Shown: positions 1-64,000 of the stretch, piece after piece
How the letters are laid out: each line of letters starts with the position of its first letter
How positions within the stretch are numbered: the first letter of the stretch is position 1
Assembly (NCBI GenBank): GCA_023135835.1
Contig: JAGLSI010000001.1
Span: 2,400 to 66,399 of the forward strand
Origin: Minisyncoccota bacterium
Lineage (GTDB): Bacteria; Patescibacteriota; Minisyncoccia; Phycocordibacterales; UBA12079
Direction: 5' to 3'
Length of the DNA stretch: 64,000 bases
Position numbers and translations under genes: made by a program
The notes under the pieces: model-generated
Database searches by the model: none
Told to the model about the DNA's origin: nothing
The model's input: the letters and a program-made list of their open reading frames with translations, nothing else

Positions 1-1
1 A

Positions 2-511
2 GAGCTTATTGAAACAATAGATAAGTATAGAAATAGGTATGCTAAATATACTAATTATAAAATACCTCCACACATAACTATTTATCCACCTTTTTATTTA
101 AAAAAGATATCAGAAAAAGAAATTTTAGAATTAATTAAATTTTCTTTAAAAAACACAAATAAACATTCTTTAAATTTTAACTCAATAAGTTATTTTGAAG
201 AGGGAAATAATGTTGCTTTTTTTGCTCCTAATAAAAGCTCAAATAATTTTATAAGACAAGTTTTTTTAAAAGTAATAGAGAATTTAAAAAGCAGAGTGGA
301 AGATGTTTATAATGATTATAAGATGTCTGTTAAAGATTTTAATCCTCATTTAACAATAGCTGAACAAATACCTGATGATATGTTTGAAAAATTTAAAAAA
401 GAATTAAATAATACAAAAGAAAACCTTGTTTTTGAGTGTAATTCTTTGTGCTTATATAAACAAGAATCAAAATCAAGAATTTGGAATAAAGTTGGAGAAA
501 TAAAATTTTAA
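2..511 (+). CDS. 2H phosphoesterase family protein (LigT-like), 5' end outside window
   Basis: Open frame from window edge; two H-x-T-x motifs (PPHITIYPP and NPHLTIAEQ) typical of 2H phosphoesterases. Confidence 0.55.
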   Translation, partial: ELIETIDKYRNRYAKYTNYKIPPHITIYPPFYLKKISEKEILELIKFSLKNTNKHSLNFNSISYFEEGNNVAFFAPNKSSNNFIRQVFLKVIENLKSRVEDVYNDYKMSVKDFNPHLTIAEQIPDDMFEKFKKELNNTKENLVFECNSLCLYKQESKSRIWNKVGEIKF

Positions 512-530
512 TATTTGATATAATATTTAT

Positions 531-1199
531 ATGCAAACAATTTTAATCACAGGAATAGATAAAGGAATAGGGAAGGTTATAGCACAAAAGTTTTTAAGTG
601 AGGACTATTTTGTTATAGGAACTTCACTTCAAAATGAAGTTGATTTTTCAGATGAAAATTTAAAAGTTTTTCAAATGGACTTACTTTCAGATGAATCTAT
701 AAAAAACTGTGTGCAAGAGATTAATAATTTCAACAAAAAAATAGATATTTTAATAAATAATGCTGGGGTAATGGTAGATAAAGAAGAAACTACAGTGATA
801 AAAGAAAAATTAAGAAAAACCTTAGAGATAAATTTAATTGGAACAATAGATTTTACAGAACAAATCTTATCTGAAATAAATGAAGGAGGGCATATTATAA
901 ATATTTCTTCTTCAGCTGGGTCAATGAGTAGAACAGGAAGAGAAAGTAGGATGCCTAATCATTATCCATCTTATAAAATTTCTAAAATAGCTTTGAATAT
1001 GTATACAAAGACATTAGCTTTAAGACTAAAAGATAAAATTATAGTTTCATCTGTGCATCCAGGTTGGGTAAAAACCGATATGGGGGGACAAGAAGCAAAC
1101 CTTACTATAAAAGAATCAGTAGAAAATATTTTTAATTTTGCAATAACAAAACCAGAAACAGGGCAATTTTGGTTTAAAGGAGAAAAATATCCTTGGTAG
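531..1199 (+). CDS. short-chain dehydrogenase/reductase (SDR) family oxidoreductase
   Basis: N-terminal TGxxxGIG Rossmann motif (ILITGIDKGIGKVIAQKF), NNAG motif, catalytic YxxxK (YKISK). Confidence 0.8.
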   Translation: MQTILITGIDKGIGKVIAQKFLSEDYFVIGTSLQNEVDFSDENLKVFQMDLLSDESIKNCVQEINNFNKKIDILINNAGVMVDKEETTVIKEKLRKTLEINLIGTIDFTEQILSEINEGGHIINISSSAGSMSRTGRESRMPNHYPSYKISKIALNMYTKTLALRLKDKIIVSSVHPGWVKTDMGGQEANLTIKESVENIFNFAITKPETGQFWFKGEKYPW

Positions 1200-1413
1200 A
1201 ATTTATTAGATAATGATATAATAGACAAATGTTTAAAAGAATTTTAGGAGTAATATTATTATTGTCTATTGTTGTGGTTTATATTGCTTACCCGTATTAC
1301 GGAACTGTTTCAGCCGAAGTATTTAATATTTCTAAATATTTAGTTGGAATTTTAGGAGCTTGGGCAAGTCTTAAATTAATACTTTAAAAATTAATAATTA
1401 ATTAAAATTTATT

Positions 1414-2259
1414 ATGGTTAAAAAAGAAGAAAATAATACATGTTGTTTAGGTTTTCCTGAAGCTTGTATGTCTAGAATAATTAAATCAGTAATTTTAGTA
1501 TTAGTTGTACTAGCTTTATTTTTATTAGTTAAAACTTACGGAGCTTTGAAAGAGAATTCATTTATTGGTCAAGATATAATGGCTCAAAATACTATAACAG
1601 TAACTGGTGAAGGAGAAGTTTCAGCTATTCCTGATATTGCTAAATTTTCTTTTGCAGTAAAAGAAGAAGCAAAGACTGTAGAACAGGCTCAAGAAAAAGC
1701 GACTGAAAAAATGAATGCTGTTTTGGATTTCTTAGATAAAGCAGGAGTTGATGATAAAGAAATTAAAACAACAGGATATAATATTTATCCTCGTTATGAA
1801 TGGTGGAATAAAGAAGTTATGTGTGAAGGGGGTTATTGTCCTCCAACCGAGAGACAGAGAACACTTGTTGCTTATGAAGTAAGTCAAAATATTTCAGTTG
1901 AATTAAAAGATGTTGATAGTGCGGGAGAAATTTTAGCAGGGATTGGTTCCTTAGAGGTTTCAAATGTAAGTGGTCTTAGTTTTGATATAGATGATAAGGA
2001 TGGGTTAGAGCGAGAAGCTAGGCAGGAAGCTATTGACGAAGCTCAGTCTAAAGCTAAAGAATTAGCAAAAGATTTAGGTGTAAAATTAGTAAGAATTGTT
2101 TCTTACTCATCTAATGACGGAAGAAATGTTTATCCGCAATATGCTGTAATGGAAAAAAGTATGGCCTATGGAATGGTTGATAGTGTTTCAGTTCCTGAAA
2201 TCCCTGTAGGAGAAAACGAAATTAAAACAACAGTGTATCTTACATACGAGATTAAATAA
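1414..2259 (+). CDS. SIMPL/DUF541 domain protein with N-terminal TM anchor
   Basis: TM helix then TITVTGEGEVSAIPDIAKFSFAV... pattern characteristic of SIMPL (26 kDa periplasmic antigen) family. Confidence 0.6.
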   Translation: MVKKEENNTCCLGFPEACMSRIIKSVILVLVVLALFLLVKTYGALKENSFIGQDIMAQNTITVTGEGEVSAIPDIAKFSFAVKEEAKTVEQAQEKATEKMNAVLDFLDKAGVDDKEIKTTGYNIYPRYEWWNKEVMCEGGYCPPTERQRTLVAYEVSQNISVELKDVDSAGEILAGIGSLEVSNVSGLSFDIDDKDGLEREARQEAIDEAQSKAKELAKDLGVKLVRIVSYSSNDGRNVYPQYAVMEKSMAYGMVDSVSVPEIPVGENEIKTTVYLTYEIK

Positions 2260-2426
2260 CTAAAAAGTAAAATTATAAAATCGTTCATTGGGAATTATTT
2301 TTGATGAGCGGTTTTTTATATTAAAAAATATTTATCTTTACAAATTATTTAAATAATATAATATAAAAATTAGAAAACAACAGTAGATTAAGTTCTTAAA
2401 ATAAATCACTAAAAGAGGAGTAGATT

Positions 2427-2978
2427 ATGATTTCAAAGCAATGGAGAAGATTGTATTTGTTTGTTGTATTAATGGTTATTATATATAAACATATAAACAG
2501 CGGAGACCCTGTTCAGTGGATACTATTAGCTGTGTCTGGGGTGTTGTTAGTCGGTAGTTTTATACTTTTTCATATTGAAATAGAAGCTGAATCAAAAGAC
2601 CCTGTTCTTGTAAATCCTTGGGTAGTTATGTTTTCGTTAATAATGACCACTTCTTTTTACCTTTATTATGTTGGAGTTTTTATTAATACAGAGCCAAAGA
2701 TGTTGATTAATTGTATTTTCCCATCCATGTGTTTAATTATATTGATAGGAATATTTTTCATAGTTAGTTTTATAGGGGAGTTTTATTTAAGTATTGCCTT
2801 AAAAGGTGATATTAAGGAAGCTGGTTTCCTAAAGGTTTTATTCAGTTTTCTGAAATTTCCTTTTGTATTAAAAAATATAATACTTCTTCTTTTTACAATG
2901 ACAGTACCTACTAAAGAAGAAAAGAAAAAAACAACAGAAGATATCGCCGACAAAGAGATTGAAGGTGAAATGGCTTAA
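2427..2978 (+). CDS. hypothetical multi-pass membrane protein
   Basis: ORF with 4-5 hydrophobic segments, good SD (aaagaggag) 8 nt upstream. Confidence 0.45.
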   Translation: MISKQWRRLYLFVVLMVIIYKHINSGDPVQWILLAVSGVLLVGSFILFHIEIEAESKDPVLVNPWVVMFSLIMTTSFYLYYVGVFINTEPKMLINCIFPSMCLIILIGIFFIVSFIGEFYLSIALKGDIKEAGFLKVLFSFLKFPFVLKNIILLLFTMTVPTKEEKKKTTEDIADKEIEGEMA

Positions 2979-2988
2979 TGTTGTTCAA

Positions 2989-3030
2989 GCCCCAGCTATC
3001 CGTAAATAGGATAGATGGGGCTTATTTATT
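2989..3030 (+). terminator. rho-independent terminator hairpin (gccccagctatcc...ggatagatggggc)
   Basis: 13-bp GC-rich stem plus T-run after stop of 2427..2978. Confidence 0.5.
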
Positions 3031-3099
3031 TAATTTATTTTCTTTAAATTAAAAATCTCTTGACTTTTGGGTTAGTAAAAAGTATTATTTAGTTAAATT

Positions 3100-3124
3100 A
3101 AAAAGCCCCGAGGGGCTTTTTTAA
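3100..3124 (+). terminator. rho-independent terminator (aagccccgaggggctttttt)
   Basis: perfect GC stem followed by T6. Confidence 0.6.
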
Positions 3125-3152
3125 AAGGGAATTTAAATAAAAAATACTATGA

Positions 3153-3272
3153 ATCCTGTTAGAGATTTGGCGAAAAATATTTATTTTATTTTTTTAAGAA
3201 TAATAGGGATAAAGAATTTATTAATTTAATCGAGAAACGTTTATCCAAGGATAAACTATCTCTAATGGGATG
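3153..3272 (+). promoter_or_regulatory. conserved leader stem ATCCTGTTAGAGAT / ATCTCTAATGGGAT enclosing ~90 nt AT-rich loop; 3' arm overlaps secE AUG
   Basis: 14-nt arms are reverse complements (with G-U); same arrangement recurs at 13934-14030 and 34813-34913. Confidence 0.5.
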
Positions 3273-3455
3273 AAAATAATTGATTATATAAAAGATACAA
3301 GAGGAGAATTGAAGCATGTTTCTTGGCCTACAAGAAATCAGGCTATTTGGTTTACTGTGATTGTTATTATTGTTTCCATACTAACAGCTTTTTTCTTAGG
3401 TTTTTTTGATTTTATTTTTTCATTAGGTTTAGATAACTTTATTTTTAGTAAATAA
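3270..3455 (+). CDS. secE: preprotein translocase subunit SecE
   Basis: 61 aa, single C-terminal TM, KHVSWPTRNQAIWFT motif, immediately upstream of nusG. Confidence 0.75.
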   Translation: MKIIDYIKDTRGELKHVSWPTRNQAIWFTVIVIIVSILTAFFLGFFDFIFSLGLDNFIFSK

Positions 3456-3466
3456 ATAATTAATTT

Positions 3467-4012
3467 ATGTCACGACAAGAAGAAAATGCAAAAAGAAATT
3501 GGTACGCAGTTCATACTTATGTAGGGTATGAAAATACTGTAGTACGAAATTTAAAACAAAGAATAGGGTCTTTTGAAATGGAAGATAAGATTTTTGATGT
3601 GGTTGTTCCAACAGAAAAAAAGATTAAAATTAAAGGAGGGAAGAGGATAGAGGAAGAAGAAAAAATTTATCCAGGGTATGTTTTAGTAGATATGATTGTA
3701 ACTGATGACTCATGGTATGTTGTAAGAAACACTCCTAGAATTACAGGTTTTGTTGGTGTTGGTGTAAACCCTGTACCAGTAGACGAAAAAGAAATGACTG
3801 AATTAAGAAGAAGAATGAATTCTGATATTACAAAACATACATTAGATATTGAAGTAGGAGATATGATTAGTATAATTGATGGACCTTTTAAAGATACTGA
3901 AGGAAAAGTTTCTGAAGTAGATGAAGAAAGAGGAAAGATTAAAGTAATGGTGTCTATGTTTGGTCGCGAGACACCTGTTGAGTTAGACTCTTTGCAGGTT
4001 AAGAGAATCTAA
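3467..4012 (+). CDS. nusG: transcription termination/antitermination factor NusG
   Basis: NGN domain (WYAVHTYVGYEN) and C-terminal KOW (GDMISIIDGPFKDTEGKV); secE-nusG-rplK synteny. Confidence 0.9.
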   Translation: MSRQEENAKRNWYAVHTYVGYENTVVRNLKQRIGSFEMEDKIFDVVVPTEKKIKIKGGKRIEEEEKIYPGYVLVDMIVTDDSWYVVRNTPRITGFVGVGVNPVPVDEKEMTELRRRMNSDITKHTLDIEVGDMISIIDGPFKDTEGKVSEVDEERGKIKVMVSMFGRETPVELDSLQVKRI

Positions 4013-4096
4013 GGAGAGAGTAAAGCGACGGAGTTATTTAGATGCTTCTAAGTATAAAATTACTTATCTAGATAATAAAATTAATAAATAATAATA

Positions 4097-4198
4097 GAAA
4101 GTTCATAAAGTCCATAAAGTTTATAAAGTGAAAAAATTGTTTTACAATTTTTTAAAAAACTTTTAACTTTTAACTTTATAAACTTTTAACTAAAAGTT
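4097..4198 (+). repeat. intergenic inverted-repeat leader element copy A (GTTCATAAAGTCCATAAAGT...central hairpin...ACTTTATAAACTTTTAAC) ending at rplK AUG
   Basis: one of seven similar tripartite elements in the window. Confidence 0.7.
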
Positions 4199-4621
4199 AT
4201 GGCAAAAGAAGCAATAAAAAAAATTAAATTACAGATTGAAGGTGGGAAAGCTACACCAGCCCCTCCTTTGGGTCCTGCTTTAGGACAAGCGGGGATTAAT
4301 ATTGGGGAATTTGTAAATCAGTTTAACGCAGCTACAAAAGACAGAATGGGAGAAATTGTACCCGTAGTTATATCTCTTTATGAAGATAGGTCTTTTGATT
4401 TTATAACAAAAACTTCACCTGCTTCAAGAATGATTTTGAAAGCTATTGGAGAAAAGAAAGGTTCTGGTAAAAATTTAGTAAAAAGAGCGGGAACAATTAC
4501 CAAAGCTCAAGTTAGAGAAATTGCAGAAGCAAAATTAGTAGACTTAAGCGCTAATGATGTTGATCAGGCTATGAAAATTATTGAAGGAACAGCAAGATCA
4601 ATGGGAGTTGAAGTTAAATAA
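4199..4621 (+). CDS. rplK: 50S ribosomal protein L11
   Basis: [35 protein letters not shown] signature. Confidence 0.95.
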
Positions 4622-4807
4622 TCCTAAATTTAGCACATTTCTTCGTCAGCTTTAGAAAAATTATTTTCGCCGTATGTTCAATACGGCTCAAAAAATTTTT
4701 CTTTGCTTCCTCGAACTGCATTTAAATTTTGGATTATTTTAAAAACTACCATTCTCTACTAAAGTAGAGAACAGTAATTTTTATTTTATATTCCATGTTG
4801 GGAGAAG

Positions 4808-4837
4808 AGCGTCGGCAAAGCCGACGCTCTTTTTTAA
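4808..4837 (+). terminator. rho-independent terminator (gagcgtcggcaaagccgacgctctttttt)
   Basis: 10-bp GC stem plus T6 in the non-coding stretch after rplK. Confidence 0.6.
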
Positions 4838-4939
4838 AAGGAGTGTTGGGGTAACGGGAAGGTACCGTTACCCTTGATAAAAGATTTTAAAATTATTTTA
4901 AAAGGTTTTGGATTACCAAGACTATTTTAAAGTTTTTTC

Positions 4940-5419
4940 TTGTTTTTAAAATATTTTTTATGTTATTATATTGGAAATATGAAAAAAATTAATAGAAATT
5001 TAGTTGAAGCAGGAAATGCTAGAAATGAAGATTATAAACAGCTTTTAAAAAAAATTATTAAAGACGGTTTATGTCCTTTTTGTTGGGAAAATTTTGAAAA
5101 GTATCATCCTAAACCTATTTTTGAAAAAAGAAAATATTGGTTAGTTTCAGAAAATATTTATCCATACGAAAATTCAAAGAATCATTTTATACTTGTTGCT
5201 AAAAGACATTTAATATTTCCAAGCGAGTTATCTAAGGAAGAGTGGCAGGAATTACTTGAATTAATAGAGTTTTTAAAAGAAAAAACTAACTCAAATAGCG
5301 GTACTTTGTTAATGCGTTTTGGGGAAACAATTAATACAGGAGCTTCTGTTGAGCATTTACATGCCCAGTTTATAGTTGCAAAAGATAAGAGGTATCCGAT
5401 TATTACTAGAATTGGTTAA
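4940..5419 (+). CDS. HIT-superfamily (GalT/Ap4A-phosphorylase-like) protein; alternative start 4979
   Basis: C-terminal histidine triad SVEHLHAQFIV; CPFC motif; sits where rplA normally follows rplK. Confidence 0.55.
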   Translation: MFLKYFLCYYIGNMKKINRNLVEAGNARNEDYKQLLKKIIKDGLCPFCWENFEKYHPKPIFEKRKYWLVSENIYPYENSKNHFILVAKRHLIFPSELSKEEWQELLELIEFLKEKTNSNSGTLLMRFGETINTGASVEHLHAQFIVAKDKRYPIITRIG

Positions 5420-6279
5420 TTATCTTGAATTAAGATAACCTCAATATTAAAAGCATTAAAAATATTTTCTGCATCTAAGACAGAATAACCCTCTGAATAA
5501 TAAACCTTTTTAATCCCTGCACCTGCTATTAATTTTGCGCAGGTTGGGCATGGAAAGGTTGTTACATAAATTGATGCCCCGTCTAAAGATATACCTTCTT
5601 TAGCTGCATAACTAATCAAACTTGCTTCAGAGTGAATTGCTGTAGATAAATCGTATCTTTCTCCTGCATCAAAATTACTTCTTGGGTCTCCGTAAATATC
5701 CATACTAAAATCTGTTGGAACATGTTTGTTATATCCTGATAAGATAACCTTATTATCTTTAACGATAACTGAACCAACTTGCCGCCACCAATCAGAGCTT
5801 AATTTTTTTTGTTTTAAAGCTTCGCCCATCATTGTTTGATGGAATTTCTCAATAGTTATTTTCCTATTAGGGTGAACTTCTGTTTCTTGTAGGGTGATAG
5901 GTTTATCCCAGCGTAAAAAAACATTTTCAAAGCTTATGTTTTTATTATCTTTAAAATACTTTTTTTGAATTTCTTTTGATACAGCTTCGTCTGGAAAGAT
6001 TATTTCAAAATTTTCTTCTTTTTTAATTTCTTCTAAATTGTTTTTATCCAAAATATTAACATTTTCAAAAATATTAAGTGATTTAATTGCTTTCTGCATA
6101 ACCATTTCATCCATTGTTCTTAAGTCTCTTTCAAAATATTTATAAATAGAAGATTCTATAAGTAAATTTTTATCAATTAGGTATATATTAGTAGGAAATT
6201 TTTTAAATAATTTAATATAACCTGCATGCAGAACAGGGACAAAAGCAATTAAAATTTGTTTTGTTTTATTAGTATTCAT
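5416..6279 (-). CDS. dCMP deaminase (ComEB-like) with ~140-aa N-terminal extension of unknown function
   Basis: C-terminal HSEASLISYAAKEG...PCPTCAKLIAGAGI zinc-binding cytidine/dCMP deaminase motifs. Confidence 0.8.
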   Translation of the reverse strand: MNTNKTKQILIAFVPVLHAGYIKLFKKFPTNIYLIDKNLLIESSIYKYFERDLRTMDEMVMQKAIKSLNIFENVNILDKNNLEEIKKEENFEIIFPDEAVSKEIQKKYFKDNKNISFENVFLRWDKPITLQETEVHPNRKITIEKFHQTMMGEALKQKKLSSDWWRQVGSVIVKDNKVILSGYNKHVPTDFSMDIYGDPRSNFDAGERYDLSTAIHSEASLISYAAKEGISLDGASIYVTTFPCPTCAKLIAGAGIKKVYYSEGYSVLDAENIFNAFNIEVILIQDN

Positions 6280-6866
6280 TAAATTCTATTAATAAAATCA
6301 TCAGTTAGTTTTTTGATTTCATCAGTTAATTTTTGAGCACCTTCAATCATTAATGTTCTAACACGAGCTGTTGTTGACGTAGTTGCTTGTGGTTCTAAAG
6401 CAATAACCTCTTTACAATATTTTTTTATTTGCTCTATACGACTTTTATTAAGATCTTTGGTTGTTTTAGACATAATATAGACATCAGGTTTTATTACCTT
6501 TCTAAGAGCATCTAGGTCATTTAAATTATTTTGCATTACTAATATATCTACAGAGCGTAAATGAGATACGATTCCAACTCTTTCTTTTTCAGGGACAACT
6601 GGACGGCTGGGACCTTTTCTTTTTTTAGTTAGTGCGTCTGATTCTACTCCCACAATAAGTATATCTCCGTAAGATTTTGCTTTTTCTAGATAAGCAGCAT
6701 GACCAATATGTAACAAATCCCATACTCCTTGAGTTAAGACTATGCGATAATTTGATTCTTTTAAAAGTTTAACTATTATTTCTAATTGACTCAAGTCTTT
6801 AATAAATCTTTTTTCTAAAGGAGTATTGTTATCTAAAATTTCTTTTATTGTTATCTGCTTAGGCAT
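6279..6866 (-). CDS. RfaE domain II-like cytidylyl/adenylyl-transferase (HxGH nucleotidyltransferase)
   Basis: GVWDLLHIGHAAYLEKAKSYGDILIVGVESDA...KRKGPSRPVVPEKER closely follows HldE C-domain/TagD pattern. Confidence 0.6.
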   Translation of the reverse strand: MPKQITIKEILDNNTPLEKRFIKDLSQLEIIVKLLKESNYRIVLTQGVWDLLHIGHAAYLEKAKSYGDILIVGVESDALTKKRKGPSRPVVPEKERVGIVSHLRSVDILVMQNNLNDLDALRKVIKPDVYIMSKTTKDLNKSRIEQIKKYCKEVIALEPQATTSTTARVRTLMIEGAQKLTDEIKKLTDDFINRI

Positions 6867-7025
6867 GATTATTTTTATTTTATTAATAATTAATATTGAT
6901 TATATGTGTTAGTCCTTTTTTTGCAATTATTGTAAATAGGATAACTTGTTGATAAATATATAAAAATACAGACCTTCGTAATTAAACACGAAGGTCTGGT
7001 TTTGAGATATAAATCCCAAGGGTTT

Positions 7026-7931
7026 TTATATTGCAACAGGAATTTCTGGCATAGATGGATGAGCTTTGTAATCAAATAAAGAAAAATCATCTTTTCTATA
7101 ATCAAAAATACCATCTCTTTCAATATGTTTCACTCTTGGAAAAGGGAATGGTTTTCTTTTGATTAATTTTTTTGCAAAAGGTATTTGGTCCAGATAAATA
7201 TGAGCATCCAATATTGTATGAACATATTCATAAGCTTCATATCCTGTAGCTTTGGCTAAAGCTAAGGTTAATGCAGCGTACTGAATCATATTAGAAGGAA
7301 CTCCAATAAGAATATCACCAGATCTTTGAACCATTGTGAGTGTTAATTTCTTATTAACAATTCTCACATGAATTAGTCCATGGCAAGGTACAACAACAAC
7401 CTTACGATTTTTTCCTTTTCCGCTGAAAATATATTCAGGAATAAAAGGGGTGATTATGTGTGTTCTTAAGTGGGGTATCTCTTTGATTTGTTCAACCAAA
7501 TTTTTGAATTGGTTGAATGTTTCTCCGTTTACCATTGGAAAATCATGAAAAGCAACTCCGTAAGATCCATGTCCAAGATCTCCCATTTCTAAACCCATTT
7601 GAGAGCATTTTTTTTCAGTAACCCATGATTTCCACCAAGAACAACCAAATTTTTCAAGCTCTTCTTGAGTTCGGGCTCCATTAATAAATCCAAAAAGTTC
7701 TCCGATAGGAAACTTCCAAAATGAAGAAATATTCCTTTCTGTAATTATTGGGAAACCGTTACTTAAACGGAATTTCATTGGTGTAGACCCTGGTAGAAAT
7801 AAGGCGCCTACATGTTCACTCTCTTTGTTTACAAGTTGAGTTTTTTCTTCCTTTTCTCCATTTTTCAATACTTCTTTAATAAGATTTTGATACTGATAAT
7901 CAACAGTTCTTTCCTTATTATAATTAATCAT
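7026..7931 (-). CDS. thyA: thymidylate synthase
   Basis: PCH active-site Cys, MVQRSGDILIGVPSNMIQYAALT, DAHIY, C-terminal PVAI as in E. coli ThyA. Confidence 0.85.
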   Translation of the reverse strand: MINYNKERTVDYQYQNLIKEVLKNGEKEEKTQLVNKESEHVGALFLPGSTPMKFRLSNGFPIITERNISSFWKFPIGELFGFINGARTQEELEKFGCSWWKSWVTEKKCSQMGLEMGDLGHGSYGVAFHDFPMVNGETFNQFKNLVEQIKEIPHLRTHIITPFIPEYIFSGKGKNRKVVVVPCHGLIHVRIVNKKLTLTMVQRSGDILIGVPSNMIQYAALTLALAKATGYEAYEYVHTILDAHIYLDQIPFAKKLIKRKPFPFPRVKHIERDGIFDYRKDDFSLFDYKAHPSMPEIPVAI

Positions 7932-8054
7932 TATTATCCCCCTTATTTATATTTTATTTTAAAATAATTACAATCTAAATATTTTATACTCTTTATTATT
8001 AAGAAAAGCAATATCTAATAGAAATAAAGAAATAATTGTGCTAATATTTTATTT

Positions 8055-11000
8055 ATGACTGAAAAAAATAAAGATGAAAAAGAATTGCAAAAATCTGAAA
8101 CAGCTTTAGGAGAAGAACGAGTTTTAGAATTTTGGAATAAATCAAATACTTTTAAAAAATCAGAAGAAAAAGATGCTCCCAACGGGGATTTTACATTTTA
8201 TGACGGCCCTCCTTTTGCGACAGGAACTCCTCATTTTGGGCATATTTTAGCTGGAACTATTAAAGATGCTATTCCTCGTTATCAAACAATGAAAGGGAAG
8301 AAAGTGATTAGAAAATGGGGTTGGGATTGTCACGGTTTACCTTTAGAAAATATTATTGAAGAAGAGTTGGGTTTAGCTACAAAAAAAGATATTGAAGATT
8401 TTGGTATTGAAAAATTTAATGAATCAGCTAATTCTAAAGTGCTTCGCTATGCTGAATATTGGGAAAAAGTAATTCCTAGACTTGGTCGCTGGGTAGATAT
8501 GCAAGATCCTTACAGAACGATGGATACTAGTTATTCTGAATCAGTATGGTGGTCATTTAAAGAAATTTATAATAAAGGTTTGATTTATGAAGGTTTTAAG
8601 TCAATGCACTATTGTCCTCGTTGTGGAACTACTCTTTCAAATTTTGAGGTTAATCAAGGGTATAAAGATATTAAGGATTTATCAGTAACTGTTAAGTTTG
8701 AACTTGAGGACCCCATCAGAACTAACGGTTTAGGAAAACCTACTTCTGACGGGACAAGTAACCCTAAGACATATATTTTAGCTTGGACAACTACCCCATG
8801 GACGCTTCCTGGTAATATGGCTCTCGCAATAAATAGTAGAGCTGTTTATTGTAAAGTAAAAAGTAGAAGTGAAGAGGGGGAAATATTTATTCTCGCTAAA
8901 GAAAGATTAGACGAAGTATTTAAAGACAAAGAATATGAAATTTTAGAAGAATTTGATGGGTCAAAAATTATTGGTAAAAAATATAAACCAGTTTTTGATT
9001 ATTATATAAATGAAGATATTGAAAATAAACAAAATGCTTGGAAGATTTATGGAGCTGATTTTGTGAGTATGGAAGACGGAACAGGGGTAGTACACCTTGC
9101 TCCAGCTTTTGGTGAAGATGATTTAAATTTAGCTCAGAAAGAAGGAATTCCTGTAATCCACCATGTAGATTTGGAAGGTAAATTTAAAAAAGAAGTAAAG
9201 GAATTTGCAGGAACCCATGTAAAACAAAAAGAAGACCACCAAGCAACTGATATTGAGATAATTAAATCTTTAGCGACAAAAGGGTTGTTGTTTTCAAAAG
9301 AAAAAATAGAACATTCATATCCTCATTGTTGGAGATGTCATACTCCGTTGCTAAATTATGCAACTTCTTCTTGGTTTCTAGCAACTACAAAAATAAAAGA
9401 TAAAATTATTGCTGAAAACAAAGCGATTAAATGGGTGCCTGAAAATATTAGAGACGGGAGAATGGGAAAATGGTTAGAAGGGATGAGGGATTGGGCAATT
9501 TCTCGTTCTCGTTATTGGGGAGCTCCTTTACCTGTTTGGAAATGTGAAGAATGTGATGAAAAGAAAATAATCGGTTCTATTGATGAAATAAAAAAAGAAA
9601 CAAAAAGCACCAACCAGTTTTTTGTTATTCGTCATGGTGAAGCTGATAATAATGTTTTAAGTGTTTGTTCAAAAGGAGTAGCTGATAAACATCATTTAAC
9701 TGAAAAAGGAAAGGAACAAATTTCTATTTCCGCTAAGGAATTGAAAAATAAAAAAATTGATTTAATTATTAGTTCTCCGTATATTCGTACTAAAGAGTCT
9801 GCTGAAATATTAGCTAAAGAATTAGGAGTAAAAGAAATTATTGAAGACAGTAGGGTAGGAGAGGTAAATAGTGGTGACTTTGGCGGGAAGTCTGTTTCAG
9901 AATATCGTAACTTTTTTTCATCCGAAGAAGATTATTTTAAAAAAGCTCCAGAAGGAGGAGAAAGTTTTGATGATATTAAAAAAAGAGTAAGTGAGTTTTT
10001 GTATGATGTAGACGAAAAATATTCTGATAAAATTATTTTAATTGTAGGGCACGAGACTATTAACTGGATGTTAAGAGCGGGGGCTCAAGGAATGAATCCT
10101 TATGAAGCTATAGAATTAAAGAATGAAGTTGGTTTATCGAAAAATGCAGAATGGTATCAATTGGATTTTACGCCAATTCCTCATAATAGAAATTATGAAT
10201 TAGATTTACATCGCCCTTATATAGATGAGGTAGAATTTTCTTGTTCTTGTGGAGGAAAAATGAAAATTATTAAAGAAGTTTTTGATTGTTGGTATGAGTC
10301 AGGCTCAATGTCTTTTGCCTCTAAACATTATCCTTTTGAAAATCTTGATATATTTAATCCTGAAAAAGGAGTTGGTTATCCAGCTAATTTTATTGCTGAA
10401 GGATTAGACCAAACTCGTGGATGGTTTTATTCAATGCTAGTTTTATCAGTAGCCTTGTTTGATAAAGCTGCTTATCAAAATGTAATTGTGAATGGTTTGG
10501 TTATGGCAGAAGATGGACAAAAAATGTCTAAATCAAAACAGAATTTTTCAGATCCTATGGATGTTGTAAATAAATACGGTGCTGATGCTGTTAGATATTA
10601 TTTATTATCTTCTCCTTTAATGAAAGCTGAAGATTTGAATTTCACTGATAAAGGAGTGGATGAGGTTTTGAAAAAGAATATATTAAGATTTAAAAATGTT
10701 TTATCTTTTTATGAATTATATAAAGATGAAAAAGTATCTGATGTAGAAGTTAAGGATAGTCAAAATATTTTAGATAGGTGGGTTTTAAGTCGTTTGAATG
10801 AGTTATCTCAAGAGGTTTCTAAAAATATGGATAATTATGAGATTGATAAGGCTGTTAGACCTATTGCTGATTTTGTAGATGATTTATCAACTTGGTATTT
10901 AAGAAGGTCGCGAGATAGATTTAAAGGTGAAGACCAACAAGATAAGGATTTTGCGATTGTAACGACTAAATATATTTTAGAGAATTTAGCAAAAGTTTAT

Positions 11001-11606
11001 GCTCCAGTTATGCCTTTTGTTGCAGAAGAAATTTGGCAAAAAGTAACTGAAAATAATTTTAAAGATGAAAATAAATCAGTGCATTTGGAAGATTGGGTTG
11101 AGAGGGGTGAAGTGAATGAAGAATTAATTGAAGAAATGGAAGTTGTAAGAACTATTATTTCTCTTGGTTTAGAGATTAGAGCAAAAGAAGGTGTTAAGGT
11201 AAGGCAACCACTTCAAAAATTAAAAGTTAAAAATGAAAAACTAAAAGAAAAAGATGAGCTTGGTGAGTTAATAAAAGATGAGTTAAATGTAAAAGAATTT
11301 GCTTTTGATGAAAATATTGAAAATGAAGTGGAGCTTGATTTAGGGATTACACCAGAGTTAGAAAAAGAGGGGGATTTTAGAGAATTTTTGAGAAATATTC
11401 AGATTTTTAGAAAAGATTCTGGGTTAAAAGCTCATGATGAAATTAATTTAGTTATAAAAACTGATAATTTAGGAAAAGAATTATTAGAAAAGTTTGAAGA
11501 TGAATTAAAGCGAGTAGCGGGAATAAAAGAAATTCAGTTTGTTGAAGTAAATGATGGAAAGGAAATAGTAATTAAAGAATATAACTTTAAAATTAAAATT
11601 ATTTAA
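8055..11606 (+). CDS. ileS: isoleucine--tRNA ligase with inserted histidine-phosphatase (PGM-like) domain
   Basis: HIGH-type motif PHFGHIL, KMSKS, editing domain, Zn motifs; insert ~9610-10190 carries RHGE, SSPYIRTKESA, LIVGHETINWMLR motifs. Confidence 0.9.
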   Translation: MTEKNKDEKELQKSETALGEERVLEFWNKSNTFKKSEEKDAPNGDFTFYDGPPFATGTPHFGHILAGTIKDAIPRYQTMKGKKVIRKWGWDCHGLPLENIIEEELGLATKKDIEDFGIEKFNESANSKVLRYAEYWEKVIPRLGRWVDMQDPYRTMDTSYSESVWWSFKEIYNKGLIYEGFKSMHYCPRCGTTLSNFEVNQGYKDIKDLSVTVKFELEDPIRTNGLGKPTSDGTSNPKTYILAWTTTPWTLPGNMALAINSRAVYCKVKSRSEEGEIFILAKERLDEVFKDKEYEILEEFDGSKIIGKKYKPVFDYYINEDIENKQNAWKIYGADFVSMEDGTGVVHLAPAFGEDDLNLAQKEGIPVIHHVDLEGKFKKEVKEFAGTHVKQKEDHQATDIEIIKSLATKGLLFSKEKIEHSYPHCWRCHTPLLNYATSSWFLATTKIKDKIIAENKAIKWVPENIRDGRMGKWLEGMRDWAISRSRYWGAPLPVWKCEECDEKKIIGSIDEIKKETKSTNQFFVIRHGEADNNVLSVCSKGVADKHHLTEKGKEQISISAKELKNKKIDLIISSPYIRTKESAEILAKELGVKEIIEDSRVGEVNSGDFGGKSVSEYRNFFSSEEDYFKKAPEGGESFDDIKKRVSEFLYDVDEKYSDKIILIVGHETINWMLRAGAQGMNPYEAIELKNEVGLSKNAEWYQLDFTPIPHNRNYELDLHRPYIDEVEFSCSCGGKMKIIKEVFDCWYESGSMSFASKHYPFENLDIFNPEKGVGYPANFIAEGLDQTRGWFYSMLVLSVALFDKAAYQNVIVNGLVMAEDGQKMSKSKQNFSDPMDVVNKYGADAVRYYLLSSPLMKAEDLNFTDKGVDEVLKKNILRFKNVLSFYELYKDEKVSDVEVKDSQNILDRWVLSRLNELSQEVSKNMDNYEIDKAVRPIADFVDDLSTWYLRRSRDRFKGEDQQDKDFAIVTTKYILENLAKVYAPVMPFVAEEIWQKVTENNFKDENKSVHLEDWVERGEVNEELIEEMEVVRTIISLGLEIRAKEGVKVRQPLQKLKVKNEKLKEKDELGELIKDELNVKEFAFDENIENEVELDLGITPELEKEGDFREFLRNIQIFRKDSGLKAHDEINLVIKTDNLGKELLEKFEDELKRVAGIKEIQFVEVNDGKEIVIKEYNFKIKII

Positions 11607-11648
11607 TACAGATTTGCAGAAAAACAGATTTATTGATATACTCTAGTT

Positions 11649-11894
11649 ATGAATACAATAGCAAGAATACAATCTAGAGGAACCTTTACTATACCTAAGA
11701 AAATTAGGGATGTTTTAGATTTATCAAATGGAGACATGCTTAATGTTAATTTAAAAAACAAAAAAATAGTAATTGAACCTATTAAAACTGATAAAAGTTT
11801 ACAAAAAGATATTTTAAATTCTTTAGAAGATATTAAAAAAGGAGATTTCATTTCTTTTTCTTCCGCTAAAGAAATGCGTAAAAAAATAAGTTAG
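11649..11894 (+). CDS. AbrB/MazE/SpoVT-type antitoxin
   Basis: swapped-hairpin motif TFTIPKKIRDVLDLSNGDMLNVNLKN..IVIEPI. Confidence 0.55.
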   Translation: MNTIARIQSRGTFTIPKKIRDVLDLSNGDMLNVNLKNKKIVIEPIKTDKSLQKDILNSLEDIKKGDFISFSSAKEMRKKIS

Positions 11895-11895
11895 T

Positions 11896-12141
11896 ATGAT
11901 TGGTATAATTACTAAGACAGCAGAAAAACAGTATTTTAAATTACCTAAAAAAATTCAAAGTTTATGCGATAAACAAATTGATTTTTTATTAGAAGATTAT
12001 AGACATCCTTCTTTAAATTCAAAAAAATATGATAAAGAAATTAATCTTTGGCAAGCGAGGATAAATAAATTTTATAGATTCTATTTTTTTATTGAGGAGG
12101 ATAGATATATAATAGTTAGTATTAAAAAACACCCTAAATAA
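11896..12141 (+). CDS. RelE/ParE-fold toxin (putative)
   Basis: 81 aa, 2-nt spacing after antitoxin, C-terminal basic/aromatic pattern (WQARINKFYRFYFFIEEDRYIIVSIKKHPK) resembling RelE/YoeB. Confidence 0.45.
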   Translation: MIGIITKTAEKQYFKLPKKIQSLCDKQIDFLLEDYRHPSLNSKKYDKEINLWQARINKFYRFYFFIEEDRYIIVSIKKHPK

Positions 12142-12145
12142 AATT

Positions 12146-12886
12146 ATGAAAAAATTAATATTTTTAGATACAGAAACAACAGGGAATGATTTAAAAGAGG
12201 ATCGGCTTTGTCAGGTGGCTTATAAAATTGATGGTGATATGACGGCTAAAAACTTTAAACCAACTATCCCTATTTCAATTAAAGCTATGAGTGTAACAAA
12301 TATTACAAATAAAATTGTTGAAAATGAGGAAGCTTTTCAGGGAAGTAATTTTGCTAAGGAATTACAAGATTTATTAAATGAAAATATTTTAGTAGCACAT
12401 AATGCTTCTTTTGATATTGCGATGTTGGAAAATGAAGGTTTAAAAGTTCCTAATTATATTTGCACCTTGAAATTATCTCGTTATTTAGATGATAAGGCTG
12501 AAATTCCAGAACATAATTTGCAATTTTTAAGATATTACTATGATGTTGACCCTAATCTTACAGACGGGCACAGTTTAGATGTAATTGCTCACAGTGCTGA
12601 TGGGGATGTTTTGGTTTTAGAAGCTATTTATAAATATATTCACAATTTAGCTAAAGAAAAATCTAATACAGAGGCAGATGAAGATATTTTGAATAGAATG
12701 ATGGAGATTTCTAAAAAACCATCATTAATACGAAGATTCTCTTTCGGAAAACATATAAATAAATTGGTAGAAGATGTTGTTCAAGAAGATAAAGGATATC
12801 TAGAATGGTTTTTAAAAACTAAAGAGGAGGAAGGGACAGATGAAGATTGGATTTATACTCTTAAATATTTTTTAAATATAAAATAG
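12146..12886 (+). CDS. DEDDh 3'-5' exonuclease (DnaQ-like)
   Basis: Exo I FLDTETTG, Exo II VAHNASFDIAML, Exo III H..DGD motifs. Confidence 0.7.
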   Translation: MKKLIFLDTETTGNDLKEDRLCQVAYKIDGDMTAKNFKPTIPISIKAMSVTNITNKIVENEEAFQGSNFAKELQDLLNENILVAHNASFDIAMLENEGLKVPNYICTLKLSRYLDDKAEIPEHNLQFLRYYYDVDPNLTDGHSLDVIAHSADGDVLVLEAIYKYIHNLAKEKSNTEADEDILNRMMEISKKPSLIRRFSFGKHINKLVEDVVQEDKGYLEWFLKTKEEEGTDEDWIYTLKYFLNIK

Positions 12887-12924
12887 AGATTTTTAATAAA
12901 AAGTTAAAGATTTAATAAAGAAGA

Positions 12925-12952
12925 CCGTAATCGCTACGCGATTACGGTCTTT
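12925..12952. terminator. bidirectional terminator hairpin (agaccgtaatcgctacgcgattacggtct)
   Basis: 12-bp stem between convergent genes. Confidence 0.55.
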
Positions 12953-12969
12953 GTATATCCTTTAAAAGA

Positions 12970-13179
12970 TTAATTCCAAATTCTTTCCCACACAATCTTT
13001 CTTGTTTTCCAGTAGGCTTTTTGTAATGGGTTTGTTTTTAGAATACTTTTTTTATCAATATTGCTATGGAGAAGTCCGCAGTCAGAACAAGGAGAAGAAC
13101 GTATTCTTTTTCCGTCTACTTCCACCACAATTATTGAATTTTCATCCACTAAGTTCTCACAATCTTTACATATATTCAT
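12970..13179 (-). CDS. small Zn-ribbon protein (CxxC...CxxC)
   Basis: 69 aa with CKDCENL...CSDCG; convergent with upstream gene at a bidirectional terminator. Confidence 0.35.
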   Translation of the reverse strand: MNICKDCENLVDENSIIVVEVDGKRIRSSPCSDCGLLHSNIDKKSILKTNPLQKAYWKTRKIVWERIWN

Positions 13180-13291
13180 TTTTTAACTCCTTTATGGATA
13201 AGAACAATTAAATTTACTAAACAAAATATATAATACTTTATATATAAAGTAAACCCTATATCTTCAAAATTAAATGAGCTATACTATTTAA

Positions 13292-13903
13292 ATGCATGAA
13301 ATTTATAATACAGAAGGAATTATCTTAAGTGGTGGTGATATTGGCGAAGCTAACAAATTTATTAATATTTTTTCAGAACAATTTGGTTTAATTTCAGCCA
13401 CAGCTCAAAGTGTAAGACAAATAAAGTCAAAACTTCGTTTTGGATTACAGAAATTTACAGTTTCTAATTTTTCTTTAGTACGTGGAAAGGATGTTTGGCG
13501 AATTACAAATATAGAATATAAACAAAATCTTTATTATGAGTTTTGCAAGGATAAAAACAAACTAAAAACCATGATTAGTATTTTGGTTTTAATTAAAAAA
13601 CTTTTAGCAGGTGAGAAGTATAATAAAAGACTATACAAGATAATTCGTCGTTCCATTTCTTTTTTAAAAAAAGAAAATTTATCAGAGAAAGAAATTAGTG
13701 ATTTTGAAAATATTGTTTTAATTAGAGTGTTGCACAATCTGGGTTATTTTAATGAAGATAAAAAGATTCAAGGAGAAAATATTTATAAAAAAATAATTGA
13801 AACTTCATCTTGGAGTAAAAAGATACTAGAAGAAGTTAGAGGTTTTAACGGAGAGATTATAGAAGATATTAATGAGTCTTTATATAATACTCATTTATTT
13901 TAG
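13292..13903 (+). CDS. recO: DNA repair protein RecO (short form)
   Basis: N-terminal OB-fold pattern EGIILSGGDIGEANKFINIFSEQFGLISATAQSVRQIKSKL. Confidence 0.6.
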   Translation: MHEIYNTEGIILSGGDIGEANKFINIFSEQFGLISATAQSVRQIKSKLRFGLQKFTVSNFSLVRGKDVWRITNIEYKQNLYYEFCKDKNKLKTMISILVLIKKLLAGEKYNKRLYKIIRRSISFLKKENLSEKEISDFENIVLIRVLHNLGYFNEDKKIQGENIYKKIIETSSWSKKILEEVRGFNGEIIEDINESLYNTHLF

Positions 13904-13933
13904 ATTAATATATATGTTATAATTTAATTACTT

Positions 13934-14030
13934 ATCCTGTTAGAGATTAAGGATTAGTTTATAATTTAAAAATATTATTAATTTAATTTAAAAAGATAAA
14001 ATCTATAAAAATTTTATCTTTAATAGGATG
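13934..14030 (+). promoter_or_regulatory. conserved leader stem ATCCTGTTAGAGAT / ATCTTTAATAGGAT overlapping AUG of 14028 gene
   Basis: second copy of the secE-type leader. Confidence 0.45.
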
Positions 14031-16022
14031 GATGATTTAAATAATAAACCATTAACTCAAATAGAGAAATTAAAAAGAACTCTTTTTTTTAAAAATAAAA
14101 ATAAAAATAAAAAAAAAGAAGTTATTAATAATTTAAAGCCTAAAAAATATTTAGTTGATAGTGATTGGAAAAAAGAGGAAGTGGAGCCTGTTAAAAATCA
14201 ACCAGATGACCCTAGGCTAGATTGGCAGGGGAAAGGAGATATGAAAAAAGAAAGTAAGTCACCAAAAAAGAAAATGACATTTTTCGGGAAATTGGTAATT
14301 TTCTCTGTTTTGTTTTTCATAGGTTCGTTTTTTGTAGCCTTGTATGTTTTTTATGGAGGAGTAAATATTATCTCTACTGAAAATGTTGATATTTCTATTT
14401 CAGGACCATCTTCTATAGGTGGAGGGGAAGAACTTTCTTTTCAAATAACTGTGCAGAATAATAATTCAGTTGATTTAGAGTTAGCTGATTTAATTGTGGA
14501 ATATCCTAATGGAACTCTTTTGGCTGATGACAGAAATACTAAATTAACTTTAGTAAGAAAAACATTAAATACTGTTCCGGCGGGGGGTAGTTCTACTCAT
14601 ATCTTTAAATCAGTTTTGTTTGGAAATGAAGGAGACTTAAAAGATATTATTATTACTATTGAGTATCGTGCAAAAGGATCAAATGCCATTTTCTTTAAAG
14701 AAAGAAAATATGAAGTTTTGATTGATTCTTCACCTATTGTTTTTGTAGTTGATATTCCAGAAAAAATTACAGCAGGACAAGAATTTGAAATGGATATAGA
14801 GATATATTCTAACTCTAATAAAGTAATTGAAGATTTTTTGTTTGAAGCTGACTATCCTTTTGGTTTTATTTTTAAAGATTCTAATATAAGGCCAAGTTAT
14901 AGGGATAATATTTGGAGTTTTGGTGATATTAGTCCAAATTCAAAAAATATTTTAAAAATACAAGGTGTTTTAGAGGGGCAAAATGAAGAGGAAAGGATTT
15001 TTAGATTTTATGGAGGTTCTGAGGATAAAGAAGATGATAATGTAATTAAAGCAAAGTTAGTATCTATAATAGAACCTATTTTAATCAGAAAATCTTTAAT
15101 AGGAGTAGATTTAGTTTTAAATGGAGATTATAGTTCTGAATATATTACATCAAGTGATAAAGATATAAGAGTGGATGTTTTGTGGTCAAATAATTTAATC
15201 ACTAAGCTAGTTGATGCTGAGTTAGTAGTTAATCTGAAAGGAAATACTTTGGATAAAAGGACTATTTCTTCGGATGAAGGTTATTATAAATCCTTAGATA
15301 ATTCAATAACTTGGAATAAAAAGAGCAGTCCTCAGTTGGCAGTATTAAATCCAGGTGATAGCGGGAATCTTAGTTTTAGTTTCTCTATTTTTCCTCTTTC
15401 TTATATTTCAAATTCTGGAGTAAAAAATCCAGAAATTGAATTAGAGTTGGTAGTTAAAGCTAACCAATTATCAGAATTAGATTCCTCGGTAGAAAAAATA
15501 GAAACAAAACTAGTTAAAACAATTAAATTAAATACAGATTTACTTTTGACAGGACAAACTCTTTATTCCGTTGGTTCTTTTGAAAATACAGGACCAATTC
15601 CTCCTAAAGTTGATAATGAAACTACTTATACTATTGTTTTAACTGCTACAAATACCTCAAATAGTATTTCTAAAGCTAAGGTGGTAGCAACTTTGCCTGC
15701 TTATGTAAAATGGATGGATAGAATAAGTCCGTCTTTTGAAAATATTAAATTTAATCAAGTAGGGGGGGAGATTGTTTGGGATATAGGAGATTTGCCTGCT
15801 GGAGCTGGAATATTAACAGCAATGAAAGAAGTTTCTTTTCAAGTTTCTTTTTTACCTAGCTTGAGTCAGGTTGGTTCAGAACCTGTTTTAATAGATAATC
15901 TTTATATTGAAGGGGTAGATGATTTTACAGGAAAATATATTAAGTATCCAATTAAAGCAATTACCACAAGCTTTGAGACAGACCCAGTTTATGGTTTAAG
16001 AGATGAAGATGTGGTAGAGTAA
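14028..16022 (+). CDS. large N-terminally anchored extracytoplasmic protein, beta-rich, unknown function
   Basis: Lys-rich cytoplasmic N-term, one TM (FFGKLVIFSVLFFIGSFFVALYVFYGG), 560-aa Ser/Thr/Asn-rich ectodomain. Confidence 0.6.
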   Translation: MDDLNNKPLTQIEKLKRTLFFKNKNKNKKKEVINNLKPKKYLVDSDWKKEEVEPVKNQPDDPRLDWQGKGDMKKESKSPKKKMTFFGKLVIFSVLFFIGSFFVALYVFYGGVNIISTENVDISISGPSSIGGGEELSFQITVQNNNSVDLELADLIVEYPNGTLLADDRNTKLTLVRKTLNTVPAGGSSTHIFKSVLFGNEGDLKDIIITIEYRAKGSNAIFFKERKYEVLIDSSPIVFVVDIPEKITAGQEFEMDIEIYSNSNKVIEDFLFEADYPFGFIFKDSNIRPSYRDNIWSFGDISPNSKNILKIQGVLEGQNEEERIFRFYGGSEDKEDDNVIKAKLVSIIEPILIRKSLIGVDLVLNGDYSSEYITSSDKDIRVDVLWSNNLITKLVDAELVVNLKGNTLDKRTISSDEGYYKSLDNSITWNKKSSPQLAVLNPGDSGNLSFSFSIFPLSYISNSGVKNPEIELELVVKANQLSELDSSVEKIETKLVKTIKLNTDLLLTGQTLYSVGSFENTGPIPPKVDNETTYTIVLTATNTSNSISKAKVVATLPAYVKWMDRISPSFENIKFNQVGGEIVWDIGDLPAGAGILTAMKEVSFQVSFLPSLSQVGSEPVLIDNLYIEGVDDFTGKYIKYPIKAITTSFETDPVYGLRDEDVVE

Positions 16023-16057
16023 AATATATATTATTAGGTATTAAATAATTTAAAACT

Positions 16058-17452
16058 ATGTCAGAAAAAGAAAATAAGATGGAGAAAATAGTATCTTTAT
16101 GTAAACGAAGAGGTTTAATTTTTCAAGGTTCAGAAATTTATGGTGGAATGGGAGGAACATATACATATGGACCTTTAGGAGTTGAGTTAAAGAATAATAT
16201 AAAACAATTATGGTGGAAAAAATTTGTTCAAGATAGAATAAATATTGTAGGTATTGATGGTCCAATCTTATTGCATCCAAAATTATGGGAAGCTTCTGGT
16301 CATGCTGAAGGTTTTGGGGATGCTATGGTTGATTGTAAGGAGTGTAAAAAAAGATTTAGGGCAGATCATTTAGTTGAAGATGAGACAGGAGAGGATTTGG
16401 AGGGAAAGAATGAAGAAATGACAAAAATTATTAAAGAAAAGGAAATTAAATGTCCTAATTGTGGAAAAGTTAATTGGACTGATGTTAAGGATTTTAACAT
16501 GATGTTTAAAACACAGATGAATGGAGTTGAGGGAGATATTTTTTTAAGACCAGAAACAGCAGGGGCAATTTTTATTGAGTTTAAAAATGTATTGGATTCT
16601 ACTCAGCAGAAAATACCTTTTGGTATTGCTCAAATAGGAAAAGCTTTTAGGAATGAAATTGTAGCAAGTAATTTTATATTTAGGTTAAGAGAGTTTGAAC
16701 AAATGGAAATTGAATATCTTATTAGGCCTCAAGATAATTGGGAACCAATATTTGATGACTGGTTAAGTCAGCAAGAAGATTTTGCTATGGAATTAGGAGC
16801 AAAAAAAGAAGATTTAAGAAGATTAGAGCATCCAAGAGAAAAATTATCTCATTATTCTAAAAAAACGATTGATATTGAATATAATTTCCCTTTTGGTTTT
16901 AAAGAGTTGTTTGGTTTAGCTCATAGAGGAGATTTTGATTTAACTCAACATACTGAGTTTGGTAATGAAAAATTAGAATATTTTGATCAAGAAAGTGGTG
17001 AAAGATTCATACCTCATATTCTAGAGCCTACTTTTGGTGTAGAAAGATCTTTGTTAGTTGCTTTAGTCTCTGCTTATACTGAGGAACAAGTAGGAGATCC
17101 TAATCCTGAGGATGGACAAAGAGATACTCGTATAGTTCTAAAATTTCCAAAGAAATTAGCTCCTGTAAAAATTGCTTTCCTACCTTTATCTAAAAAAGAG
17201 GAATTAACAAATCCTACTAAAGAATTATTTAATCAAATGCAAGAGAAATTTGTATGTCAGTATGACGATACTCAATCAATCGGGAAGAGATACAGAAGAC
17301 AAGATGAAATAGGGACTCCTTACTGTGTTACTTTTGACTTTGATTCTTTAGAAGATAAGTCTGTAACTGTGCGAGATAGGGATACTATGGAGCAAGAAAG
17401 AGTGAAAATAGAAGAATTAGAAAATTATTTAACAGAGAAATTAAGCGAATAA
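16058..17452 (+). CDS. glyQS: glycine--tRNA ligase (dimeric GlyQS type)
   Basis: N-term RRGLIFQGSEIYGGMGGTYTYGPLGVELKNNI, class II motifs. Confidence 0.9.
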   Translation: MSEKENKMEKIVSLCKRRGLIFQGSEIYGGMGGTYTYGPLGVELKNNIKQLWWKKFVQDRINIVGIDGPILLHPKLWEASGHAEGFGDAMVDCKECKKRFRADHLVEDETGEDLEGKNEEMTKIIKEKEIKCPNCGKVNWTDVKDFNMMFKTQMNGVEGDIFLRPETAGAIFIEFKNVLDSTQQKIPFGIAQIGKAFRNEIVASNFIFRLREFEQMEIEYLIRPQDNWEPIFDDWLSQQEDFAMELGAKKEDLRRLEHPREKLSHYSKKTIDIEYNFPFGFKELFGLAHRGDFDLTQHTEFGNEKLEYFDQESGERFIPHILEPTFGVERSLLVALVSAYTEEQVGDPNPEDGQRDTRIVLKFPKKLAPVKIAFLPLSKKEELTNPTKELFNQMQEKFVCQYDDTQSIGKRYRRQDEIGTPYCVTFDFDSLEDKSVTVRDRDTMEQERVKIEELENYLTEKLSE

Positions 17453-17483
17453 AATAATTGAATTTTAAGGGTTGAAATAACGA

Positions 17484-17518
17484 TTTTAACGGCTACATTA
17501 ACGTAGCCGTTAAAATTT
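17484..17518 (+). terminator. terminator hairpin ttttaacggctac...gtagccgttaaaa
   Basis: member of a recurring AACGGCTA..TAGCCGTT hairpin family (also 35421, 40268). Confidence 0.55.
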
Positions 17519-17538
17519 ATAGAATTTTTAGAAATTAA

Positions 17539-18822
17539 ATGTATAATAATGGAATGAAATATAAAAAGAAAGTATTAAAAAATGGTTTAAGAATAGTTAC
17601 TGTGCCAATGCATGATAATAAAACAGTTACTGTTTTAGTTTTAGTAGAAGCCGGTTCAAAATATGAAGATAAAAAAGAAAATGGAATTTCTCACTTTTTA
17701 GAACATATGTGTTTTAAAGGAACTACTAAAAGACCTAATGCAGGTGATATTTCTTTAGAATTAGATAGATTAGGAGCTCAGTCTAACGCCTTTACTTCGC
17801 ATGAATTTACGGGTTATTATGCAAAAGTTCATGCTAAGAATGTGTACAAAGTAATAGATATTATTTCTGATATGTATTTAAGTCCTATTTTTGATGAAGG
17901 AGAAATTAAAAAAGAAAAAGGAGTGATTGTTGAAGAAATGAATATGTATGAAGATTTACCAATGAGAAAGGTTGGTTATTTGTTTATGGAGCTTCTTTAT
18001 AAAGATAACCCTGTAGGAAGAACTATATTAGGAGATAAAGATTTTATAAAAAAAGCAGAACAAAAAGATTTTATAGAATATAGAAATAAACATTATGTTG
18101 CTTCAGCTACAACTGTAATTGTTGCGGGTAATATAGATGAAAAAAGGGTTATAAAAGATATTGAAGATAAATTTGAAAAAATTAGTCATAGTAAAAAAGA
18201 GGGGAAAGAAAAAGTCAAAGAAATTCAAAAAAAACCAGAATTAAAAATTGAATATAAAAAATCTGATCAAAGCCATTTAATTTTAGGAGTGAGAGCTTTT
18301 GATTTTAGTAAAAAGGATAATTTAATCACTTCTGTTTTGTGTGGGGTTTTGGGTGCTGGGATGAGTTCTAGATTATTTAAAAAATTAAGAGAAGAAATGG
18401 GAGTTTGTTATTATGTGAAAGCAGAAAATGATTCTTATTCTGATCATGGATATTTAGGAGTATCTGCTGGAGTTGATAATAAAAGAATAAAAGAGGTGGT
18501 AGAGGTTGTTTTAGGAGAATTTAAAAAATTAAAAGATGAGTTGGTTTCAGAAAAAGAATTAAAAAAAGTGAAGGAAGCTATGATAAGTAGTTTAATTCTA
18601 GGGCTAGAGTCCTCTGACTCTTACTCTGAATATTATGGAATTCAAGAAGTTTTGAACAGACCTATTAATACTCCTCAAGAAAAAATCAAAAAAATAAAAG
18701 CTATTACGGCTAAGGATATAAAAAGAGTGGCTAATAAAATTTTTGTTAATGAAAGTCTGAATTTAGCTGTTATAGGGCCTATTAAAGATAAAAAACCTTT
18801 ACAAAAAATTCTTAAATTTTAA
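17539..18822 (+). CDS. M16 family zinc peptidase (insulinase-like)
   Basis: inverted zincin motif HFLEHMCFKGT. Confidence 0.8.
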   Translation: MYNNGMKYKKKVLKNGLRIVTVPMHDNKTVTVLVLVEAGSKYEDKKENGISHFLEHMCFKGTTKRPNAGDISLELDRLGAQSNAFTSHEFTGYYAKVHAKNVYKVIDIISDMYLSPIFDEGEIKKEKGVIVEEMNMYEDLPMRKVGYLFMELLYKDNPVGRTILGDKDFIKKAEQKDFIEYRNKHYVASATTVIVAGNIDEKRVIKDIEDKFEKISHSKKEGKEKVKEIQKKPELKIEYKKSDQSHLILGVRAFDFSKKDNLITSVLCGVLGAGMSSRLFKKLREEMGVCYYVKAENDSYSDHGYLGVSAGVDNKRIKEVVEVVLGEFKKLKDELVSEKELKKVKEAMISSLILGLESSDSYSEYYGIQEVLNRPINTPQEKIKKIKAITAKDIKRVANKIFVNESLNLAVIGPIKDKKPLQKILKF

Positions 18823-18871
18823 CCACATCTTATTGTTCTACTTTTTAATATTTATATGGTAATATAAATAT

Positions 18872-19948
18872 ATGTTTAATAATGATTCTAAAAATGTAGT
18901 AGTAAATATTGGAACAGGAACGATAATTAAGACTCTGTTGTTTATTTTGTTATTTGTAGTTTTGTATTTTTTTAGAGATTTAGTTTTAATTATAATTACA
19001 GCAGTAGTCTTGGCTTCTTCAATAGAACCAATAACTAAGTGGTTGATGAGGTATAAAATTCCAAGAGTTTTGGCGGTTATTTTGATTTATATAGCCTTCT
19101 TTTCTTTTTGTATAGGAATCTTTGTTATATTTATGCCCGTTGTATTAGATGAAACCTTTTCATTTATTGGAATGTTGCCAGCTTATATAAATGCAATAGA
19201 ATCATGGAACCCTATTTCTCACAGTGGATTTTTGTCCCCGACAGCTTTAGAAGGGATATCTTCAGGCTTTTCTGTATCGGAAGTTGTGGTAGGTTTAAGA
19301 GAAATTATAACAAATACTTTTAGTAGTTTTTGGCAAACTATTAACCAAGTTTTTGGTGGTTTATTCTCTTTTATTTTAATTCTTGTTTTTTCATTTTATT
19401 TTGCTGTGCAAGAACTTGGAATTATTAATTTTTTGAAAATTATTACTCCTTTGAAACATGAAAGTTATATAATTGATCTTTGGAGGAGATCTCAACTAAA
19501 GATTGGTTTATGGATGCAAGGGCAATTATTATTAGCCCTATTGATTGGAGTTTTTGTATATTTAGGTTTGATGGTATTAGGAATTAAATATGCTTTGTTA
19601 TTAGCCCTATTATCTGCTTTTGCAGAACTAATTCCTTTATTTGGACCTATTTTAGCCGCTATCCCTGCAATTTTAATTGCTTTTGCTGATGGGGGAACCA
19701 CTATGGGATTAATGGTATTAGGTTTCTTTGTAATTATTCAACAATTTGAGAATCATTTAATTTATCCTTTAGTAGTTAAAAAGGTTGTGGGAGTACCTCC
19801 TTTAATGGTGATTATTGCTTTAATGGTTGGGGCTAAATTGGCAGGTTTCCTAGGTCTTTTAATCGCTGTTCCTATTGCAGCTATTTTGATGGAGTTTGTT
19901 AATGATATTGAAAAAAATAAAAAAAGACAATTAGCGGAAGAATCATAA
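18872..19948 (+). CDS. AI-2E family transporter (PerM/YhhT-like)
   Basis: 8 TM segments, conserved ELIPLFGP/PPLMVIIAL patterns. Confidence 0.7.
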   Translation: MFNNDSKNVVVNIGTGTIIKTLLFILLFVVLYFFRDLVLIIITAVVLASSIEPITKWLMRYKIPRVLAVILIYIAFFSFCIGIFVIFMPVVLDETFSFIGMLPAYINAIESWNPISHSGFLSPTALEGISSGFSVSEVVVGLREIITNTFSSFWQTINQVFGGLFSFILILVFSFYFAVQELGIINFLKIITPLKHESYIIDLWRRSQLKIGLWMQGQLLLALLIGVFVYLGLMVLGIKYALLLALLSAFAELIPLFGPILAAIPAILIAFADGGTTMGLMVLGFFVIIQQFENHLIYPLVVKKVVGVPPLMVIIALMVGAKLAGFLGLLIAVPIAAILMEFVNDIEKNKKRQLAEES

Positions 19949-19981
19949 TCCATTAATTAGTAAATATTAAGAATAGCTATA

Positions 19982-21403
19982 ATGAAAGAAAGATTTTATA
20001 TTACAACTACTTTAGCCTATGTTAATGCTGACTTACATATTGGGCATGCAGCTGAATTTATTAGAGCAGATATTTTAGCTCGCTATAAAAAAGCGATGGG
20101 ATTTGATATTGTTTTAAATATAGGAACAGACGAGCATGGACAAAAAATATTAAACACAGCAAAGGAACAAGGTTTGGAAGTTCAGGAATTTGTTGATAAA
20201 CAAATAATTAAGTTTAAAGAGCAGGTTCAGGAGATGGATATAGATTATACTAATTGGGTTAGAACCACTGATGAGCATCATCAAAAATCAGCTCAAGAGT
20301 TTTGGAAAAGATGTGAAGTTAATGGAGATATTTATAAAAAGAATTATAAAACTAAGTATTGTGTTGGTTGTGAAGCAGAAAAAACAGATTCTGAATTAGT
20401 GAACGGAGAATGTCCTCTGCATCCAGGAAAAAAGATAGAAGAAAGAGAAGAAGAGAATTATTTTTTTAAATTTTCAAATTATCAGGAAAAACTTTTAGAT
20501 TTATATAAAAATAATCCTGATTTTATTATTCCTGGTTTTCGTCAAAATGAAATTTATAAATTTGTAGAAAGGGGATTGCAAGATTTTAGTATTTCTAGGT
20601 TAAAAGAAAAAATGCCTTGGGGGATAGCCGTTCCAGAAGATGATAAGCATGTAATGTATGTTTGGTTTGATGCTTTAGTAAATTATATTTCCACTATTGG
20701 TTGGCCTGATAATTTAGAAGAGTTTGAAAAATGGTGGCCAGTTTTTCAGGTAGCAGGAAAAGATAATTTAAGATTTCAGTCAGCTATGTGGCAGGCGATG
20801 TTGATGTCTGCTGGTTTAGAGCCTTCAAAACAAATTCACATTTTTGGATTTATAAACTCAGGTGGGCAGAAAATGAGTAAGAGTATTGGAAATGTTATTA
20901 ACCCTTCAGATATTATTGATGAATACGGAACTGATTCTTTGCGATATTATGTAGCAAGTCATTTGAGTATGTATGAAGATTCTGATATGACTACGGAAAA
21001 ATTCAAGGAAGTTTATAACGCTGATTTAGCTAACGGATTAGGTAATTTAGTTAGTAGAACTATGAAAATGGCTGAAACTTATCTTGATGAACCTATAAAG
21101 ATTAAGTCTTTTAAATTTTCAGATAATGCAAAAGAACTTATGGATAATTTTAAAATTAATAATTATATGGAATATATAAGAGATGCTATTTCCCATGCTG
21201 ATTTTTGGATTCAAGATAAAGAACCTTTTAAAGTAATAAAAACAAATCCAGAGTTAGCTAAAAAAGCTATAACTTATTCAGTGGAAAGGCTTTACGATAT
21301 TAGTAAGTTGCTTGAATTTATTATCCCAGAAACTGCTCAAAAAATTCAAGAATTAATTAAAGCAAATAAGTCTCCTGACGAACCTTTGTTTTTAAGAAAA
21401 TAA
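19982..21403 (+). CDS. metG: methionine--tRNA ligase (short form)
   Basis: HIGH-type motif LHIGHA, Zn knuckle CVGCEAEK..CPLH, KMSKS. Confidence 0.9.
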   Translation: MKERFYITTTLAYVNADLHIGHAAEFIRADILARYKKAMGFDIVLNIGTDEHGQKILNTAKEQGLEVQEFVDKQIIKFKEQVQEMDIDYTNWVRTTDEHHQKSAQEFWKRCEVNGDIYKKNYKTKYCVGCEAEKTDSELVNGECPLHPGKKIEEREEENYFFKFSNYQEKLLDLYKNNPDFIIPGFRQNEIYKFVERGLQDFSISRLKEKMPWGIAVPEDDKHVMYVWFDALVNYISTIGWPDNLEEFEKWWPVFQVAGKDNLRFQSAMWQAMLMSAGLEPSKQIHIFGFINSGGQKMSKSIGNVINPSDIIDEYGTDSLRYYVASHLSMYEDSDMTTEKFKEVYNADLANGLGNLVSRTMKMAETYLDEPIKIKSFKFSDNAKELMDNFKINNYMEYIRDAISHADFWIQDKEPFKVIKTNPELAKKAITYSVERLYDISKLLEFIIPETAQKIQELIKANKSPDEPLFLRK

Positions 21404-21409
21404 AAAAAT

Positions 21410-22213
21410 ATGTACGAATATATAGATACTCATGCTCATTTAGATATGGGAGATTATAATGAGGATAGAGAAGAATTAATAAAAAAACTTCAAGAGGAGC
21501 ACGTTGGTGTAATTACTATTGGGGTAAATAAAGAAACTTCTTTTGAAGCAGTTGACTTTGCTAATCAATATGAAAATATTTACGCTACTGTTGGTTGTCA
21601 TCCAATAGATGCTAAAGAAGAATTTAAAGAAGAGGATTTTGTAGAACTGGTGAAAAATAAAAAAGTAGTAGGAGTAGGGGAATGTGGTTTAGACTTTTTT
21701 AGAATAAAAGGAGACCACGCCTGTCGGCAGACAAGCTTTGAAACTGAATCTCAAAAACAAAAGGAGGATTTTAAAAAACAAATTGATTTTGCTGTAAAAA
21801 ATGACTTACCTATTGTGGTTCATTGTCGTGATGCTCATAAAGAAGTAATTGAAATTTTAGAAATTAAAAAACAAGAGTTTGGAGATAAATTAAGAGGAGT
21901 GATACATTTTTTTTCAGGAGGAATAAGTGAAGCTAAACAATATCTAGAATTAGGTTTTTATTTTTCTTTTGGAGGAGTTTTAACTTTTACTGATGCTTAT
22001 GATGAAGTTCTTAAGTTTATTCCTATTGATAGGGTTTTGCCTGAAACAGATGCTCCTTTTGTAGCTCCTGTTCCTTATAGAGGTCAAAGAAATGAACCAA
22101 TTTATGTAAAAGAAGTAGTAAAAAGAATTTCTGAATTAAAAAACATAAACTTAGAAGAAATGAAAGAGGTTCTTATAGAAAATACTTATAAATTATTTTC
22201 TAAAATATCTTGA
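21410..22213 (+). CDS. tatD: TatD family metal-dependent DNase
   Basis: DTHAHLD N-terminal motif, GECGLD, HCRDA. Confidence 0.9.
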   Translation: MYEYIDTHAHLDMGDYNEDREELIKKLQEEHVGVITIGVNKETSFEAVDFANQYENIYATVGCHPIDAKEEFKEEDFVELVKNKKVVGVGECGLDFFRIKGDHACRQTSFETESQKQKEDFKKQIDFAVKNDLPIVVHCRDAHKEVIEILEIKKQEFGDKLRGVIHFFSGGISEAKQYLELGFYFSFGGVLTFTDAYDEVLKFIPIDRVLPETDAPFVAPVPYRGQRNEPIYVKEVVKRISELKNINLEEMKEVLIENTYKLFSKIS

Positions 22214-22400
22214 TTTTATCATTTAAAAAACTGTATTTTTTAATGTTTGCAATAAAGAATTAGCTATGATAATCTAACAGTAATTAGAAATCAATCTTTT
22301 AAAGATTTTTGATGTATTAATAGAAGTTAAGGAGGAGTAGTAAAAATATACATTTTTTCCAAATCTACCTACGGGTGGACTAACTACTCAAGAAATAATT

Positions 22401-22928
22401 ATGTCTGAAAAAGTAATTTATGAAATTGGGTATTTGGTAATTCCTAATGTTTCTGATGAAGAAGTTTTAACAGAGGTAGCTAATATTAAACTTATTTTAG
22501 AAAAAGAAGGAGCTACTTTTTTATCAGGTGATGAGCCAAAGCTTATTGATTTAGCTTATCCTGTTTCAAAGATATTTAACACAGAAAAACAGATTTTTGA
22601 GAAAGCTTATTTTGCTTGGATAAAATTTGAAGTAGAAGTAGATAAGTTGGTAAAAATTAAAGCAGAATTAGATAAATATGAAAATATTTTGAGATATCTT
22701 TTAATTAAAGCTCTTAAGGAAAGTGCTCTAATCTCCGATAACAAAAAACCTTCTTTTACAAAGAAAGATGAGATTATAGAAGAAAAACAAATTAAACCAG
22801 TAGAAATAATAAAAAAAGAAGATTCTTCTGAAACTGATATAAAAAAAGTAGAAGATGTTAACGACGCAGAGAAAGAGAAGAGTAAGGAAGAATTAGATGA
22901 AACAATTGATAATTTAATTATTAAATAA
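22401..22928 (+). CDS. rpsF: 30S ribosomal protein S6 with acidic C-terminal extension
   Basis: YEIGYLVIP...LAYPVSK pattern; rpsF-ssb-rpsR synteny. Confidence 0.75.
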   Translation: MSEKVIYEIGYLVIPNVSDEEVLTEVANIKLILEKEGATFLSGDEPKLIDLAYPVSKIFNTEKQIFEKAYFAWIKFEVEVDKLVKIKAELDKYENILRYLLIKALKESALISDNKKPSFTKKDEIIEEKQIKPVEIIKKEDSSETDIKKVEDVNDAEKEKSKEELDETIDNLIIK

Positions 22929-22933
22929 TAAGT

Positions 22934-23060
22934 AAGTCAAAAGTTCATAAAGTCCATAAAGTCTGTAACCTGCCTGCCGGCAGGCAGGAGTAAAAATCAC
23001 AAAGCGATTTTTATGAAAAAGACTTTCGACTTTCAACTTTATAGACTTTCAACTAATGTT
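22934..23060 (+). repeat. inverted-repeat leader element copy B with embedded GC palindrome CCTGCCTGCCGGCAGGCAGG
   Basis: 5' arm GTCAAAAGTTCATAAAGTCCATAAAGT, hairpin aaaaatcacaaagcgattttt, 3' arm GACTTTCGACTTTCAACTTTATAGACTTTCAACTAA. Confidence 0.7.
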
Positions 23061-23507
23061 ATGTATCTAAACAAAGCAATAATAATAGGGAATTTAACTA
23101 GAGACCCAGAATTAAAAGCTTTGCCTTCAGGAGGGCAGGTTGTTAATATGGGTGTAGCTACAAATAGAGTTTGGAAAGATAAAGAGGGAAACAAGCAAGA
23201 GTCAGTAGAGTTCCATAATATCGTAGTTTTTGGGAGACAAGCAGAGACATCTGCCCAATATCTTAAAAAAGGTTCTAGTGTATTAATAGAAGGAAGATTA
23301 CAAACTCAGAGTTGGGAAGCAGATGGAGTTAAAAAATATAGAACAGAGATTGTTGCTGACAGGGTACAGTTTGGTCCACGAAAAGATGGGGGAGCTCCTT
23401 CTTCTTCAGCTCAATCAGAACCTGTTAACAAAGGTGATGAAGCTCCAAAACCAGAAGGAATTGACTATCCTGCTGAAGAAATAAATCCTGAAGATATACC
23501 GTTCTAA
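23061..23507 (+). CDS. ssb: single-stranded DNA-binding protein
   Basis: OB-fold MYLNKAIIIGNLTRDPE..., acidic tail ending DIPF; ORF-track start 23013 translates the repeat element. Confidence 0.9.
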   Translation: MYLNKAIIIGNLTRDPELKALPSGGQVVNMGVATNRVWKDKEGNKQESVEFHNIVVFGRQAETSAQYLKKGSSVLIEGRLQTQSWEADGVKKYRTEIVADRVQFGPRKDGGAPSSSAQSEPVNKGDEAPKPEGIDYPAEEINPEDIPF

Positions 23508-23528
23508 TTTCTTTTAGGAAATTAGAAC

Positions 23529-23727
23529 TAGTTGAAAGTTCTTAAAGTCTATAAAGTTAAAAGTGAAAAAATTTGCAGAGCAAATTTTTATAACTCTTAA
23601 CTAAAATAAAAACTTTATAAACTTTTAACTTTATATGCACTGCATATAATTCCTACACTCGGATTATATGAAAATTCATTTTCATAAATCCTCACTTGAA
23701 ATTATAAACTTTTAACTAATTAAAATT
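23529..23727 (+). repeat. inverted-repeat leader element copy C (expanded, ~200 bp)
   Basis: GTTGAAAGTTCTTAAAGTCTATAAAGT...gaaaaaatttgcagagcaaattttt...AAACTTTTAACTAA. Confidence 0.65.
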
Positions 23728-23934
23728 ATGAATAAACAACAATGTTTTTTCTCACAAAACAATATAGAACAGATAGACTATAAGGATCTAGAGGCTTTGA
23801 AAAAGTTTATCAATCCTCATGGAAGAATTTTATCTAAAAAGAGAACAGGTCTTTGTGCTAAGCATCAAAGGCAATTAGCTATAGCTATTAAAAGAGCTAG
23901 GTTTTTAGCCCTTTTACCTTTTACTTCTAGTTAA
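23728..23934 (+). CDS. rpsR: 30S ribosomal protein S18
   Basis: IDYKDLEALKKFINPHGRILSKKRTGLCAKHQRQLAIAIKRARFLALLPF. Confidence 0.9.
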   Translation: MNKQQCFFSQNNIEQIDYKDLEALKKFINPHGRILSKKRTGLCAKHQRQLAIAIKRARFLALLPFTSS

Positions 23935-23943
23935 AAACAAAAA

Positions 23944-23982
23944 ATACCCTCAGCACCTTTAAGGTGTTGAGGGTATTTTTTG
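23944..23982 (+). terminator. rho-independent terminator (accctcagcacctttaaggtgttgagggtattttttg)
   Basis: 12-bp stem plus T6 after rpsR. Confidence 0.7.
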
Positions 23983-24213
23983 CTTTGCTTTTAGTCAGTT
24001 GTTTTAACCTTTTTTAGAAAATAAGCTTTAATATAGTTATTGAGAGAAGCTTTTTGATTTATATAGTCCAATCGATTGGACTATTTTTTGCATTTCTAGT
24101 GTTATAAATAAAACTTATAGGTTTTAAAGTTTAAAATTCCATCGGCTCATTAAAGTGAGCCGATGGAATTTTCTTAAATTTAAATCTTAAAAAAATAAAA
24201 AAGTTAAACTTTT

Positions 24214-25266
24214 TTATTTTTTTATCTCCTCTCTAATTTTTTTTAAGATTTCGCCTGTTAGTTTTTTATCAGCTTTTAAGAATTGGCGAGTAGCATCATA
24301 ACCACGACCCAATTTCATATCACCATAGGAATAAGACGATCCTGCTTTTGATATTACTCCGTATAATTCTCCCATAGCAATTATTTCTCCTTCTCTAGAG
24401 ATTCCTTCATTGTAAATTAAATCAAACTCGGCCATTTTGAATGGGGGAGCCACTTTATTTTTTACTACCTTAACTCTTACTCGTCCACCAACAACATCAG
24501 TTCCTTTTTTAATCTGAGCAATTCTTCTAATATCTAACCTAATTGAGGTGTAAAATTTCAAAGCTTTTCCTCCAGGAGTAGTTTCAGGATTACCAAACAT
24601 TACTCCAATTTTCATTCGTATTTGGTTAATAAAAATAACTGTAGTTTTGCTTTTAGCTACAATGGCTGTAAGTTTTCTTAAGGCTTGAGACATTAGTCGT
24701 GCTTGTCGTCCAACATGATGAGCTCCCATATCTCCTTCAATTTCTGCCTGAGGGGTTAATGCGGCTACAGAGTCAATAACTATTACATCTACTTTTCCTG
24801 AACGAACTAAAGATTCTGTGATTTCTAAAGATTGTTCTCCTGTATTAGGTTGTGATACTAACAAATCATCAATTTTAACACCTAGGTTTTTTGCATAGAC
24901 TGGATCAATTGCGTGTTCGGCATCAATAAAGGCACATATTCCTCCTGATTTTTGTGCTTGGGCAATTATGTGAAGAGATAATGTTGTTTTCCCAGATGAC
25001 TCTGGTCCAAAAATTTCTATTATTCTTCCTCTTGGGATTCCTCCAATACCTAATGCTTCGTCTAGTCCGATTGAACCTGTTGATATAGCAGCTATATCAA
25101 CTTTAGGTGTTTCTCCTAAGCGTATAATAGAATCTTCTCCAAACTTTGTTCGGATTTGAGCTAACGTGTCTTTAACTCCTGAATTTTTCTTCTCTGTTTT
25201 TTCGGAATTAGATATTTTTTTTGTTTTATTAATAGCTTTTTTTGTAGCTTCTTTCTTTTTAGGCAT
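24214..25266 (-). CDS. recA: recombinase RecA
   Basis: Walker [12 protein letters not shown]1/L2 loop motifs, highly conserved throughout. Confidence 0.95.
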
Positions 25267-25279
25267 TTTTTTTGTTTTA

Positions 25280-25633
25280 TTATGTTTTTAAATAAATTAA
25301 TTCTAGTTTCTTTTCAATCTCTCTTTGGTATTTATCTTTAGCAGATACCTTTATTATATTATATCCTGGAGATAAAAGTAATCTTTCGTTTAAATACCCG
25401 TTTTCATCAACAAAGGTTTGTCTGTTATTAATACTAATATATGAAATGTTTTCAGTATAACCTTTAATTGTAATTGAATTCGTTGTTAATAAAGAACCAT
25501 TCAAAGGAGCTTCTATTTCTAGGACAGGGCCTTTAATAAAACTTCTTGTTTGATAATAAGTATATACAACAGTTATAAGTAAAATAATTATAAAAAAATA
25601 AATTCCTATTTTGTTTTGATTATTTTTATTCAT
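25280..25633 (-). CDS. hypothetical N-terminally anchored protein
   Basis: 117 aa, one TM then beta-rich domain; co-directional 13 bp downstream of ftsK. Confidence 0.4.
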
Positions 25634-25645
25634 ATCAATTTGGTT

Positions 25646-27952
25646 CTAAATATTTCTCTCGGATGTATTTAAGTTTTCATTTTCTTTTTCTTCAGTTAAA
25701 TATCCTGATTCTACCGAATTGTTCCTATCTACTCCAGCTGTAGCTGTATCCTCTGAGGATTCTTCAGAATCACTTTTTAATAAGACTTCACGAGGTTTTG
25801 ACCCTTCTGCTGGCCCAACAATACCATTGTCTTCTAGCTCATCTATTATACGGGCTGCTCTAGCATAACCCACCTTTAATTTTCTTTGTAGATATGATGT
25901 AGAAGCTTTTCCGGCTTGCATTACTGTTTCTTTTGCATCTTCATATAATTCATCAGAATCTTCACTCCCAGAATCTAGAGATTCAAATAAAACATTTTTA
26001 TCTTTTTCTGCTGAACTAATATCTATTTCATAAGGGATTTCATTTTTATAAGCATCAGAAAGGAATGATGTTACCGCTTTTAGTTCTGGTTCAGAGATAA
26101 AAGCAGATTGAATTCTTGTTGGCTTAGACATGTCTCCTGATAAATAAAGCATGTCTCCAGCTCCTAACAATTTTTCAGCTCCTCCTGCATCTAAAATTGT
26201 TCGTGAATCTATCTGAGAAGCTACTTGTAGAGCTACTCTGGTAGGAATATTGGCTTTAATTAAACCTGTAATAACATTTACAGAAGGTCTTTGGGTAGAT
26301 AAGACTAAGTGGATTCCAATCGCACGGCTCATCTGAGCTAATCTTACAACCACAGCTTCTAACTCTCTTGGATAAGACTGCATAATATCTGCTAATTCAT
26401 CAATTACAATGACAATATAAGGCATTGCATCAGGTAATTCATCCTCAATGCCTTGTTTTTTCTTAGAGGCCTTTTCATATGCAGGTGCAACAATATTTTT
26501 ATGATAAGACTGAATATCTCTTACAGAGTGTGATTCTAAAATATCATAACGCCTATCCATTTCTTTTACTGCCCATTTAAGTGCTAGAATTGCTTTTTTA
26601 GCATCAGTAATTACAGGAGTTAGTAGGTGGGGGATAGTTTTATATTGAGTTAATTCTACTCTTTTAGGGTCAATCATTATGAATTTTAGATTATCAGGAG
26701 TAGTTTTATATAATAAAGAAGTAATTAATGTATGGATAGTTACAGATTTTCCAGCTCCAGTTGCTCCAGCGATTAACATATGAGGAGCTTTAGCTAGGTT
26801 TATGAAGTGAGCTTTTCCTGAAATATCTTTTCCTAAAGCAATTGTTAATAATTTATCACTGTTCTTAAATTCTTTTTGATTAAGAAGAGAAGCTAATCCT
26901 ACTAAGGTTTTTGTAGTATTTGGAATTTCAATTCCTACCAAAGACTTTCCTGGTATAGGAGCTTCAATTCTAAGTGGGTGGGCAGCTAAGGCTAATGATA
27001 AATCATTTTGTAGACCAACTATTTTTGCTAGCTTTATTCCTTCTGCTGGTTTAAGGGCGTATCTTGTTACTGATGGTCCTATAGAAATTTCGTCCATCTC
27101 AACATTGATTCCAAAGTTTTTTAAAGTTCTTTTAATAATATTTGAATTAGCTTTAATATCTCCGACTTCCGGTCTTCCTTTGTCTTTATTTAATAGAGAG
27201 GTAGGGGGGAGTAGATTTTTTCTACCAAAATATTCTAAAGCTTTTTGAGAAATGAAGTTTCCTCCAAAGAGCATATTATCCTCTAATTCTTCCTCGTCTT
27301 TTTTAGAAGTTTTTTTAATTGGATTTTGATTATTTGTTTTTGTGGTATTTTCTTCTACTTCTTTTTCCTCATCCTCCTCTTCAATAGTAGAAATCTTAAC
27401 AGACTCGTCTTCTTGGAAATCCTCTATATCCTTATTAAGGTTTCTCCAGAAAAGAAGTTTGTTTAGTTTAAGAGCTGTTTCAAAAATTATTAATAAAGAG
27501 ATTACCAATAACGCGCTTAAAATAATTAAGGTAACATAAATATCAAAAAGTTTTAATAAGGGAGGTAAAATTAATTTACCTACTAGCCCTCCGCTGGTTG
27601 GAGAAAATAATTCTATCAAACTTAAACTTGATAGAAAAAATAATAAAGAGCTAGTGGTTTTTAATGAAACAAATTTTAATTTTACTTCTTTAATAACTGA
27701 GTAGGTAAGTAGAAATAAAATAAAAGGGAGGAAAAAATAACCAACCCCAAAAAGTAAGCTAAATATTAAATAAGTTTTTTCGCCTGCTATTCCACCATAG
27801 CCTAATGCGGCCAAGACTAAAAAAATTGCAATTACGCTAGAAATTATAATTAATACTCCTTGTAGTGTTTCGTCTTTGAGTCTCTCTAAAAAACTTTCTT
27901 GATTTTCTGTATCAATACTTAATTGTTTTTTCTTTTTTGTTTTCTTTCCCAT
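25646..27952 (-). CDS. ftsK: DNA translocase FtsK/SpoIIIE
   Basis: N-terminal TM segments, Walker A LIAGATGAGKSV, Walker B IVIVIDELAD, C-terminal gamma wHTH. Confidence 0.9.
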   Translation of the reverse strand: MGKKTKKKKQLSIDTENQESFLERLKDETLQGVLIIISSVIAIFLVLAALGYGGIAGEKTYLIFSLLFGVGYFFLPFILFLLTYSVIKEVKLKFVSLKTTSSLLFFLSSLSLIELFSPTSGGLVGKLILPPLLKLFDIYVTLIILSALLVISLLIIFETALKLNKLLFWRNLNKDIEDFQEDESVKISTIEEEDEEKEVEENTTKTNNQNPIKKTSKKDEEELEDNMLFGGNFISQKALEYFGRKNLLPPTSLLNKDKGRPEVGDIKANSNIIKRTLKNFGINVEMDEISIGPSVTRYALKPAEGIKLAKIVGLQNDLSLALAAHPLRIEAPIPGKSLVGIEIPNTTKTLVGLASLLNQKEFKNSDKLLTIALGKDISGKAHFINLAKAPHMLIAGATGAGKSVTIHTLITSLLYKTTPDNLKFIMIDPKRVELTQYKTIPHLLTPVITDAKKAILALKWAVKEMDRRYDILESHSVRDIQSYHKNIVAPAYEKASKKKQGIEDELPDAMPYIVIVIDELADIMQSYPRELEAVVVRLAQMSRAIGIHLVLSTQRPSVNVITGLIKANIPTRVALQVASQIDSRTILDAGGAEKLLGAGDMLYLSGDMSKPTRIQSAFISEPELKAVTSFLSDAYKNEIPYEIDISSAEKDKNVLFESLDSGSEDSDELYEDAKETVMQAGKASTSYLQRKLKVGYARAARIIDELEDNGIVGPAEGSKPREVLLKSDSEESSEDTATAGVDRNNSVESGYLTEEKENENLNTSERNI

Positions 27953-28082
27953 TTTAATTTATAAATTTATTAATAAGTTCCTTTAATTATAACATAAGAA
28001 TATAAGAACATTAAAAACATAAAACAAATAAAATGAAGTCCTTACCGGTTTGTTTTTCATACTCGTTTGTTTTAATGTCCTA

Positions 28083-28105
28083 ATTGTCTTTTATAAAAAG
28101 ACAAT
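28083..28105. promoter_or_regulatory. palindromic operator-like site ATTGTCTTTTATAAAAAGACAAT in divergent ftsK/28167 intergenic region
   Basis: 10-bp perfect inverted arms; three further AAAAGACA half-sites within 60 bp. Confidence 0.4.
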
Positions 28106-28166
28106 GTAAAAGACACAAATTATTTGCGTTTATTAATAAAAGACATATAATAGAAATATAAAAGAC

Positions 28167-28907
28167 ATGATTATGAATTCTTTAGAAAATATAAACAAAA
28201 GATATAGTGATGATTTATATTTAACTTTTTTAGCAAAGAAGGTAGAGAAGATAGTTTCTGCTTTATATTTAATCACTGATCCCTTAGATAAAAAAGAACC
28301 TCTTCGTTGGGATATAAGACAGGAAGGGCTTGTGCTTTTTTCTGATGTTACAAAATTAAATAACTGCTTAAGTTCAGATAAATCTGAGATATTTTTAAAT
28401 ATATCTTTTCGGTTTTTTAAAACTATGTCTTTGTTGGAATTAGCTGTTTTAACAAAATTATTATCAGAAGAAAATTTTAGTATTTTTGAAAGAGAGTTTA
28501 ATTTATTATTATCTATTATAGAAAATAATACTACTACGATTAATAAACAACTTTCTCCTTACCTAGATGGGGAGTACTTTAAACTAAAAGACAAAGCTTT
28601 TCGTTCTAAAGAGATACAAACCATATTAGGAACTATAAAGGACATAGATAAAGATAAAGGACAAAGTCCTTTAGAACCAAAGATGGTTAAAAAGGACATA
28701 GCTTCTAATAATGAAAAGAAGAACTTGCGTAGAGATAATATAATAAAAACACTGTCTAAAGGACAAAAACTAACTATAAAGGACATTGCAAAAATAATCA
28801 CAGATTGTAGTGAAAAAACTATTCAAAGAGAATTGCAACGAATGATGAAAGACAATTTATTAGTAAAAGAAGGAGAAAGGAGGTGGAGCCGTTATTTTTT
28901 AAAATAA
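28167..28907 (+). CDS. hypothetical protein with C-terminal winged-HTH
   Basis: C-terminal LTIKDIAKIITDCSEKTIQRELQRMMKDNLLVKEGERRWSRYFL HTH-like. Confidence 0.5.
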   Translation: MIMNSLENINKRYSDDLYLTFLAKKVEKIVSALYLITDPLDKKEPLRWDIRQEGLVLFSDVTKLNNCLSSDKSEIFLNISFRFFKTMSLLELAVLTKLLSEENFSIFEREFNLLLSIIENNTTTINKQLSPYLDGEYFKLKDKAFRSKEIQTILGTIKDIDKDKGQSPLEPKMVKKDIASNNEKKNLRRDNIIKTLSKGQKLTIKDIAKIITDCSEKTIQRELQRMMKDNLLVKEGERRWSRYFLK

Positions 28908-29131
28908 AAATAAAATACTAAAAATGGGTGATTTTTTGTTATTAATATTTTTTATAGAGCTTCCTTTTGTTTGAAATTAAAGTTTTAATTAAAAAAGACT
29001 TGTTTTTTATAAAAATAAATAAGGTATTTTTAATTTTTAATATTAAATTACAATTTAAACCTTTATTTCCTTGCATTTATAGCCCTGTTATTATAAAATA
29101 ATAGAGTTATATTTCGGTGTATTTACACAAG

Positions 29132-29140
29132 TTATCCACA
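29132..29140 (+). promoter_or_regulatory. perfect DnaA box TTATCCACA, 9 bp upstream of a TTGCAA-16-TATAAT promoter
   Basis: exact consensus 9-mer. Confidence 0.45.
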
Positions 29141-29148
29141 AAGTTTCT

Positions 29149-29176
29149 TTGCAAGAAGAGCTATACGAGATATAAT
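29149..29176 (+). promoter_or_regulatory. sigma-70-like promoter TTGCAA-16-TATAAT
   Basis: near-consensus hexamers, 480 bp upstream of surface-protein gene. Confidence 0.45.
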
Positions 29177-29371
29177 TTTATCAACAAATTCTTCGTCAAA
29201 AAACGAAGAGATTATTTTGTTAAAGTTTTTGTACTTTGAAAAATAGTTGAATTATAAAATTTAATTTCTTTAGATAAAGAAAAAGAAGTTAGGTTTTATA
29301 ATTCAATTTATAAAGAACTCAAAAAACAAATGAATGCACCGTTCTATATTTGGTCGTAAATCTAGTCGGTG

Positions 29372-29521
29372 TAGTAGACTTCTTTAAAAATTATTTTTAA
29401 AGCAGGTGGTCGAAGTCCGACCTCTTAACTTGTATACCAGTGATTTTTAATTATTAAAATATTGTTTAATTATTACTGAGGTCGTACTTCTTTTGAAAAA
29501 ATAATTTTTAAAGAAGTCTAC
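29372..29521 (+). repeat. structured element: 24-bp perfect outer stem enclosing GAAGTCCGACCTCTTAACTTGTATACCAGTGA core (copy 1)
   Basis: core re-occurs at 33514-33547; candidate ncRNA or leader. Confidence 0.45.
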
Positions 29522-29659
29522 GTTAAAATTAACAAACGAAATTATTAATTTGTTTATTAGCCGCATAAAATTTTTTTATTTTATGCATTATGATTTCTTA
29601 AAAAACATTATTATTTTTTTATCAATTAATTTATTTTAAGAAATTTTTAAAAATACATT

Positions 29660-32600
29660 ATGAGTATATTTAAACTTAAGGACACTGCGGTAATGAAAGT
29701 TATCTCAGTTTTCGCAGGTAGTGCTATGGCTCTTACTCTTGTGTTTGGTGGTGCAGTTGCTCCAGCTCAAGCTCAAACAGTAGAAGAACTTACAGCACAA
29801 ATAAATTCTTTGCTAGCAATGATTACATCTTTGCAAGCTCAATTAACAACAATCGGAGGAGGTACTGTATCAGGAGTATCTTATAGCTTCACAACAAACC
29901 TTTCACAAGGAGATAGTGGGGCAGACGTTTTGAATCTTCAAAAAGTTCTTAACATGAGTGCAGACACTCAGGTTGCAGTAACAGGAGTAGGTTCAGCAGG
30001 ATTGGAGACAGAATATTTTGGTTCTTTGACTAAAACAGCTGTAATTAAATTCCAGAACAAATACGCTTCTGAAATTTTGACACCAGTTGGATTAACAGCA
30101 GGAACAGGATATGTTGGTCCTTCAACAAGAGCTAAATTGAACACAATGACAGCTCCAGTTGTACCAGTAACTCCAATTGACCCAACAACACCAGTTGTAG
30201 TACCTACAGGAACAGGATTAACTGTTTCAGCAGGAGCACAACCTACAGCTAATTTAGCTGCTGGAGGTGCAGCAAGAGTACCTTTCACAAAAGTAGTACT
30301 TACAGCTAGCGCTGATGGAGCTGTTGTAGTTGACTCTATTTTAGTAGAGAGAACAGGTTTGTCACAAGACGCTGCGTTCGCAGGAATCGTTCTTTTGGAC
30401 GAAGATGGAACACAACTTGGGATTGCAAAAACTTTGAACTCATTACATCAAGCAACTGTTGGAGAAGCCTTCACAGTTAATGCGGGAACTTCAAAGACAA
30501 TTACAATCGCAGCTAACATGACTACTAAAACATTGATGGCTGATTACACAGGGCAAGTTGGTTCATTGACAGTAGTAGGAGTAAATACTTCAGCTACAGT
30601 TAACGGAGCTCTTCCAATTGTAGGAACAAGTCATACAATGAACTCTTCTCTAACAATTGGAACAGTTTCAGTTGCAAGAGGAATAAATGATCCAAATACA
30701 GCTGCTACAAAAGAAGTTGGAGTATCAGATTATACTTTCGCTTCAGTTAAGATAACAGCTGGTTCAGCAGAAAAGGTTAGAATTCATTCTTTGAGATGGA
30801 ATCAATCAGGTTCAGCTTCAGCAGCAGATTTAGAAAATCTAAAAACTTATGTTGACGGAACAGCTTATGATATTACAGTTTCAGCTGATGGAAAATATTA
30901 CACAGCTGACTTTGGAAGTGGAATTGTGATTGACAAAGGTCTTTCAAAAGAAATTTCAATCAAAGGTGATATCGTAGGAGGATCTGGAAGAAATATCGTA
31001 TTTGATATTTATAAATCAACTGATTTATATGTAACAGGAGAAACTTACGCATACGGAATTACACCACCAGCAGGAAGTGGAACTGCAGCTACAACTGGCT
31101 CAGATTTTCTTGCAACAACACCGTGGTATGATAACTGTCATGTAACAGTTTCAGACGGAACTCTAACAGTTTCTAAAGCGACTTCAGTAGAATCACAAAA
31201 TGTTGCTGAGGTTGTAGCTAATCAAGTTCTTGGAGGATTTGATGTAGAAGTTAAAGGAGAAGCCGTTTCAGTAGCTAGTCTTGTATTTACAGGAACTATC
31301 GCTGGAGCAACAGGAGGAGTTGGAACAGATATTGATAATGTTACTTTGATAGACGCTAATGGTTCAGTAGTTGCTGGTCCAGTAGATGCTACAGGAGCTG
31401 CATTAACTGCAACTGTTACATTCTCAGATACAGTAACATTCCCAATTGGAACAGGAACTTATACATTGAAAGGTCAATTAGCGAGTGCGTTCGTTAATGA
31501 TCAAACACTTGTATTTGAAACTGATCCTGATGATAACTGGACAACAGTTACAGGACAAACAACAGGAAATGCTATTGTTCCTGCACCAACATCAGCTGTT
31601 ACTTCAAATACAATGACAATGAAAGCTGGTTCAGCTGTAATTAGTACATCTGCAAGCCCGGTAGCACAAAACATTGTAGCTGGAGCACAAAGCTTTGTAT
31701 TTGCTAATTTCCAATTTGATGCAACAGCATCAGGTGAAGATGTTAGATTTACATCACTTGTGTTATATAACACAGCTAGTGCTGAATCAGAATATCAAAC
31801 AGGATGTCAATTATTTGATGGGGATACTGCTTTGAACACTGGTTCAAATAAGAAAGATATTGCAGCAGATGAAGCAACATCTCAAACATTCACATTAGAT
31901 AGTGGTGGAGTGACAATTCCAAAAGGAACATTAAAGACTATTGCTTTAAAATGTAACCTTTCAGCTTCAGCAGTTGCTCAAACTTACTTGTGGAAGATGT
32001 CAGCAGAACAATCAGGAACAGGTCTTGACTCTGGAACAACTATCACAATTGCAGCAGCTAATGTGACTGGAGATGGTCAATTGATGTCATCTACTGAAAA
32101 AGGAACACTTACAGTTACTGAACAATCAGGTGCTTACACAATTGCAGCGGCTGGTACTACAGATGTAACTCTAGGTTCATTGAAATTCACAGGAACAAAT
32201 GAATCAATTGCATTGAAGAAATTAGCTCTTCAACTAACAGATGCTTCAAGTACACCTTCAGATTTAGTTAAAGTAACTTTGTGGGATGGAGCAACAAAAG
32301 TTGGTGAAACTATCTTCACAGGTACAAACAATAATGCAACATCAACTTTGTCAGGAAGTTTCATAATTCCTAAAGACGGAACTAAGATTCTAACACTTAA
32401 AGGTGATTTAGCAGAAATTGGTACATCTAAGGTTGGAACTCAAGGAGCATTATTGATCGTTAATTACGATGATGATGACCCTACAGGAACACAAGGTGTA
32501 GGTGATCAATCAGGTACAACTATTAGCAGAACTTCTGCTTCAACAGATTCAACATTTGATGGAGTAAGAGTATTTAGGGCTTACCCTGAAATGGCTAAGA

Positions 32601-33232
32601 TTGATATCTCAGGATCATTAACACCTGGAACTACTGATCTTTACAGATTTAGCGTAACAGCTAAAGATAAAGATGGAGTAAGTGAAGGGGTTGGTATTTA
32701 CAAGTTCACACTTAACTTAGCAACATCATCAGATAATGCTACAACAGGTTCAACTACAGTTACAAATGTAAAAGTGTATGCTTACACTGATTCAGCATTT
32801 TCAACAACAGTTGATCAATCAGCAGATGGTACTGCTTACACAAGTGGACAAGTAGTAGCAACAGTTCCACAACCATTAGGAACAACAGCAGGAGTTGATA
32901 ATGAATTATTATTGAGTTCAGCTCTACAAATCCCAGCAGGTCAAACTTATTACTTTAAAGTAGTAGGAACAACCAGCATCGTTTCTGGAACAGGAACAGA
33001 CGCTAATAACTGGGTTAAATCTTACATCGCTGGAGATTCAGCATACGCTGTAAACAGTGCAAGATTAATGGAATTAGCTGATACAGTAGATAGTGATACA
33101 AATGATGCTTTCATTTGGTCACCATATGCAACAACTACTTCCGTAACAACTACTCATTATGACTGGACAAACGGATATAAGATTTACGGTTTGCCAGCAG
33201 ATGGTATGGACTCAGAAACTGTTAACCAATAA
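29660..33232 (+). CDS. S-layer-like large surface protein with signal peptide and PG-binding-like module; probable start 29693
   Basis: signal peptide MKVISVFAGSAMALTLVFGGAVAPAQA, coiled segment, PG_binding_1-like GDSGADVLNLQKVLN...FQNKY, ~900 aa Thr/Gly/Ser/Val-rich repeats. Confidence 0.7.
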   Translation: MSIFKLKDTAVMKVISVFAGSAMALTLVFGGAVAPAQAQTVEELTAQINSLLAMITSLQAQLTTIGGGTVSGVSYSFTTNLSQGDSGADVLNLQKVLNMSADTQVAVTGVGSAGLETEYFGSLTKTAVIKFQNKYASEILTPVGLTAGTGYVGPSTRAKLNTMTAPVVPVTPIDPTTPVVVPTGTGLTVSAGAQPTANLAAGGAARVPFTKVVLTASADGAVVVDSILVERTGLSQDAAFAGIVLLDEDGTQLGIAKTLNSLHQATVGEAFTVNAGTSKTITIAANMTTKTLMADYTGQVGSLTVVGVNTSATVNGALPIVGTSHTMNSSLTIGTVSVARGINDPNTAATKEVGVSDYTFASVKITAGSAEKVRIHSLRWNQSGSASAADLENLKTYVDGTAYDITVSADGKYYTADFGSGIVIDKGLSKEISIKGDIVGGSGRNIVFDIYKSTDLYVTGETYAYGITPPAGSGTAATTGSDFLATTPWYDNCHVTVSDGTLTVSKATSVESQNVAEVVANQVLGGFDVEVKGEAVSVASLVFTGTIAGATGGVGTDIDNVTLIDANGSVVAGPVDATGAALTATVTFSDTVTFPIGTGTYTLKGQLASAFVNDQTLVFETDPDDNWTTVTGQTTGNAIVPAPTSAVTSNTMTMKAGSAVISTSASPVAQNIVAGAQSFVFANFQFDATASGEDVRFTSLVLYNTASAESEYQTGCQLFDGDTALNTGSNKKDIAADEATSQTFTLDSGGVTIPKGTLKTIALKCNLSASAVAQTYLWKMSAEQSGTGLDSGTTITIAAANVTGDGQLMSSTEKGTLTVTEQSGAYTIAAAGTTDVTLGSLKFTGTNESIALKKLALQLTDASSTPSDLVKVTLWDGATKVGETIFTGTNNNATSTLSGSFIIPKDGTKILTLKGDLAEIGTSKVGTQGALLIVNYDDDDPTGTQGVGDQSGTTISRTSASTDSTFDGVRVFRAYPEMAKIDISGSLTPGTTDLYRFSVTAKDKDGVSEGVGIYKFTLNLATSSDNATTGSTTVTNVKVYAYTDSAFSTTVDQSADGTAYTSGQVVATVPQPLGTTAGVDNELLLSSALQIPAGQTYYFKVVGTTSIVSGTGTDANNWVKSYIAGDSAYAVNSARLMELADTVDSDTNDAFIWSPYATTTSVTTTHYDWTNGYKIYGLPADGMDSETVNQ

Positions 33233-33354
33233 CAGTTGAAATAGATAGGTTTTGTTAAATCTTATTAAGTTTCTGTCAAAATTTTTATCGGATCTTTTAA
33301 AGTGAAAATAGAAACAAGGCGAAATAAAATAGAACTAAGCAAAACAATAATAAA

Positions 33355-33384
33355 AAACACCCACATCCAGTGGGTGTTTTTTAT
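33355..33384 (+). terminator. rho-independent terminator (acacccacatccagtgggtgtttttt)
   Basis: 8-bp stem plus T6 downstream of surface-protein gene. Confidence 0.6.
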
Positions 33385-33513
33385 TATGTTATCAAAATCC
33401 TTGGATATCGGATGTCCAAGGATTTTCAATGGGCTCAAGTCGTTGATTCGTTGAAGTATTTTATAGCTTAATAATAGCGCTCCAAGCGCTACTATTATGT
33501 TGAATAAGGAAAG

Positions 33514-33640
33514 GAAGTCCGACCTCTTAGCGTGTATACCAGTAACCTTTAGCTATTTTCTTTTGTTTTGCTATTACTGAAGTCGGTCTTCTTAATAATC
33601 CAGCAGCCCATCGTTAACGAAGTCAGACTTCTTCTGACAG
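33514..33640 (+). repeat. structured element core GAAGTCCGACCTCTTAGCGTGTATACCAGTAA ... ATTACTGAAGTCGG (copy 2)
   Basis: ~85% identical to core at 29411-29442 and 29473-29491. Confidence 0.45.
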
Positions 33641-33649
33641 CAAACAATT

Positions 33650-33658
33650 TATCCACAA
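33650..33658 (+). promoter_or_regulatory. perfect DnaA box TTATCCACA, 16 bp upstream of TTGACT-16-TATTAT promoter (33675-33702)
   Basis: exact consensus 9-mer. Confidence 0.45.
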
Positions 33659-33853
33659 TTTGTTTAAAAACTCTTGACTTTTTTATTCACTTTGCTATTA
33701 TATAGAAAGTACTTGAATCTTGGCTTGCCAATATTTAGGTACTATGAAAAGAGTCATTATTCCTTCGGGGGTTCTGGCTTTTTTCATTGTCAAAATTCAC
33801 TTATTTAATAGTAGCGCTTGGAGCGCTGTTACTAAAATTCAGATAATATTTAC

Positions 33854-33915
33854 AGCGCTTGGAGCGCTGTAATAGGGTAATATAATTTAATTATGAATAA
33901 TATAAATTTAAAAAC
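33854..33915 (+). repeat. direct repeat (copy 1) of promoter region plus first 7 codons of gene 35132 (MNNINLK then stop)
   Basis: ~60 bp identical to 35095-35156, includes AGCGCTTGGAGCGCT palindrome. Confidence 0.7.
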
Positions 33916-33941
33916 AAAATGAGAGTCAACTATTCCAGTTA

Positions 33942-33963
33942 ACCTGCCTTTGCCGGCAGGCAG
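33942..33963. repeat. GC palindrome CCTGCCTTTGCCGGCAGGCAGG nested in a longer hairpin (33912-33995)
   Basis: member of 4-copy family (22969, 33942, 56330, 58004). Confidence 0.55.
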
Positions 33964-34040
33964 GCTGGAGTAATTAACTCTCATTTTGTTTTTAGTTTCT
34001 CTTGATTTAATCCAATATTTTTAATAAAATTAATAGTATT

Positions 34041-34727
34041 ATGCAAAATAAAAATTTACAAATAGGTTTAATTACAGGTGTATTATTAGTAATTTTGGTT
34101 TTTTATGTTTATCAAGATTTATCTATTAAAGATGATGGTATAGTAGCAACAACAACTGGTCAGGTAGTAAATTTATCTGATGATTTAAATACTGCAGGAA
34201 ATGATAATTTGATAATTAAGGAGATTAAAGATGACAATATTCAAAACACAAATGTTCTTATAATGCCTAACCTAGATAGAGAAATAGAGTTTTTAGAGAA
34301 CTTTCCCGAAGAAGCTAGGCAAATCATGATTGATAGAATAAATACAGTAGTGCAGGATATAAAAGATAAACCAGGTTCTTATGACGATTGGATCTCTTTA
34401 GGATTGCAGAGGAAAATAATAGAGGACTATGAGGGGGTTGAATTAGCTTGGGAGTATGCAAAGTACTTAGAACCAGATAGATTCCTTGCTTGGAGTAATT
34501 TAGGTGATTTAAATGCATATTATTTAAGTAATAATATAAAAGCAGAGGAAAATTATATTAAAGCTATAGAATTAAACACTCATCAAATACAAACATATAT
34601 TAAAATTGTAGAGTTTTATAAAGAATTCTTAAACGATACAGAAAAAGCTATTTCTATATTAGAAAAGGGGATAGAAGTAAATCCTAATTCTCAAGAATTA
34701 AAAGACCTCCTATCTACCCTAAATTAG
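34041..34727 (+). CDS. N-terminally anchored protein with TPR-like C-terminal helices
   Basis: TM LQIGLITGVLLVILVFYVY; AWSNLGDLNAYYLSNNIKAEENYIKAIELN TPR-like repeats. Confidence 0.5.
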   Translation: MQNKNLQIGLITGVLLVILVFYVYQDLSIKDDGIVATTTGQVVNLSDDLNTAGNDNLIIKEIKDDNIQNTNVLIMPNLDREIEFLENFPEEARQIMIDRINTVVQDIKDKPGSYDDWISLGLQRKIIEDYEGVELAWEYAKYLEPDRFLAWSNLGDLNAYYLSNNIKAEENYIKAIELNTHQIQTYIKIVEFYKEFLNDTEKAISILEKGIEVNPNSQELKDLLSTLN

Positions 34728-34755
34728 TCGCGCTCGGAGCGCGACTAATCTTTAG

Positions 34756-34764
34756 TTATCCACA
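34756..34764 (+). promoter_or_regulatory. perfect DnaA box TTATCCACA upstream of TATAAT at 34797
   Basis: exact consensus 9-mer. Confidence 0.4.
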
Positions 34765-34812
34765 AGTTATCAAGGTTTTTGGGGGATATTTAAGGGTATA
34801 ATATAGCTATGA

Positions 34813-34913
34813 ATCCCGTTAGAGATTTGATAAAAATAGACAAAACGGGAATGAGAAATTAATAATTTAAATAATAGGTAATTTATTAAAAGTAAATTAT
34901 CTCTAACGGGATG
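34813..34913 (+). promoter_or_regulatory. conserved leader stem ATCCCGTTAGAGAT / ATCTCTAACGGGAT (perfect complement) overlapping AUG at 34911
   Basis: third and most perfect copy of the secE-type leader. Confidence 0.5.
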
Positions 34914-35054
34914 AATAAGACATCTTTTAAGTTTATAAGTGGTTTTGTGTTGATTTTAGTCGTTTCTTTAGGGGTTTTAGTCTATTTTAGTACTGACAGA
35001 GATATAGAAAAAGATATTATTCCAGCAGAAAACTTAGCAGCAGAACAAATTTAA
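34911..35054 (+). CDS. small N-terminally anchored protein (47 aa), not in ORF track
   Basis: ATG placed exactly as in the other two leader copies; TM FISGFVLILVVSLGVLVYF. Confidence 0.35.
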   Translation: MNKTSFKFISGFVLILVVSLGVLVYFSTDRDIEKDIIPAENLAAEQI

Positions 35055-35094
35055 CAGAATATTGCAGCGCTCCAAGCGCTGCAATTAATAGTAG

Positions 35095-35156
35095 CGCTTG
35101 GAGCGCTGTAATAGGGTAATATAATTTAATTATGAATAATATAAATTTAAAAAAAT
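35095..35156 (+). repeat. direct repeat (copy 2) spanning promoter and 5' end of 35132 gene
   Basis: identical to 33854-33915. Confidence 0.7.
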
Positions 35157-35395
35157 ACAAAAAATATTTGGTTGGTATTTTGGTAGTGGTTTTGATAGTA
35201 GGGGGTATTTATTATTATCAGAATAAGGGGTTTGAATTTACTTTAATTACAAATAGTGAAGAATATGGTGAGTTTTTAGCCAGAGGAGGTAGTGAACAAG
35301 AATATTTAGAGTGGGTTAAAGAATTAGAAAAGCAAGATATTTATGGAGGAACAACACCGGAAGAAACATTGGATTTATATATAAAAGTTTTATAA
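35132..35395 (+). CDS. small N-terminally anchored protein
   Basis: 87 aa, TM YLVGILVVVLIVGGIYYY, terminator hairpin 35421-35459 downstream. Confidence 0.5.
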   Translation: MNNINLKKYKKYLVGILVVVLIVGGIYYYQNKGFEFTLITNSEEYGEFLARGGSEQEYLEWVKELEKQDIYGGTTPEETLDLYIKVL

Positions 35396-35516
35396 TTAAA
35401 GTTTTTTAAAATAAACAAAAAAATCTAACGGCTATGAACTTATAGCTGTTAGATTTTTTATATAGAACGGTTTATTTTGATATTGCTTAGTTTGTGTAAG
35501 TGTATTTATATAAACA

Positions 35517-35545
35517 CTTGACTTTTATATAAATAAAGAATATTA
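35517..35545 (+). promoter_or_regulatory. promoter TTGACT-17-TATTAT in front of cassette 35546-40254
   Basis: consensus-like hexamers with 17-bp spacer. Confidence 0.4.
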
Positions 35546-35806
35546 TTGATACATGAGTTAATTATTTACTTTTTATTAAATATTATGAATAAATTACATA
35601 AAAGAGAAAAATTTAAAAGGTTAGCAACTTCTAGAACAATGGATGTTTTAAAAAGATTGCAGGTTCTTTCTAATTGTTCTAATCGTAGTGCTTATGATTA
35701 TAACGAAGAAGATATAAATAAAATATTTTTAACAATTGATAAGGCGGTAAAAGATTCTAAGTCGAAATTTCATTACCCTAAAGAAAAAATTAATTTTAAA
35801 TTATAA
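35546..35806 (+). CDS. hypothetical small basic protein, first gene of cassette (alt start 35585)
   Basis: 86-aa ORF, no recognisable motif. Confidence 0.35.
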   Translation: MIHELIIYFLLNIMNKLHKREKFKRLATSRTMDVLKRLQVLSNCSNRSAYDYNEEDINKIFLTIDKAVKDSKSKFHYPKEKINFKL

Positions 35807-35810
35807 TATT

Positions 35811-37508
35811 ATGTCTATACAAGGAAAAATATCTCCTAGAATTATTCAGTCTATATCAACATTATATAATGATACTAATCGTGTAATTCTTGAATTCATT
35901 GATAACTCAATAGATAGTGCTGAAGAATACTTTGATTCTTCTAACAATGGTTATATAAGACCGATTAAAATTATTTTAGAGATAGATGGAAAAAATAATA
36001 AAGATGGGGTTGTCAGCATTTCCGATAATTGTAAAGGTATGTTTAACATTGAAAAGATAGTCCAAAACATAGGTAATTCTGATAAAAAAGCACAGCCATG
36101 GACGAATGGGCAATTTGGTTATGGAATGTGTTCTTTTATTGCTTGTTGTAGTGAATTAAAAGTTGTTTCTAGGTTTGAAAAAGGAAAGATTTTTGAAATA
36201 AATATTTTAAAGGATCATTTTTTAGTTGATGATCAAAAAGATTTTCTTTTTTCTGATCCTATTATAAATAGTAATTTTGAATATGATACTGGGACTAAGG
36301 TAGTATTAAAAATGTTTGGTAAAAGTGATTGGAAAGATATAGACATTAAAGAGATCCAAGTTGAAATAGAAAAGCATTTTGAATTGTTACTAAATAGAAC
36401 TAATTTAGAAATTAAATTAATTTCAAATGGGAATGAGTCTATCTGTAAACCTTTCGATTATTCTTTGCATGAGGGAAGAGAGATAAATGAATATTTGGAA
36501 AATTCATTTAATTCACTTCTTTGTATTGATAAACCAATTCACTTGTTTATAAAAGTAACCGAAGGAAAAGATGTTAATAAAAGACCTATTTTTATTGTTA
36601 AAGGGAGAAGAATTGCTGAAATAAAAGATATTAAAGCTTTTAAGTCAAAAAATAAAAGTGATATTTGGAATCATCCTAATATAACTGGATATATAGATTT
36701 GGGGAAATCCATAGAACCTGATATATCAAGAATAAATGGTTTTAGCCCCCAATACAAAGATAAGATGAATATTATATTTAATTGGTTAATATCAAAAGAA
36801 TCAGATATTTTAGATTTAATTAAAGAAGATAATGAAAGTACTCAAGAAAAGCATTATCAACAGTTAGAAGATATTTTAAGCAAAGCTTTATCAAAAATCG
36901 CTCGGATAGATTCTATGAATTTTAGAACCGACATTATTTCTGGAAAAGAACTTATTCTAGAAAAAGGTGCTATTGGTAGTGGTATAGGAATTTCTGCTCC
37001 ACTCCCTGGGTCTGGTGAGCTTGGCGGTGAGGGAGGAGGAGGCTCTGATTTTCTTGAAGGAGATAATCCTGATGATCAACTTGGTGGAAATAAAAACTTA
37101 GCCAAAGAAAGTGATAGTCTTTTTGATGATAAAGAACCAGAGGGAAAAAAGAGAAGAAAAAGTGGTTTTAATATCAAAATTTCTGATCTAGAACCCAATG
37201 TTGATATAAACACAGAAAAACAAATTAAATCTCGTTTAATTGGTGATACTATTGAGATTTTTAAAAAACATCCTGAATTTGAAAAAAGAGTTGGGCATTT
37301 TCGTGGTGGAAGGCCGAAGATAACTCAAAGGTTAATAACTTATTTAGCTGGGGAAATCACGGTTCATTATAAAGATAGGTTTTATTCAAAAACAGGACAA
37401 CCAGAATATAATATAAAAATGTTTGAGAGTTTAGTTGAATCAATTTATCTTTTTGAGGATTTATTAAGGGATTTTGTTGAAAAAGATTTATCATCATGGA
37501 ACAAATAA
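35811..37508 (+). CDS. GHKL-superfamily ATPase (MutL/MORC/GyrB-type Bergerat fold) with long C-terminal region of unknown function
   Basis: N-box ILEFIDNSIDSAEE, G1 ISDNCKGM, G2 TNGQFGYGM within first 130 aa; Gly-rich linker GSGELGGEGGGGSD. Confidence 0.75.
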   Translation: MSIQGKISPRIIQSISTLYNDTNRVILEFIDNSIDSAEEYFDSSNNGYIRPIKIILEIDGKNNKDGVVSISDNCKGMFNIEKIVQNIGNSDKKAQPWTNGQFGYGMCSFIACCSELKVVSRFEKGKIFEINILKDHFLVDDQKDFLFSDPIINSNFEYDTGTKVVLKMFGKSDWKDIDIKEIQVEIEKHFELLLNRTNLEIKLISNGNESICKPFDYSLHEGREINEYLENSFNSLLCIDKPIHLFIKVTEGKDVNKRPIFIVKGRRIAEIKDIKAFKSKNKSDIWNHPNITGYIDLGKSIEPDISRINGFSPQYKDKMNIIFNWLISKESDILDLIKEDNESTQEKHYQQLEDILSKALSKIARIDSMNFRTDIISGKELILEKGAIGSGIGISAPLPGSGELGGEGGGGSDFLEGDNPDDQLGGNKNLAKESDSLFDDKEPEGKKRRKSGFNIKISDLEPNVDINTEKQIKSRLIGDTIEIFKKHPEFEKRVGHFRGGRPKITQRLITYLAGEITVHYKDRFYSKTGQPEYNIKMFESLVESIYLFEDLLRDFVEKDLSSWNK

Positions 37509-38380
37509 ATTTACAAAAACTTATAAAACAGATTTCACCTCTTTATAATTCTTATAAAGAGTCTAAGGGTAATATTAATGGAACAGAAGCATTATTTATA
37601 ATGTGGGAAATAGGAGAACTTTTGAAGAAAAAAATTGAAGAGTTTGGTATCGCTCCTCATAATTTATATAGAAAGATATATGGAAAAGCTGAAGGAAAAG
37701 AAGATATCATTCAAAGGAGCTATATTACGAGAGAGTTTTTAGGGAGAGCTTATCGTATAAGAAATATCTTTGAAAATAAAAATGATATTGAAAAAGATTT
37801 TCCTAATTTGAAAAAATTTATTTTGTTTAGAGAAGCAATGCCCTTTTTTGATAATAAAAAATATATGTTTAAAGGAAGAGATAGAGAAGATTTATTAACT
37901 ATTCTAAACAGTAACGAATCCTCAGATCTTATTTTTAAAAGAATTAAATTGTTACAAAAAGAAAAGATTGGAATAAAGAATTCAAGAAATCAAAAATTAA
38001 TTGAGTTACAGCCACAAAAAGAAATTTTTATAACTTTTTATAATTATGTATTTAATTTAATAAAAGATAACAATTACAGAGATACCAGAGAAAAAGTTTT
38101 GCCTTTAATAAATAATTCATTAATTAGCAAACTTTCTTCAAATACTAGCGCTTTAGCCCAAGAAGGACTAGTATACAAAAATATAGATGAAGAAATCTTT
38201 GATGATTATTGGATTTCTTACAGTAAACTATTGAAAGGTTTTTCTGAGCAAATGGACGCAAAAGAAAGAAGGAGATTTAGGCGATTAATATCTCCTGAAC
38301 GTATAATAAAATTAGCTGATATGTTACAGGTAATAACCTCTGAAAAATTATTTGTAAATTTTAAAAATCAGTTAAATTAA
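37496..38380 (+). CDS. hypothetical protein, overlaps upstream stop by 13 nt
   Basis: 294-aa ORF, 13-nt overlap with GHKL gene; no known motif. Confidence 0.5.
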   Translation: MEQINLQKLIKQISPLYNSYKESKGNINGTEALFIMWEIGELLKKKIEEFGIAPHNLYRKIYGKAEGKEDIIQRSYITREFLGRAYRIRNIFENKNDIEKDFPNLKKFILFREAMPFFDNKKYMFKGRDREDLLTILNSNESSDLIFKRIKLLQKEKIGIKNSRNQKLIELQPQKEIFITFYNYVFNLIKDNNYRDTREKVLPLINNSLISKLSSNTSALAQEGLVYKNIDEEIFDDYWISYSKLLKGFSEQMDAKERRRFRRLISPERIIKLADMLQVITSEKLFVNFKNQLN

Positions 38381-38388
38381 TTTAAGTC

Positions 38389-39936
38389 ATGAATTTTGAT
38401 GTTGATTCTAATATTTTTGATCAAAAAGAAGACCATTTAAAAACTAGGATAGAATCCCTAGATTTTTCTAGTAAGACAAAAATTTTGTTAAAAAAAGACA
38501 ATATATTAACTGTAAGAGGTTTATTAAAACGAACAGAAAAAGAATTAAAAAATAAATATAACTTAAGCAGATCAAATATAGACATAACTTTAAGAAAATT
38601 AAATTTTTTAAACTCAAAAATAAAAAATAAAGAAAAACAAAATAAAGGAGAAATATCAGATATTTCTGATGAATTAGATTTAAAAAATTGTTTTGAAGAA
38701 ATTTATATAGATAAATCGGAAGATGTTTTAGAAGTTTTTTCTAATTGGTTTGGTTTTGATGAAAAAATAATAAAGAGCAAGTCTAGAAAAAGTGAGATTG
38801 TAGATGTACGAGATTTAATAATTTATTTTTTACGTGAATATGGAGAGTTATCATTTCCTTATATAGGAGAATTATTAGGGGGTCGTGATCATACCACCAT
38901 CATTTATGCTTATAACAAAATAAAGAAAAAAATAAAAAATATAAGAGATTTTGAAAAAAAGTTTTTAAGTCTTATCAAAGAAAGTAACAAAATAAAAGAA
39001 AAAAAAGAATATATAAAAAGGATTCTAATTCCAATAATAGAAGTTTTGGTTTCTGAAAATAATTCTAAAAAAGGGGTTAAAATGGTTTCAGAAAGAAATA
39101 ATTATATTCTTCAATTATATAGAGAAGGATTAATTCTTGATAAAATAGGTAAAAAGATGGGAATTTCTAGGGAAAGAGTTCGTCAAATAGTTAAAAAAAC
39201 TATAGTACAATTAGCTATAAATAAATCAGTTTCTACTGGAGCAGAACTAAATTTTGATTTTCTTATTGAAGATGAGAAAAGGAAAAGAAAGGAAACTCAA
39301 CTTATTGCTAATCCTCCAAAAATAAAGACTATAAAAAAGAGATATTGGAGCAGAGATCATAGAAAATGTAAAATGTGCGAAAGAATTATTTATAAGCATG
39401 TTAGTAATGGTTTATGTGAAGAATGTACAGGTAGTTTTAGAGGAAAAAATAGAGAAAATATTATTTTGTTACATGAAAATAAATGTGATTTATGTGATGT
39501 CTTAAGAGAAGAAGCTAAAACACTTTATAAAAGAGATTTGTATATTATGAGAAATAAAATTGTGTGTTGTAGAGATTGCTTTTTAAAATTAACAGGAAAA
39601 ACTTTAGGTTCTTATAAAAATTATGAATGGAGTAGATTTTATCCCCAATGTAAAAAATGTGGGACAAAAGATATTCCTCATGCAAAATTAGGTCTTTGTG
39701 AAGAATGTTGCCTGTTTTTATCAGATAGCCAAAGAGAAAAAATTATTCAAGATAATAAGAGTGTGTGCTGTGTGTGTGGTATAAGCAGAGATGAAGCAAA
39801 AAGTAAATTTAAAAGAGATTTACATATCTGGAAAAACAAAAAAACATTTTGTCGAAAATGCCATCTTGTAGAGACAGGTAAAGTTCTTAGCGATTATAGA
39901 AAAAATAATTGGAAAAAGTTTTATAAAAATTATTAA
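38389..39936 (+). CDS. multi-DNA-binding-domain protein: RNAP alpha-CTD-like HhH + DnaA domain-IV HTH + sigma-70 region-4 HTH + tandem Zn ribbons
   Basis: IESLDFSSKTKILLKKDNILTVRGLLKRTEKEL (alpha-CTD pattern); FPYIGELLGGRDHTTIIYAYNKI (DnaA domain IV signature); LDKIGKKMGISRERVRQI (sigma r4.2); C-terminal A-B-A'-B' CxxC...CxxC repeats. Confidence 0.7.
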   Translation: MNFDVDSNIFDQKEDHLKTRIESLDFSSKTKILLKKDNILTVRGLLKRTEKELKNKYNLSRSNIDITLRKLNFLNSKIKNKEKQNKGEISDISDELDLKNCFEEIYIDKSEDVLEVFSNWFGFDEKIIKSKSRKSEIVDVRDLIIYFLREYGELSFPYIGELLGGRDHTTIIYAYNKIKKKIKNIRDFEKKFLSLIKESNKIKEKKEYIKRILIPIIEVLVSENNSKKGVKMVSERNNYILQLYREGLILDKIGKKMGISRERVRQIVKKTIVQLAINKSVSTGAELNFDFLIEDEKRKRKETQLIANPPKIKTIKKRYWSRDHRKCKMCERIIYKHVSNGLCEECTGSFRGKNRENIILLHENKCDLCDVLREEAKTLYKRDLYIMRNKIVCCRDCFLKLTGKTLGSYKNYEWSRFYPQCKKCGTKDIPHAKLGLCEECCLFLSDSQREKIIQDNKSVCCVCGISRDEAKSKFKRDLHIWKNKKTFCRKCHLVETGKVLSDYRKNNWKKFYKNY

Positions 39937-39957
39937 TTTATTATAATAACAAAAAAT

Positions 39958-40254
39958 ATGATGATATTTGTTTATGTGATAATCGGAGTGGTAATTGGGT
40001 ACTTTGTTTTTGGTGGGTCTATGAATAAGAATGCTAAGAAAAACGAAGTTTTGGAGATTTTGGATGAAAAAGATAAGAAGATTCTGGCTTTGATTGAAGA
40101 AAAAGAGAAAGTTACTAATAATGATATAGAGAAATTGTTAGGGATAGCAGATAGTACTGCAACTAAATATTTACAACAATTGGAAGATAAAGGAAAAATT
40201 ATACAAAGAGGAAAAACTGGGAAATATACTTATTACGAAAAGGTTTCAAAGTAG
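39958..40254 (+). CDS. small membrane-anchored winged-HTH protein (paralog of 51833-52111)
   Basis: TM MMIFVYVIIGVVIGYFVF then DIEKLLGIADSTATKYLQQLEDKGKIIQRGKTGKYTYY; ~65% identity to second copy. Confidence 0.6.
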   Translation: MMIFVYVIIGVVIGYFVFGGSMNKNAKKNEVLEILDEKDKKILALIEEKEKVTNNDIEKLLGIADSTATKYLQQLEDKGKIIQRGKTGKYTYYEKVSK

Positions 40255-40267
40255 GTTGATAATTAAA

Positions 40268-40302
40268 TTTTTAACGGCTACGGTATCATAGCCGTTAAAA
40301 AT
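40268..40302 (+). terminator. terminator hairpin tttttaacggctacggtatcatagccgttaaaaat
   Basis: 10-bp stem plus flanking A/T runs, ends the cassette. Confidence 0.6.
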
Positions 40303-40772
40303 ACTACTTCTATTTCTAGAAGAAGGGGGGACAAGGTTCTAATTTAGAAAAAAAATCGTTATGAGAAGTTTGAAAATGAGCTTATTTCGCTTGAAGCCGA
40401 TATTTTCGTAGCCGTAGCTACCAAAATTGAGGGTGAAAGATGAAATGGTTTATTTTCAGAGTTCGTAATAGGTATTTGTTTTTAATTTAGAGCCCCGTTT
40501 TCATTCCGCCACATCAACCATTCAAAACGCTGAATTTAGATATTTATATCAAGCGACTTCTTATAAAAATTCTCATGGAATCCAATCCCCGATAAACCTT
40601 ATGAATGTAACCTATATTGATAACACATGGTCTATTTTTGCAGATGAGAGAACTGCTCCTGTAGATAAAAATGAAAATGTTCAATTTATAGGCAATCAAT
40701 CAATGTCTCCTTTAGATAATTGGTAAGTTAGCTTGTAGTAGGTTAGCTTTTAGAATGTTAGGATTTTAAATT

Positions 40773-40813
40773 AAAGATGTGAGGGGGGTCGCGAAGCGAC
40801 CCCCTCATCTTTA
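40773..40813. terminator. strong GC hairpin aaagatgtgaggggggtcgcgaagcgaccccctcatcttt
   Basis: 17-bp stem; strand unclear. Confidence 0.4.
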
Positions 40814-40920
40814 ATTTAATAAAAACCAAAATTAAAGCTAAAAGCATTGACTTTCTGTTTTTGATTACTATACTAATAATATAGGTATCGTGATTATTAG
40901 TTTTTAAGTAAATAAAAAAT

Positions 40921-41244
40921 ATGGAAGAAACACTTTTAAAAGATAAAAAATATTTGATGGGAATCTTAACTGGTTTAATTTTGATGGCAATAATCATGGT
41001 AGGATTTAATCAATATCAAGGAAGTCAGAGTGAAGAAGTCGAACTTAGTGGCGAACAGCCAAAAAGTGATATTGAAACTGATAACATATCACAAGAAACT
41101 GAGTTAATGACTCCTGAAACTCCTCATAGCCCTCAATTAGAAAGACTTGCTTTGATTTTAAGAGAAGCAGGAAGAATGTTAGAGAGAATGGATGAAGATA
41201 TTGTTGAAATTAGCGAGACTCAAATAGCTGTTATTAATCAATAA
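40921..41244 (+). CDS. small membrane-anchored acidic protein
   Basis: 107 aa, TM YLMGILTGLILMAIIMVGF; terminator gggcgagcctttggctcgccctttt at 41284-41309. Confidence 0.35.
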   Translation: MEETLLKDKKYLMGILTGLILMAIIMVGFNQYQGSQSEEVELSGEQPKSDIETDNISQETELMTPETPHSPQLERLALILREAGRMLERMDEDIVEISETQIAVINQ

Positions 41245-41408
41245 TTAAACAGAGGGTGGTAGGTGGAAAATAGAATGTTGATAGGGCGAGCCTTTGGCTC
41301 GCCCTTTTAATAATTTAAAGTCCTTTACAATATATAATATATGCTGTATCCTGTTTTTTAGAAGGTGGTTGTTTTGAAACGTAGCTTTAAAAAGGGGAGG
41401 AGAATGAA

Positions 41409-41819
41409 ATGGACAGAGTTCTTACAGCAGAATGGGTTAGTGGTGTTTTCATGGAATGTATCTTTAAACGAGGCGATTCAGTTGATACTGGTATCTTTAT
41501 ATCAGGAATTAGTTTGGACGTTGGTTTTCATCCAGACCGAATCAGAAGGTATAAGGGCGAGATTGCGGCAATGTTAGATGAATTACCTGATGGATTTCGT
41601 GAGGGTGAGGGTGCGTTATTCGTTGATGCTTACATTGATAAAAACGGTAGGCGATGGACCTGTATATCAACAGCGATGGAGTACTTGTTTCAGCTTGGAT
41701 TGGCGATTGGTAAATTAGTTTACCAACATCCTTATGGTGTGTGCCCAATACTTCCTGGGGGTTTGCCGCGTTATAAAATAACAGAAGACTTTGAGCTCGT
41801 TGAGCCCAAAACTATTTGA
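41409..41819 (+). CDS. hypothetical protein, atypical GC-ending codon usage
   Basis: GGAGG SD 8 nt upstream of ATG 41409; codons gcg/ggc/ctg/cgc unlike rest of window; terminator 41844-41881. Confidence 0.5.
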   Translation: MDRVLTAEWVSGVFMECIFKRGDSVDTGIFISGISLDVGFHPDRIRRYKGEIAAMLDELPDGFREGEGALFVDAYIDKNGRRWTCISTAMEYLFQLGLAIGKLVYQHPYGVCPILPGGLPRYKITEDFELVEPKTI

Positions 41820-42004
41820 ATCGTTTGTTTTTTCAGACGATAAGGCCTTGGGGTAGTATTTAAATACCCAAGGTCTTTTTACGTATTAATATTTAAGAAG
41901 AAACCCTTTACATATTATATAAAATATTATATATTTCTTTTCAGAAAGTTAAGTTAAGTTAAGTTTTTAAATTTATCTTTATTAAAATATTTTGGAGGTT
42001 TATA

Positions 42005-42358
42005 ATGGTGGAATCAAAGGGTCCTAGAAAACCGTCAGAGTGGATTGGTTATAAGTTAATGACTGGATATTTACTTCAGTTAATTAGCGACAACGGAACT
42101 TTCCCAGCTCTTTTAGAAGAAGAACCTTTTATTTGTGTAAGTAGGGGTCTTTTAGGGCAAGTTCGAGACTTATTACCAGAAAACAATTCTGAGATTGTTG
42201 GAGTTATGATTTATGCGAATCTTGATAAGGCCTTATGCTTTATTGTTGGGCACAGAACTGAAATCAAACCAATTCAAATATTATTAAGGAGGGAGTTGGT
42301 GATTTTTGATGTAGATGATTTTGAGTGGTCCCAAGAGGAGACCTTTCTTAGGAGTTAA
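42005..42358 (+). CDS. hypothetical protein, atypical codon usage
   Basis: GGAGG SD 8 nt upstream; terminator 42377-42430. Confidence 0.5.
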   Translation: MVESKGPRKPSEWIGYKLMTGYLLQLISDNGTFPALLEEEPFICVSRGLLGQVRDLLPENNSEIVGVMIYANLDKALCFIVGHRTEIKPIQILLRRELVIFDVDDFEWSQEETFLRS

Positions 42359-42428
42359 ACAGGGTTTTAATATCACAAAACCCGTTAAGTTAGAAAATCT
42401 GTTTTCTAATTTAGCGGGTTTTCTTTTT

Positions 42429-42457
42429 ATTTATATCTCTTGACAAATACATGTTGA
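42429..42457 (+). promoter_or_regulatory. promoter TTGACA-17-TATCAT
   Basis: perfect -35, good -10, upstream of small ORF 42555. Confidence 0.45.
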
Positions 42458-42554
42458 TGTGGTATCATTAAAAAAGAGTTAAGAAAGCCGTTTAGGTTTT
42501 TTAAAAATGTTTTTTATTTTAATTCTGGCGGGGGAGTCAGAAAAGGGGAATAAG

Positions 42555-42692
42555 ATGAAAAAATATTTAGTTTGTACAGTTTTATTTGCGGTTATGTCGA
42601 TTTTATCTTTTAACTTTTTTTTGGACACTCAGAGTATCCAAGAAAACTTAAGTTCTAGCACAGAACTTAAATTAGCACAGATTTTAAGATAG
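42555..42692 (+). CDS. small secreted/lipoprotein-like peptide (45 aa)
   Basis: SD aaagggga; MKKYLVCTVLFAVMSILS signal-like; terminator 42699-42748. Confidence 0.3.
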   Translation: MKKYLVCTVLFAVMSILSFNFFLDTQSIQENLSSSTELKLAQILR

Positions 42693-42938
42693 TTTCCAGG
42701 GGGTTTCAAGCTTTTAGCCTGAAACCCCTTGTTTTTTTATTTAAAATCCTTTAATATGTATTTTATAAAGATCAGAGAAAATAGGTTTTAAAGACTTTCT
42801 TTTTATAAACCCTATTTAGGTCGAAGCGCTAATATATCAAATATATAAAAAGTGTTTTTCTCTGGGTCTTGATTATTCAAGACTTTTTTAAATTTTATCC
42901 TAAGTCAATAAATAAATTTACTTAGATAAATTAAAAAT

Positions 42939-43427
42939 ATGGCAATAAATAAAGATAGAAAAAAAGAGATTTATGAAAAAGTACAAGGAATTTTAAAAGA
43001 TTCTGCTTCTGTTGTTTTCGTAAATTTCAAAGGATTAAATGTTACTGATACTACTCAGTTGCGTAATAATCTTAGGGATGAAGATTCATCATATAGTGTA
43101 ATTAAGAAATCCCTTGTTAGAAAAGCTTTAGAGAACTATTCTTTTAAAGGTGATATGCCTGAATTAGAAGGAGAGTTAGCTTTGGCTTATGGTGAGGATT
43201 TAATTGCTCCTGCAAGAGGGGTGTATGAATTTCAAAAAAAGAACAAAGAAAATATTGCTATTTTAGGAGGTATTTTTGAAGGTTCTTTTATGAATAAAGA
43301 AAAAATGCTTTCTATTGCTCAAATTCCAGCACCTCAAATTTTGAAAGGACAATTTGTAAATCTTATAAATTCACCAATTCAAGGTTTTGTAACTGCGTTG
43401 AGTAAAATAGCGGACAAAAAGATTTAA
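42939..43427 (+). CDS. rplJ: 50S ribosomal protein L10
   Basis: KKEIYEKVQGILKDSASVVFVNFKGLNVTDTTQLRNNLR pattern; followed by rplL. Confidence 0.9.
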   Translation: MAINKDRKKEIYEKVQGILKDSASVVFVNFKGLNVTDTTQLRNNLRDEDSSYSVIKKSLVRKALENYSFKGDMPELEGELALAYGEDLIAPARGVYEFQKKNKENIAILGGIFEGSFMNKEKMLSIAQIPAPQILKGQFVNLINSPIQGFVTALSKIADKKI

Positions 43428-43445
43428 TTTCTGTCGAAATTAAAT

Positions 43446-43559
43446 CGAGTCAAAAGTTTATAAAGTTCATAAAGTCTATAAAATAAAATTACAAAGTAAT
43501 TTTTTTAATGACAATAAACTTTTAACTTTTAACATTACAAACTTTAAACTAATATAATT
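43446..43559 (+). repeat. inverted-repeat leader element copy D
   Basis: GTCAAAAGTTTATAAAGTTCATAAAGTCTATAAAAT ... aaaattacaaagtaatttt ... AAACTTTTAACTTTTAACATTACAAACTTTAAACTAA. Confidence 0.7.
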
Positions 43560-44087
43560 ATGATTGAAGAAAAAAAAGATGATGTAGTGGAAGAGGTTGA
43601 AGCTACTGAAGCTCCAGTTGAAGCAGAGGCTCCTGTTGAAGAAGTTAAGGAAGAAAAGAAAGCAGAAGCTCCAGCTGAAGAAGCAAAAGAAGATGAAGGG
43701 GAAGAAGTAGAAGTTCCCAAAAAATTCAAAGCATTAGTAGATGGAATTGAAGAAATGTCAGTTCTTGATTTGCATGAATTAGTAAAGTTATTAGAAAAGA
43801 AATTTGGTGTTTCTGCTGCTGCTGTAGCTGTGGCTGGAGGATCAGCAGGCGGAGGTGATGATGCTGGTGAAGAAAAAACTTCATTTGATGTTGAGCTTAC
43901 ATCTGCAGGAGACCAAAAAATTGCTGTGATCAAAGCAGTTAAAGGTGCTTTAGGTCTAGGACTTAAGGAGGCAAAAGAATTGGTTGACGCTGCTCCAGCT
44001 TCATTAAAGAAAGATATGAAAAAGGAAGAAGCAGAAGCTTTAAAGAAAGATATTGAAGAAGCAGGAGGAAAAGTAGAGTTGAAATAA
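43560..44087 (+). CDS. rplL: 50S ribosomal protein L7/L12 with ~55-aa acidic Glu/Ala/Pro-rich N-terminal extension
   Basis: [27 protein letters not shown] and C-terminal [24 protein letters not shown]; no in-frame alternative ATG downstream of 43560. Confidence 0.85.
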
Positions 44088-44102
44088 TGATTAAGAAAAA
44101 AC

Positions 44103-44140
44103 AGGCGTCTACCAAAGGTAGACGCCTGTTTTTTATTGAC
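44103..44140 (+). terminator. rho-independent terminator (aaaaacaggcgtctaccaaaggtagacgcctgtttttt)
   Basis: 14-bp stem plus T6. Confidence 0.7.
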
Positions 44141-44213
44141 TAATAATAAAAAAACAATATACTCTATTTTAGATAGTTAAAATATATTTTATTTTTTTAA
44201 AAGGTAAAAGGAG

Positions 44214-44507
44214 TTGGTTATGGCGAAGAAAATTGTTTTTTACGGGAAAGAAGATTTTTCTATCATACTTATTCTCTTGAATGATACTGTTATGGAGAAG
44301 GTACTCGCCGATATTGTTAAAGGGGATAGAGAAAATGGTAAAACAATGCCAATTATTGTTTTAAAGGATACTGATATAAAAGGTTTGTCTCAGCGTCTCT
44401 TTAGAGAATTTGAAGAAGATATTTCGGTTCCTATTGGTGAAGGCTTGTTTCAATTTAAAGATGCTGAAGACTTAACAAAGTATATTCAGCAGCAAGAGAA
44501 TATATGA
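44214..44507 (+). CDS. hypothetical protein
   Basis: 97-aa ORF, SD aaaggtaaaaggag, terminator 44518-44551. Confidence 0.4.
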   Translation: MVMAKKIVFYGKEDFSIILILLNDTVMEKVLADIVKGDRENGKTMPIIVLKDTDIKGLSQRLFREFEEDISVPIGEGLFQFKDAEDLTKYIQQQENI

Positions 44508-44633
44508 AGGGATATTGATGGCTGGGTTCTTAGGACCCAGCCATTTTTTAATTTTGTTGCTGGTATAAAAAATAGATGTTATTATTAATTGTAATATATA
44601 AAAGTGAGTGTATAAATCTCATTTTAAATTACT

Positions 44634-45251
44634 ATGGAAACATTAAGTAAATTATTTGGTAACGCTGCTAAAATAAAAATAATGAGACTGTTTTTGTCTA
44701 ATGATGATGTTATTTTTGATAATGCTGAAATATCAAAAAGGACAAAAGTATCTTTGGTAAATCTTCGTAAAGAACTGAAAATTTTTGAAAGTATTTCTTT
44801 GATTAAAAAAAGAATTTTTTATAAAGAAGTTATTAAAAAAGTAAAAGGAAAAGAAGTTGTTGAAAAGAAAAAAACAAGCGGTTGGATTTTAGACCCAAGT
44901 TTTTCTTTGCTAGCTCCTCTAAAAAATTTATTAATTAAAGGAAGTCCTGTTGCTCAAAAAGATATAATTAACCGTTTGAAGGGAGGAGGAGTTCTTAAAT
45001 TAATAATTACTTCAGGTGTATTTATTCAAGAACCAGATAGTAGAGTAGATATTTTAATAGTAGGAGATAATTTAAATAGTTCTTATTTAGAACGAGCAAT
45101 TCGTATATTAGAGTCTGAGCTAGGTCAAGAATTAAAGTATTTTATATTAGAAACTGATGATTTTAATTATCGTTTGGGAGTTTATGATAAACTTTTAAGG
45201 GATATTTTAGACTATTCTCATAAGAAAATCGTAAATAAGTTGGATTTTTAG
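44634..45251 (+). CDS. hypothetical protein with N-terminal wHTH
   Basis: AKIKIMRLFLSNDDVIFDNAEISKRTKVSLVNLRKELKIFESISLIKK. Confidence 0.45.
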   Translation: METLSKLFGNAAKIKIMRLFLSNDDVIFDNAEISKRTKVSLVNLRKELKIFESISLIKKRIFYKEVIKKVKGKEVVEKKKTSGWILDPSFSLLAPLKNLLIKGSPVAQKDIINRLKGGGVLKLIITSGVFIQEPDSRVDILIVGDNLNSSYLERAIRILESELGQELKYFILETDDFNYRLGVYDKLLRDILDYSHKKIVNKLDF

Positions 45252-45266
45252 TATCTAAATTAGGTT

Positions 45267-45275
45267 TTATCCACA
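45267..45275 (+). promoter_or_regulatory. perfect DnaA box TTATCCACA upstream of 45457 gene
   Basis: exact consensus 9-mer; TATAGACATATAAT -10-like 20 bp downstream. Confidence 0.4.
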
Positions 45276-45456
45276 GTTTTTGTATATTTTTATAGACATA
45301 TAATGATATTATATAAATATGGTATTTATTAATACTAAAATAAAGGTCGTTAAGTCATAAAACCAATGATTTTTTGGTGGTTGATTATTGACCATTCAAT
45401 TAAGTTTTGGGGATATGATGATAATTCATTATTAGTTTTAATTTTTTAGAAAAAAT

Positions 45457-46140
45457 ATGATATTACAAACATGGAGTGAAGTATTGTCACAATCTTTTCA
45501 AAGTCTTTGGATTGGAGTAATGGGCTTTGTTCCAAACTTAATAATCGCAATAATAATTTTTATTATTGGGTGGGTTGTTGGAGTTTTATTTGGGAGAGTA
45601 GTTTCTCAGATAATTCATTCATTAGGTATAGACAAACTTTTGAGAAGTGCTAGTGTTGAAAAAACATTAAATAAAGCAGGTTTCAATTTAAACGCCGGTA
45701 ATTTTTTCGGTGCTTTAGTGAAATGGTTTATTATTGTAGTTTTTGCCGTAGCTGCCTTTGATGTATTAGGGCTTGACCAAGTAAATTTATTTTTACAACA
45801 AGTAGTTCTACTATATCTACCTAGAGTAATTGCAGCAGCAGCTATTCTTTTGATTGCTGTTATTATTGCAGATGCTACTGAGAATCTTGTAATAGGTTCC
45901 GCAAAAGCAGTTGGTGCTAGAAAATCTCAATTTGGATTTTTAGGTACATCTGTTAAGTGGGCAATTTGGGTATTCGCTGGATTGATGGCTCTTTATCAAT
46001 TAGGAGTTGCATCAGCTTTTATTCAAACTTTGTTTACAGGATTAATCGTTGCTATTTCTCTATCATTGGGATTAGCTTTCGGATTAGGAGGAAAGACTGC
46101 CGCGTCAGATGTGATTGAAGACTTAAGAAAGAAAATGTAA
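45457..46140 (+). CDS. membrane protein with repeated 'conserved TM helix' (MscS-associated type) segments
   Basis: two similar TM hairpins; terminator 46160-46198. Confidence 0.55.
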   Translation: MILQTWSEVLSQSFQSLWIGVMGFVPNLIIAIIIFIIGWVVGVLFGRVVSQIIHSLGIDKLLRSASVEKTLNKAGFNLNAGNFFGALVKWFIIVVFAVAAFDVLGLDQVNLFLQQVVLLYLPRVIAAAAILLIAVIIADATENLVIGSAKAVGARKSQFGFLGTSVKWAIWVFAGLMALYQLGVASAFIQTLFTGLIVAISLSLGLAFGLGGKTAASDVIEDLRKKM

Positions 46141-46247
46141 CCATAAGTAAAACCTAAAAATAACCTCCACTTAATTTAAGTGGAGGTTATTTTTTTTGAA
46201 TTTTTGTTTTTTAAACAAAAATTTGGAAAAAAGTAATTTAATTTTTA

Positions 46248-46275
46248 TTGACATAGAATAAAATTCTGTTAATAT
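46248..46275 (+). promoter_or_regulatory. promoter TTGACA-16-TAATAT for rpsS cluster
   Basis: perfect -35. Confidence 0.45.
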
Positions 46276-46313
46276 ATAACAAGCTCCGAGTGATTAAGAG
46301 CTATTTTAAATTT

Positions 46314-46643
46314 ATGACAAGATCACTAAAAAAAGGTCCTTATGTGGACGAAAGACTTTTAAAAAAAATAGAAGGTAAAAAGCCAGAAGATTTAGGTGTG
46401 ATAAAAACTTGGTCAAGATCTAGTCAGATTTCACCTGAAATGGTAGGTTTTACTTTTGGAGTTCACAATGGAAAAAATCATATTGAAGTGTTGATAACGG
46501 AAGATATTGTCGGACATCGTTTAGGAGAATTTTCTCCTACAAAAAAATTCGTGAAGCATGGAGGAAAGATGCAGAAAGAATTAGAGCAAAAGAAGAAAGA
46601 AGCTGAAGTTACAGCGGCTAAAGCTGCTAAAGCTAGTGTTTAA
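46314..46643 (+). CDS. rpsS: 30S ribosomal protein S19 (ORF track start 46290)
   Basis: [20 protein letters not shown]...[17 protein letters not shown]. Confidence 0.9.
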
Positions 46644-46654
46644 ATAATTTAATC

Positions 46655-47059
46655 ATGACTGAAATTAAAGCAAAATTAAAAAATTATAGACAATCACCAA
46701 GAAAAGTTCGTTTGGTAGCCGATTTAATTAGAGGTAAAGAAGTAGAAAAAGTTATCTCAGAACTTAATTTTTTAAATAAAAAAGTTTCTTTAGTTATAAG
46801 GAAATTGATTGAATCTGCTATAGCTAATGCTAAGCACAATAATAAAATAAACAAGGATAATTTATTTATAAAGGAAATTACTGTTAACGAAGGTCCTGCT
46901 ATGAAAAGGTTTAGAGCAGGGGCAAAAGGAAGAGCTTTCCCTTATAAAAAGAGAACAAGCCATATTGATGTTACTTTGGAAGATAAAAAAGAAGAAAAGG
47001 TAGTAAAAGAAGTGGCTGAAAAAGCAGTTAAAAAAGAGAATTTAAAAGTTAAAAAATAA
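46655..47059 (+). CDS. rplV: 50S ribosomal protein L22
   Basis: position after S19; QSPRKVRLVADLIRGKEVEKVISEL. Confidence 0.9.
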   Translation: MTEIKAKLKNYRQSPRKVRLVADLIRGKEVEKVISELNFLNKKVSLVIRKLIESAIANAKHNNKINKDNLFIKEITVNEGPAMKRFRAGAKGRAFPYKKRTSHIDVTLEDKKEEKVVKEVAEKAVKKENLKVKK

Positions 47060-47072
47060 ATAAAATTATATC

Positions 47073-47735
47073 ATGACTCATGTAGTCCACCCATATGCAC
47101 AAAGAATAGGAATTTTAAGAGATTGGAAATCTCGTTGGTTTGGTACTCATGAAAAATATGCAGAGCAATTAAAGACAGATGTTTTGATAAGAGAATTTTT
47201 AGAAAAGAAATTACGAAGTTTTTATGTTTCTTCAGTAGAGATGGAGAGAGACGAAAAGATATTTAAAATAATCATTAAAACATCAAGAGCAGGAATGATT
47301 ATTGGAAGAAATGGAGACGGAGCTAAGAATTTAAAAAATGAAGTTTTAGCTTTTATGACAAAACACAAATTACCTAAAGCGAAAGAGTTAAAGATTGATA
47401 TTGAAGAAATTAGATATCCAGAAACTGATGCTGCAATAGTAGGTATGATGGTTGCTGAAGCTTTAGAAAAAAGAATGCCTTTTAGAAGAATACTAAAAAC
47501 AACAATTGAAAAAGTAGCAGCTAATAGAGAAGTTCAGGGTGTAAGAATTTCTTTATCAGGTCGTTTAGGGGGAGCTGAAATGGCTAGAAAAGAAGAATTA
47601 AAAAAGGGGAGGATTCCTCTACAAACTTTAAGAGCTGACATTGATTTTGCAAGAGAAAAGGCCTTTATGTCTTATGGAATTGTTGGGATAAAAGTTTGGA
47701 TTTACAAAGGTGACGTATTTAATAAGAAAAAATAA
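47073..47735 (+). CDS. rpsC: 30S ribosomal protein S3
   Basis: HPYAQRIGILRDWKSRWFG, KH domain, GRIPLQTLRADIDF. Confidence 0.9.
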   Translation: MTHVVHPYAQRIGILRDWKSRWFGTHEKYAEQLKTDVLIREFLEKKLRSFYVSSVEMERDEKIFKIIIKTSRAGMIIGRNGDGAKNLKNEVLAFMTKHKLPKAKELKIDIEEIRYPETDAAIVGMMVAEALEKRMPFRRILKTTIEKVAANREVQGVRISLSGRLGGAEMARKEELKKGRIPLQTLRADIDFAREKAFMSYGIVGIKVWIYKGDVFNKKK

Positions 47736-47763
47736 TTACTAATTTTATATTTTAAATTTAATC

Positions 47764-48195
47764 ATGTTATTTCCTAAGAAAGCAAAACATCGAAAATGGC
47801 AAACAGCTAGAAAAAACCCTAATAAAGTTGGGGTAGCTTCACGTGGAAATACTATTGCTTTTGGGTCTCATGGATTAAAAGCTATGGAAGGAACAAGAGT
47901 TAGATCTAATCAAATTGAGGCAGCTCGTCGTGCTGCTAAAAGATATATTGGAAAGACAGGTAGGGTTTGGATAAGAATTTTTCCTGATAGACCTTTTACT
48001 TCAAAACCATCAGAAGTTAAGATGGGTAAGGGGAAAGGAGCCCCAGAAGGTTATTGTATCCCAGTTAAGCCAGGAACAATTTTGTTTGAAGTTGATGGTG
48101 TATCAGATGAAAAAGCAATTGAAGCTTTAAGAAAAGCAGGAACAAAAATGCCTTTAAAAACAAAAATACTTGATAGAGCAAAAATTAGTATTTAG
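47764..48195 (+). CDS. rplP: 50S ribosomal protein L16
   Basis: MLFPKKAKHRKWQTARKNP... Confidence 0.9.
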   Translation: MLFPKKAKHRKWQTARKNPNKVGVASRGNTIAFGSHGLKAMEGTRVRSNQIEAARRAAKRYIGKTGRVWIRIFPDRPFTSKPSEVKMGKGKGAPEGYCIPVKPGTILFEVDGVSDEKAIEALRKAGTKMPLKTKILDRAKISI

Positions 48196-48253
48196 TATTG
48201 ATTTAAGAGCTTGTTTAATGTAATATGTCCTTTACGAAACTTGAAATAATACA

Positions 48254-48451
48254 ATGGAAAAAACAGATTTAAAAAAGAAAATAGATAAAGATTTAAATAA
48301 AATTTTATCAGAAAAAAGAACTGAATTGCGAGAATTTAGATTTTCTTTATCTGGGTCTAAAATAAAAAATATTAAAAAAGGAAGATCTTTAAGAAAAGAG
48401 ATTGCTAGAATTTTGACTGAATTAACTTTAAGAAAAGGAAATTCTAAATAA
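48254..48451 (+). CDS. rpmC: 50S ribosomal protein L29
   Basis: 65 aa helical, operon position between rplP and rpsQ. Confidence 0.8.
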   Translation: MEKTDLKKKIDKDLNKILSEKRTELREFRFSLSGSKIKNIKKGRSLRKEIARILTELTLRKGNSK

Positions 48452-48459
48452 ACATATTT

Positions 48460-48720
48460 ATGGAAAACGATAAATTAGAAAAAAAAATAACAAGTGGAAA
48501 AATATTAAAAGGAGAGGTTGTTTCTAATAAAATGGAAAAAACTCTAGTAATTTTAGTTAAGAGATTTGTAAAGCATCCTAAATATGATAAATATAGAACT
48601 CTTACAAAAAGATATAAAGCGCATTATGATGAAGGTGAATATAATGTAGGGGATAATGTAGTAATCCAAGAATGTAATCCAATCTCAAAAGATAAGAGAT
48701 TTAAGATAGTTAAAAGTTAG
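48460..48720 (+). CDS. rpsQ: 30S ribosomal protein S17
   Basis: GEVVSNKMEKTLVILVKRFVKHPKYDKY. Confidence 0.85.
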   Translation: MENDKLEKKITSGKILKGEVVSNKMEKTLVILVKRFVKHPKYDKYRTLTKRYKAHYDEGEYNVGDNVVIQECNPISKDKRFKIVKS

Positions 48721-48724
48721 AATT

Positions 48725-49096
48725 ATGATACAACCACAATCAATAGTAAAAATAACAGATAACTCAGGCGGAAAAATTGGAAGAGTTTTTAAAGTACTTG
48801 GGGGTTCTAAAAAAAGATATGCTCGAATAGGAGATACTGTTGTTTTGTCAGTACAGGTCGCAGAGCCTAGAAAAGCTGTGAAGAAAAAAGACGTATTAAG
48901 AGCTGTTGTGGTTAGAGCTAAACAAAAAATAAAGAGAAAAGATGGTTCTTATATTGCTTTTGATGACAATGCTGTTGTAATTATTGATAAAGAGAAGAAA
49001 GAACCGATAGCAGGAAGAATTTTTGGACCTATTCCTAGAGAAATAGCTGATTTAGGTTATCAAAAGATTATTTCTTTAGCTCCTGAAGTAATTTAA
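48725..49096 (+). CDS. rplN: 50S ribosomal protein L14
   Basis: MIQPQSIVKITDNSGGK... Confidence 0.95.
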   Translation: MIQPQSIVKITDNSGGKIGRVFKVLGGSKKRYARIGDTVVLSVQVAEPRKAVKKKDVLRAVVVRAKQKIKRKDGSYIAFDDNAVVIIDKEKKEPIAGRIFGPIPREIADLGYQKIISLAPEVI

Positions 49097-49111
49097 AAAA
49101 GAAGATTTACT

Positions 49112-49420
49112 ATGAAAATTAAAAAAAATGACAATGTAATAATAATTGCTGGGAAAGATAAGGGTAAAACAGGTAATGTTTTACGAGCTTATCCTTCTTT
49201 AAACAAGGTTTTGGTTGAAGGTATAAATAAGAAGAAAAAGAATCAAAGAGCAACTAAGTCTGGGCAAAAAGGGCAAATTATTGAAAAAGAATTTCCAGTT
49301 GATGTTTCCAATGTAGCTTTCATAGACCCTAAAACAAAAAAAGCGACAAGAATTGGTAAGAAAGAAATAAAAGGGAAGATGGAAAGAGTAACAAAGAAAA
49401 GTGGGTCGGTTATAAGCTAG
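49112..49420 (+). CDS. rplX: 50S ribosomal protein L24
   Basis: KOW MKIKKNDNVIIIAGKDKGKTGNV. Confidence 0.85.
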   Translation: MKIKKNDNVIIIAGKDKGKTGNVLRAYPSLNKVLVEGINKKKKNQRATKSGQKGQIIEKEFPVDVSNVAFIDPKTKKATRIGKKEIKGKMERVTKKSGSVIS

Positions 49421-49525
49421 TCAAAAGTTAAAAGTTCATAAAGTCTATAAAGTAAAGATTTACGAAGTAAATTTTAAAAAAAAGACTTTCGGCTTTCGAC
49501 TTTATAGACTTTAGACTAAATTAAT
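49421..49525 (+). repeat. inverted-repeat leader element copy E
   Basis: GTCAAAAGTTAAAAGTTCATAAAGTCTATAAAGT...aagatttacgaagtaaatttt...GACTTTCGGCTTTCGACTTTATAGACTTTAGACTAA. Confidence 0.7.
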
Positions 49526-50080
49526 ATGAATAGTATAAAAGAAAAACAAAATACAGCTTTTGATACATTAAAATCAGAGTTTGAATATAAAAATAAGATG
49601 CAATCTCCTAAATTAGAAAAGGTTGTTTTGAATGTGGGAGTAGGTTCAATAAGGTCTGATAAGAAAAAAACTGAATTAGTTGAGGATAGATTAACTAAAA
49701 TTGCAGGACAAAAACCAGCTTATAAAAATGCTAAAAAATCAATCGCTGCCTTTAAATTAAGAGAAGGTGAAAAGGTTGGATACCAGGTTATTTTAAGAGG
49801 AAAAAGAATGTTTGGTTTTTTGGATAAATTAGTAAGTGTTGCTTTGCCTAGAACAAAAGATTTTCGTGGTTTAAACTTGAAGTCAATTGATGAGATGGGA
49901 AATGCGACATTAGGGATTAAAGAACATGTTATATTCCCTGAAACTTCAGACGAAGAAATGAGAGATATCTTTGGAATGTCTATTACTATAGTAACTACTG
50001 CTAAAAATAAAAAAGAAGCAGAGGCTTTTTTGAGACATATAGGATTTCCTTTTAAAAAAGCAGAAGAAAAGAAAAAATAA
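49526..50080 (+). CDS. rplE: 50S ribosomal protein L5
   Basis: KLEKVVLNVGVGS...PAYKNAKKSIAAFKLREGEKVG. Confidence 0.9.
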   Translation: MNSIKEKQNTAFDTLKSEFEYKNKMQSPKLEKVVLNVGVGSIRSDKKKTELVEDRLTKIAGQKPAYKNAKKSIAAFKLREGEKVGYQVILRGKRMFGFLDKLVSVALPRTKDFRGLNLKSIDEMGNATLGIKEHVIFPETSDEEMRDIFGMSITIVTTAKNKKEAEAFLRHIGFPFKKAEEKKK

Positions 50081-50095
50081 GTTTTAAACAATAAA

Positions 50096-50131
50096 AAGGC
50101 GTTGGGCTTTAGTCCAACGCCTTTTTATTGT
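50096..50131 (+). terminator. terminator aaaaggcgttgggctttagtccaacgccttttt
   Basis: 10-bp stem plus T5 right after rplE, inside the normally continuous spc operon. Confidence 0.6.
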
Positions 50132-50137
50132 TTAAAT

Positions 50138-50165
50138 TTCAATGGCTATGCCCATAGCCATTGAA
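50138..50165. repeat. 28-bp palindromic repeat TTCAATGGCTATGCCCATAGCCATTGAA (left boundary of R-M cassette)
   Basis: identical copy at 52144-52171. Confidence 0.8.
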
Positions 50166-50225
50166 ATTAAGCTTAAAATATAGTTTTGTGAATAATTATT
50201 TTTGAGGTAAAATATAAGTAGTTAT

Positions 50226-51218
50226 ATGCAAAAAGAAAATATTAAAACTAAAATAATAGTTCAAAACTTGTTTTCTTTAGGGTCTGATAAGAAGAAAGAT
50301 AAAACAGGCTTTACTTTTATTGACTTATTTGCGGGGATAGGAGGGACTCGTATAGGGTTTGAAAAAGCTGGAGGTGAATGTGTTTTTACGTCTGAATGGG
50401 ATAAATATTGTCAAGAAACATACAAAGCTAATTTTGGAGAAGTTCCATATGGAGATATAACAAAAATTAAAGAATATGAAATACCTAATTTTGATGTTTT
50501 AGTAGCAGGATTTCCTTGCCAACCATTTAGTTCTATAGGTAAAAGAGAGGGTTTTATGCACACTACTCAAGGAACTTTATTTTACGATGTTTTAAGAATC
50601 ATAAATCATAAAAAGAACAAAGCATTTTTATTGGAAAATGTTCCAGGGTTACTAACTCATGATAATGGAAATACTTTTAAGATTATATTAGATTCTTTGA
50701 AAGAAGCAGGTTATAAGGTTTTTAGTAAAGTATTGGATGCTTCTAATTTCGGAGTTCCTCAAAAAAGAAAGAGAATTTATATAGTTGGTTTTAGAAAAGA
50801 TTTGTTTGAAGGTGAAGATTTTGTATTTCCTGAGGGAAATAATAAACAATCTTTTATAAACGAACACTTAGAAGATAATGCTTTAGGTTATTCTATTTCT
50901 AAACATTTACAAAAAAGTTATTTGTTTAAAAAAGATGATGGTAGACCAATAATAGTAGATAAAAATTCTAAAATTCAAACAAAAACATTAGTTTCTACTT
51001 ATCATAAAATTCAAAGGTTAACAGGAACTTTTGTTAAAGATGGAGAAACAGGAATTAGATTACTAACTGAAAATGAATGTAAAGCGATCATGGGTTTCCC
51101 AAAGGACTTTATTATTCCTGTGTCAAGAACTCAGATGTATAGACAAATGGGTAATTCAGTTGTTGTTCCAGTTATCGAAGCTGTAGCAAGAGAAATAGAA
51201 AACAAATTAAAATTATAA
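50226..51218 (+). CDS. DNA (cytosine-5)-methyltransferase (type II R-M modification subunit)
   Basis: motif I FIDLFAGIGGTRIGF, motif IV FPCQPFS, motif VI ENVPGL, motif VIII QKRKRIYIVG, motif X NSVVVPV. Confidence 0.9.
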   Translation: MQKENIKTKIIVQNLFSLGSDKKKDKTGFTFIDLFAGIGGTRIGFEKAGGECVFTSEWDKYCQETYKANFGEVPYGDITKIKEYEIPNFDVLVAGFPCQPFSSIGKREGFMHTTQGTLFYDVLRIINHKKNKAFLLENVPGLLTHDNGNTFKIILDSLKEAGYKVFSKVLDASNFGVPQKRKRIYIVGFRKDLFEGEDFVFPEGNNKQSFINEHLEDNALGYSISKHLQKSYLFKKDDGRPIIVDKNSKIQTKTLVSTYHKIQRLTGTFVKDGETGIRLLTENECKAIMGFPKDFIIPVSRTQMYRQMGNSVVVPVIEAVAREIENKLKL

Positions 51219-51231
51219 AATAGTTATTTTT

Positions 51232-51828
51232 ATGAAAAAACATAAAATCAAAAAAATAAGTCAAAATAGTTTATTGGTTGAATATTTTCAGAATAATCCC
51301 AAGCGAGCTATTTCCCATCCTGAGGTGGTGGATTGGGTTATAAAAGAATTTAAGAAAAGAACAGGTAAAATTTTCAGAGATCCTGATAGAGGAATAAGAA
51401 AATTATATCAAAAAGGTTATTTAGTAAAAATTAAAAAAGGTGTTTATAAATATGATCCGTCGTTAATAAAGAAAAAAGAATTACAAGATTTTACATCAGC
51501 TATCAAGAAAAAGATTTTTGAACGAGATAGTTTTAAATGTGTTATGTGTGGTAAAGGAGAAAAAGATGGAGTTGAGATACATGCTGATCATATAAAACCA
51601 AAGGACTTAGGGGGAAAAGCTACTTTAGAAAATGGACAAACTCTCTGCAGCGCTCATAACTTTTTGAAGAAAAATTTAAAACAAACTGAAACTGGTAAGA
51701 AAATGTTTATACGTTTGTATGAATTATCTAAAAAAACTAAAGATAAAAAGCTTATTAAATTTTGCACAGAAATATTAGAGGTTTTTGAAACAAATAATAT
51801 TAACGGACACATTGAATGGAATAAATAA
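51232..51828 (+). CDS. HNH-family type II restriction endonuclease (N-terminal winged-helix, C-terminal HNH)
   Basis: CVMCG...HADHIKPKDLGG...ENGQTLCSAHN HNH motif; 13 bp after MTase stop. Confidence 0.7.
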   Translation: MKKHKIKKISQNSLLVEYFQNNPKRAISHPEVVDWVIKEFKKRTGKIFRDPDRGIRKLYQKGYLVKIKKGVYKYDPSLIKKKELQDFTSAIKKKIFERDSFKCVMCGKGEKDGVEIHADHIKPKDLGGKATLENGQTLCSAHNFLKKNLKQTETGKKMFIRLYELSKKTKDKKLIKFCTEILEVFETNNINGHIEWNK

Positions 51829-51832
51829 TAAA

Positions 51833-52111
51833 ATGACAATAATTTATATAATAATAGGAATAGCGATAGGGTATTTCGTGACAGTGGCTTTTGTTGGTGC
51901 TGGAAATAAAAAGGTTGAGAAAGAGCTTGACCAAGATGAAAAGATTTTGAATTTAATTGCTGAAAAGGAGAGGGTTACGAATGGGGATATACAAAAATTA
52001 CTTAGTATTGCAGATAGTACAGCCACTAAATATCTTCAAGAGCTTGAAGATAAAGGAGAAATTAAACAACAAGGCAAAGCAGGACGCTTTGTCTATTATG
52101 AAAAAATTTAA
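51833..52111 (+). CDS. small membrane-anchored winged-HTH protein (paralog of 39958-40254); ORF-track start 51785 overlaps HNH gene
   Basis: TM MTIIYIIIGIAIGYFVTVAFVGAG then DIQKLLSIADSTATKYLQELEDKGEIKQQGKAGRFVYY. Confidence 0.55.
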   Translation: MTIIYIIIGIAIGYFVTVAFVGAGNKKVEKELDQDEKILNLIAEKERVTNGDIQKLLSIADSTATKYLQELEDKGEIKQQGKAGRFVYYEKI

Positions 52112-52143
52112 TAAATTCAGAAAACCGTTGATTTTCAATCTAT

Positions 52144-52171
52144 TTCAATGGCTATGCCCATAGCCATTGAA
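52144..52171. repeat. 28-bp palindromic repeat TTCAATGGCTATGCCCATAGCCATTGAA (right boundary of R-M cassette)
   Basis: identical to 50138-50165. Confidence 0.8.
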
Positions 52172-52312
52172 TTTTATAATTGTTTGCGTTTGAAAAAGCT
52201 AAGAAGCTAAAAACCTAATATCCTAATAAGCTAAAAATGTTGACATCAAAGGGTGTTTTTGATAGGATAAGCAAGTATTCATTAATTATAATGACTATCT
52301 TTTAAAAAGATT

Positions 52313-52498
52313 ATGGCAAAAAAATCAGTAATAGCTAGAGCAAATAAAACTCCAAAATTTTCTACAAAAGCAGTAAATAGATGTTTTAAGTGTGGGAGAA
52401 AAAGAGGTTATATGAGACAATTTGATTTATGTCGTATTTGTTTTAGAGAATTAGCAAATGAAGGTAAGATTCCTGGAATCAGAAAATCATCTTGGTAG
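52313..52498 (+). CDS. rpsZ: 30S ribosomal protein S14 type Z (zinc-binding)
   Basis: 61 aa, [23 protein letters not shown]. Confidence 0.9.
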
Positions 52499-52611
52499 AG
52501 TAAACGAGTCAAAAGTCAAAAGCCCATAAAGTCTATAAAGTGAAAAATCGCAAAGCGATTTTTCCAAAAAAACTTTTGACTTTCGACTTTACAGACTTTA
52601 GACTAAATATT
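52499..52611 (+). repeat. inverted-repeat leader element copy F
   Basis: GTCAAAAGTCAAAAGCCCATAAAGTCTATAAAGT...gaaaaatcgcaaagcgattttt...GACTTTCGACTTTACAGACTTTAGACTAA. Confidence 0.7.
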
Positions 52612-53007
52612 ATGAATAGAGATATAATTTCAGAATTAATAATAGGTATTAAAAATGCCGGAAAAGCACAAAAAGAAACTGTACAGTTTCCTTATTCTAA
52701 TTTCAAAGCTAAGGTTGCTGAGGTATTAAAGAAGGAAGGTTTTATTGAATTTTCATCTAAAATTGGAAAAGCCCCTAAAAGAGTTTTAGAGGTTGGTATT
52801 TCTTATAAATCTAAAAATATTCCAAAAATAAAAGATGTTGAGAGAGTTTCTAAGCTTTCAAAAAGAATTTATTTAGGGAGTGATGATATCAAGAAAGTTA
52901 AAAATGGTTTTGGTAAGTTATTAATCTCAACTTCAAAAGGGGTAATGACTGGAGAGGAGGCTAAAAAAGAAGGACTGGGAGGAGAGCCTTTGTTTAAAAT
53001 TTGGTAA
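52612..53007 (+). CDS. rpsH: 30S ribosomal protein S8 (ORF-track start 52540 translates the repeat)
   Basis: MNRDIISELIIGIKNAGKAQKETV... typical S8. Confidence 0.9.
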   Translation: MNRDIISELIIGIKNAGKAQKETVQFPYSNFKAKVAEVLKKEGFIEFSSKIGKAPKRVLEVGISYKSKNIPKIKDVERVSKLSKRIYLGSDDIKKVKNGFGKLLISTSKGVMTGEEAKKEGLGGEPLFKIW

Positions 53008-53549
53008 ATAAAATTATGTCAAGATTAGGAAAACAAAAATATGAAATTCCAGCAAACACCGAAATTACATTGGTAGATAATTTTGTGGTAGTGAAAGGGC
53101 CTTTAGGGGAGTTAAAGAGAGAATTGCGACCTGAAATAGAAGTTAAGATTGAGGATAATAAGGTTTCAGTAAACCCAACTAATAATTCTCCGTTTGCAAA
53201 GGCTTTGTGGGGAACATTTGCTTCTCATATTACAAATATGATTCAAGGAGTAAGCACTCCTTATGAAAAAAAATTAATTCTTGAAGGAGTTGGTTTTAAA
53301 TCAGAAGTTAAAGGAGATAAATTAGTTTTAGCCTTAGGATTTTCTCATTTAGTTGAAATAGAAATACCTGAAGGGTTAAAAGTTGTGGCTGAAAAGAATA
53401 ATATTACAATATCAGGAATAGACAAAGAATTAGTTGGTCAATTTGCTTCTAAAACACGAAAGAAAAAGAAAGCAGAACCATATAAAGGGAAAGGTTTTAG
53501 ATATTACGATGAGGTGGTTAGAAGAAAACAAGGTAAAAAGAACGTGTAA
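53001..53549 (+). CDS. rplF: 50S ribosomal protein L6
   Basis: two alpha/beta repeats, SRLGKQKYEIPANTEITL. Confidence 0.9.
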   Translation: MVNKIMSRLGKQKYEIPANTEITLVDNFVVVKGPLGELKRELRPEIEVKIEDNKVSVNPTNNSPFAKALWGTFASHITNMIQGVSTPYEKKLILEGVGFKSEVKGDKLVLALGFSHLVEIEIPEGLKVVAEKNNITISGIDKELVGQFASKTRKKKKAEPYKGKGFRYYDEVVRRKQGKKNV

Positions 53550-53572
53550 ATAAATAAAAGTAAAAAGAAATT

Positions 53573-53923
53573 ATGGACAAAAATAAAATTAAAACAGAAT
53601 CAAGGAAAAGAAGACATAAAAGAGTTAGGTCAAAGGTTATTGGTACTTCTTCAAGACCTAGATTATGTGTGTTTAAGTCAAATAAATATATTTACGCTCA
53701 AATTATTGATGATAATAAGAATAAAACTTTAGCTGCTTCTTCAAGTTTGAAAATGAAAGCTAATTCTTTATTAGAGAATGCGGCAAAAGTAGGTAAAGAA
53801 ATAGCTGTTAAAGCTACAGATTTAAAAATTAAAGAAGTTGTTTTTGATAAAGGAGGTTATATTTACACAGGAAAAATTAAGGCTTTAGCTGATGCTGCTA
53901 GAGAAGGAGGTTTAAAATTTTAA
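53573..53923 (+). CDS. rplR: 50S ribosomal protein L18
   Basis: [36 protein letters not shown]. Confidence 0.9.
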
Positions 53924-53932
53924 ATAAATAAA

Positions 53933-54568
53933 ATGGTAGAAGAAAAAGAAATCAAAAAAGAAGATAAAAAAGAAGAAGCAATTAATGTTGTGGCTGATTC
54001 TAATAAAGAGGTTGAGAATAAAAAAGATGTGAAGGATTCTTCTGTAGAAGAAAAAAAATCTTTTCCAAGCAGAGCTCCTTTCAAAAAGAACTTTAATTCT
54101 AGAAAAAGAAAGAAGTTTACAAAACCTCGTTCAGAATTTGATCAAAAAATAATTAAAATTAGAAGAGTTACTCGTGTTATGTCAGGAGGACGAAGATTTA
54201 GTTTTTCTGTAGCTATTGTATTAGGAAATAAAAATGGAAAGGTAGGAGTAGGTGTTGCAAAAGCTAATGATACTGCTTTAGCTATTGAAAAAGCAGCAAA
54301 GAAAGCTAAAAAGAATATGATTGAATTAAAATTAACTAAAAATAATTCAATTCCTTATGATGTTTCTAAAAAATATTGTGCATCAGTAATTCAAATTTTA
54401 CCCACAAAAGAGGGTAGTGGTTTAAGTGTAGGTTCTTCTTTGAAAACTGTTTTAGAATTAGCTGGAATTACAGATGTAACTGCTAAAATAATTAGTAGAG
54501 GAAAGAATCAATTAAATATTGCAAAAGCTACAATTGAAGCTTTGAGAGATTTTGAGGTGCAAAAATAA
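53933..54568 (+). CDS. rpsE: 30S ribosomal protein S5 with Lys/Glu-rich N-terminal extension
   Basis: KIIKIRRVTRVMSGGRRFSFSVAIVLGNKNGKVGVGVAKANDT. Confidence 0.9.
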   Translation: MVEEKEIKKEDKKEEAINVVADSNKEVENKKDVKDSSVEEKKSFPSRAPFKKNFNSRKRKKFTKPRSEFDQKIIKIRRVTRVMSGGRRFSFSVAIVLGNKNGKVGVGVAKANDTALAIEKAAKKAKKNMIELKLTKNNSIPYDVSKKYCASVIQILPTKEGSGLSVGSSLKTVLELAGITDVTAKIISRGKNQLNIAKATIEALRDFEVQK

Positions 54569-54586
54569 AAATATAAGTAAAATATT

Positions 54587-55021
54587 ATGCAATTACATCA
54601 ATTAAAAAGAAAAAATCCAAATAAAACCAGTATTAAAATAGGTAGAGGGGGAAAGCGTGGAAAAACTTCTGGAAGGGGTCATAAAGGTCAAAATGCCAGA
54701 GCAGGAACAAGTAAAAGACCTGAAATGAGAGAAGTTATAAAAAGATTACCTAAAAAGAGAGGTTACAACTTCAAGTCTTTCCAAAAGAGACCCGTGTTAG
54801 TTAATCTTGCTATTCTTGAAAAAAGTTTTTCAGCAGGTGATGAAGTTACTCCTAAAATTTTATTTGAAAAATCAGTTATTAAGAGGAAAGAAAATAAAAT
54901 TCCTGATGTAAAAATCTTAGGAAATGGAGATTTAAATAAAAAATTAGTTATTTCTGGTTGCGTTTTTTCTCAGAGTGCAAAAGATAAGATAGAAAAAAAT
55001 GGGGGTAGTATAAAAGCTTAA
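54587..55021 (+). CDS. rplO: 50S ribosomal protein L15 (no L30 gene between rpsE and rplO)
   Basis: LHQLKRKNPNKTSIKIGRGGKRGKTSGRGHKGQNARAG. Confidence 0.9.
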   Translation: MQLHQLKRKNPNKTSIKIGRGGKRGKTSGRGHKGQNARAGTSKRPEMREVIKRLPKKRGYNFKSFQKRPVLVNLAILEKSFSAGDEVTPKILFEKSVIKRKENKIPDVKILGNGDLNKKLVISGCVFSQSAKDKIEKNGGSIKA

Positions 55022-55050
55022 TTAGTCTAAAATAAATACTTAAAAAACAT

Positions 55051-56319
55051 ATGAATTTTGCTCACAAATTTAAATTAGTTTTTAAAGACAAGAATTTAAG
55101 AAATAGAATTTTCTTTGTTTTAGCTTCTTTAATTGTTTTTAGAGCCTTAGCTTCTATTCCAATTCCAGGAGTAGATATAGCTAGGTTAAATGAATTTTTC
55201 TCTAATAGTCAATTTTTAGGGTTGTTAAACATGTTTTCTGGTGGAGGTTTGTCTAGTTTATCTATTGTGATGCTTGGTGTTTCTCCGTACATTACAGCTT
55301 CTATTATAATGCAGTTAATGACCATGATGATTCCAAAATTAAAGGAAATGTATCATGAAGAAGGAGAGGCTGGAAAGAAAAAATTTAGTCAGTATTCACG
55401 ATTGCTAACAATTCCATTGGCTTTAATTCAAGGATTTGGATTTTTAAGATTATTGCAAAGTCAGGGAGCTGTAGATATTTTAGGAAATTTTGAATTATTT
55501 ACTAATATAATGGTAATAACTGCAGGTTCTGTTTTGTTAATGTGGATAGGAGAACTAATTTCTGAGTATGGAATAGGAAATGGGGTTTCTCTTTTGATTT
55601 TTGCGGGTATTGTTTCTGGTTTGCCTACTAGTTTAAGTCAATTATATTTTAGTTTTGAAATGTCTCAATTACCGATGTTATTAGGATTCTTGATTGTATC
55701 CATAGCTATAGTTTATGCAATTGTCGTAGTTACTGAAGCAGAAAGACCTATTCCTATAAATTATGCTAAAAGAGTAAGAGGCTCAAAGGTTTATGGCGGG
55801 GTTTCTACTTACTTACCATTAAGAGTAAATCAAGCAGGGGTGATTCCTATTATTTTTGCGATGTCTATTCTTTTATTTCCTCAAATGATTTTAAATTTTT
55901 TGGTGAATTCAAGTAATGAGATAGTTAAGAATGTTTCAGATTTTATGTTAGGGATTATGTCTAATTCTTGGGTTTATGCGGTAATGTATTTTTTGTTAGT
56001 ATTTTTCTTTACTTATTTTTATACAGCAATTACATTTGATCCTGATGCTATTTCACAAAACTTACAAAAAAGCGGAGCTTTTATTCCAGGGGTTCGTCCA
56101 GGAGAGAAAACATCTGAATATTTAGGAAAGGTATTAACAAGAATTACTTTGGTAGGAGCTATTTTCTTAGGAATAATTGCTGTACTACCTTTAATTTTAC
56201 AAGCTTTCACTGGTATTGCAGCTCTGGCTATTGGAGGAACTGCTTTGTTGATTGTAGTTTCAGTTGTTCTTGATTTGGTAAAGAAAATAGACGCTCAGGT
56301 TTCAATGAGAGAATATTAA
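55051..56319 (+). CDS. secY: preprotein translocase subunit SecY
   Basis: 10 TM, LRNRIFFVLASLIVFRALASIPIPG, GISPYITASIIMQL. Confidence 0.95.
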   Translation: MNFAHKFKLVFKDKNLRNRIFFVLASLIVFRALASIPIPGVDIARLNEFFSNSQFLGLLNMFSGGGLSSLSIVMLGVSPYITASIIMQLMTMMIPKLKEMYHEEGEAGKKKFSQYSRLLTIPLALIQGFGFLRLLQSQGAVDILGNFELFTNIMVITAGSVLLMWIGELISEYGIGNGVSLLIFAGIVSGLPTSLSQLYFSFEMSQLPMLLGFLIVSIAIVYAIVVVTEAERPIPINYAKRVRGSKVYGGVSTYLPLRVNQAGVIPIIFAMSILLFPQMILNFLVNSSNEIVKNVSDFMLGIMSNSWVYAVMYFLLVFFFTYFYTAITFDPDAISQNLQKSGAFIPGVRPGEKTSEYLGKVLTRITLVGAIFLGIIAVLPLILQAFTGIAALAIGGTALLIVVSVVLDLVKKIDAQVSMREY

Positions 56320-56329
56320 AACATTAAAA

Positions 56330-56351
56330 CCTGCCTATGCCGGCAGGCAGG
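56330..56351. repeat. GC palindrome CCTGCCTATGCCGGCAGGCAGG flanked by AACATTAAAAC direct repeats
   Basis: family member; followed by terminator 56368-56402. Confidence 0.55.
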
Positions 56352-56531
56352 CACTAGAACATTAAAACAAAAAAATGGTTTGCTAAAGCAAACCATTTTT
56401 TTGTCGCAAATTTTATTGTTTTTGTTTATAATGAATAGTATTAAAATAAATTTTATTTTTGATTAAAGGATTTAAAAAATCGCATAGCGGTTTTTTCTCA
56501 TAAATCCTAAATCTTAAATCTTTTAACAATT

Positions 56532-57125
56532 ATGAAACAAGCATATATTATTATAGGAAGATCAGGTTGTGGTAAAGGAACTCAGGCTGAGTTACTTATA
56601 AATTATTTAAAAAATGATTTAAATAGAAAGGTTTTTGACTTACAGACAGGAGATAAGTTTAGAGATTTTATAAAAGGAGAAGGTTATACTAATAAATTAG
56701 CCAAAGAAATTGGTGATAGAGGAGGACTCCAGCCAATGTTTCTAGTACTTTCTTTATGGGCAACAGCTTTGATTGAGAATCTAAAAGGAGATGAGGATTT
56801 AATTTTAGATGGAATGCCTAGAAAAAAAGATCAAGCAGATGTTTTGCATTCAGTTTTTGATTTTTATAGCTATGATAAACCAAAAGTTATTTACATTAAT
56901 GTTTCTAGAGAGTGGGCTGAAGAAAAATTATTGGCTAGAGGAAGGGGAGATGATGAAGCTGAGAAAATTAAAAATAGACAGGATTGGTTTGATACAGATG
57001 TAATTCCTGTTTTAGGCTTTTATGAAAACCATGAAGACTATGAATTTTTAGATATAAATGGAGATCAAAGTATTGAAGATGTTCACAATGAGATAATGAA
57101 CAAAATCGGAGATTTTGAATTATAA
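56532..57125 (+). CDS. adk: adenylate kinase (divergent)
   Basis: P-loop GRSGCGKGTQAELL, position after secY. Confidence 0.75.
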   Translation: MKQAYIIIGRSGCGKGTQAELLINYLKNDLNRKVFDLQTGDKFRDFIKGEGYTNKLAKEIGDRGGLQPMFLVLSLWATALIENLKGDEDLILDGMPRKKDQADVLHSVFDFYSYDKPKVIYINVSREWAEEKLLARGRGDDEAEKIKNRQDWFDTDVIPVLGFYENHEDYEFLDINGDQSIEDVHNEIMNKIGDFEL

Positions 57126-57219
57126 ATTTTAGATTTTAAATTTTAAATTAATAAAAATTTGATTTGCAAATTTTTAACTTTTAACTTTATAGACTTTATG
57201 AACTTTTGACTAATTTATT
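57126..57219 (+). repeat. inverted-repeat leader element copy G (degenerate 5' arm)
   Basis: aatttgatttgcaaattt hairpin + AACTTTTAACTTTATAGACTTTATGAACTTTTGACTAA 3' arm before map AUG. Confidence 0.55.
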
Positions 57220-57987
57220 ATGCTTCCAAATATATATACAGAAGAAGAAATAGAAATTTTACGAGAAGGCGGTAAAAGGCTTAATTTTATTTTGCATGAA
57301 GTAGCTAAGATTGTAAAAGAGGGAAGCACTCCAGATGACCTAAATTCTTTAGCTGAAAAATTGATTTATGAACAAAGAGATAGTCCTGCTTTTTTAAATT
57401 ATACAACTGATGGACATAGACCATACCCGTCTTCTTTGTGTGTATCTGTAAATGACGAGGCTGTTCATGGAATCGGAAAAGGGAATAAGGTTCCTCTAAA
57501 AGAAGGAGATATTGTAAATATTGATTTAGGCTTAACTCATAAAGGATTAATTACTGATAAGACTTTAATGCTCGGAGTGGGTAAAATAGAATCAGATGAT
57601 ATAAATTTAATAGAAACTACTAAATTAGCTTTAGAAGCTGGAATTAAGGCTATAAAAGCAGGAAATACTACTGGAGATATCGGAAATGCGATAGAAACTT
57701 TAGTAAAAAGTAGAGGTTTTAATGTAATGAAAGAATTGGGAGGGCATGGAGTTGGTAAAGATGTTCATGAAAAACCTTTTGTTCCTAATTTTGGAAGAAA
57801 AGGTGAAGGTGATATCTTAAAAGAAGGAATGGTTATTGCCTTAGAACCAATTGTAACAAAAGGAGAGGGGAAAATTTATACAGCAAATGACGGGCATACT
57901 TATAGAAGTATAGATGGTGCTAATGTTGCTCAGTGGGAAGATACTGTTTTAGTGACAAAAGGAGGTTTTGAAATTTTAACTAGGTAA
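57220..57987 (+). CDS. map: type I methionine aminopeptidase
   Basis: metal ligands in pita-bread fold: D..D..H..E..E pattern (NIDLGLTHKGLITD, HGVGKDVHE, ALEPIV). Confidence 0.9.
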   Translation: MLPNIYTEEEIEILREGGKRLNFILHEVAKIVKEGSTPDDLNSLAEKLIYEQRDSPAFLNYTTDGHRPYPSSLCVSVNDEAVHGIGKGNKVPLKEGDIVNIDLGLTHKGLITDKTLMLGVGKIESDDINLIETTKLALEAGIKAIKAGNTTGDIGNAIETLVKSRGFNVMKELGGHGVGKDVHEKPFVPNFGRKGEGDILKEGMVIALEPIVTKGEGKIYTANDGHTYRSIDGANVAQWEDTVLVTKGGFEILTR

Positions 57988-58136
57988 AAATAAATTCAAA
58001 CATGCTTGCCGACAGGCAGGTTTTTAGTTTATCTTAAGATTTAAGAGGAAGTAATTGTATATTAAAAAAACTACTAATTTTAACAATTTTGTGTATAATT
58101 AAATTCAAAATAATTATTAAATAATATAAAAATTAT

Positions 58137-58613
58137 ATGGAAAAAGCACAAGAAGAAAAAACTTTAATTATAATGAAACCAGATGCAATTCAAAGATCTT
58201 TATTTGGAGAAATTTTACAAAGATTTGAGAGAAAAGGTTTAAAAATTATTGGGGTTAAGATGGCTAAAATATCAGATGTTTTGATTGAAGAACATTATAG
58301 CCATTTAACTGAAAAACCATTTTTTAATACTTTGAAAAATTATATGCAATCATCTCCTGTGGTATTGATTGCTTTAGCTGGTGCAAATGCTATTTCAGCT
58401 ACAAGGTTGATTGTTGGTCCAACTAAAGGATATGAAGCTGATGCAGGAAGTATTCGAGGAGATTATTCTTTGAGTGGACAATCTAACTTAGTACACGCTT
58501 CTGATGCCCCTGAAACAGCTGAAGTTGAGATTAAAAGATTTTTTGCCGAAGAAGAATTGTTTGATTATCAAAAACCTGATTACAAGTTGGTTTACTCAGA
58601 GGATCACTTTTAA
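58137..58613 (+). CDS. ndk: nucleoside-diphosphate kinase
   Basis: TLIIMKPDAIQRSLFGEIL, active-site NLVHASDAPETAEVEIKRFF. Confidence 0.85.
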   Translation: MEKAQEEKTLIIMKPDAIQRSLFGEILQRFERKGLKIIGVKMAKISDVLIEEHYSHLTEKPFFNTLKNYMQSSPVVLIALAGANAISATRLIVGPTKGYEADAGSIRGDYSLSGQSNLVHASDAPETAEVEIKRFFAEEELFDYQKPDYKLVYSEDHF

Positions 58614-58656
58614 GAATCGGTTTTAGAAGTCTGTCAATCTTCACAAAGTAAAAATT

Positions 58657-58840
58657 GGTGTATAATATAAATAGGAGAAATATTTAGCGCAATAACCTAG
58701 CTAAACTTAAAGTAAAAGAGAGCAGGTGTTTCTGATTCACTGAGGTGTCTCGTTCACAGCACTCACCTAGAGATATTCTAGGGCTATCTGTACTAAGTGT
58801 TTCTCCAATAAAAACAACTATCTTCGGATAGCTGTTTTTA
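58657..58840 (+). ncRNA. candidate small RNA: extended -10 TGGTGTATAAT, ~150-nt structured transcript, terminator acaactatcTTCGgatagctgttttt
   Basis: 270-bp ORF-free gap with promoter, internal aggtg...cacct hairpin and UUCG-loop terminator. Confidence 0.3.
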
Positions 58841-58886
58841 TTTTATTTATAGAGACGAACAAAAGCTTTTTTGATATAATTACAGA

Positions 58887-61058
58887 ATGAAATACGAAAA
58901 AGTTTTAAAGAATATAGTGTTAGTATTAATTTTTATTATCCCCTTTGTGCCGTTGGTAGTTTGTTCCTCTTTATTTTTTCCATACATTGTCGGAAAAAAT
59001 GTTTTATTTAGGATACTGGTTGAATTAGCTGTTGGTATTTGGGCAATTTTAGCTTTATTTAATAAAGAGTATCGTATTAAGGTTTCTTGGATTTTTGGAG
59101 GAATTGTTTCTTTGGTATTAATAATGTTTTTCGCTGATTTGTTGGGAGAAAATCCATTAAAGAGTTTTTGGAGTAATTATGAAAGAATGGAGGGGTGGAT
59201 AACTTTAATTCATCTTCTGGGTTACTTTTTAGTATTAACAGGAATGTTGAATTCTAAAAAACTTTGGTCTCGTTTTTTTAATACATCCTTATTGGTGAGT
59301 GCGTGGATTAATTTTTATGGAATTCTTCAATTAATAGGTTGGGCAAGTGCTAATCAGGGAACTTCTAGATTAGATACAACTTTTGGAAATGCTTCTTATC
59401 TTGCTATATATACTGTAATTCATATTTTCTTAGCTTTGTTTTTATGGGCACGACAACATGATTGGAAGAATTTAATGGGCTATTTTTATGGAGGAACAAT
59501 TTTACTTAATATTTATATTCTTTACCATACTGCTACTAGAGGAGCAATTTTAGGATTTATTGGGGCAATTTTATTGATTTCTTTTTTAGTTGCTTTGTTT
59601 GAAAAGGAGAATAAAAAGTTAAAGAAAATTTGTATTGGATTTTTAGTTGGAACTATTTTATTTATAAGTGGTTTTTTGGCAATAAAAGATACTTCTTTTG
59701 TTAGGGGTAGTGAGGTTTTAAATCGTTTTGCTTCTATTTCTTTACAAGAACAGACAACGAAATCTCGTTTTATGATTTGGGATATGGCTTGGCAAGGAGT
59801 AAAAGAAAGACCTGTTTTAGGTTGGGGTCAAGAGAATTTCAACTATGTTTTTAATAAATATTATAATCCTAAGATGTACGGGCAAGAAGAGTGGTTTGAT
59901 AGGACTCACAATGTGTTTATGGATTGGCTAATTGCAGGAGGTTTTTTAGGTTTATTAGCCTACTTATCTCTTTTTGTTAGTATTTTATACTATTTATGGA
60001 ACAAGAAATATGGAAAAGATTTTTCAGTATTTGAAAAAAGTATTTTTACTGGGTTATTGGCTGGTTATTTTATCCATAACTTTTTCGTGTTTGATAATAT
60101 AACTAGTTATATTTTATTTTTTACTATTTTAGCTTTCATACATAATTCAATCAATTTTAAAGAAAATATGGATGATAAAACCTTTGCTTTAGATAAAATA
60201 AGTGACGAGAATAAAAATAAAGTAATTATTCCGTTGATTGTTTTTCTAACTATTTTTTCACTTTATTTTTTTAACACGAAAGGCGTGTTAGCTAATAGAT
60301 CTTTATTATTAGGATTAAGTCCTCATCCAGAGGGTTTATCGGAAAATTTAAAATATTTTGAAAAGGCATTAAGTTATAATTCTTATGCTAATCAAGAAGT
60401 GAGAGAACAATTAATGTTATTTACTGGAAGAGTGGGTGAATTAGGAGGTGATCAGAGTATTAGAAATAATTTTTTTGAGTTGTCCAAGATGGGGATTTTA
60501 AAAGAAATTGAAAGAGATTCTGAAAATACCAGAAATAGAGTTTTGGCTGGGTCTTTTTTTAATAATTCAGGATATTACACAGAAGGATTTATTCAATTAG
60601 AAAAAGCTAGAGAACTATCTCCTAAAAAACAATCTATTTATTTTGTAATGGGCTTAGCTAATATTAATCAAAAAAAATATGATGAGGCCTTAGGTTTATT
60701 CAAAATAGCTTATGAATTAGAGCCAAAATATGATAAAGCAAGAGAATTGTATGCTCTTTCTGCGCTTTATTCAGGAAAAAATGATTTGGCTGATGAGTTG
60801 TTGCTTGAAAAAATTCCAACTGATTTAAGTTTTCTAAATATTTATAAAAATACAGGGCAATTTGATAAGATGATTTTAGTAGCAGAAAAAATAGCAGAGA
60901 AAAACTCTAATGACCCTCAGTCTTTTATTACTCTAGCGGCTGCTTATTATGAGGTGGGTAGAAATTTGGAAGCAATAGAACAATTAAGAATAGCTATTAA
61001 ATTAGATCCTAATTTTAAAGAACAAGGTGAAGCGTTTATTAAAGCGATGCAAGAATAG
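58887..61058 (+). CDS. polytopic membrane protein (O-antigen ligase/Wzy-like N-domain) with C-terminal TPR repeats
   Basis: ~10 TM in first 450 aa, then TPR-like EALGLFKIAYELEPKYDKARELYALSALYSG. Confidence 0.5.
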   Translation: MKYEKVLKNIVLVLIFIIPFVPLVVCSSLFFPYIVGKNVLFRILVELAVGIWAILALFNKEYRIKVSWIFGGIVSLVLIMFFADLLGENPLKSFWSNYERMEGWITLIHLLGYFLVLTGMLNSKKLWSRFFNTSLLVSAWINFYGILQLIGWASANQGTSRLDTTFGNASYLAIYTVIHIFLALFLWARQHDWKNLMGYFYGGTILLNIYILYHTATRGAILGFIGAILLISFLVALFEKENKKLKKICIGFLVGTILFISGFLAIKDTSFVRGSEVLNRFASISLQEQTTKSRFMIWDMAWQGVKERPVLGWGQENFNYVFNKYYNPKMYGQEEWFDRTHNVFMDWLIAGGFLGLLAYLSLFVSILYYLWNKKYGKDFSVFEKSIFTGLLAGYFIHNFFVFDNITSYILFFTILAFIHNSINFKENMDDKTFALDKISDENKNKVIIPLIVFLTIFSLYFFNTKGVLANRSLLLGLSPHPEGLSENLKYFEKALSYNSYANQEVREQLMLFTGRVGELGGDQSIRNNFFELSKMGILKEIERDSENTRNRVLAGSFFNNSGYYTEGFIQLEKARELSPKKQSIYFVMGLANINQKKYDEALGLFKIAYELEPKYDKARELYALSALYSGKNDLADELLLEKIPTDLSFLNIYKNTGQFDKMILVAEKIAEKNSNDPQSFITLAAAYYEVGRNLEAIEQLRIAIKLDPNFKEQGEAFIKAMQE

Positions 61059-61203
61059 GCTTTGTGAGGCAAATTTATTTTTCTTTTCATGTAACATGGA
61101 TAACTAACACTTTATAAAAGAAAATGATTACCTATATCTGCTTTGGTAGATATAGGTAATTTTTTTATTTATAATCCTTGGGTTTTGTGCTAAAATACTC
61201 TTT

Positions 61204-63741
61204 ATGATAAAAAGATTAAAGAAAATTTTTGGTGATCAGAATTCTAAAGAAATTAAGAAATTACAGCCAATTGTTCAGAAAATAAATGATTTAGAAGAAG
61301 AAATCTCAGCTCTTTCTGATGATAAGCTAAAGGACAAGACTAAAGAATTTAAAGAAAGATTAAATAAAAAAGAAAGTTTGGATAATATTCTTCCAGAAGC
61401 TTTTGCTGTGGTTAGGGAAACTTCTAAAAGAACTTTAGGGCAAAGACATTATGATACTCAATTAATGGGAGGAATAGGGTTACATAAAGGTTCAATTTCT
61501 GAAATGAGAACTGGTGAGGGAAAAACATTAGTCGCTACATTACCCGTTTATTTAAATGCACTTTTAGGGGAAAGTGTTCATGTAGTTACTGTTAATGATT
61601 ATCTTTCTCGTAGGGATGCGGTTTGGATGGGACAGATTTATGCATTTTTAGGGTTAAGTATAGGTGTAATTGGGCATGATTCTTCTTTTGTTTATGATTC
61701 CACTCATATTAAAACAGAAGAAGGAAAAGAAGATGATAAAGAAAGAGATTCAGAGGGATCATATAAAGTGGTTGATGAATTTTTGAGACCTTGTTCTCGG
61801 CAAGAAGCTTATAAGGTTGATATTACTTATGGGACTAATAGTGAGTTTGGCTTTGATTACTTAAGGGATAATATTGAACATAATAAAGAAAATTTGCGAC
61901 AACGAGGTTATAGTTTTGTAATTGTTGATGAAATTGATTCTATTTTAATTGATGAAGCTAGAACTCCTTTAATTATTTCTATTCCTGATAAAGAGTCTGG
62001 AGGATTATATGCTAAGTTTTCACAAATTTCGCAAGGCTTAAAAGAAGGAGAGGACTTTGAGATAGATGAAAAGAAAAAAGCTATTTCTTTGAAAGACTCT
62101 GGAATTGAAAAGGCAGAAAAAGCTCTTGGGGTAGGTAATATTTATACAGAAAAAGGGATTAAATATGTGCATCATTTAGAAACAGCAGTTAGGGCCAAGT
62201 CTCTTTTTAAATTAAATAAACATTATGTAGTTAAAGACGGGTCTATTATAATTGTTGATGAGTTTACTGGACGAATGCAACCTGGTCGTCGTTGGTCAGA
62301 AGGTTTACATCAGGCTATTGAAGCAAAAGAAGGATTAAAGGTACAAAACGAATCAAGGACTTTTGCTTCTATTACTTATCAAAATTATTTTCGAATGTAT
62401 AAAAAACTGAGCGGAATGACAGGAACAGCCCAAACATCGGCTGAAGAGTTTTTGAAAGTTTATGGTTTAGATGTTTTAGTTTTACCAACTAATAAGCCAA
62501 TTCAAAGAAAGGATGAAAATGATTTAATTTTTCAAACTAAGAATGGAAAATTTCAGGCTATTGCGAGAGAAGTAAAGGAATTAAATAAAAAAGGACAGCC
62601 TATTTTAATCGGAACAGTTTCAATTGAAAATAACGAGTTACTTTCTGCTTATTTAAATAAGGAGGGGATTAAGCATGAAATTTTAAATGCTAAGAACCAT
62701 GAGCGAGAAGGAGAAATTGTAGCTGCAGCAGGAGAAAAAGGAAAAGTAACTGTGGCTACCAACATGGCTGGTCGTGGAGTGGATATTAAATTAGGAGGGC
62801 TTCCTTTTGATGAAAATAAAAAGAAAGAAGTTTTGGATTTAGGAGGTTTATTTGTATTGGGAACAGAAAGACACGAAGCAAGGAGGGTTGATAATCAGTT
62901 AAGGGGAAGAACAGGAAGACAAGGGGATGTTGGTCAAACTCAATTTTTTGTATCAATGGAAGATTCTTTGATGAGGGTTTTTGCTTCATCTAATATTAAA
63001 GGGATGATGGGGAAATTAGGTATTCCTGAAGATCAGCCCATTGAAAATAAAATGGTTTCTAAGGCTCTTGAATCTGCACAGACTAAAATAGAAGGTTTCC
63101 ATTTTGATTCTCGTCGTCATGTTTTGCAATATGATGATGTTTTGAATCATCAAAGACAAATTGTATATTCTAGAAGACGAGATGTTTTATTAGGAGACGA
63201 TAAGTTAGTAAGTGATAAATTTAATGAAATTTTAGAAACTGGAGAAAAAGAAATCATAAATACTATTACACAAAAAAGACTTTTAATAGGGGATAAAGAC
63301 TTTTTAGATATCGTTAGAAAAACTATCTTACAAACAATTGATATGTTTTGGGTAGATCATTTGGAATTAATGGATTATCTTCGTTCCAGTGTGAACCTAA
63401 GAGCTTATGGGCAGAGAGACCCTTTAGTTGAATATAAAAGAGAAGGTTTGCAATTATTTAAGGAAATGCAAAATTCTATTAATGAGCATATTTTAAAATT
63501 AATTCCAAGATTAGATACAGAAACTTTTTTGAAAAATCGGGAAGCGATGGAGAATAGTGGAGCAGTAGAAATGAATAATATTAAACAAGAGGCTGAAAAA
63601 ATAAACGCATCAACTTCAAATCAATCACTTGGTACTACAAGCACTAAGTCAGAGAAAGTAGGTAGAAATGACCCATGTCCTTGTGGGGCAAAGAAATCAG
63701 ATGGAAGTTCAATTAAATATAAAAATTGTTGTGGAAAATAA
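61204..63741 (+). CDS. secA: preprotein translocase ATPase SecA
   Basis: DEAD-like motor motifs (MRTGEGKTLVATLP, VDEIDSILIDEARTPLIIS), C-terminal Zn finger CPCGAKKSDGSSIKYKNCCGK. Confidence 0.95.
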   Translation: MIKRLKKIFGDQNSKEIKKLQPIVQKINDLEEEISALSDDKLKDKTKEFKERLNKKESLDNILPEAFAVVRETSKRTLGQRHYDTQLMGGIGLHKGSISEMRTGEGKTLVATLPVYLNALLGESVHVVTVNDYLSRRDAVWMGQIYAFLGLSIGVIGHDSSFVYDSTHIKTEEGKEDDKERDSEGSYKVVDEFLRPCSRQEAYKVDITYGTNSEFGFDYLRDNIEHNKENLRQRGYSFVIVDEIDSILIDEARTPLIISIPDKESGGLYAKFSQISQGLKEGEDFEIDEKKKAISLKDSGIEKAEKALGVGNIYTEKGIKYVHHLETAVRAKSLFKLNKHYVVKDGSIIIVDEFTGRMQPGRRWSEGLHQAIEAKEGLKVQNESRTFASITYQNYFRMYKKLSGMTGTAQTSAEEFLKVYGLDVLVLPTNKPIQRKDENDLIFQTKNGKFQAIAREVKELNKKGQPILIGTVSIENNELLSAYLNKEGIKHEILNAKNHEREGEIVAAAGEKGKVTVATNMAGRGVDIKLGGLPFDENKKKEVLDLGGLFVLGTERHEARRVDNQLRGRTGRQGDVGQTQFFVSMEDSLMRVFASSNIKGMMGKLGIPEDQPIENKMVSKALESAQTKIEGFHFDSRRHVLQYDDVLNHQRQIVYSRRRDVLLGDDKLVSDKFNEILETGEKEIINTITQKRLLIGDKDFLDIVRKTILQTIDMFWVDHLELMDYLRSSVNLRAYGQRDPLVEYKREGLQLFKEMQNSINEHILKLIPRLDTETFLKNREAMENSGAVEMNNIKQEAEKINASTSNQSLGTTSTKSEKVGRNDPCPCGAKKSDGSSIKYKNCCGK

Positions 63742-63826
63742 TTTTTGGTAATTGATTATGTAGCAACATTCTCCTCAGGAGGATGGTTCTGGAAAAAAAA
63801 TATAAAAAATGTTGCGGAAAGTAAAT

Positions 63827-64000
63827 TATGAAAAAACTAGAGGATTTAAGTGATGGGAGAATTTTATATAAAAGTCATAGGGCTGAGCCATATTTTAGTT
63901 TCATTAAAAACGGAGTAAAAAATATTGAAGGACGAGTTTTAAAAAATCTATATAAAGATTTAAAACCAGAAGATGAGATTTTAATTTTTAATAACGAAGA
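63827..64000 (+). CDS. ASCH-like domain protein, 3' end outside window
   Basis: MKKLEDLSDGRILYKSHRAEPYFSFIKNGVKNIEGRVLKNLYKDLKPEDEILIFNNE pattern resembles ASCH/PUA-like. Confidence 0.35.

Follow-up and report, generated by a model that had tools for sequence, protein, structure and literature searches.

The Correia elements of Neisseria (CREE/NEMIS) are MITEs of ~100-155 bp that lie adjacent to genes, are co-transcribed with them and fold, within the 5′ leader, into a long hairpin with consequences for the fate of the mRNA. They have 26-bp repeats, a TA target duplication, promoter and IHF sites and no tie to start codons, and they are confined to Neisseria. The Rickettsia palindromic elements (RPE) are small palindromic mobile elements that lie in-frame and are translated within the protein. 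Among transposon families, IS30 is characterized by a target duplication of 2-3 bp, marked target specificity, insertion beside its own ends and tandems spaced by 2 bp, and piggyBac by a TTAA target and a repeat beginning CCCTAGAAAGATA.

The paired sequence motifs considered here are very probably copies of a non-autonomous mobile element (MITE) of 82-129 bp that is widespread but patchy in Paceibacteria/Parcubacteria (CPR). Like the Correia elements, it would be a bacterial MITE with terminal inverted repeats residing next to genes, and we infer for it a similar co-transcription and leader hairpin; it differs in its 13-14-bp repeats, its (A)TGRA target, its GR or TGRA duplication, the rebuilt ATG and its hosts, which are CPR bacteria. 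With the RPE it shares the nature of a small palindromic mobile element tolerated against coding sequence in reduced genomes, but every copy carries stop codons and is placed 5′ of a rebuilt start codon. The element differs from these nearest described ones in its ends, its target, the rebuilt start codon and its near-exclusive residence at start codons. The original prediction could not assign the motif to a known riboswitch or leader, and this holds: Rfam returned nothing relevant for the whole window at gathering thresholds or for two of the copies at E <= 10, and no matching family was found. Literature searches, which included CPR MITEs, start-codon MITEs and leaderless genes in Patescibacteria, retrieved neither the arm sequence nor a description of such an element, which is apparently undescribed.

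The window, by which we mean the whole 64,000-nucleotide stretch of DNA analyzed, contains the arm pair ATCCYGTTAGAGAT / ATCTYTAAYRGGAT three times (Table 1), and each 3′ arm ends in the AT of a start codon, as had been proposed for all three copies. The arm motif, at up to two mismatches, has 8 matches in the window against 0.97 expected, and none of 100 shuffles reached 8. The arms of copy 3 form a perfect 14-bp complement, again as predicted. Those of copies 1 and 2 differ by transitions alone, giving G-U or compensated pairs (U-A) on the + strand; in copy 2, which is without an upstream ATG, the arms depart from the consensus at four positions, each of which can still pair as RNA. For each of the three + strand RNAs the minimum-free-energy fold includes the arm stem, with z-scores of -2.1 to -4.1, and the proposed long-range helix, conserved, formed by both arms and taking in the A and U of the start codon, is supported. 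The enclosed loop is not ~85 nt throughout, the gaps between the arms being 91, 68 and 72 nt. That each of the three genes starts with a TM segment is only loosely true, as the 47-aa peptide alone has one near its start: the gene at 3270 is secE (SecE Pfam match, E = 5e-17), with its membrane span at residues ~27-50, and the 664-aa protein has a highly charged N-terminus followed by a hydrophobic stretch from about residue 84. A covariance-model search of the whole window, run with filters off, gave no fourth copy.

Table 1. Positions in the window of the three copies of the element, their parts and an unoccupied target site.
Feature	Position	Strand	Remarks
5′ arms ATCCYGTTAGAGAT	3153-3166, 13934-13947, 34813-34826	+	
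Reverse-complement 3′ arms	3258-3271, 14016-14029, 34899-34912	+	
ORFs opened by the arm-embedded ATG	3270, 14028, 34911	+	secE, 664-aa protein, 47-aa peptide
Copy 1, upstream ATGA	3149-3152	+	Original start codon and left target copy (GA 3151-3152)
Copy 1, 5′ arm / left terminal inverted repeat ATCCTGTTAGAGAT	3153-3166	+	5′ strand of helix P1; 70.4 bits, E = 2e-12
Copy 1, A/T-rich interior	3167-3238	+	Poorly conserved; 49-55% identity among orthologous copies
Copy 1, hairpin P2 (GTTTATC-CAAG-GATAAAC)	3239-3256	+	AC before; single T, then the 3′ arm, after
Copy 1, 3′ arm / right terminal inverted repeat ATCTCTAATGGGAT	3258-3271	+	3270-3271 are the AT of the secE ATG (3270-3272)
Copy 1, right target copy	3272-3273	+	Duplicate of GA at 3151-3152
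Copy 2, degenerate, 96 nt	13934-14029	+	24.8 bits; arms 13934-13947 and 14016-14029; ATG of the 664-aa gene at 14028
Copy 3	34809-34912	+	52.3 bits; z = -4.1; upstream ATGA 34809-34812; arms 34813-34826 and 34899-34912
Copy 3, interior	34849-34855, ~34879-34899	+	ACGGGAA; A/T hairpin adjoining the 3′ arm
Copy 3, -10 box TATAAT	34797-34802	+	6 nt 5′ of the copy 3 upstream ATG; spacing as expected of a leaderless promoter
Unoccupied target site	519-535	+	TATAAT (519-524), 6 nt, ATGCA; start of a 222-aa short-chain dehydrogenase (SDR) gene

The two arms are the terminal inverted repeats of the element (ATCCCGTTAGAGAT ... ATCTCTAACGGGAT, 13-14 bp), perfect or near-perfect in 136 copies among the matches listed, and the sequences that flank them have a regular layout of ATG-R, element, G-R-A. 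In gene-oriented copies among the matches listed, positions -4 to -1 before the element are A in 81%, T in 81%, G in 78% and R in 90%, while positions +1 to +3 after the 3′ arm are G in 100%, R in 95% and A in 91%, the last against a third-position A background of ~47% in ordinary genes. Among the matches listed, 84 of 116 gene-associated copies have the same two nucleotides immediately before and immediately after the element, and the variable flank base co-varies, with ATGA/GA in 60 of the 116, ATGG/GG in 16 and ATGT/GT in 4. Copies away from genes have T-NN-A flanks (TTGA, TAAA, TTTA, TCAA). This flanking repeat is a target-site duplication. Its length depends on how the ends are read, a 14-bp repeat leaving 2 bp (GR) and a 13-bp repeat 4 bp (TGRA), and it is non-uniform, the spacing from upstream ATG to arm being 0, 1 and 2 nt in 8, 82 and 6 copies, respectively, among the matches listed. 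Because the element ends in ...GGGAT and the duplicated G follows, the ATG is rebuilt and fused to an intact ORF; the original ATG and its promoter remain just 5′ of the element.

Several described transposition systems were compared with these ends. Helitron, IS200/IS605 and integron attC models were dropped, since the variable base is present twice, once in each flank. The 14-bp reading, with its 2-bp duplication, and the 2-bp-spaced tandems described below are reminiscent of IS30, which serves as a lead to a possible parent; the repeats are unrelated to those of IS30 itself, however, and the loci searched contained no IS30-like transposase or full-length element. The 13-bp reading (TCCCG...) gives a 4-bp T-N-N-A duplication and a repeat that begins near CCC, which resembles piggyBac/IS1380, but the target is TGRA rather than TTAA and no transposase was identified. 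REPINs and the REP-RAYT system offer a ~100-nt doublet of short inverted sequences with a hairpin and long-term persistence in a lineage; REPINs, however, are extragenic, without target duplication and with a GTAG-type cleavage motif, in contrast to the co-varying flanking duplication and start-codon association seen here.

Evidence for movement comes from a motif-independent set of eighty loci fetched through NusG homology (443 kb of relatives). Within this set the secE site is occupied in the window and in two relatives only (L132 and L128, NusG identity 85-86%). It is empty in the closest relative, L131 (89% NusG identity), in six others at 85-87% and in every more distant locus with a findable secE, so that ~45 orthologous secE loci are without the element and a conserved secE leader is not supported. 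The start of the SDR gene provides the reverse case. It is occupied in L131 by an 82-nt copy, with flanks TGATATAAT-AAATAT-ATGA before the element and GCAAACAATT after it, and empty in the window, where positions 519-540 read TGATATAAT-ATTTAT-ATGCAAACAATT without interruption. Because the 443 kb of NusG-ascertained relatives contain just three copies, the distribution is patchy.

Copies within a genome also resemble one another. Among the matches listed, 12 of 67 within-genome pairs have interiors with an identity above 0.7, versus 172 of 9112 between-genome pairs, and paralogous copies at separate loci within one genome reach 97% and 92% identity. Tandem copies spaced by exactly 2 bp occur at four loci (L005, L052, L090, L100), with spacers GA, CA, CC and TC; this is the spacing to be expected, since every insertion regenerates T-GA-A at its two junctions. 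A sibling family (arms ATCCCGTAGTGAAAAAT) is present in one of the tandem arrays and has only the terminal ATCCCGT in common with the element. One copy splits a type IV pilin gene, and excising the element plus 2 nt restores MLKKIKGG joined to FTLIELLVVIAI. An in-frame or intron-like mode of insertion was rejected, as a long ORF is convincingly restored in this pilin gene alone, which looks like plain disruption. At 82-129 bp and with short uORFs only, the element is without transposase coding capacity. No autonomous parent or transposase with these ends was found in ~200 loci (~1.3 Mb) or in viral contigs when arm pairs separated by 0.3-5 kb and single arms were looked for. The flanking duplication, the filled and empty sites and the near-identical intragenomic copies together argue that this is primarily a mobile element.

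Further copies, for which the original prediction had called, were found well beyond the window. A scan of one genome per prokaryotic species, using an arm pattern with the variable positions left open and 22 arm positions fixed, located the element at at least 119 loci, nearly all in Patescibacteria MAGs. Host labels among the matches listed are Paceibacterota and Nomura-, Wolfe-, Yanofsky-, Taylor-, Zambryski-, Jorgensen-, Lipton- and Sungbacteria; these are the labels of MAG records, and some ('Saccharibacteria', Gamma- and Deltaproteobacteria) are probably loose or mis-binned. Relaxing the arms in the matches listed gave 136 copies of 82-129 bp, with an arm spacing of 54 to 101 nt; most were ascertained by the pattern fixing 22 arm positions, and the apparent conservation of the arms is inflated to that extent. 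With gene starts called from ORFs only, 116 of the 136 copies among the matches listed adjoin an ORF of 40 aa or more whose start codon is the arm-embedded ATG. Among the matches listed, the genes served encode DnaK, TopA, SMC, PheT, UvrA, UvrC, TypA, enolase, DnaA, RecR, ClpB, PNPase, GatB, IF-1 and RRF, as well as ribosomal proteins L9, L10, L25, L35, S2, S8, S18 and S19. The window's genome has two further copies just beyond the window, on the starts of the genes for an FtsJ methyltransferase and RuvX, making 5 in ~71 kb; another locus (L042) has 4 in 7.7 kb. The 116 gene-adjoining copies precede genes of every class, and the proposed specificity for membrane or secreted proteins does not survive this comparison, nor does it hold within the genome itself. 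With genes of all classes involved, and with copies on the FtsJ and RuvX genes of this very genome, the apparent tie to membrane proteins is an accident of having sampled three copies.

The element is constrained at the RNA level as well. In most copies of 115-124 nt, a 7-bp hairpin, P2, lies directly before the 3′ arm and has the form AC-G(6 bp)-loop-(6 bp)C-U-AUCUCUAACGGGAUG. Across 51 copies, a set selected for possessing the hairpin, both-side changes occur at 6 of 7 pairs, in 91 cells versus 24 in shuffled data, and the covariation score is 0.256 versus 0.076 in shuffles, with slid controls collapsing. In all 68 copies that have P2 there are 35 distinct stems, with 463 Watson-Crick pairs, 8 G-U and 0 A-C (p = 0.008). 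The arm helix, P1, was examined for the compensatory changes that the original prediction had suggested looking for, and seven cases were found; in gene orientation these seven compensated pairs are accompanied by 17 G-U and 9 A-C pairs. The G-U excess in P1 alone is not significant (17:9, p = 0.17), and an assignment of strand from it was set aside; pooled with P2 the G-U to A-C ratio is 25:9 (p = 0.009), and the case is convincing only with the two helices taken together. Relative to the downstream gene, P2 is sense in 71 copies and antisense in 5 among the matches listed, and BLAST pairs among interiors number 75 in the same orientation versus 2 in the opposite one.

The three occupied secE loci (the window, L132 and L128), which were ascertained through NusG and hence independently of the arms, allow the rate of change to be compared within one locus. 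Identity among the three is 89-96% in the arms and 79-100% in the P2 stem, which in L132 is identical to copy 1 and in L128 has one compensatory pair and one wobble. It is 49-55% in the remaining interior, 57-66% at codon position 3 of secE and 87-93% at codon positions 1+2. Conservation of the arms is comparable to that of codon positions 1+2, and the interior drifts; element interiors overall are 49-58% identical, which is the background level. Both helices therefore look maintained by selection in place, beyond what recent transposition alone would leave. Since both appear to be so kept, the downstream gene probably needs the fold for its expression.

Sequences around the upstream ATG give some indication of how these genes are expressed. 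Among the matches listed, 27 of 99 genes have a -10-like hexamer whose end falls 6-9 nt short of the upstream ATG, where the background is 1-2 per position, and Shine-Dalgarno-like tetramers are nearly absent at 5-11 nt in the same 99 genes. Many target genes thus look leaderless. Copy 3 and the empty SDR site of the window have the same layout of TATAAT, 6 nt and ATG. No clear peak for a promoter or -10 box at a fixed position inside the element was seen across copies. The uORF that begins at the upstream ATG reads MNPVRD... through the arm, and its stops are scattered, with no preferred frame; its median length is 16 codons, and the median position of the stop is 71 nt before the main ATG. 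It ends within the 3′ arm in just 12 of 99 cases, which weakens a model of tight coupling. A conserved peptide or coupled uORF was rejected, the peptides past MNPVRD being unrelated, the stops scattered and the frames unbiased. Within 30 nt after the 5′ arm, CGGG is found in ~30% of copies and CCCG never; this CGGG is a possible alternative partner of that arm, as is GGGATAAAG in the interior of copy 1.

It is conceivable from these patterns that the element works as follows, and this is the mechanism we prefer. Element and gene would be transcribed together, in many cases from a promoter positioned to give a leaderless mRNA. In the transcript the arms would form the 14-bp helix P1, loop out the A/U-rich insert and bring the old AUG next to the new one. 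A ribosome that had loaded at the first of these would open P1 as it translated the short uORF (MNPVRD...) and would then initiate at the second, now unmasked, with P2 serving as an upstream boundary. P2 ends 14 nt before the new AUG, which would place it just outside the 30S footprint, and this position may explain the orientation bias. Some precedents exist by way of functional analogy, namely the long-range masking of a start site that upstream translation opens (the Min Jou interaction of MS2) and ribosomes that skip a hairpin by a shunt or bypass (CaMV 35S leader, T4 gene 60). In the element, too, a start codon pairs with a segment far upstream that closely follows an initiation codon, and identical codons, here AUG, stand at either side of the base of a stable hairpin. 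None of these precedents is a repeated mobile element, and coupling, shunting or hopping at the element would be hypothetical.

The near-invariant sequence of the arms may be due to recognition by a putative DDE-type transposase supplied in trans. Survival of copies almost solely at start codons could be explained if, in such streamlined genomes, copies within genes are lethal and neutral intergenic ones decay or are deleted, whereas a copy at a start codon would resist imprecise removal and have its fold maintained. The supply of ATGRA sites where insertion would not disrupt coding sequence, however, comprises 142 at predicted starts versus 370 in intergenic sequence (~28% at starts), and 116 of 136 copies (85%) among the matches listed are at starts, an occupancy ~tenfold above the ATGRA supply. 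Selection alone may therefore not account for the preference, and targeting or a benefit to the host is possible. A more elaborate proposal would make the element a mobile start-site cassette, in which the P1/P2 fold hands ribosomes to the rebuilt AUG by a shunt or hop, or in which a precise cut, made by a host RNase or by a small ribozyme of a new kind, frees a leaderless mRNA, and in which transposition is aimed at true starts, for example at the open complex of leaderless promoters. We regard this proposal as rather doubtful; if it were true, start-aimed transposition would explain the ~tenfold start-codon occupancy.

Other readings of the same structure need to be weighed against a mobile element. 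The original prediction, a dedicated cis-regulatory RNA switch or operator masking the RBS and AUG of membrane- or secreted-protein genes, finds some encouragement in the A and U of the AUG lying within a helix of the minimum-free-energy fold and in the wobble and compensatory changes that preserve the pairing. Yet every class of gene is served, including cytoplasmic housekeeping genes, the orthologous secE loci without the element include that of the closest relative, target duplication and filled and empty sites exist, and the interior has no conserved part resembling a ligand pocket. In its membrane-specific form the switch is refuted, and we consider a dedicated switch extremely unlikely. 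Action at the level of DNA, with a repressor looping the ~100 bp between paired operators, would account for two identical inverted sites that bracket the region of the transcription start and the start codon, and for arms conserved in sequence beyond what pairing alone demands. It would not readily account for the covariation of P2, where one strand accepts G-U but not A-C, for compensatory changes between the arms, for an arm spacing that varies from 54 to 101 nt or for the duplication in the flanks, and is very improbable. The chance that the element is an inverton, with a recombinase flipping a promoter segment between inverted repeats and so switching the gene on or off, seems close to negligible: short inverted repeats do surround a small A/T-rich segment directly 5′ of genes, and the interior is seen both ways (71 sense, 5 antisense), but there is no fixed internal promoter, the -10 boxes lying outside and upstream, the targets are essential housekeeping genes, the secE orientation is identical in three samples of one species (L001-L003), and the target duplication and near-identical paralogous copies indicate transposition.

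Two further readings accept the RNA-level constraint and give it a function. It is possible, if rather unlikely, that MITEs have spread a regulon, in which the arms, P2 or both were co-opted by a trans-acting factor (an RNA-binding protein or a domesticated transposase) that co-regulates the translation or mRNA stability of many housekeeping genes. Arms that are near-invariant across many candidate phyla and conserved in place as strongly as codon positions 1+2 would fit such a factor, as would the orientation bias, the conserved unpaired AC before P2 and U after it, and a start-codon occupancy beyond target availability; but arm invariance is in part an effect of ascertainment, no candidate factor was identified, the distribution is patchy even between close relatives, and the gene sets vary by genome, with recurrence at the same gene approximately at chance by our own estimate. 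Improbable, too, is an RNA-processing module, in which a host RNase, or the RNA itself acting as a new small ribozyme, cuts P1 and P2 immediately before the rebuilt AUG to yield a leaderless mRNA, in organisms for which translating such messages is routine. This would suit targets that often have leaderless-spaced -10 boxes without SD motifs, a rebuilt AUG that is itself without SD and inside a stable helix, adjacent P1 and P2 helices that could stack into one of ~21 bp, and a structure conserved in place, but it is opposed by the lack of a match to any known ribozyme or processing motif, by the small number of conserved unpaired nucleotides and by the five antisense copies on apparently intact genes.

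As a mobile element, which remains the favored reading, it would add to the little that has been studied of mobile elements and non-coding RNA structures in CPR/Patescibacteria, whose genomes are tiny. It is abundant and occupies the start codons of essential genes, including those for ribosomal proteins, dnaK, secE and topA. For annotation, the presence of two ATGs ~100-125 nt apart, together with a spurious MNPVRD... uORF, can mislead gene callers, and the element may inform how start codons are chosen in uncultured lineages with apparently few Shine-Dalgarno sites and many leaderless promoters. It also poses a question for transposon biology, namely how an element can sit where a gene is most vulnerable, base pair for base pair, and yet leave that gene alive, and, if the start-site preference proves to be mechanistic, it would represent a new kind of target selection.

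Sibling families share the terminal ATCCCGT and the ATGA/GA flanks with the start-codon element (a mobile element with terminal inverted repeats, or arms, that rebuilds the ATG of the downstream gene), while their inner arms diverge, as in ATCCCGTAGTGAAAAAT and ATCCCGTTAGAAGTC. Because the families agree at the termini and flanks and differ in the inner arms, comparison of their sequences suggests that the outer 7 nt of the arms are the part read by the transposition machinery. One copy of the start-codon element itself lies within a type IV pilin gene, where it separates the pilin leader peptide from the FTLIELLVV motif; this gene is either disrupted or represents some tolerated arrangement.

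Features of the window and of loci from other genomes (L-numbers)
Feature	Location	Description
Sibling element families	L005 6019-6157; L051 1571-1702 and 2663-2795; L036 990-1089; L119 3420-3490	
Start-codon element copy	L113 4380-4489	Within 5' end of type IV pilin gene, in antisense orientation
Second inverted-repeat element	window 29374-29521	Perfect 25-nt arms, GTAGACTTCTTTAAAAATTATTTTT and its reverse complement
(C/T)ATAAAGT heptad arrays	window 4095-4200, 23530-23660, 52500-52625	Inverted orientation around small A/T palindrome
ORF-poor, palindrome-bearing stretches	window 33233-34040 and 35060-35113	~800 nt without long ORF
40-nt inverted repeat	window 33909-33994	In ORF-poor stretch

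At two loci (L129 and L130), secE starts without the element read ...TATGATGAAT..., with the ATG doubled. Excision retaining both target copies would give ATGAATGAAT, to which these sequences are near, though not identical, and the doubled ATG may be an excision footprint or a coincidence.

The window also carries a second inverted-repeat element, approximately 140 nt upstream of a gene for a 1190-aa surface-protein-like product (29660). Its arms, spaced 98 nt apart, are without relation to those of the start-codon element, the search model of which (R1) gave it a weak score (E = 0.2). Its interior, GAAGTCCGACCTCTTAACTTGTATACCAGTGA, is found again near 33560, in a related stretch (~33540-33680). 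In the ORF-poor stretches, which matched no Rfam family, the palindrome AGCGCTCCAAGCGCT / AGCGCTTGGAGCGCT occurs several times. Across the full 64 kb (1-64000), no Rfam family reached the gathering threshold and no tRNA, tmRNA, or rRNA gene was found.

The heptad arrays lie directly 5' of genes, such as rplK (4199), and a comparable array is located upstream of secE in a relative (L153). They could represent the architecture of an operator or promoter, or else a further family of repeats. Sequences flanking 99 genes that carry the element, and the window at 519-533 and 34797-34811, have -10 boxes 6-9 nt upstream of the ATG; Shine-Dalgarno motifs at normal spacing are nearly absent. Given this placement and near-absence, many genes of these Paceibacteria look leaderless or SD-independent.

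Follow-up and report, generated by a model that had tools for sequence, protein, structure and literature searches.

Judged by analogy, the palindromes described here would seem to work most like intergenic repeats of the Correia, REP or ERIC type and like the intervening sequences of rRNA genes. Correia elements (CREE/NEMIS) of Neisseria are reported RNase III substrates and sometimes promoter donors, REPs have been proposed to stabilize mRNAs and to be mobilized via single-strand hairpins, and RNase III classically excises the intervening sequences of rRNA. Hairpins processed by RNase III are also situated between the early genes of phage T7. Patescibacteria possess tiny, tightly packed genomes, which are thought to be low in repetitive DNA. 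REPs are imperfect palindromes of 20–40 bp carrying a GTAG or CGTC tag at one end (PMC3733652). The BrickBuilt MITE of P. gingivalis, a member of the Bacteroidota, is species-specific, shows bidirectional promoter activity and is located 49–591 nt from coding sequences (PMC4596501).

The family considered here was found in a stretch of 64,000 nt from Candidatus Pacebacteria, hereafter called the window. With Correia elements it shares a size of about 100–150 bp, the structure of non-autonomous inverted repeats, a high copy number, an intergenic position near or within transcription units and hairpins that would be co-transcribed. Only Correia elements, however, end in defined terminal repeats of 26 bp and show a TA target duplication, an IHF site and a restriction to one genus, whereas the arms of the window family consist of tandem 7–9-nt units in variable number, are not accompanied by a duplication and have a motif that occurs across phyla. 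Like REP/BIME sequences, the window elements are extragenic palindromes in operons with hairpin potential and without target duplication; unlike REPs, they are about 100 bp long, start with AGTC or AGTT and lack the GTAG or CGTC tag. A gene for a Y1-type transposase (Y1_Tnp), the partner type of REP/RAYT systems, is present in the related genome L122 and was the only one seen, but in contrast to RAYT genes it is flanked by a different palindrome, namely by CTAGGAGGTT..AACCTCCTAG hairpins.

Intervening sequences and the AAAGT/ACTTT family have in common that they are hairpin-forming insertions at rRNA helix tips (two in the 16S rRNA gene of L019, see below), but classical intervening sequences are confined to rRNA genes, whereas this family is mainly found at protein-gene junctions. 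The T7 sites resemble it in being related imperfect hairpins, one per polycistronic spacer, which end just before the next start; they are, however, fixed and functional in one genome, while the window elements are insertion-polymorphic between sister genomes and their cleavage is putative. BrickBuilt is the nearest Bacteroidota analogue made of tandem units. It is likewise intergenic, with tandem short repeats and small inverted ends (PMC4596501), but its 23-nt units stand in direct tandem, whereas the 7–9-nt units of the window family form two inverted arrays abutting stop and start. Searches of the literature for exact array 17-mers of the 9-mer unit and for palindromes, MITEs and leaderless mRNA in Patescibacteria/CPR yielded no description of the family.

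Copies of the palindrome family in the window

A preliminary description had listed seven copies, and pattern, repeat and covariance-model searches of the window recovered all of them at coordinates that were exact or off by a few bases. The gene identities given there were upheld by Pfam (NusG–L11, S6–SSB, SSB–S18, L10–L7/L12, L24–L5, S14–S8 and Adk–Map). In total, the family comprises eight copies, of which six are full, that of map is a half copy and the one before adk has variant arms. In the following list, z refers to RNA folding relative to shuffled sequences and bits to the covariance-model score.

Copy 1, nusG–rplK spacer: 4093..4193, + strand; 5′ arm 4097–4129, central hairpin 4131–4154 (loop TTT), 3′ arm 4158–4193 with ACTAA end, 5 nt from ACTAA to the rplK ATG at 4199; z = −3.6; 85.5 bits
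Copy 2, rpsF–ssb spacer: 22935..23056, + strand; nested GC palindrome 22969–22988; ACTAA 23052–23056, 4 nt to the ssb ATG at 23061; z = −5.6
Copy 3, main hairpin, ssb–rpsR spacer: 23530..23632, + strand; z = −6.1; 76 bits
"Family 2" repeat of 71 nt, unrelated to the palindrome family and nested in the 3′ arm of copy 3: 23633..23703, + strand
Copy 3, displaced 3′ arm end ATAAACTTTTAACTAA: 23704..23719, + strand; 8 nt to the rpsR ATG at 23728
Copy 4, rplJ–rplL spacer: 43448..43552, + strand; ACTAA 43548–43552, 7 nt to the ATG at 43560; z = −2.6
Copy 5, rplX–rplE spacer: 49419..49519, + strand; start within the rplX stop codon; ACTAA 49515–49519, 6 nt to the ATG at 49526; z = −4.0; 97.7 bits
Copy 6, rpsN–rpsH spacer: 52507..52606, + strand; ACTAA 52602–52606, 5 nt to the ATG at 52612; z = −7.0; 108.7 bits
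Copy 7 (half copy), adk–map spacer: 57126..57213, + strand; non-complementary AGATTTTA-type left part, central hairpin 57153–57176, ACTTT-type 3′ arm, ACTAA, 6 nt to the map ATG at 57220; z = −1.4
Eighth, variant-arm copy, adk 5′ leader: 56460..56525, + strand; central hairpin common to the family, arms AGGATTTA / TAAATCCT; z = −4.7; 22 bits

With up to 3 mismatches allowed, a 27-nt pattern of the 5′ arm gave six matches (22936, 23531, 43449, 49427 and 52515 on the + strand, 57184 on the − strand) and a 28-nt pattern of the 3′ arm gave three; shuffled sequence contained no match for the former, and for the latter likewise none is expected by chance. The 5′ arm of the rplK copy (4097–4129) has diverged by more than 3 mismatches and was recovered by the repeat search, in which the repeat families D1, D2 and D4 link the window copies together, and by the covariance model. 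All 16 occurrences of the doubled 9-mer RACTTTNNNRACTTT in the window, where 0.36 would be expected, fall within elements. A scan with a covariance model, as proposed in the preliminary description, was built on nine copies and run on the window with filters off; it returned the six full copies at 56–109 bits and nothing else convincing, the half copy before map and the variant copy before adk scoring 25 and 22 bits, respectively. The window itself has 29% G+C and a strongly positive GC skew; neither rRNA nor tRNA nor any Rfam match at the gathering threshold was obtained in it.

Architecture, folding and covariation

Each element is about 100 bp long, contains no ORF and starts with AGTC or AGTT, with GACT at the inverted right arm. 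The left arm is a run of AAAGT units of 7 or 9 nt (AAAGTYYAT) and the right arm a run of complementary ACTTT units (ACTTTNN). The two arms had been described as reverse complements of each other, and they are indeed complementary, though imperfectly so, with bulges in the stem because the lengths of the 7- and 9-nt units differ between left and right arm. The center is a small hairpin composed of an A-run (A5), a stem of 3–5 bp, a 3-nt loop and a T-run (T5). This central hairpin was also considered as an intrinsic terminator and rejected as such, its stem of 4–5 bp holding 2–3 G-C pairs and a terminator scan making no call.

An end 5–10 nt before an ATG had been claimed for every copy; all seven do end close to the ATG, with ACTAA as the last letters, but the measured distances amount to 4–8 nt (5, 4, 8, 7, 6, 5 and 6 nt in copies 1 to 7). 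On the other side, six copies have their left end 0–22 nt after the stop codon of the preceding gene; for the rplK copy this distance is 80 nt, with a further conserved hairpin in between.

When folded as RNA, all six full copies give much stronger structures than shuffled sequences (z = −2.6 to −7.0). The map copy turned out not to be a complete inverted repeat, since its left part belongs to a different repeat type and provides no matching 5′ arm and thus no long hairpin, and its fold is not significant (z = −1.4). Compensatory changes in the central hairpin, suggested earlier as a check, are present: among 17 copies from the window and four sister genomes, 6 of the 10 pairs are altered on both sides, 95.9% of the cells are paired, the observed score was reached by none of 500 shuffles and no slid register comes near the observed pairing. 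The central loop was found as AAA, GAA or AGA as well as TTT or TTC, which indicates that the element may face either way with respect to the gene. When both strands were folded, neither a pairing advantage nor a G-U preference of the sense strand was observed, and the antisense strand folded better in five of the six full copies. The two loop orientations, the antisense folding and the hairpin-less map copy kept in three genomes argue that the palindrome is a property of the DNA. Since a DNA palindrome predicts covariation of the central hairpin equally well as an RNA element does, the covariation does not discriminate between the two.

Orthologous junctions in sister genomes

Comparison of orthologous loci had been proposed as a test for a mobile MITE. 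With S8 and L11 as anchors, orthologous regions on contigs of the related Pacebacteria group (L121–L124 and L255–L259) were selected, and the junctions compared as follows.

S14–S8: 113 nt with element in the window; 9 nt and empty in L121; 50 nt without a hairpin in L123; identical central hairpin type with entirely different repeat arms in L122 and L124
L24–L5: element in the window and in L121; 5 nt and empty in L124
adk–map: half copy in the window and also in L121 and L123; 8 nt and empty in L124; hairpin with other arms in L122
nusG–rplK: 186 nt with element in the window; 3 nt and empty in L255; AAAGT-type in L257 and L258; other arms in L256 and L259
secE–nusG: empty in the window and in L255; filled in L256–L259
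adk leader: variant copy in the window; absent in L121 and L123
rplJ–rplL: element in the window; hairpins with other arms in L121 and L124

Matching junctions are thus empty in sister genomes, as would be expected of a mobile element, but they do not show the target-site duplications of a MITE: none was found in the filled/empty comparisons at five junctions, and no direct repeat flanks any of the window copies. The empty orthologous junctions in relatives (nusG–rplK, S14–S8, L24–L5, adk–map) are spacers of 3–9 nt, and in the case of nusG–rplK the empty genome, L255, encodes an L11 that is 92% identical to that of the window. In filled/empty pairs, the insertion point adjoins the stop codon, and to its right the original A/T-rich 4–8 nt ahead of the ATG have survived. 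A composite variant, consisting of arms, GC palindrome and center, stands before ssb in the window and before rplK in L258 with the palindrome at the matching internal position; its presence at non-orthologous junctions indicates that it has moved as a unit. The map half copy is conserved in the window, L121 and L123 despite having no long hairpin. That one center is combined with unrelated arms at one junction across genomes could reflect local regeneration or selection rather than repeated insertion.

Occurrence beyond the clade and position relative to genes

A scan for three consecutive AAAGT units, with one genome per species, yielded at least 120 loci. Among the matches listed, the Patescibacteria are represented by Nomura-, Roizman-, Magasanik-, Sacchari-, Berkel-, Gracili-, Campbell-, Zambryski-, Moran- and Peribacteria, other groups by Bacteroidales, Flavobacteriales, Chitinophaga, Ignavibacteriaceae and low-GC MAGs labeled "Gammaproteobacteria", and cultured isolates by Odoribacter, Butyricimonas, Plebeiibacterium, Leyella, Microcoleus and Anabaena. 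Array length ranges from 3 to more than 20 units, and in the loci listed an AAAGT array is often followed by a variable center and an inverted ACTTT array. A phage origin of the family was considered and rejected, with only 10 matches in 2.9 million viral contigs. The 16S rRNA gene of L019, a MAG assigned to Magasanikbacteria, measures 1842 nt against a model of 1533 positions and carries two AAAGT elements in helix tips, at sites which we take, from comparison by eye with the E. coli 16S sequence, to be the helix 40 region and helix 44. Insertion at a helix tip that extends the helix, as in rRNA intervening sequences, was found in this relative and not among the window copies.

In the loci listed, where ORFs of 70 aa or more were considered, the distance between the last ACT of the element and the ATG shows a sharp peak at 5–9 nt, in Patescibacteria and other phyla alike. 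When metagenomes were scanned with the terminal part of the 3′ arm, 124 matches were obtained, 41 of which had an ORF start 1–9 nt past the ACTAA. The upstream co-directional stop codon is also abutted (−2 to 24 nt) by 10 of the 12 full elements that abut a start, which implies that the elements fill short operon spacers and that what is left of the native spacer largely accounts for the constant distance to the ATG. This distance, which had been interpreted as a sign of a shared regulatory leader, is accordingly explained for the most part as the remains of very short native spacers. Solo arrays are polar, with ACTTT facing starts and AAAGT following stops (significant in two samples); their polarity was rejected as independent evidence, as decayed halves of a palindrome give the identical pattern.

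Downstream genes identified elsewhere by Pfam code for IF3, S20 (twice), L2, L22, ATP synthase gamma (atpG) and b (atpF), PrgI, RNase HII, HGPRT, L33, L15, L13, S9, S16, L18, L28, L11, SecY and Obg, to which GroEL, AspRS, GAPDH and others can be added by eye from their N-termini. Ribosomal-protein genes account for 12 of 74 downstream genes elsewhere, a modest excess (p from 0.0003 to 0.06, according to the baseline chosen). The eight copies of the window are all situated in translation-gene clusters, which hold 32 of the 63 same-strand junctions (p = 0.0027, post hoc); restricted to short junctions, 8 of 21 in translation-gene clusters are occupied compared with 0 of 15 others (p = 0.011, post hoc). 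The clustering on ribosomal-protein genes noted in the preliminary description thus stands as a bias of this window to translation-gene operons (p about 0.003–0.01), but elsewhere the elements precede many unrelated genes. Both an insertion favored by heavy transcription and a selection tied to high expression fit the bias. Most window genes have no Shine-Dalgarno (SD) sequence, and at least eight carry a TAnnnT box 6–7 nt ahead of the ATG, an arrangement as in leaderless mRNAs. A sigma-70 promoter for leaderless transcription within the element was examined as a candidate and rejected: its spacing would be suitable, but the −10-like hexamer shows neither conservation nor enrichment.

Origin and possible roles of the elements

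Of the interpretations considered, the one that ranks as best supported, and which we regard as on balance probable, if not by much, is that the family consists of short, non-autonomous DNA palindromes similar in kind to MITE, REP and Correia elements. The comparison of sister genomes shows copies gained and lost in the few nucleotides between a stop codon and the next co-directional start codon, and copies 2 and 3 contain nested small repeats of other kinds. Like MITEs, the elements are small (below about 500 bp) and non-coding, have terminal inverted repeats, occur in multiple copies and are present or absent at orthologous sites (empty in L121, L124 and L255); the target-site duplication that flanks MITEs was not found at the window copies. 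Its absence argues against classical cut-and-paste and points to a hairpin or single-strand route (IS200/IS605- or RAYT-like), to recombination or to template switching. No transposase gene was found in the window, and a search for an autonomous partner showed that distant inverted arrays in 259 loci enclose ordinary genes only (ABC transporter, DapF and the like; by eye). The translation-gene bias of the window and the hairpin-less map copy kept in three genomes also count against a mobile repeat.

Such a repeat would be transcribed within the operon mRNA, where it would fold into an interrupted hairpin of 35–45 bp whose base puts the upstream stop codon beside the downstream start codon. Re-initiation at the downstream start would therefore remain feasible in this arrangement, and the insertion would be tolerated. 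By analogy with rRNA intervening sequences, the hairpin is a plausible RNase III substrate and might protect mRNA ends, although these roles would be side effects of the insertion rather than the element's reason for existing.

The preliminary description had weighed a MITE-like element against a shared regulatory leader (RNase III site, translational operator or attenuator) and leaned to the latter. As a cis-regulatory operator or attenuator, such a leader would coordinate ribosomal-protein genes via a common trans-acting factor. Seven of the eight copies precede translation-related genes, the clustering in the window is significant and the central hairpin is conserved and covarying, all of which would suit such a leader. 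Nevertheless, the orthologous junctions are empty in sister genomes, a finding by which this interpretation is largely refuted, as close relatives do without the element and unrelated genes carry it elsewhere. The element also stands before ssb, adk, map and many unrelated genes in other genomes as well as within 16S rRNA, it occurs in both orientations, its arms at one junction are wholly different between genomes, and one sequence family precedes eight different genes, not one operon. Rfam searches of the window (gathering threshold), of two element regions (E-value threshold) and of six Bacteroidales loci retrieved no leader family, the only matches being generic miRNA-type hairpins. Overall, a ribosomal-protein leader appears very improbable. 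Somewhat less so, but still improbable, is an outward-firing promoter cassette, in which the last units of the 3′ arm would serve as −35 and −10 boxes (TTGACT, 17 nt, TAGACT) 5–8 nt before the ATG and yield leaderless transcripts, while the central hairpin insulates against read-through. The rpsH copy reads exactly TTGACT, 17 nt, TAGACT, 7 nt, ATG, the spacing matches that of the window's own leaderless-type promoters, and the BrickBuilt MITE provides a precedent for bidirectional promoter activity (PMC4596501). However, only three of seven window copies have A as the second base of the putative −10 box, TA occurs in 32% of the ATG-adjacent terminal hexamers against 23% of the non-adjacent and 27% of the internal ones (p = 0.35), and promoter-like sites are no commoner than in shuffled sequences. 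Furthermore, Bacteroidota copies are without TAnnTTTG or, where this motif is present, have it downstream of the element; the adk copy lies downstream of a promoter, and the central hairpin, with its stem of 4–5 bp, would be too weak as a terminator.

Unlikely, although not to the same degree, is a selected device for mRNA processing and stability, in which RNase III cuts the co-transcribed hairpin and splits the operon mRNA, so that the upstream message would be protected by a 3′ hairpin and the downstream one would have a near-leaderless 5′ end a few nucleotides before the AUG. A near-leaderless message made in this way would suit a genome that is largely without SD sequences, and in the window most genes indeed lack SD sequences and at least eight have the leaderless-type TAnnnT box. 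The long imperfect hairpins with significant folding, arms that vary by locus yet stay complementary, a stem end 7–13 nt before the ATG in four copies and the element in 16S rRNA helix tips, the classical site of intervening sequences removed by RNase III, are likewise consistent with processing. It is contradicted by junctions that work without the element in close relatives, by the map copy, which is conserved despite having no long hairpin, and by the folding itself, with no sense-strand G-U preference and with the antisense strand folding better in five of six full copies. A role in translation seems slightly less likely again: here, U-rich ACUUU repeats immediately before the AUG would act as an SD-independent enhancer resembling the "epsilon" motif of phage T7 gene 10 (UUAACUUUAA), or the hairpin would bridge stop-to-start coupling; in both cases, selection would favor the element in operons with high expression in SD-poor phyla. 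Units of the 3′ arm such as UUAACUUUA and GACUUUAUA resemble the epsilon motif, but the exact epsilon 9-mer is at chance level in the window (6 found, 5.2 expected) and the ACUUU units are paired within the stem in full copies. Enhancement of translation would agree with all eight window copies lying in translation-gene operons, with downstream genes elsewhere that are rich in ribosomal-protein, IF3, ATP synthase and SecY genes and include GroEL (by eye from its N-terminus), with the peak of element-end-to-ATG distances at 5–9 nt in Patescibacteria and other phyla and with the persistence of copies reduced to the 3′ arm before map and NDK. Against this, the polarity of solo arrays is expected from decayed palindrome halves and adds no independent evidence, and sister genomes manage without the element.

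Implications

A dynamic palindromic insert occupies 8 of the 32 junctions in the translation-gene clusters of the window, or about a quarter, and several of the junctions compared in relatives are occupied too. Inserts of this kind will probably mislead gene callers, operon prediction and, because copies lie inside a 16S rRNA gene, rRNA-based taxonomy. At the same time, the natural filled/empty pairs lend themselves to studying translation re-initiation across spacers in SD-poor bacteria, and the elements point to a mobilization mechanism and a cross-phylum spread of which no account was found in the literature searched. Should the elements be neutral, they would constitute a useful annotation class, not a new regulatory principle.

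A more far-reaching interpretation, which we put forward as speculative and as having only a small chance of being correct, is that AAAGT/ACTTT palindromes of Patescibacteria, Bacteroidota, Ignavibacteriota and others form one cross-phylum class of mobile cassettes that insert precisely between stop and start by a new transposition route and are retained because the hairpin or the U-rich outer arm supports SD-independent downstream expression. This support would consist of stop-to-start bridging, of near-leaderless mRNAs made by RNase III or of epsilon-like enhancement, and the transposition route would depend on a hairpin, would produce no target duplication and could also give access to rRNA helix tips.

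Nested repeats in copies 2 and 3

For the ssb copy, the preliminary description had reported an inserted GC palindrome, which is confirmed at 22969–22988; the same palindrome recurs at two other sites of the window. The rpsR copy had been described as an expanded version of the element. It is long as stated, but the expansion is an unrelated second repeat (23633–23703) nested in the 3′ arm, and the displaced end of this arm duplicates about 15 nt standing just before the nested "family 2" insert. Relatives of "family 2" in L121 and L124 run directly up to an ATG.

Second repeat family and small palindromes

Besides the ~100-bp palindrome with AAAGT/ACTTT arms, a second small repeat family, a GC mini-palindrome and a hairpin following nusG were located in the window and in related genomes (L121 to L124, S8-anchored regions of Pacebacteria-group relatives; L255 to L259, L11-anchored regions of relatives).

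Second family: window 23633-23703; L121 ~4040-4115; L124 7855-7947 and 10397-10485
GC mini-palindrome, CCTGCC(N)GGCAGG: window 22969-22988, 33943-33964 and 56330-56351; degenerate at 58003-58021
Small hairpin, ..TTTAGATGCTTCTAAGTA....TACTTATCTAGATAA: window 4033-4076, directly after nusG; also nusG|rplK spacers of L256-L259

Members of the second family follow the pattern ATATG.AGCA.GCATATAATT...CGGATTATAT...ATAAATCCTC.CT.GAAATT. The window copy is situated inside the rpsR copy of the main element, with a direct repeat of ~15 nt on both sides, and in the relatives the end of the repeat coincides with the ATG of the next gene (gap of 0 nt). The GC mini-palindrome, also found in L123, L258, L106 and L114 (the latter two from the wider array scan), occurs repeatedly within or next to other hairpins, not just within the clade but also in phyla unrelated to it, and appears to be a distinct, very small palindromic insert. 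The post-nusG hairpin is kept in five genomes upstream of whatever element fills the nusG|rplK spacer, and is missing in L255, where this spacer measures 3 nt.

AAAGT-type palindromes in other lineages

Palindromes or arrays of the AAAGT type were also detected at loci of other lineages.

L019 (Magasanikbacteria) 3110-3215 and 3525-3610: two palindromes in the 16S rRNA gene
L042 ~340-590 and L079 ~5300-5480, also L028, L084 and L112: arrays around a conserved centre

Both 16S palindromes are inserted at helix tips, each with small GC hairpins at its flanks, and the 3′ end of this 16S rRNA retains the canonical CCUCC anti-SD. Isolates of Odoribacter and Butyricimonas carry, between AAAGT/ACTTT arrays, a conserved centre of ~75 nt (..CGGCAGC..GCTGCCGATAAACA..GTCCGAAGGAC.CC.GT), for which no Rfam match was obtained; at one end, these elements adjoin a gene start, such as that of argC or atpG.

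Gene content, gene order and translation starts

Between rplE and rpsN, the window contains an insert (50133-52176) with one copy of the hairpin ATTTCAATGGCTATGCCCATAGCCATTGAA at each side and the following genes:

50226-51218: C5 cytosine methylase
51232-51828: HNH endonuclease

This insert is absent from L121 and L124, and L123 carries a different one of 8.5 kb at the same site. A direct repeat of 182 nt (40065-40246 and 51928-52109, 72% identity) connects a small winged-helix gene (39958-40254) to the ORF directly downstream of the HNH gene; the two are probably paralogous small HTH genes.

Upstream of S19 (44214-46140), the usual S10-L3-L4-L23-L2 block is absent, its place being taken by an MscS-like membrane protein together with uncharacterized ORFs, and this altered content is kept in L121 (4116-5621) and L124 (3950-5558). 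An isoleucyl-tRNA synthetase-like protein of 1183 aa (8055-11606) harbors an internal histidine-phosphatase (His_Phos_1) domain, an architecture also present in L256. An ORF of 1190 aa (29660-33232), for which Pfam yielded no hit, is situated in a region of raised G+C (0.36-0.385; 29400-35160) and is flanked by GAAGTCCGACCTCTTA-type repeats at 29412 and 33514, as well as by a perfect 61-nt direct repeat (33854-33914 and 35093-35153).

TAnnnT boxes, frequently with an upstream TG, were found 6-7 nt upstream of the ATG at the starts 531, 8055, 11649, 13292, 18872, 35132, 58887 and 61204. Together with the near-absence of Shine-Dalgarno sequences in the window, these boxes suggest that leaderless mRNAs are widespread in this organism.

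Follow-up and report, generated by a model that had tools for sequence, protein, structure and literature searches.

The window, a stretch of 64,000 nt, comes from a metagenome-assembled genome of Candidatus Pacebacteria (Patescibacteria/CPR), and its sequence is also found on contig DAOWHO010000007.1 of GCA_030641385.1 and on an ENA scaffold. Its GC content is ~29%, and nearly all genes lie on the + strand. It contains four exact copies of TTATCCACA, the 9-mer that constitutes the universal DnaA consensus, at 29132-29140, 33649-33657, 34756-34764 and 45267-45275. Each lies on the + strand, between called ORFs; the - strand of the window has no exact copy. The initial annotation of this DNA had reported four exact DnaA boxes, intergenic and on the + strand, and this is borne out; the positions that it gave for three of them (29132, 34756 and 45267) are correct, and the other, 33650, is off by one. 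For comparison, an identical S19 protein, and homologues of the TPR protein encoded between boxes 2 and 3, led to relatives in at least five further lineages (TPR identity of 70, 63, 60, 59 and 51%). Individual lineages are referred to below by L numbers.

Box loci and the genes downstream

Box 1 is found upstream of the promoter of a gene for a large secreted protein, which has a clear signal peptide and otherwise only a weak peptidoglycan-binding match. The initial annotation had called it an S-layer gene, a label that these two features do not establish.

29071..29099, + strand: promoter-like TTGCAT-17-TAAAAT, a putative promoter; block kept in L118 and L122
29132..29140, + strand: box 1, perfect TTATCCACA
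29149..29176, + strand: promoter-like TTGCAA-16-TATAAT, 8 nt past box 1
29178..29186, + strand: one-mismatch box TTATCAACA, directly past the -10 hexamer, where transcription is expected to start
29660-33232: gene for the secreted 1190-aa protein, downstream of box 1

Since the promoter-like pair at 29071-29099 lies upstream, box 1 would sit between two tandem promoters. The string AAGTTATCCACAAA at box 1 is invariant in the window, L118, L119 and L122, and the -10 hexamer of the downstream promoter, 30 nt from the end of the box, is kept in all four. At the L122 locus the upstream flank is rearranged and the spacer carries many changes, with the box unchanged. In the strain variant L119, the site orthologous to 29178 is a perfect TTATCCACA.

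Box 2 precedes a putative small RNA.

33649..33657, + strand: box 2, perfect; kept in L118 (9747)
33674..33701, + strand: promoter-like TTGACT-16-TATTAT with a TG extension, 16 nt past box 2; both hexamers kept in L118
33706..33790, + strand: RNA of ~85 nt with two hairpins and a terminal U run, the predicted product of the box 2 promoter

The distance from the end of box 2 to the -10 hexamer is 38 nt. In L118 the upstream flank is unalignable and the spacer has changed; the box, TTGACT, TATTAT and the next ~85 nt are kept. The RNA, with a minimum free energy of -34.9 kcal/mol (z = -7.2), differs from its L118 counterpart by only 2 substitutions, between flanks that have diverged. Rfam holds no family for it: the window gave no match at the gathering threshold, and the matches in 28.9-35.2 kb were at chance level only. 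The window also contains no tRNAs. Short direct repeats, GAAGTC(C/G)GA(C/T)CTCTTA, occur upstream of box 2 at 33513-33640, with more copies in L118.

Box 3 heads an operon of two small-protein genes (47 aa and 87 aa). In the relatives, the corresponding operon encodes a 47-aa protein, a 184-aa protein and, further on, an LTD/beta-helix protein of 1300 aa.

34723..34749, + strand: terminator hairpin of the TPR gene, ending 6 nt before box 3
34756..34764, + strand: box 3, perfect
34767..34775, + strand: weak tandem partner TTATCAAGG, 2 bp past box 3
34797..34802, + strand: TATAAT, -10 hexamer of the box 3 promoter, 32 nt from the box end; kept in L118

This box is perfect in L118 (11572), L124 (4818) and L133 (1825) and has one mismatch in L132 (3812) and in L122, where its place is taken by TTATTCACA-AG-TTATCAACA. 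The layout of hairpin, six-nucleotide spacer (TTT[T/G]AG) and box is also seen in L118, L124, L132 and L133. In L118, the -10 hexamer is separated from the start codon by 6 nt (TATAAT-ATAGCC-ATG), which suggests that the box 3 transcript of that lineage is a leaderless mRNA. A MITE-like insertion of ~100 nt (34815-34916), with 12-nt inverted ends (CCCGTTAGAGAT) and a flanking ATGAAT direct repeat, separates the 47-aa ORF of the window from the box 3 promoter; it is absent in L118.

In four of the relatives, a gene for a Y1 transposase (IS200/IS605- or RAYT-like) is syntenic beside the TPR gene.

L118, 10846-11538: Y1 transposase gene
L124, 936-1625: Y1 transposase gene
L132, 1205-1924: Y1 transposase gene
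L133, 1094-1789: Y1 transposase gene

At all four loci the gene is preceded by a box and a hairpin and followed by a hairpin, TTT[T/G]AG and a box; in L124, a 25-nt stretch, ACTAAGTGTTTTGAGTTATCCACAG, is found on both sides of it. The gene is absent at this locus in the window and in L122.

Box 4 lies upstream of a gene for an Msc-like membrane protein.

45267..45275, + strand: box 4, perfect
45299..45304, + strand: TATAAT, -10 hexamer of the box 4 promoter, 23 nt past the box
45457-46140: gene for the Msc-like 227-aa membrane protein

No conserved -35 hexamer was found for this promoter (the window's TTGTAT is TTATAT in L108). Box 4 is intact in L108-L111, where the mean column identity of the intergenic region is ~97%, compared with ~87% for the flanking alignment block. 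The same values are found for the 5' leader of the Msc-like gene (45305-45456), which folds no better than shuffled sequence (z = -1.3).

Taken over the window, promoter-like hexamers are present downstream of each box, as the initial annotation had claimed along with co-orientation: -35 hexamers lie 4-16 nt and -10 hexamers 23-38 nt past the boxes, and box and hexamers are conserved. A further site on the other strand is a candidate weak member of the set.

6936..6955, - strand: imperfect tandem boxes TTATCAACA-AG-TTATCCTAT, upstream of TTGCAA-16-TATAAT (6926-6899) and the - strand gene 6279-6866

Because this pair heads a - strand gene, the orientation of the boxes can be said to follow the gene and not the direction of replication.

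Other intergenic elements are found in the window. The most recurrent intergenic 9-mer belongs to a repeated element with GTTCATAAAGTC(T), at 4101, 22943, 43465, 49434 and 52525; ~100 nt are similar among 4107-4193, 43453-43577 and 52501-52619, and the element lies mostly upstream of ribosomal-protein genes. Two families of GC-rich REP-like or terminator hairpins, one of the (A)GCGCTCCAAGCGC(T) type and one with AACCTGCCTTTGCCGGCAGGCAGG, are also intergenic (33475, 33812, 33850, 34723, 35061 and 35093; also 22967, 33941, 56328 and 58013). The ribosomal-protein operon itself is interrupted between L5 and S14 by three inserted genes (50226-52111), one for a C5 DNA methylase, one for an HNH nuclease and one for a winged-helix protein paralogous to the 98-aa protein described below; L108 and L109 lack them.

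Frequency and conservation of the boxes

Whole-window dinucleotide shuffles contained a mean of 0.59 copies of TTATCCACA, and four copies were reached in 2 of 100 shuffles; a first-order Markov model gives a similar expectation for the window, 0.62 copies, with P(>=4) = 0.004. The window has a coding fraction of 85%, and for its 9,313 intergenic bases (15%) the same type of model predicts 0.056 copies, so that the four boxes observed there are beyond chance, as had been proposed (P(>=4) = 4e-7). Copies with one mismatch number 35, versus 18.5 expected from shuffles, and their intergenic share (5/31) equals the background proportion. Neither one- nor two-mismatch sites in the window show intergenic enrichment or a strand preference, so it is only the perfect word that carries the signal. 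Ranked by recurrence among the window's intergenic 9-mers with at least 3 G/C, TTATCCACA comes second. When the surroundings of the four boxes (±50-90 nt) were aligned for a larger repeat, nothing was common beyond the 9-mer, and the sites are therefore not copies of one repeat. We also inspected 19 kb of this genome flanking the window on both sides (83 kb in all) and found no further TTATCCACA there, so that a stretch of 16 kb holds all four boxes. They are at least 1.1 kb apart.

The boxes are kept in place across the relatives: box 1 in L118, L119 and L122, box 2 in L118, and box 4 in L108-L111, while the flanks have diverged. Together with the box 3 locus, this places the conserved sites in at least five related lineages, and we therefore regard them as real regulatory sites, in line with the earlier proposal that they resemble transcription-factor sites. 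The relatives have extra perfect boxes upstream of the Y1 transposase gene and of a gene for a 696-aa FG-GAP protein (143-aa in L132). By the consensus 9-mer, 11 promoter sites in the relatives are DnaA boxes in addition to the four of the window. All of the perfect intergenic boxes in the clade sample (15/15) are co-oriented with the downstream gene, and the three boxes found inside coding sequence are all antisense.

Alignment of the clade boxes extends the consensus to ~14 nt, aG-TTATCCACA-R-tTT, with A at -2, G at -1, a purine at +1 and T at +3/+4. A second, weaker box follows 2 bp downstream in the same orientation at three sites, namely box 3, its L122 orthologue and the 6955-6936 pair. 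Boxes 1, 2 and 4 have no partner at 2-3 bp; the partner of box 1 is 46 nt away. The gap from the box to the -10 hexamer ranges from 22 to ~57 nt across the clade, and no clear rule for a fixed spacing or helical phase could be discerned. Because of this variation, the box is not a promoter element read by the polymerase.

The background set, 864 kb around dnaA at 53 other CPR loci, came from a profile search that returned only true dnaA loci. These encode canonical DnaA with perfect boxes adjoining it: of 21 perfect intergenic boxes, 18 lie next to dnaA, where an origin would be expected, which identifies TTATCCACA as the origin box of CPR, and three lie elsewhere, in ~780 kb. Promoter use of TTATCCACA is a speciality of the clade studied here. 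We found nothing relevant in the literature on DnaA boxes in Patescibacteria or CPR.

A DnaA domain IV protein and its cassette

The only DnaA-like stretch encoded in the window is within a fusion protein, and no dnaA gene is found in the 83 kb of this genome that were inspected.

38389-39936: gene for a 515-aa fusion protein with alpha-CTD-like, DnaA domain IV, sigma region 4 and zinc-ribbon parts
35585-40254: cassette with genes for a 73-aa protein, a 565-aa GHKL/MORC-like ATPase, a 294-aa protein (weak EcoRV match), the 515-aa protein and a 98-aa winged-helix protein

The initial annotation had noted a DnaA-box-binding fold in the 515-aa protein, and Pfam supports this, with Bac_DnaA_C at residues 111-178 (E = 4e-19), RNA_pol_A_CTD at 12-62 and Sigma70_r4 at 242-275; repeated Cys-rich modules follow sigma region 4. 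When compared with domain IV of E. coli DnaA (1j1v), the base-contacting residues R399, P423, D433, H434 and T435 correspond to R133, P157, D167, H168 and T169, and these are, except for P157, invariant or nearly so in 29 family members. By these residues, the protein could plausibly read a DnaA box. It is not itself a DnaA: Bac_DnaA_C is the only DnaA domain present, Bac_DnaA/AAA is absent, and tblastn with CPR DnaA matches residues 365-427 only. A sigma-70 factor, which would pair region 4 with region 2 (the part that reads the -10 element and binds core polymerase), was likewise rejected, with Sigma70_r4 alone present and the NCBIfam sigma models far below their cut-offs.

The surrounding cassette has counterparts in distant genomes, where it consists of p73, a ~205-aa protein, a ~690-aa GHKL-like ATPase and the fusion protein. 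Identity of the 73-aa protein to its counterparts in distant Paceibacteria is 52-72%, and its gene always lies ~3 kb upstream of the fusion gene. BLASTP of the window's cassette genes against the relatives' ~205-aa and ~690-aa genes gave no match, and neither did Pfam for these two, the GHKL N-box motif being seen by eye only. In L136-L138 the cassette adjoins genes for a C5 methylase, a serine recombinase, CBASS, TIR and HEPN, and in one relative (P0074) a MORC-type ATPase is fused to sigma-4 and DnaA-IV domains. With such defence-type neighbours and this fusion, the cassette looks like an undescribed mobile or defence module. PADLOC returned generic winged-helix matches only for the cassette, and a literature search gave no description of the 515-aa protein family. 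A search of metagenome contigs with the zinc-ribbon part recovered 23 loci of the fusion family, with no box enrichment and no conserved box before the cassette.

Candidate binders and known DnaA systems

The sites are non-random, locked in orientation and kept by selection. They are conserved cis-regulatory sites of a Paceibacteria clade, and the likeliest binder would be DnaA itself acting as a transcription regulator, a reading to which we give slightly better than an even chance. The binder, the direction of regulation and any roadblock role, taken up below, are inferred. In the mechanism proposed, a single high-affinity DnaA box would mark the upstream edge of a sigma-70-type promoter, oriented with the downstream gene and often placed just 6 nt past the terminator hairpin of the preceding gene. 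DnaA would bind it through domain IV and regulate transcription by activation or repression. The genes under control would be those for cell-envelope proteins and a small RNA, and in relatives the Y1 transposase. At sites with a second box 2 bp away or, as for the 1190-aa gene, one lying over the transcription start, DnaA might bind as a pair or oligomer and so cover the promoter; a protein bound behind terminators could also stop read-through.

The initial annotation had offered the 515-aa protein as an alternative to DnaA. Its acting on the boxes as a promoter-specific regulator in place of DnaA would suit its domains (Bac_DnaA_C, Sigma70_r4 and RNA_pol_A_CTD) and its kept E. coli base-contact residues, as well as its location, since three boxes lie at most 10 kb upstream of its gene and box 3 heads a transcription unit that runs into it. 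However, the cassette (~35.3-40.5 kb) replaces the 184-aa and 1303-aa LTD genes of L108/L118, and L122, L124, L132 and L133 carry an LTD gene and no cassette at the locus; all of these lineages have kept boxes. Because the cassette is thus lineage-specific and absent at the locus from sister lineages that bear boxes, the 515-aa protein is disfavoured as the binder. Its closest homologue in a search of 5.8 billion proteins is only 44% identical, compared with 51-70% for relatives of the neighbouring TPR protein; the 26 loci around distant homologues (~235 kb) contain three perfect boxes, of which one is intergenic; and the conserved cassette is found in a defence-type neighbourhood. We therefore consider this protein an unlikely binder. 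An unrelated transcription factor specific to the clade, or an upstream promoter element read by the polymerase, could also use GTTATCCACA with no involvement of DnaA. The site set is indeed clade-specific, other CPR rarely having boxes away from dnaA; the orientation is strict and the position always upstream of the -10 hexamer; and the conserved flanks stretch the motif to ~14 nt. The conserved core nevertheless equals the DnaA consensus in 9/9 positions, with no enrichment of one-mismatch variants, and single asymmetric 9-mers would be typical of monomer binding of the domain-IV type. For an element read by the polymerase, the distance to the promoter (22 to ~57 nt) is too variable. Such a factor or element is doubtful, in our judgement.

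The boxes could also serve in replication. An origin at this locus, which the initial annotation had already discounted, was rejected here too: each box stands alone, 1.1 kb or more from the next, the window has no dnaA gene, and its cumulative GC skew keeps climbing, the small local dips never becoming a sustained turn. With no box cluster and no skew turn, the locus is not an origin. A datA-type or DnaA-box-cluster titration locus was likewise rejected, no two perfect boxes being within 1 kb. Titration or replication control through these sites, with no role in transcription, has precedents in the scattered high-affinity boxes that titrate DnaA on the chromosome of E. coli (PMC12371093) and in the box clusters outside oriC that govern initiation in B. 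subtilis (PMC3245932), and four boxes do fall within 16 kb. Titration, however, needs no intergenic site, no orientation fixed to the gene and no placement at a promoter edge, all three of which are found at 15/15 sites; the boxes are single and unclustered; and the imperfect 6955-6936 site follows its - strand gene instead of replication. We judge this explanation distinctly unlikely. A role of the boxes as targets or ends for the Y1 transposase, with transposition spreading or keeping them, would be in keeping with the box-hairpin arrangements on both sides of its gene in L118, L124, L132 and L133 and with the ACTAAGTGTTTTGAGTTATCCACAG stretch that brackets it in L124. Yet the window and L122 keep boxes with no such gene at the locus, boxes 1, 2 and 4 have neither these hairpins nor a transposase in any lineage, and the hairpins vary among lineages where the box is constant. 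The four window sites, moreover, have only the box itself in common, and the gene is syntenic in four lineages, unlike an actively moving element. With the tie between hairpin and Y1 confined to the TPR-adjacent locus of four relatives, IS200/IS605 or REP/RAYT ends were rejected, and this origin of the boxes seems very improbable. Chance in an AT-rich window did produce four copies in the 2/100 whole-window shuffles, but against the intergenic expectation of 0.056 (P = 4e-7) and the retention of the boxes in place between diverged flanks it can practically be dismissed.

For regulation by DnaA, there is precedent, and the word itself is the DnaA consensus and serves at CPR origins. DnaA is an established activator and repressor of transcription (PMC8203912). 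In E. coli ChIP-seq it favours box pairs 2-3 bp apart, and two boxes are required at most of its targets (PMC11317965), a preference that the tandem box-AG-box pairs at box 3, at its L122 orthologue and at 6955-6936 fit. At the asnC terminator, a DnaA/box complex acts as a barrier to RNA polymerase (Schaefer and Messer 1988, 1989, as cited in PMC10950094). Against DnaA stand the three window sites (boxes 1, 2 and 4) that lack a closely spaced partner, the failure to find dnaA in the 83 kb of this genome, the rarity of promoter boxes in other CPR (the three intergenic ones away from dnaA in ~780 kb) and the DnaA domain IV paralogue encoded in the same window. With a box and its -10 hexamer anywhere from 22 to ~57 nt apart, no single activation geometry fits, and universal DnaA does not by itself explain a site set that is clade-specific.

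A broader scenario can be put forward tentatively. This clade of ultra-small, probably host-attached Paceibacteria may have recruited DnaA or a domain IV paralogue to regulate a cell-surface programme comprising the secreted wall-associated protein, giant LTD adhesin-like proteins, the Msc-like channel and the small RNA. Single, orientation-locked, high-affinity boxes at terminator-promoter junctions might then couple envelope synthesis to the replication state and insulate neighbouring transcription units in a compact genome. Transcription control in CPR is almost uncharted, with few recognisable regulators, and a conserved, readily recognised operator at surface-protein, small-RNA and transposase genes gives a concrete, testable regulon and might connect replication status with envelope or host-attachment functions.

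Several known systems can be compared with these findings. The 515-aa family (P0001-P0065) resembles DnaA in that its domain IV keeps the DNA-reading residues; unlike DnaA, it has no AAA+ domain and joins domain IV to alpha-CTD-like, sigma-4 and Cys-rich modules, and its gene shares a cassette with that for a GHKL/MORC-like ATPase, in defence-island settings. An undescribed protein family thus appears to reuse the DnaA-box reading head within a GHKL-ATPase cassette of the defence-island type. The window boxes have the same 9-mer word as oriC and the datA- or DARS-type clusters, but here the boxes are not clustered, dnaA or dnaN does not adjoin them, and neither a GC-skew turn nor an AT-rich unwinding element is present. 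The effect at the asnC terminator is reportedly orientation-dependent, going by the title of the 1989 paper by Schaefer and Messer. Like the box of that roadblock, several boxes of the clade are found right behind an intrinsic terminator, 6 nt past the hairpin and T run; unlike it, the window boxes also lie at the upstream edge of the next predicted promoter.

The closest parallels would be the DnaA regulons. As at E. coli dnaA P1/P2 and nrdAB and in the regulons of B. subtilis and Caulobacter, consensus boxes occur here outside oriC and beside promoters. In the E. coli dnaA promoter region, a box lies between two tandem promoters, and box 1 would have the same placement. The 2-bp pairs match the E. 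coli ChIP-seq preference (PMC11317965). In contrast to the known regulons, the sites are mostly single perfect boxes with a strict orientation relative to the gene, and in place of genes for replication or nucleotide metabolism they would control those for envelope proteins, a small RNA and a transposase. The host is an uncultivated clade of Patescibacteria. The DnaA box for transcription control is a known kind of element; what is new here is the phylum, with unusual targets and an unusual layout.

Follow-up and report, generated by a model that had tools for sequence, protein, structure and literature searches.

Two short genes in the 64-kb window (the whole stretch of DNA analysed here) each encode a small protein with an N-terminal transmembrane (TM) helix and a C-terminal winged helix-turn-helix (wHTH), and each closes an accessory gene cassette that is bracketed by a pair of palindromes. 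The two proteins, p1 and p2, are not a local curiosity: they belong to a large, widespread and previously undescribed family of CPR bacteria (Patescibacteria). The window itself is part of a Ca. Pacebacteria (CPR) MAG. We consider it probable that these cassette-borne TM-wHTH proteins are tethered to the membrane and bind the boundary palindromes, with control or insulation in cis of their own defence cassettes as the likeliest outcome. The argument is built on observed features of these loci: how the proteins are put together, how the gene is linked to the palindrome, how palindromes bracket the cassettes, the covariation of protein and DNA, the bias of the cargo and the differing contexts in which related units occur. 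A large part of bacterial diversity belongs to the CPR bacteria, about whose defence and gene exchange little is known; to our knowledge they are mostly without CRISPR, and they lack conventional plasmids and integrons.

Architecture of p1 and p2

Both open reading frames named in the original prediction are present in the window:

39958..40254, + strand: p1, 98-aa TM-wHTH protein; recognition helix ADSTATKYL, of K-type
51833..52111, + strand: p2, 92-aa TM-wHTH protein; recognition helix ADSTATKYL, of K-type

They are paralogous, as had been claimed, although at an identity below the ~65% put forward (61% over 80 aa by BLASTP, E 9e-30; ~60% over the full length), and by tblastn they are the only two copies in the window. 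The N-terminal TM helix and C-terminal wHTH that had been read from the sequences are borne out by hydropathy, by Pfam HTH_24 and by AlphaFold2. The N-terminal hydrophobic stretch has a Kyte-Doolittle mean of 2.3-2.5 (19-residue window) and is followed in both proteins by a Lys-rich, basic linker; in p1 the TM segment lies at about residues 3-20, with a GxxxG motif, and the wHTH comprises residues 37-95. The AlphaFold2 model (pLDDT 81) has a helix at residues 3-17, a disordered segment at 18-36 and a canonical wHTH at 37-95, laid out as H-H-H-beta-wing-beta. The soluble part of p1 and p2 amounts to ~60 aa in total.

HTH_24 (PF13412) matches the C-termini of p1 and p2 at 39.9 and 36.9 bits, respectively (cutoff 21.9), over profile positions 1-47 and 3-45 of 48. 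DUF977 (PF06163) also scores above its cutoff of 22.1 (32.3 and 25.6 bits), with only profile positions ~13-66 of 134, the wHTH part, aligned and a full match absent; similarly, only the ~45-60-residue HTH core of DeoR, MarR and FaeA-PapI proteins aligns, and not their full architecture, which would include the C-terminal sensor domain of DeoR or the dimerisation helices of MarR. There are no HTH_3/Xre matches, wHTH families scoring best, and neither a Trans_reg_C match nor an extracytoplasmic domain was found in p1 or p2. Structural comparison by PDB sequence-profile search and Foldseek gave only generic MarR, ArsR, AspA and Z-alpha wHTH matches.

The proposed likeness to the wHTH of Fic proteins is weakly supported, by PADLOC matches to the SoFic C-terminus (E 9e-7) and to Csa3/CARF wHTHs. 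These C-terminal domains, and those of the Schlafen/AlbA_2 'divergent AAA' proteins, share with the TM-wHTH proteins the pattern S/D-x-T-A-x-R/K-Y/D-L ... G-x-I ... G-x-G-R and, like them, are encountered in defence islands and at loci for type I R-M. However, they are fused to enzymatic or sensor domains and are without a TM helix, and we know of no conserved cognate palindrome that has been tied to them. In the ToxR/CadC/TcpP type, too, one TM helix anchors a wHTH at the cytoplasmic membrane, but there the wHTH is N-terminal and of OmpR type, the TM helix central and the sensor domain periplasmic, whereas the TM-wHTH proteins have the helix at the extreme N-terminus, 1-3 external residues and no sensor domain.

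A widespread patescibacterial family

An exhaustive profile search returned 2,759 family representatives at 50% identity, with 1,011 at E ≤ 1e-10, almost all 93-135 aa long and matching over their full length. In another search, clustering at 90% identity left 2,432 clusters that bear the names Patescibacteria or Parcubacteria; cluster names are almost exclusively patescibacterial and annotations only generic (DeoR / MarR / FaeA-PapI). Among 262 small family members, 98% have an N-terminal hydrophobic helix and 225 a GxxxG motif, and in the small members the net charge is +2.5 over the 15 aa past the helix and 0 before it. From hydropathy and the positive-inside rule alone, we predict a single TM helix in N-out/C-in orientation and a cytoplasmic wHTH. 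A role as a DNA-uptake receptor outside the cell is disfavoured, because the charge distribution puts the wHTH in the cytoplasm.

Homologs on phages and plasmids were sought by tblastn, with no match in INPHARED phages or PLSDB plasmids and one partial match in IMG/VR, and a phage or plasmid origin was rejected on these grounds; when IMG/VR was scanned for exact palindromes, 27 single matches came up, which by a rough estimate is about the chance level. The literature on Patescibacteria uptake sequences, palindromes, wHTH proteins and defence islands yielded no earlier description.

Palindromes bracket both cassettes in the window

As the original prediction had it, p1 and p2 are the last genes of accessory cassettes. 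The start of p1 lies 21 nt past the stop of a 515-aa gene, the final member of a GHKL (HATPase_c_3) cluster, and that of p2 lies 4 nt past the HNH gene, in a C5-MTase/HNH/p2 block placed between rplE (L5) and rpsN (S14). The features of the two cassettes, together with two solitary palindromes elsewhere in the window, are as follows:

35423..35454: cassette 1 left palindrome, imperfect, ATCTAACGGCTAT-GAACTT-ATAGCTGTTAGAT
35585..39936, + strand: cassette 1 cargo
35585-35806, + strand: cassette 1, 73-aa ORF
35811-37508, + strand: cassette 1, GHKL ATPase
37496-38380, + strand: cassette 1, 294-aa protein, weak EcoRV-like match
38389-39936, + strand: cassette 1, 515-aa protein with RNAP alpha-CTD, DnaA domain IV and sigma70 region 4 domains
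40267..40302: cassette 1 right palindrome, TTTTTAACGGCTAC-GGTATC-ATAGCCGTTAAAAA
50136..50167: cassette 2 left palindrome, 30/30 copy of that at 52142
50226..51828, + strand: cassette 2 cargo, inserted between rplE and rpsN
50226-51218, + strand: cassette 2, C5 cytosine DNA methyltransferase
51232-51828, + strand: cassette 2, HNH endonuclease
52142..52173: cassette 2 right palindrome, ATTTCAATGGCTAT-GCCC-ATAGCCATTGAATT
17484..17515: solitary K-type palindrome after a class II aminoacyl-tRNA synthetase gene, TTTTAACGGCTAC-ATTAAC-GTAGCCGTTAAAA
24137..24168: solitary palindrome of the CA (R-type) dialect after recA, minus strand, TTCCATCGGCTCA-TTAAAG-TGAGCCGATGGAA

The repeat said to flank the MTase-HNH pair, at a length of 28 bp, is real: ATTTCAATGGCTATGCCCATAGCCATTGAA recurs exactly and in direct orientation over 30 bp, at 50136 and at 52142, where chance would give 0. 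Its left copy comes just past the hairpin of the rplE terminator (50088-50131) and precedes the MTase start codon by 59 nt, and the right palindrome lies 31 nt past the p2 stop, with the arm core 38 nt past it. The original prediction had missed that palindromes enclose the GHKL cassette likewise: its right palindrome follows the p1 stop by 13 nt (conserved core, 21 nt) and its left one precedes the first cassette ORF by 131 nt. An Rfam search of the window found no known RNA family, and PADLOC gave no match to the cassette 1 cargo.

Gene and palindrome are linked across the family

The element past the stops of family genes is a sequence-conserved palindrome, AACGGCT[CA]A-N-T[GT]AGCCGTT, the 9-nt arms of which (AACGGCT[CA]A) are common to distant lineages. 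Of 60 family genes that end an operon, 28 have it no more than 120 nt past the stop; among the other terminal genes at the same loci the count is 11/396 (OR 30.6, p 2e-19). The strict palindrome is found in only about half of the family genes. At the far side of the upstream gene cluster there is usually a second, matched palindrome. Palindromes are paired in 16 loci, and spacer length is equal in 15/16 of these pairs, compared with 27/240 between-locus comparisons; inner-sequence similarity is 0.75 within locus pairs and 0.16 between loci (p 2e-10), and several pairs are 100% identical. The left copy is absent at several K-type loci (L006, L012, L017 and L037). Between the 7-nt arm cores lie 4 to 15 nt, depending on the locus, and this inner sequence is usually self-complementary too; a hairpin or cruciform (as RNA terminator or single-stranded DNA) may therefore matter as well, since an operator in double-stranded DNA would need no such feature.

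The hairpins are indeed detected by a terminator scan, the wHTH fold is generic, and one solitary copy comes after recA and another after an aminoacyl-tRNA synthetase gene, all of which would suit a lineage-typical intrinsic terminator or REP-like element, with the wHTH being an ordinary small transcription factor that acts on another target and the covariation described below reflecting shared ancestry. We regard this as very improbable: the 9-nt stem sequence is kept across lineages of 25-48% GC, where terminators conserve structure only; the excess at wHTH gene ends is 30-fold over other operon ends in the same DNA; the 20-kb validation loci hold exactly two copies each, both at cassette edges; and the flanks run T-tract, hairpin, A-tract, the reverse of a canonical terminator.

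A recognition-helix residue covaries with the palindrome arms

The residue preceding Tyr-Leu in the recognition helix covaries perfectly with bases 6-7 of the arm, Arg with CA, Lys with AC or AT and Asn with AA. TRYL proteins go with GGCTCA arms in 33/33 cases and TKYL proteins with GGCTA[CT] in 8/8, including p1 and p2; TNYL proteins go with GGCTAA. Two N-type loci fetched afterwards as a prospective test both have AA at arm positions 6-7.

Palindrome arm dialects: AACGGCTAC, AACGGCTCA, AACGGCTAA

The window holds two dialects, yet all four cassette-edge palindromes fit the adjacent K-type proteins; this, like the N-type predictions that came true, also argues against a coincidental terminator. 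K- and N-types are scattered over several places of a noisy NJ tree, and the covariation is built on few, putatively independent changes. A second candidate pair, helix 2 Q/E with arm position 3 C/T, proved inconsistent in a by-eye comparison.

We propose a new family of CPR TM-wHTH proteins with a putative cognate AACGGCTNA palindrome. In members, a TM helix containing GxxxG stands at the N-terminus, a basic linker follows, and the C-terminal wHTH has an S/A-D-x-T-A-T-[RKN]-Y-L helix; the gene has a palindrome at most 120 nt past the stop, the arm positions 6-7 of which fit R, K or N. All of these features are present in p1 and p2: both belong to the K-type, and their GGCTAC/GGCTAT arms begin 21 and 38 nt past the stop. 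One would search for a TM-wHTH gene of ~100 aa with AACGGCTNA-N-TNAGCCGTT behind it and, in most cases, a matching copy upstream.

Defence cargo and chromosomal context

Annotated cargo is almost entirely defensive (R-M types I, II, ISP and III, AbiE, GmrSD and Fic), the genes upstream of the wHTH gene belonging mostly to MTase, ResIII, HsdS/HsdR and Abi-type families. That the wHTH gene is a terminal gene travelling with accessory or defence cargo, as had been suggested, holds at 4/4 validation loci (picked by sequence length alone), at L133 and at many metagenome loci; at L128 the wHTH gene comes immediately after a Fic gene. One locus first taken as a different context (L004) was rejected as the same sequence. 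Housekeeping genes lie downstream and defence cargo upstream; since it is the downstream neighbours that are housekeeping genes, paralogs mostly beside unrelated housekeeping genes, named in the original prediction as evidence against it, are not what we see. Horizontally acquired islands with HsdM/HsdS/HsdR and an ATP-dependent endonuclease have been described in Patescibacteria (PMC12455944); the cargo of that type I R-M island matches that of our locus L131, and the report mentions neither a terminal TM-wHTH gene nor flanking palindromes nor a boundary element.

The family is very widespread in CPR bacteria, some members adjoin RuvB, RecQ or dnaN-region genes, and a site directly downstream of the gene recalls the parB-parS and sopB-sopC layouts. 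With the solitary palindromes near recA and the aminoacyl-tRNA synthetase gene, these observations could be read as signs of a core housekeeping protein, nucleoid-associated or tethering chromosome to membrane, for example in segregation in ultra-small cells, with an incidental link to defence. Such a role seems highly improbable, given that the gene is non-syntenic between related genomes (L133 and L135, L022 and L031), lies within insertions in conserved operons and is present in several copies per locus (the window, L043), that palindromes are rare away from cassette edges, and that a partition NTPase partner is not seen.

Palindrome-bounded units and their proposed movement

The suggestion that the wHTH gene marks a cassette family moving as a unit fits the data: palindromes are matched within a locus, and between L022 and L031 homology is confined to the unit from palindrome to palindrome, with unrelated flanking genes and different extra cargo. 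The cassette in the window splits rplE from rpsN, and that of a homolog splits fusA from tuf; tandem arrays of cargo, wHTH gene and palindrome occur in L043 and in the window. The same features would be expected of recombination or transposition ends of a non-autonomous cassette, with the TM-wHTH protein as an end-recognition or accessory factor that chiefly serves movement of the cassette and not control of its expression, either by recruiting a host-encoded recombinase or, in natural transformation, by shielding at the membrane the hairpinned ends of single-stranded DNA as it enters. The flanking copies would then be duplicates, as the equal spacers and identical pairs suggest, the solitary palindromes could be empty sites, and the self-complementary inner sequence would suit structure-based recognition as at attC, REP and IS200/IS605 ends. 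Nevertheless, we judge this rather unlikely, as no recombinase or transposase is present in any annotated cassette, no empty-site/filled-site pair or circular junction was found, the variable length of the inner sequence speaks against Xer-type sites, and plasmid and phage homologs were not found. Exact-protein look-ups for p1, p2 and S14, made in search of an empty site, gave only the same population with the same arrangement.

Units of comparable layout are known. The pdif (Xer) modules of Acinetobacter plasmids and integron attC cassettes are likewise accessory units bounded by short imperfect palindromes, have no internal recombinase, can stand in tandem and occur as related units in different contexts. 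However, pdif sites are 28 bp long, with a fixed 11-6-11 layout and a need for XerC/D, in contrast to the inner sequence of 4-15 nt found here, and attC sites have an R''-L''/L'-R' structure, are recognised by IntI and lie next to an attI/intI platform, the arms of the TM-wHTH palindromes being a different conserved 9-mer. Unlike either, each TM-wHTH unit carries its own putative cognate DNA-binding gene and near-identical flanking duplicates. No association with IntI, integrase or Xer was seen in neighbour Pfam lists or annotated loci, and no Y1 (HUH) transposase, TnpA or RAYT was seen in ~60 annotated neighbourhoods. We hold it only tentatively possible that the palindrome-bounded unit is an unrecognised, CPR-specific mobile defence cassette, the hairpin-forming end repeats of which are recognised by the membrane-anchored wHTH; the protein might recognise single-stranded DNA as it enters, on the cytoplasmic side of the uptake machinery, or might act jointly with a recombinase of the host. 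If so, defence genes would be swapped among CPR bacteria as discrete, self-marked modules.

A model for control in cis

Returning to control in cis, the reading that we favour, we strongly infer that the wHTH binds the palindromes as putative cognate sites, which the original prediction had overlooked, and we infer that the proteins dimerise, are tethered to the membrane and act on expression. The arms would be read sequence-specifically by the wHTH, positions 6-7 by the residue before the invariant Tyr-Leu (K70 in p1, K64 in p2). Dimerisation through the GxxxG TM helices, together with the flexible ~20-residue linker, could place two wHTHs on the two half-sites despite the inner sequence of 4-15 nt, and the protein would thereby occupy both cassette boundaries and tether them to the membrane. 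Control or insulation of the cassette in cis is the most likely consequence: the left site lies in or beside the promoter region, 20-140 nt upstream of the first cassette gene, and the right site just past the regulator gene, a placement that would allow autoregulated, insulated expression of potentially toxic defence genes. The wHTH may plausibly repress the cassette promoter, and the palindrome-bounded unit would also be the unit swapped between genomes. Against the model, a regulator gene at the operon 3' end with its own site downstream is atypical for repressors, and the strict palindrome and the left copy are not found at every locus. The suggested addiction module has no support, there being no toxin logic and no consistently adjacent partner toxin.

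A close functional parallel is with the controller (C) proteins of R-M systems, small HTH proteins encoded inside the R-M unit that have a palindromic site beside the operon, travel with the R-M genes and are thought to time or limit expression of the toxic nuclease. C proteins are, however, soluble and of Xre type (~80 aa); the C gene mostly precedes R or overlaps the REase gene, and its C-boxes lie in the promoter of the C gene itself, whereas the TM-wHTH proteins have an HTH_24 wHTH, an N-terminal TM anchor, a position as last gene, candidate sites at both cassette edges and cargo that includes defence other than R-M (AbiE, GmrSD, Fic/SocA).

Should the one-residue rule (Arg-CA, Lys-AC/AT, Asn-AA) be true, it would show cleanly, in a natural setting, how a protein and its DNA site switch specificity by co-evolution, and a membrane-anchored, putatively site-specific binder at both ends of an island raises questions on the insulation, localisation and movement of defence loci in ultra-small cells. 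Ribosomal-protein operons as a general target were rejected, r-protein or translation genes being near only 4/44 loci of at least 5 kb; the cassettes in the window and that of L006 sit in the spc, str or rplJL regions. As an easily searched signpost, the TM-wHTH gene with its palindrome would delimit defence cassettes at base-pair resolution across thousands of metagenomic genomes, and uncharacterised cargo between paired palindromes would yield candidate new defence systems. In the window, the candidates by such embedding are the GHKL ATPase, the 294-aa protein and the 515-aa fusion of alpha-CTD, DnaA domain IV and sigma region 4.

Two membrane-anchored winged-helix proteins and their family

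The original prediction held that two paralogous open reading frames (ORFs), each encoding a transmembrane (TM) helix and a winged helix-turn-helix (wHTH) domain, close accessory cassettes in the window (GC ~29%), and this proved correct for the two genes, here called p1 and p2. Exact protein look-up matches the window to contig DAOWHO010000007.1 of a Candidatus Pacebacteria (CPR/Patescibacteria) MAG, GCA_030641385.1.

Genes of the p1 and p2 cassettes
39958-40254, + strand: p1, 98 aa
51833-52111, + strand: p2, 92 aa
p1-side cluster, gene 1: 73-aa ORF
p1-side cluster, gene 2: GHKL ATPase (HATPase_c_3)
p1-side cluster, gene 3: 294-aa protein with a weak EcoRV-like match
p1-side cluster, gene 4, 38389-39936, + strand: 515-aa protein with RNAP alpha-CTD (12-62), DnaA C-terminal domain IV (111-178, 68.7 bits) and sigma70 region 4 (242-275)

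The start of p1 lies 21 nt past this co-directional cluster, and p2 lies 4 nt past an HNH nuclease gene that is itself preceded by a C5 DNA methyltransferase (MTase) gene, the block sitting in the spc operon between rplE and rpsN. Their paralogy stands, although BLAST-type comparison gives 61% identity across 80 aa (E 9e-30) in place of the predicted ~65%; tblastn detected no third copy in the window. Each protein begins with ~20 hydrophobic residues (Kyte-Doolittle mean 2.3-2.5) followed by a Lys-rich stretch, and each C-terminal domain matches Pfam HTH_24 above cutoff, weaker MarR, DeoR, IclR and DUF977 matches being confined to the HTH core. An AlphaFold2 model based on an alignment of 105 sequences (pLDDT 81) comprises a helix (3-17), a disordered segment (18-36) and a canonical winged helix (37-95).

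Both belong to a large family of CPR proteins that combine a TM anchor with a wHTH domain. Word-indexed search retrieved only 8 relatives; exhaustive profile search retrieved 2,759 representatives (50% identity) at E<=1e-3 and 1,011 at E<=1e-10, and 2,432 clusters at E<=1e-10 from a 90%-identity collection. Of the top 150 profile matches nearly all measure 93-135 aa and align over their full length; clusters with a named source derive almost entirely from Patescibacteria or Parcubacteria group bacteria, and are labelled only as 'DeoR', 'FaeA/PapI' or 'wHTH' regulators. Among solved structures and curated families we found none more specific than the generic wHTH fold. PADLOC matches fall on the wHTH portions of Csa3/CARF, SoFic and AbiEi, agreeing weakly with the earlier remark that the domain is of Fic type. 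Among 262 small members an N-terminal hydrophobic helix is present in 98%, with GxxxG inside it in 225 (G10 and G14 near-invariant in alignment A2), and the 15 residues that follow the helix have a net charge of +2.5, versus 0 ahead of it, indicating that the wHTH domain is cytoplasmic. In a sister subfamily of 160-250 aa, the gene for which is sometimes directly 3' of a TM-type gene, a long Pro/Glu-rich low-complexity N-terminus replaces the TM helix.

A conserved palindrome at the 3' end of the gene

The 3' end of the family gene is tightly linked to a sequence-conserved palindrome. Hairpins with the core GGCTA...TAGCC occur downstream of p1 and p2 alike, with similar hairpins at 35423, just 5' of the GHKL cluster, and at 17484; those at 50136 and 52142, on either side of the p2 block, constitute an exact 30-bp direct repeat (chance expectation 0). 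Across the loci collected (80 metagenome, 6 genome and several exact-match), the best hairpin 3' of family genes had a recurrent, identical stem sequence in lineages of ~25% to 48% GC, with the arm consensus AACGGCT[C/A][A/C], of which positions 1-7 are near-invariant. A strict motif matched 85 times in 615 kb, 31 of these matches falling <=120 nt past a family stop codon, and a palindrome was found at 28 of 60 operon-terminal family genes versus 11 of 396 other operon-terminal genes in the same DNA (odds ratio 30.6, p 2e-19). The flanks are T-rich before the palindrome and A-rich after it, the opposite order to that of a canonical intrinsic terminator.

Placement differs in two closely related loci (L041:3936-3957, L047:1184-1205), where the palindrome lies 26 nt 5' of the wHTH start and not 3' of the gene. 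In the sister subfamily, with its disordered N-terminus, the same palindrome often occurs within the coding sequence, in frame and ~265-300 nt before the stop codon, encoding T-A-Q-x4-E-P-L (L020, L033, L035, L036, L050-L052, L055, L057, L059, L067, L071, L073-L077, L082, L093-L095; e.g. L036:246-271, L071:5219-5244). The codons of these arms are fixed (ACG GCT CA...T GAG CCG TT), implying selection at the DNA level, and an adjoining gene without a Pfam match, on the opposite strand, holds a matching in-frame copy.

One recognition-helix residue covaries with two arm bases

In the motif S/A-D-x-T-A-T-X-Y-L, residue X, which precedes the invariant Tyr-Leu of the recognition helix, is Arg in 156, Lys in 20 and Asn in 41 of the 226 members scored, and it covaries perfectly with two arm bases. 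All 33 Arg-type genes having a palindrome have GGCTCA arms, all 8 Lys-type genes (p1 and p2 among them) have GGCTAC or GGCTAT, and GGCTAA accompanies Asn in L087 and in both flanking copies of L070. As a prospective test of this pairing two extra Asn-type loci were fetched: L135 contains AACGGCTAA-AGCCGC-TTAGCCGTT, beginning at the stop codon, and L133 contains two matched imperfect palindromes with GGC[C/T]AA arms, one per cassette edge. Four more Arg-type loci, picked solely by sequence length, had GGCTCA arms in every case. The palindrome arms are very likely bound by the wHTH domain.

As a caveat, the number of independent Arg/Lys/Asn switches is small and not established, the domain NJ tree being noisy. 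Such a pattern might also arise were each lineage simply to have its own arm dialect; however, the 4 cassette-edge palindromes of the window all show the Lys dialect that fits their neighbouring proteins, despite the presence of a CA-dialect copy (24137) in the same window, which argues against this explanation.

That copy (24137-24168) is solitary, follows recA and is mismatched to the two Lys-type proteins of the window; a second solitary palindrome (17484-17515), of the Lys dialect, follows a class II aminoacyl-tRNA synthetase gene. Each might be an unoccupied site, a relic, or the target of a paralog encoded elsewhere in the genome.

Matched palindromes bracket defence-dominated cassettes

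Matched palindrome pairs bracket these cassettes. Sixteen loci have a second palindrome 1.3-7.9 kb upstream, on the border of the gene cluster closed by the wHTH gene. Where measured, this left copy precedes the first start codon of the cassette by 20-140 nt. Spacer length is equal in 15/16 comparisons within a locus versus 27/240 between loci, and inner-sequence similarity is 0.75 within versus 0.16 between loci (Mann-Whitney p 2e-10); pairs are identical in the window (30/30), L128 (24/24), L131 (26/26) and L085 (24/24). Four 20-kb validation loci contained exactly two palindromes apiece, both at cassette edges. Some loci, mostly Lys-type, have the right copy only (L006, L012, L017, L037). 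Two palindrome units lie 10 kb apart in the window, and L043 has the tandem order TM-wHTH, palindrome, YgjP-like gene, TM-wHTH, palindrome, its two ~85%-similar TM-wHTH genes (L043:878-2523) being separated only by the YgjP-like metallopeptidase gene. As the simple gene caller overlooked the first L043 copy, tandem arrays are probably under-counted in these statistics.

The cargo is dominated by defence genes. Directly upstream neighbours include HsdR, N6 MTases, YgjP, DUF3800, KAP NTPase and DUF4357, and at positions -4 to -2 (94 proteins) the leading families are ResIII, N6_Mtase, D12 MTase, N6_N4 MTase and Eco57I, together with Methylase_S, MmeI, LexA/S24 and AAA_21. Bracketed cassettes scanned singly contained Z1/ResIII helicase with PD-(D/E)XK nuclease, MvaI REase, AbiEii, a Type ISP enzyme, DUF4357, a type III Res protein and a YgjP-like protein; validation loci contained MutH + LexA-MTase + PIF1, GmrSD/Schlafen + SocA + Fic, an N6-MTase-S fusion, HsdM/HsdS/AAA_15-21/HsdR, and Eco57I MTase + Tsp45I REase. 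Non-defence upstream genes include a genuine RecQ (L006), one transketolase and one short-chain dehydrogenase. Downstream neighbours (n=111) are housekeeping genes (HAD hydrolases, RuvB, NUDIX, PRK, pyrophosphatase, RecA, FtsK, rpoB, secD, tyrS), with no MTase among the families listed, and no recombinase or transposase appears in any neighbour or cargo list.

The GHKL ATPase, 294-aa and 515-aa cassette (35585-39936) has no counterpart among the known defence systems of PADLOC. Its position between palindromes, like that of established R-M, Abi and TA cargo in other loci, makes it a candidate new defence system. The three domains of the 515-aa protein, itself without a PADLOC match, are DNA- or RNAP-contact parts taken from core machinery, and it might act as a sensor, or a decoy, where phages interfere with replication or transcription.

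Just 3' of the type I R-M/TM-wHTH cassette of L131, a PDDEXK_3 nuclease-family gene (L131:12008-12409) between secD and secF represents another small insertion splitting a conserved gene pair.

Related units in different genomic contexts

The p2 cassette breaks the otherwise universal rplE-rpsN adjacency and that of a further locus, P0005, lies between fusA and tuf, indicating that the wHTH gene belongs to the inserted DNA. Related units occupy different genomic contexts: DNA homology between L022 and L031 extends from 18 nt before the left palindrome to 9 nt past the right one, covering the MTase (59% aa identity) and wHTH (74%) genes, whilst the flanking genes are unrelated, also at the protein level, and the extra cargo is unlike (Z1/ResIII + PD-(D/E)XK in one, MvaI REase in the other). 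The proposal that the gene marks a cassette family moving as a unit is supported by this homology. By Pfam annotation L133 and L135 both have dnaN, tyrS and a gene for a penicillin-binding protein (PBP) nearby, with no DNA homology detected between the loci; the wHTH gene is to one side of the PBP gene in L133 and to the other in L135. Together with gene-end enrichment, the arm consensus and dialects, the two-per-locus validation and the prospective Asn-type loci, the L022/L031 comparison disfavours both a plain terminator role for the palindrome and a housekeeping tether role for the family.

Exact-protein look-ups of the window proteins yielded neither an empty-site allele nor a circular form, and no family homologs were found on known plasmids or phages. 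Ribosomal operons are not generally preferred (4/44 loci).

Possible function

GxxxG-mediated dimerisation and the flexible linker would allow two wHTH domains to reach half-sites at variable spacing, and the resulting complex could tether the cassette edges to the membrane. We favour a role in controlling or insulating the cassette in cis: of the two sites, one falls within or close to the cassette promoter region and the other past the regulator gene. Such a protein would work similarly to an R-M controller protein without belonging to that family. As the main alternative, protein and palindrome would together serve cassette mobility; this draws on the duplicated ends, on where homology begins and stops, and on the self-complementary inner sequence, which points to hairpins. 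Mobility and cis control or insulation are not mutually exclusive. Of the roles originally envisaged, a shared control module is plausible and an addiction module gained no support.

We found no prior description of the family, palindrome or architecture in the literature; a published type I R-M genomic island in Patescibacteria notes neither the wHTH gene nor the palindrome (PMC12455944). Whilst wHTH proteins, palindromic repeats and R-M islands are each familiar, the combination of a membrane-anchored, cassette-borne, predicted site-specific binder with cognate sites bounding its cassette appears new, and gene and palindrome together offer a practical locator for defence cargo in CPR genomes.

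Other features of the window

Between the right palindrome and rpsN a good sigma70-like promoter match (52240-52268; TTGACA-17-TAGGAT, TG upstream) suggests that the downstream half of the spc operon is re-promoted after insertion. From rplL (L7/L12) to rpsS (S19) (44214-46140) no gene for L3, L4, L23 or L2 was identified, so that ribosomal gene order is unusual, cassette insertion aside; this interval encodes a 227-aa protein with mechanosensitive-channel TM-helix repeats as well as 97-aa and 205-aa ORFs without a convincing Pfam match. Short palindromes of a second, unrelated family, with core AGCGCTCCAAGCGCT / CAGCGCTTGGAGCGCTG, cluster in the ORF-poor 33.2-35.4 kb region 5' of the GHKL cassette.

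Second palindrome family
33469-33497
33849-33873
35060-35086
35093-35107

A 1,190-aa ORF (29660-33232) lies in a stretch of clearly raised GC content (0.36-0.39 versus ~0.29) and has a weak peptidoglycan-binding match only; it may be foreign or encode a surface protein.
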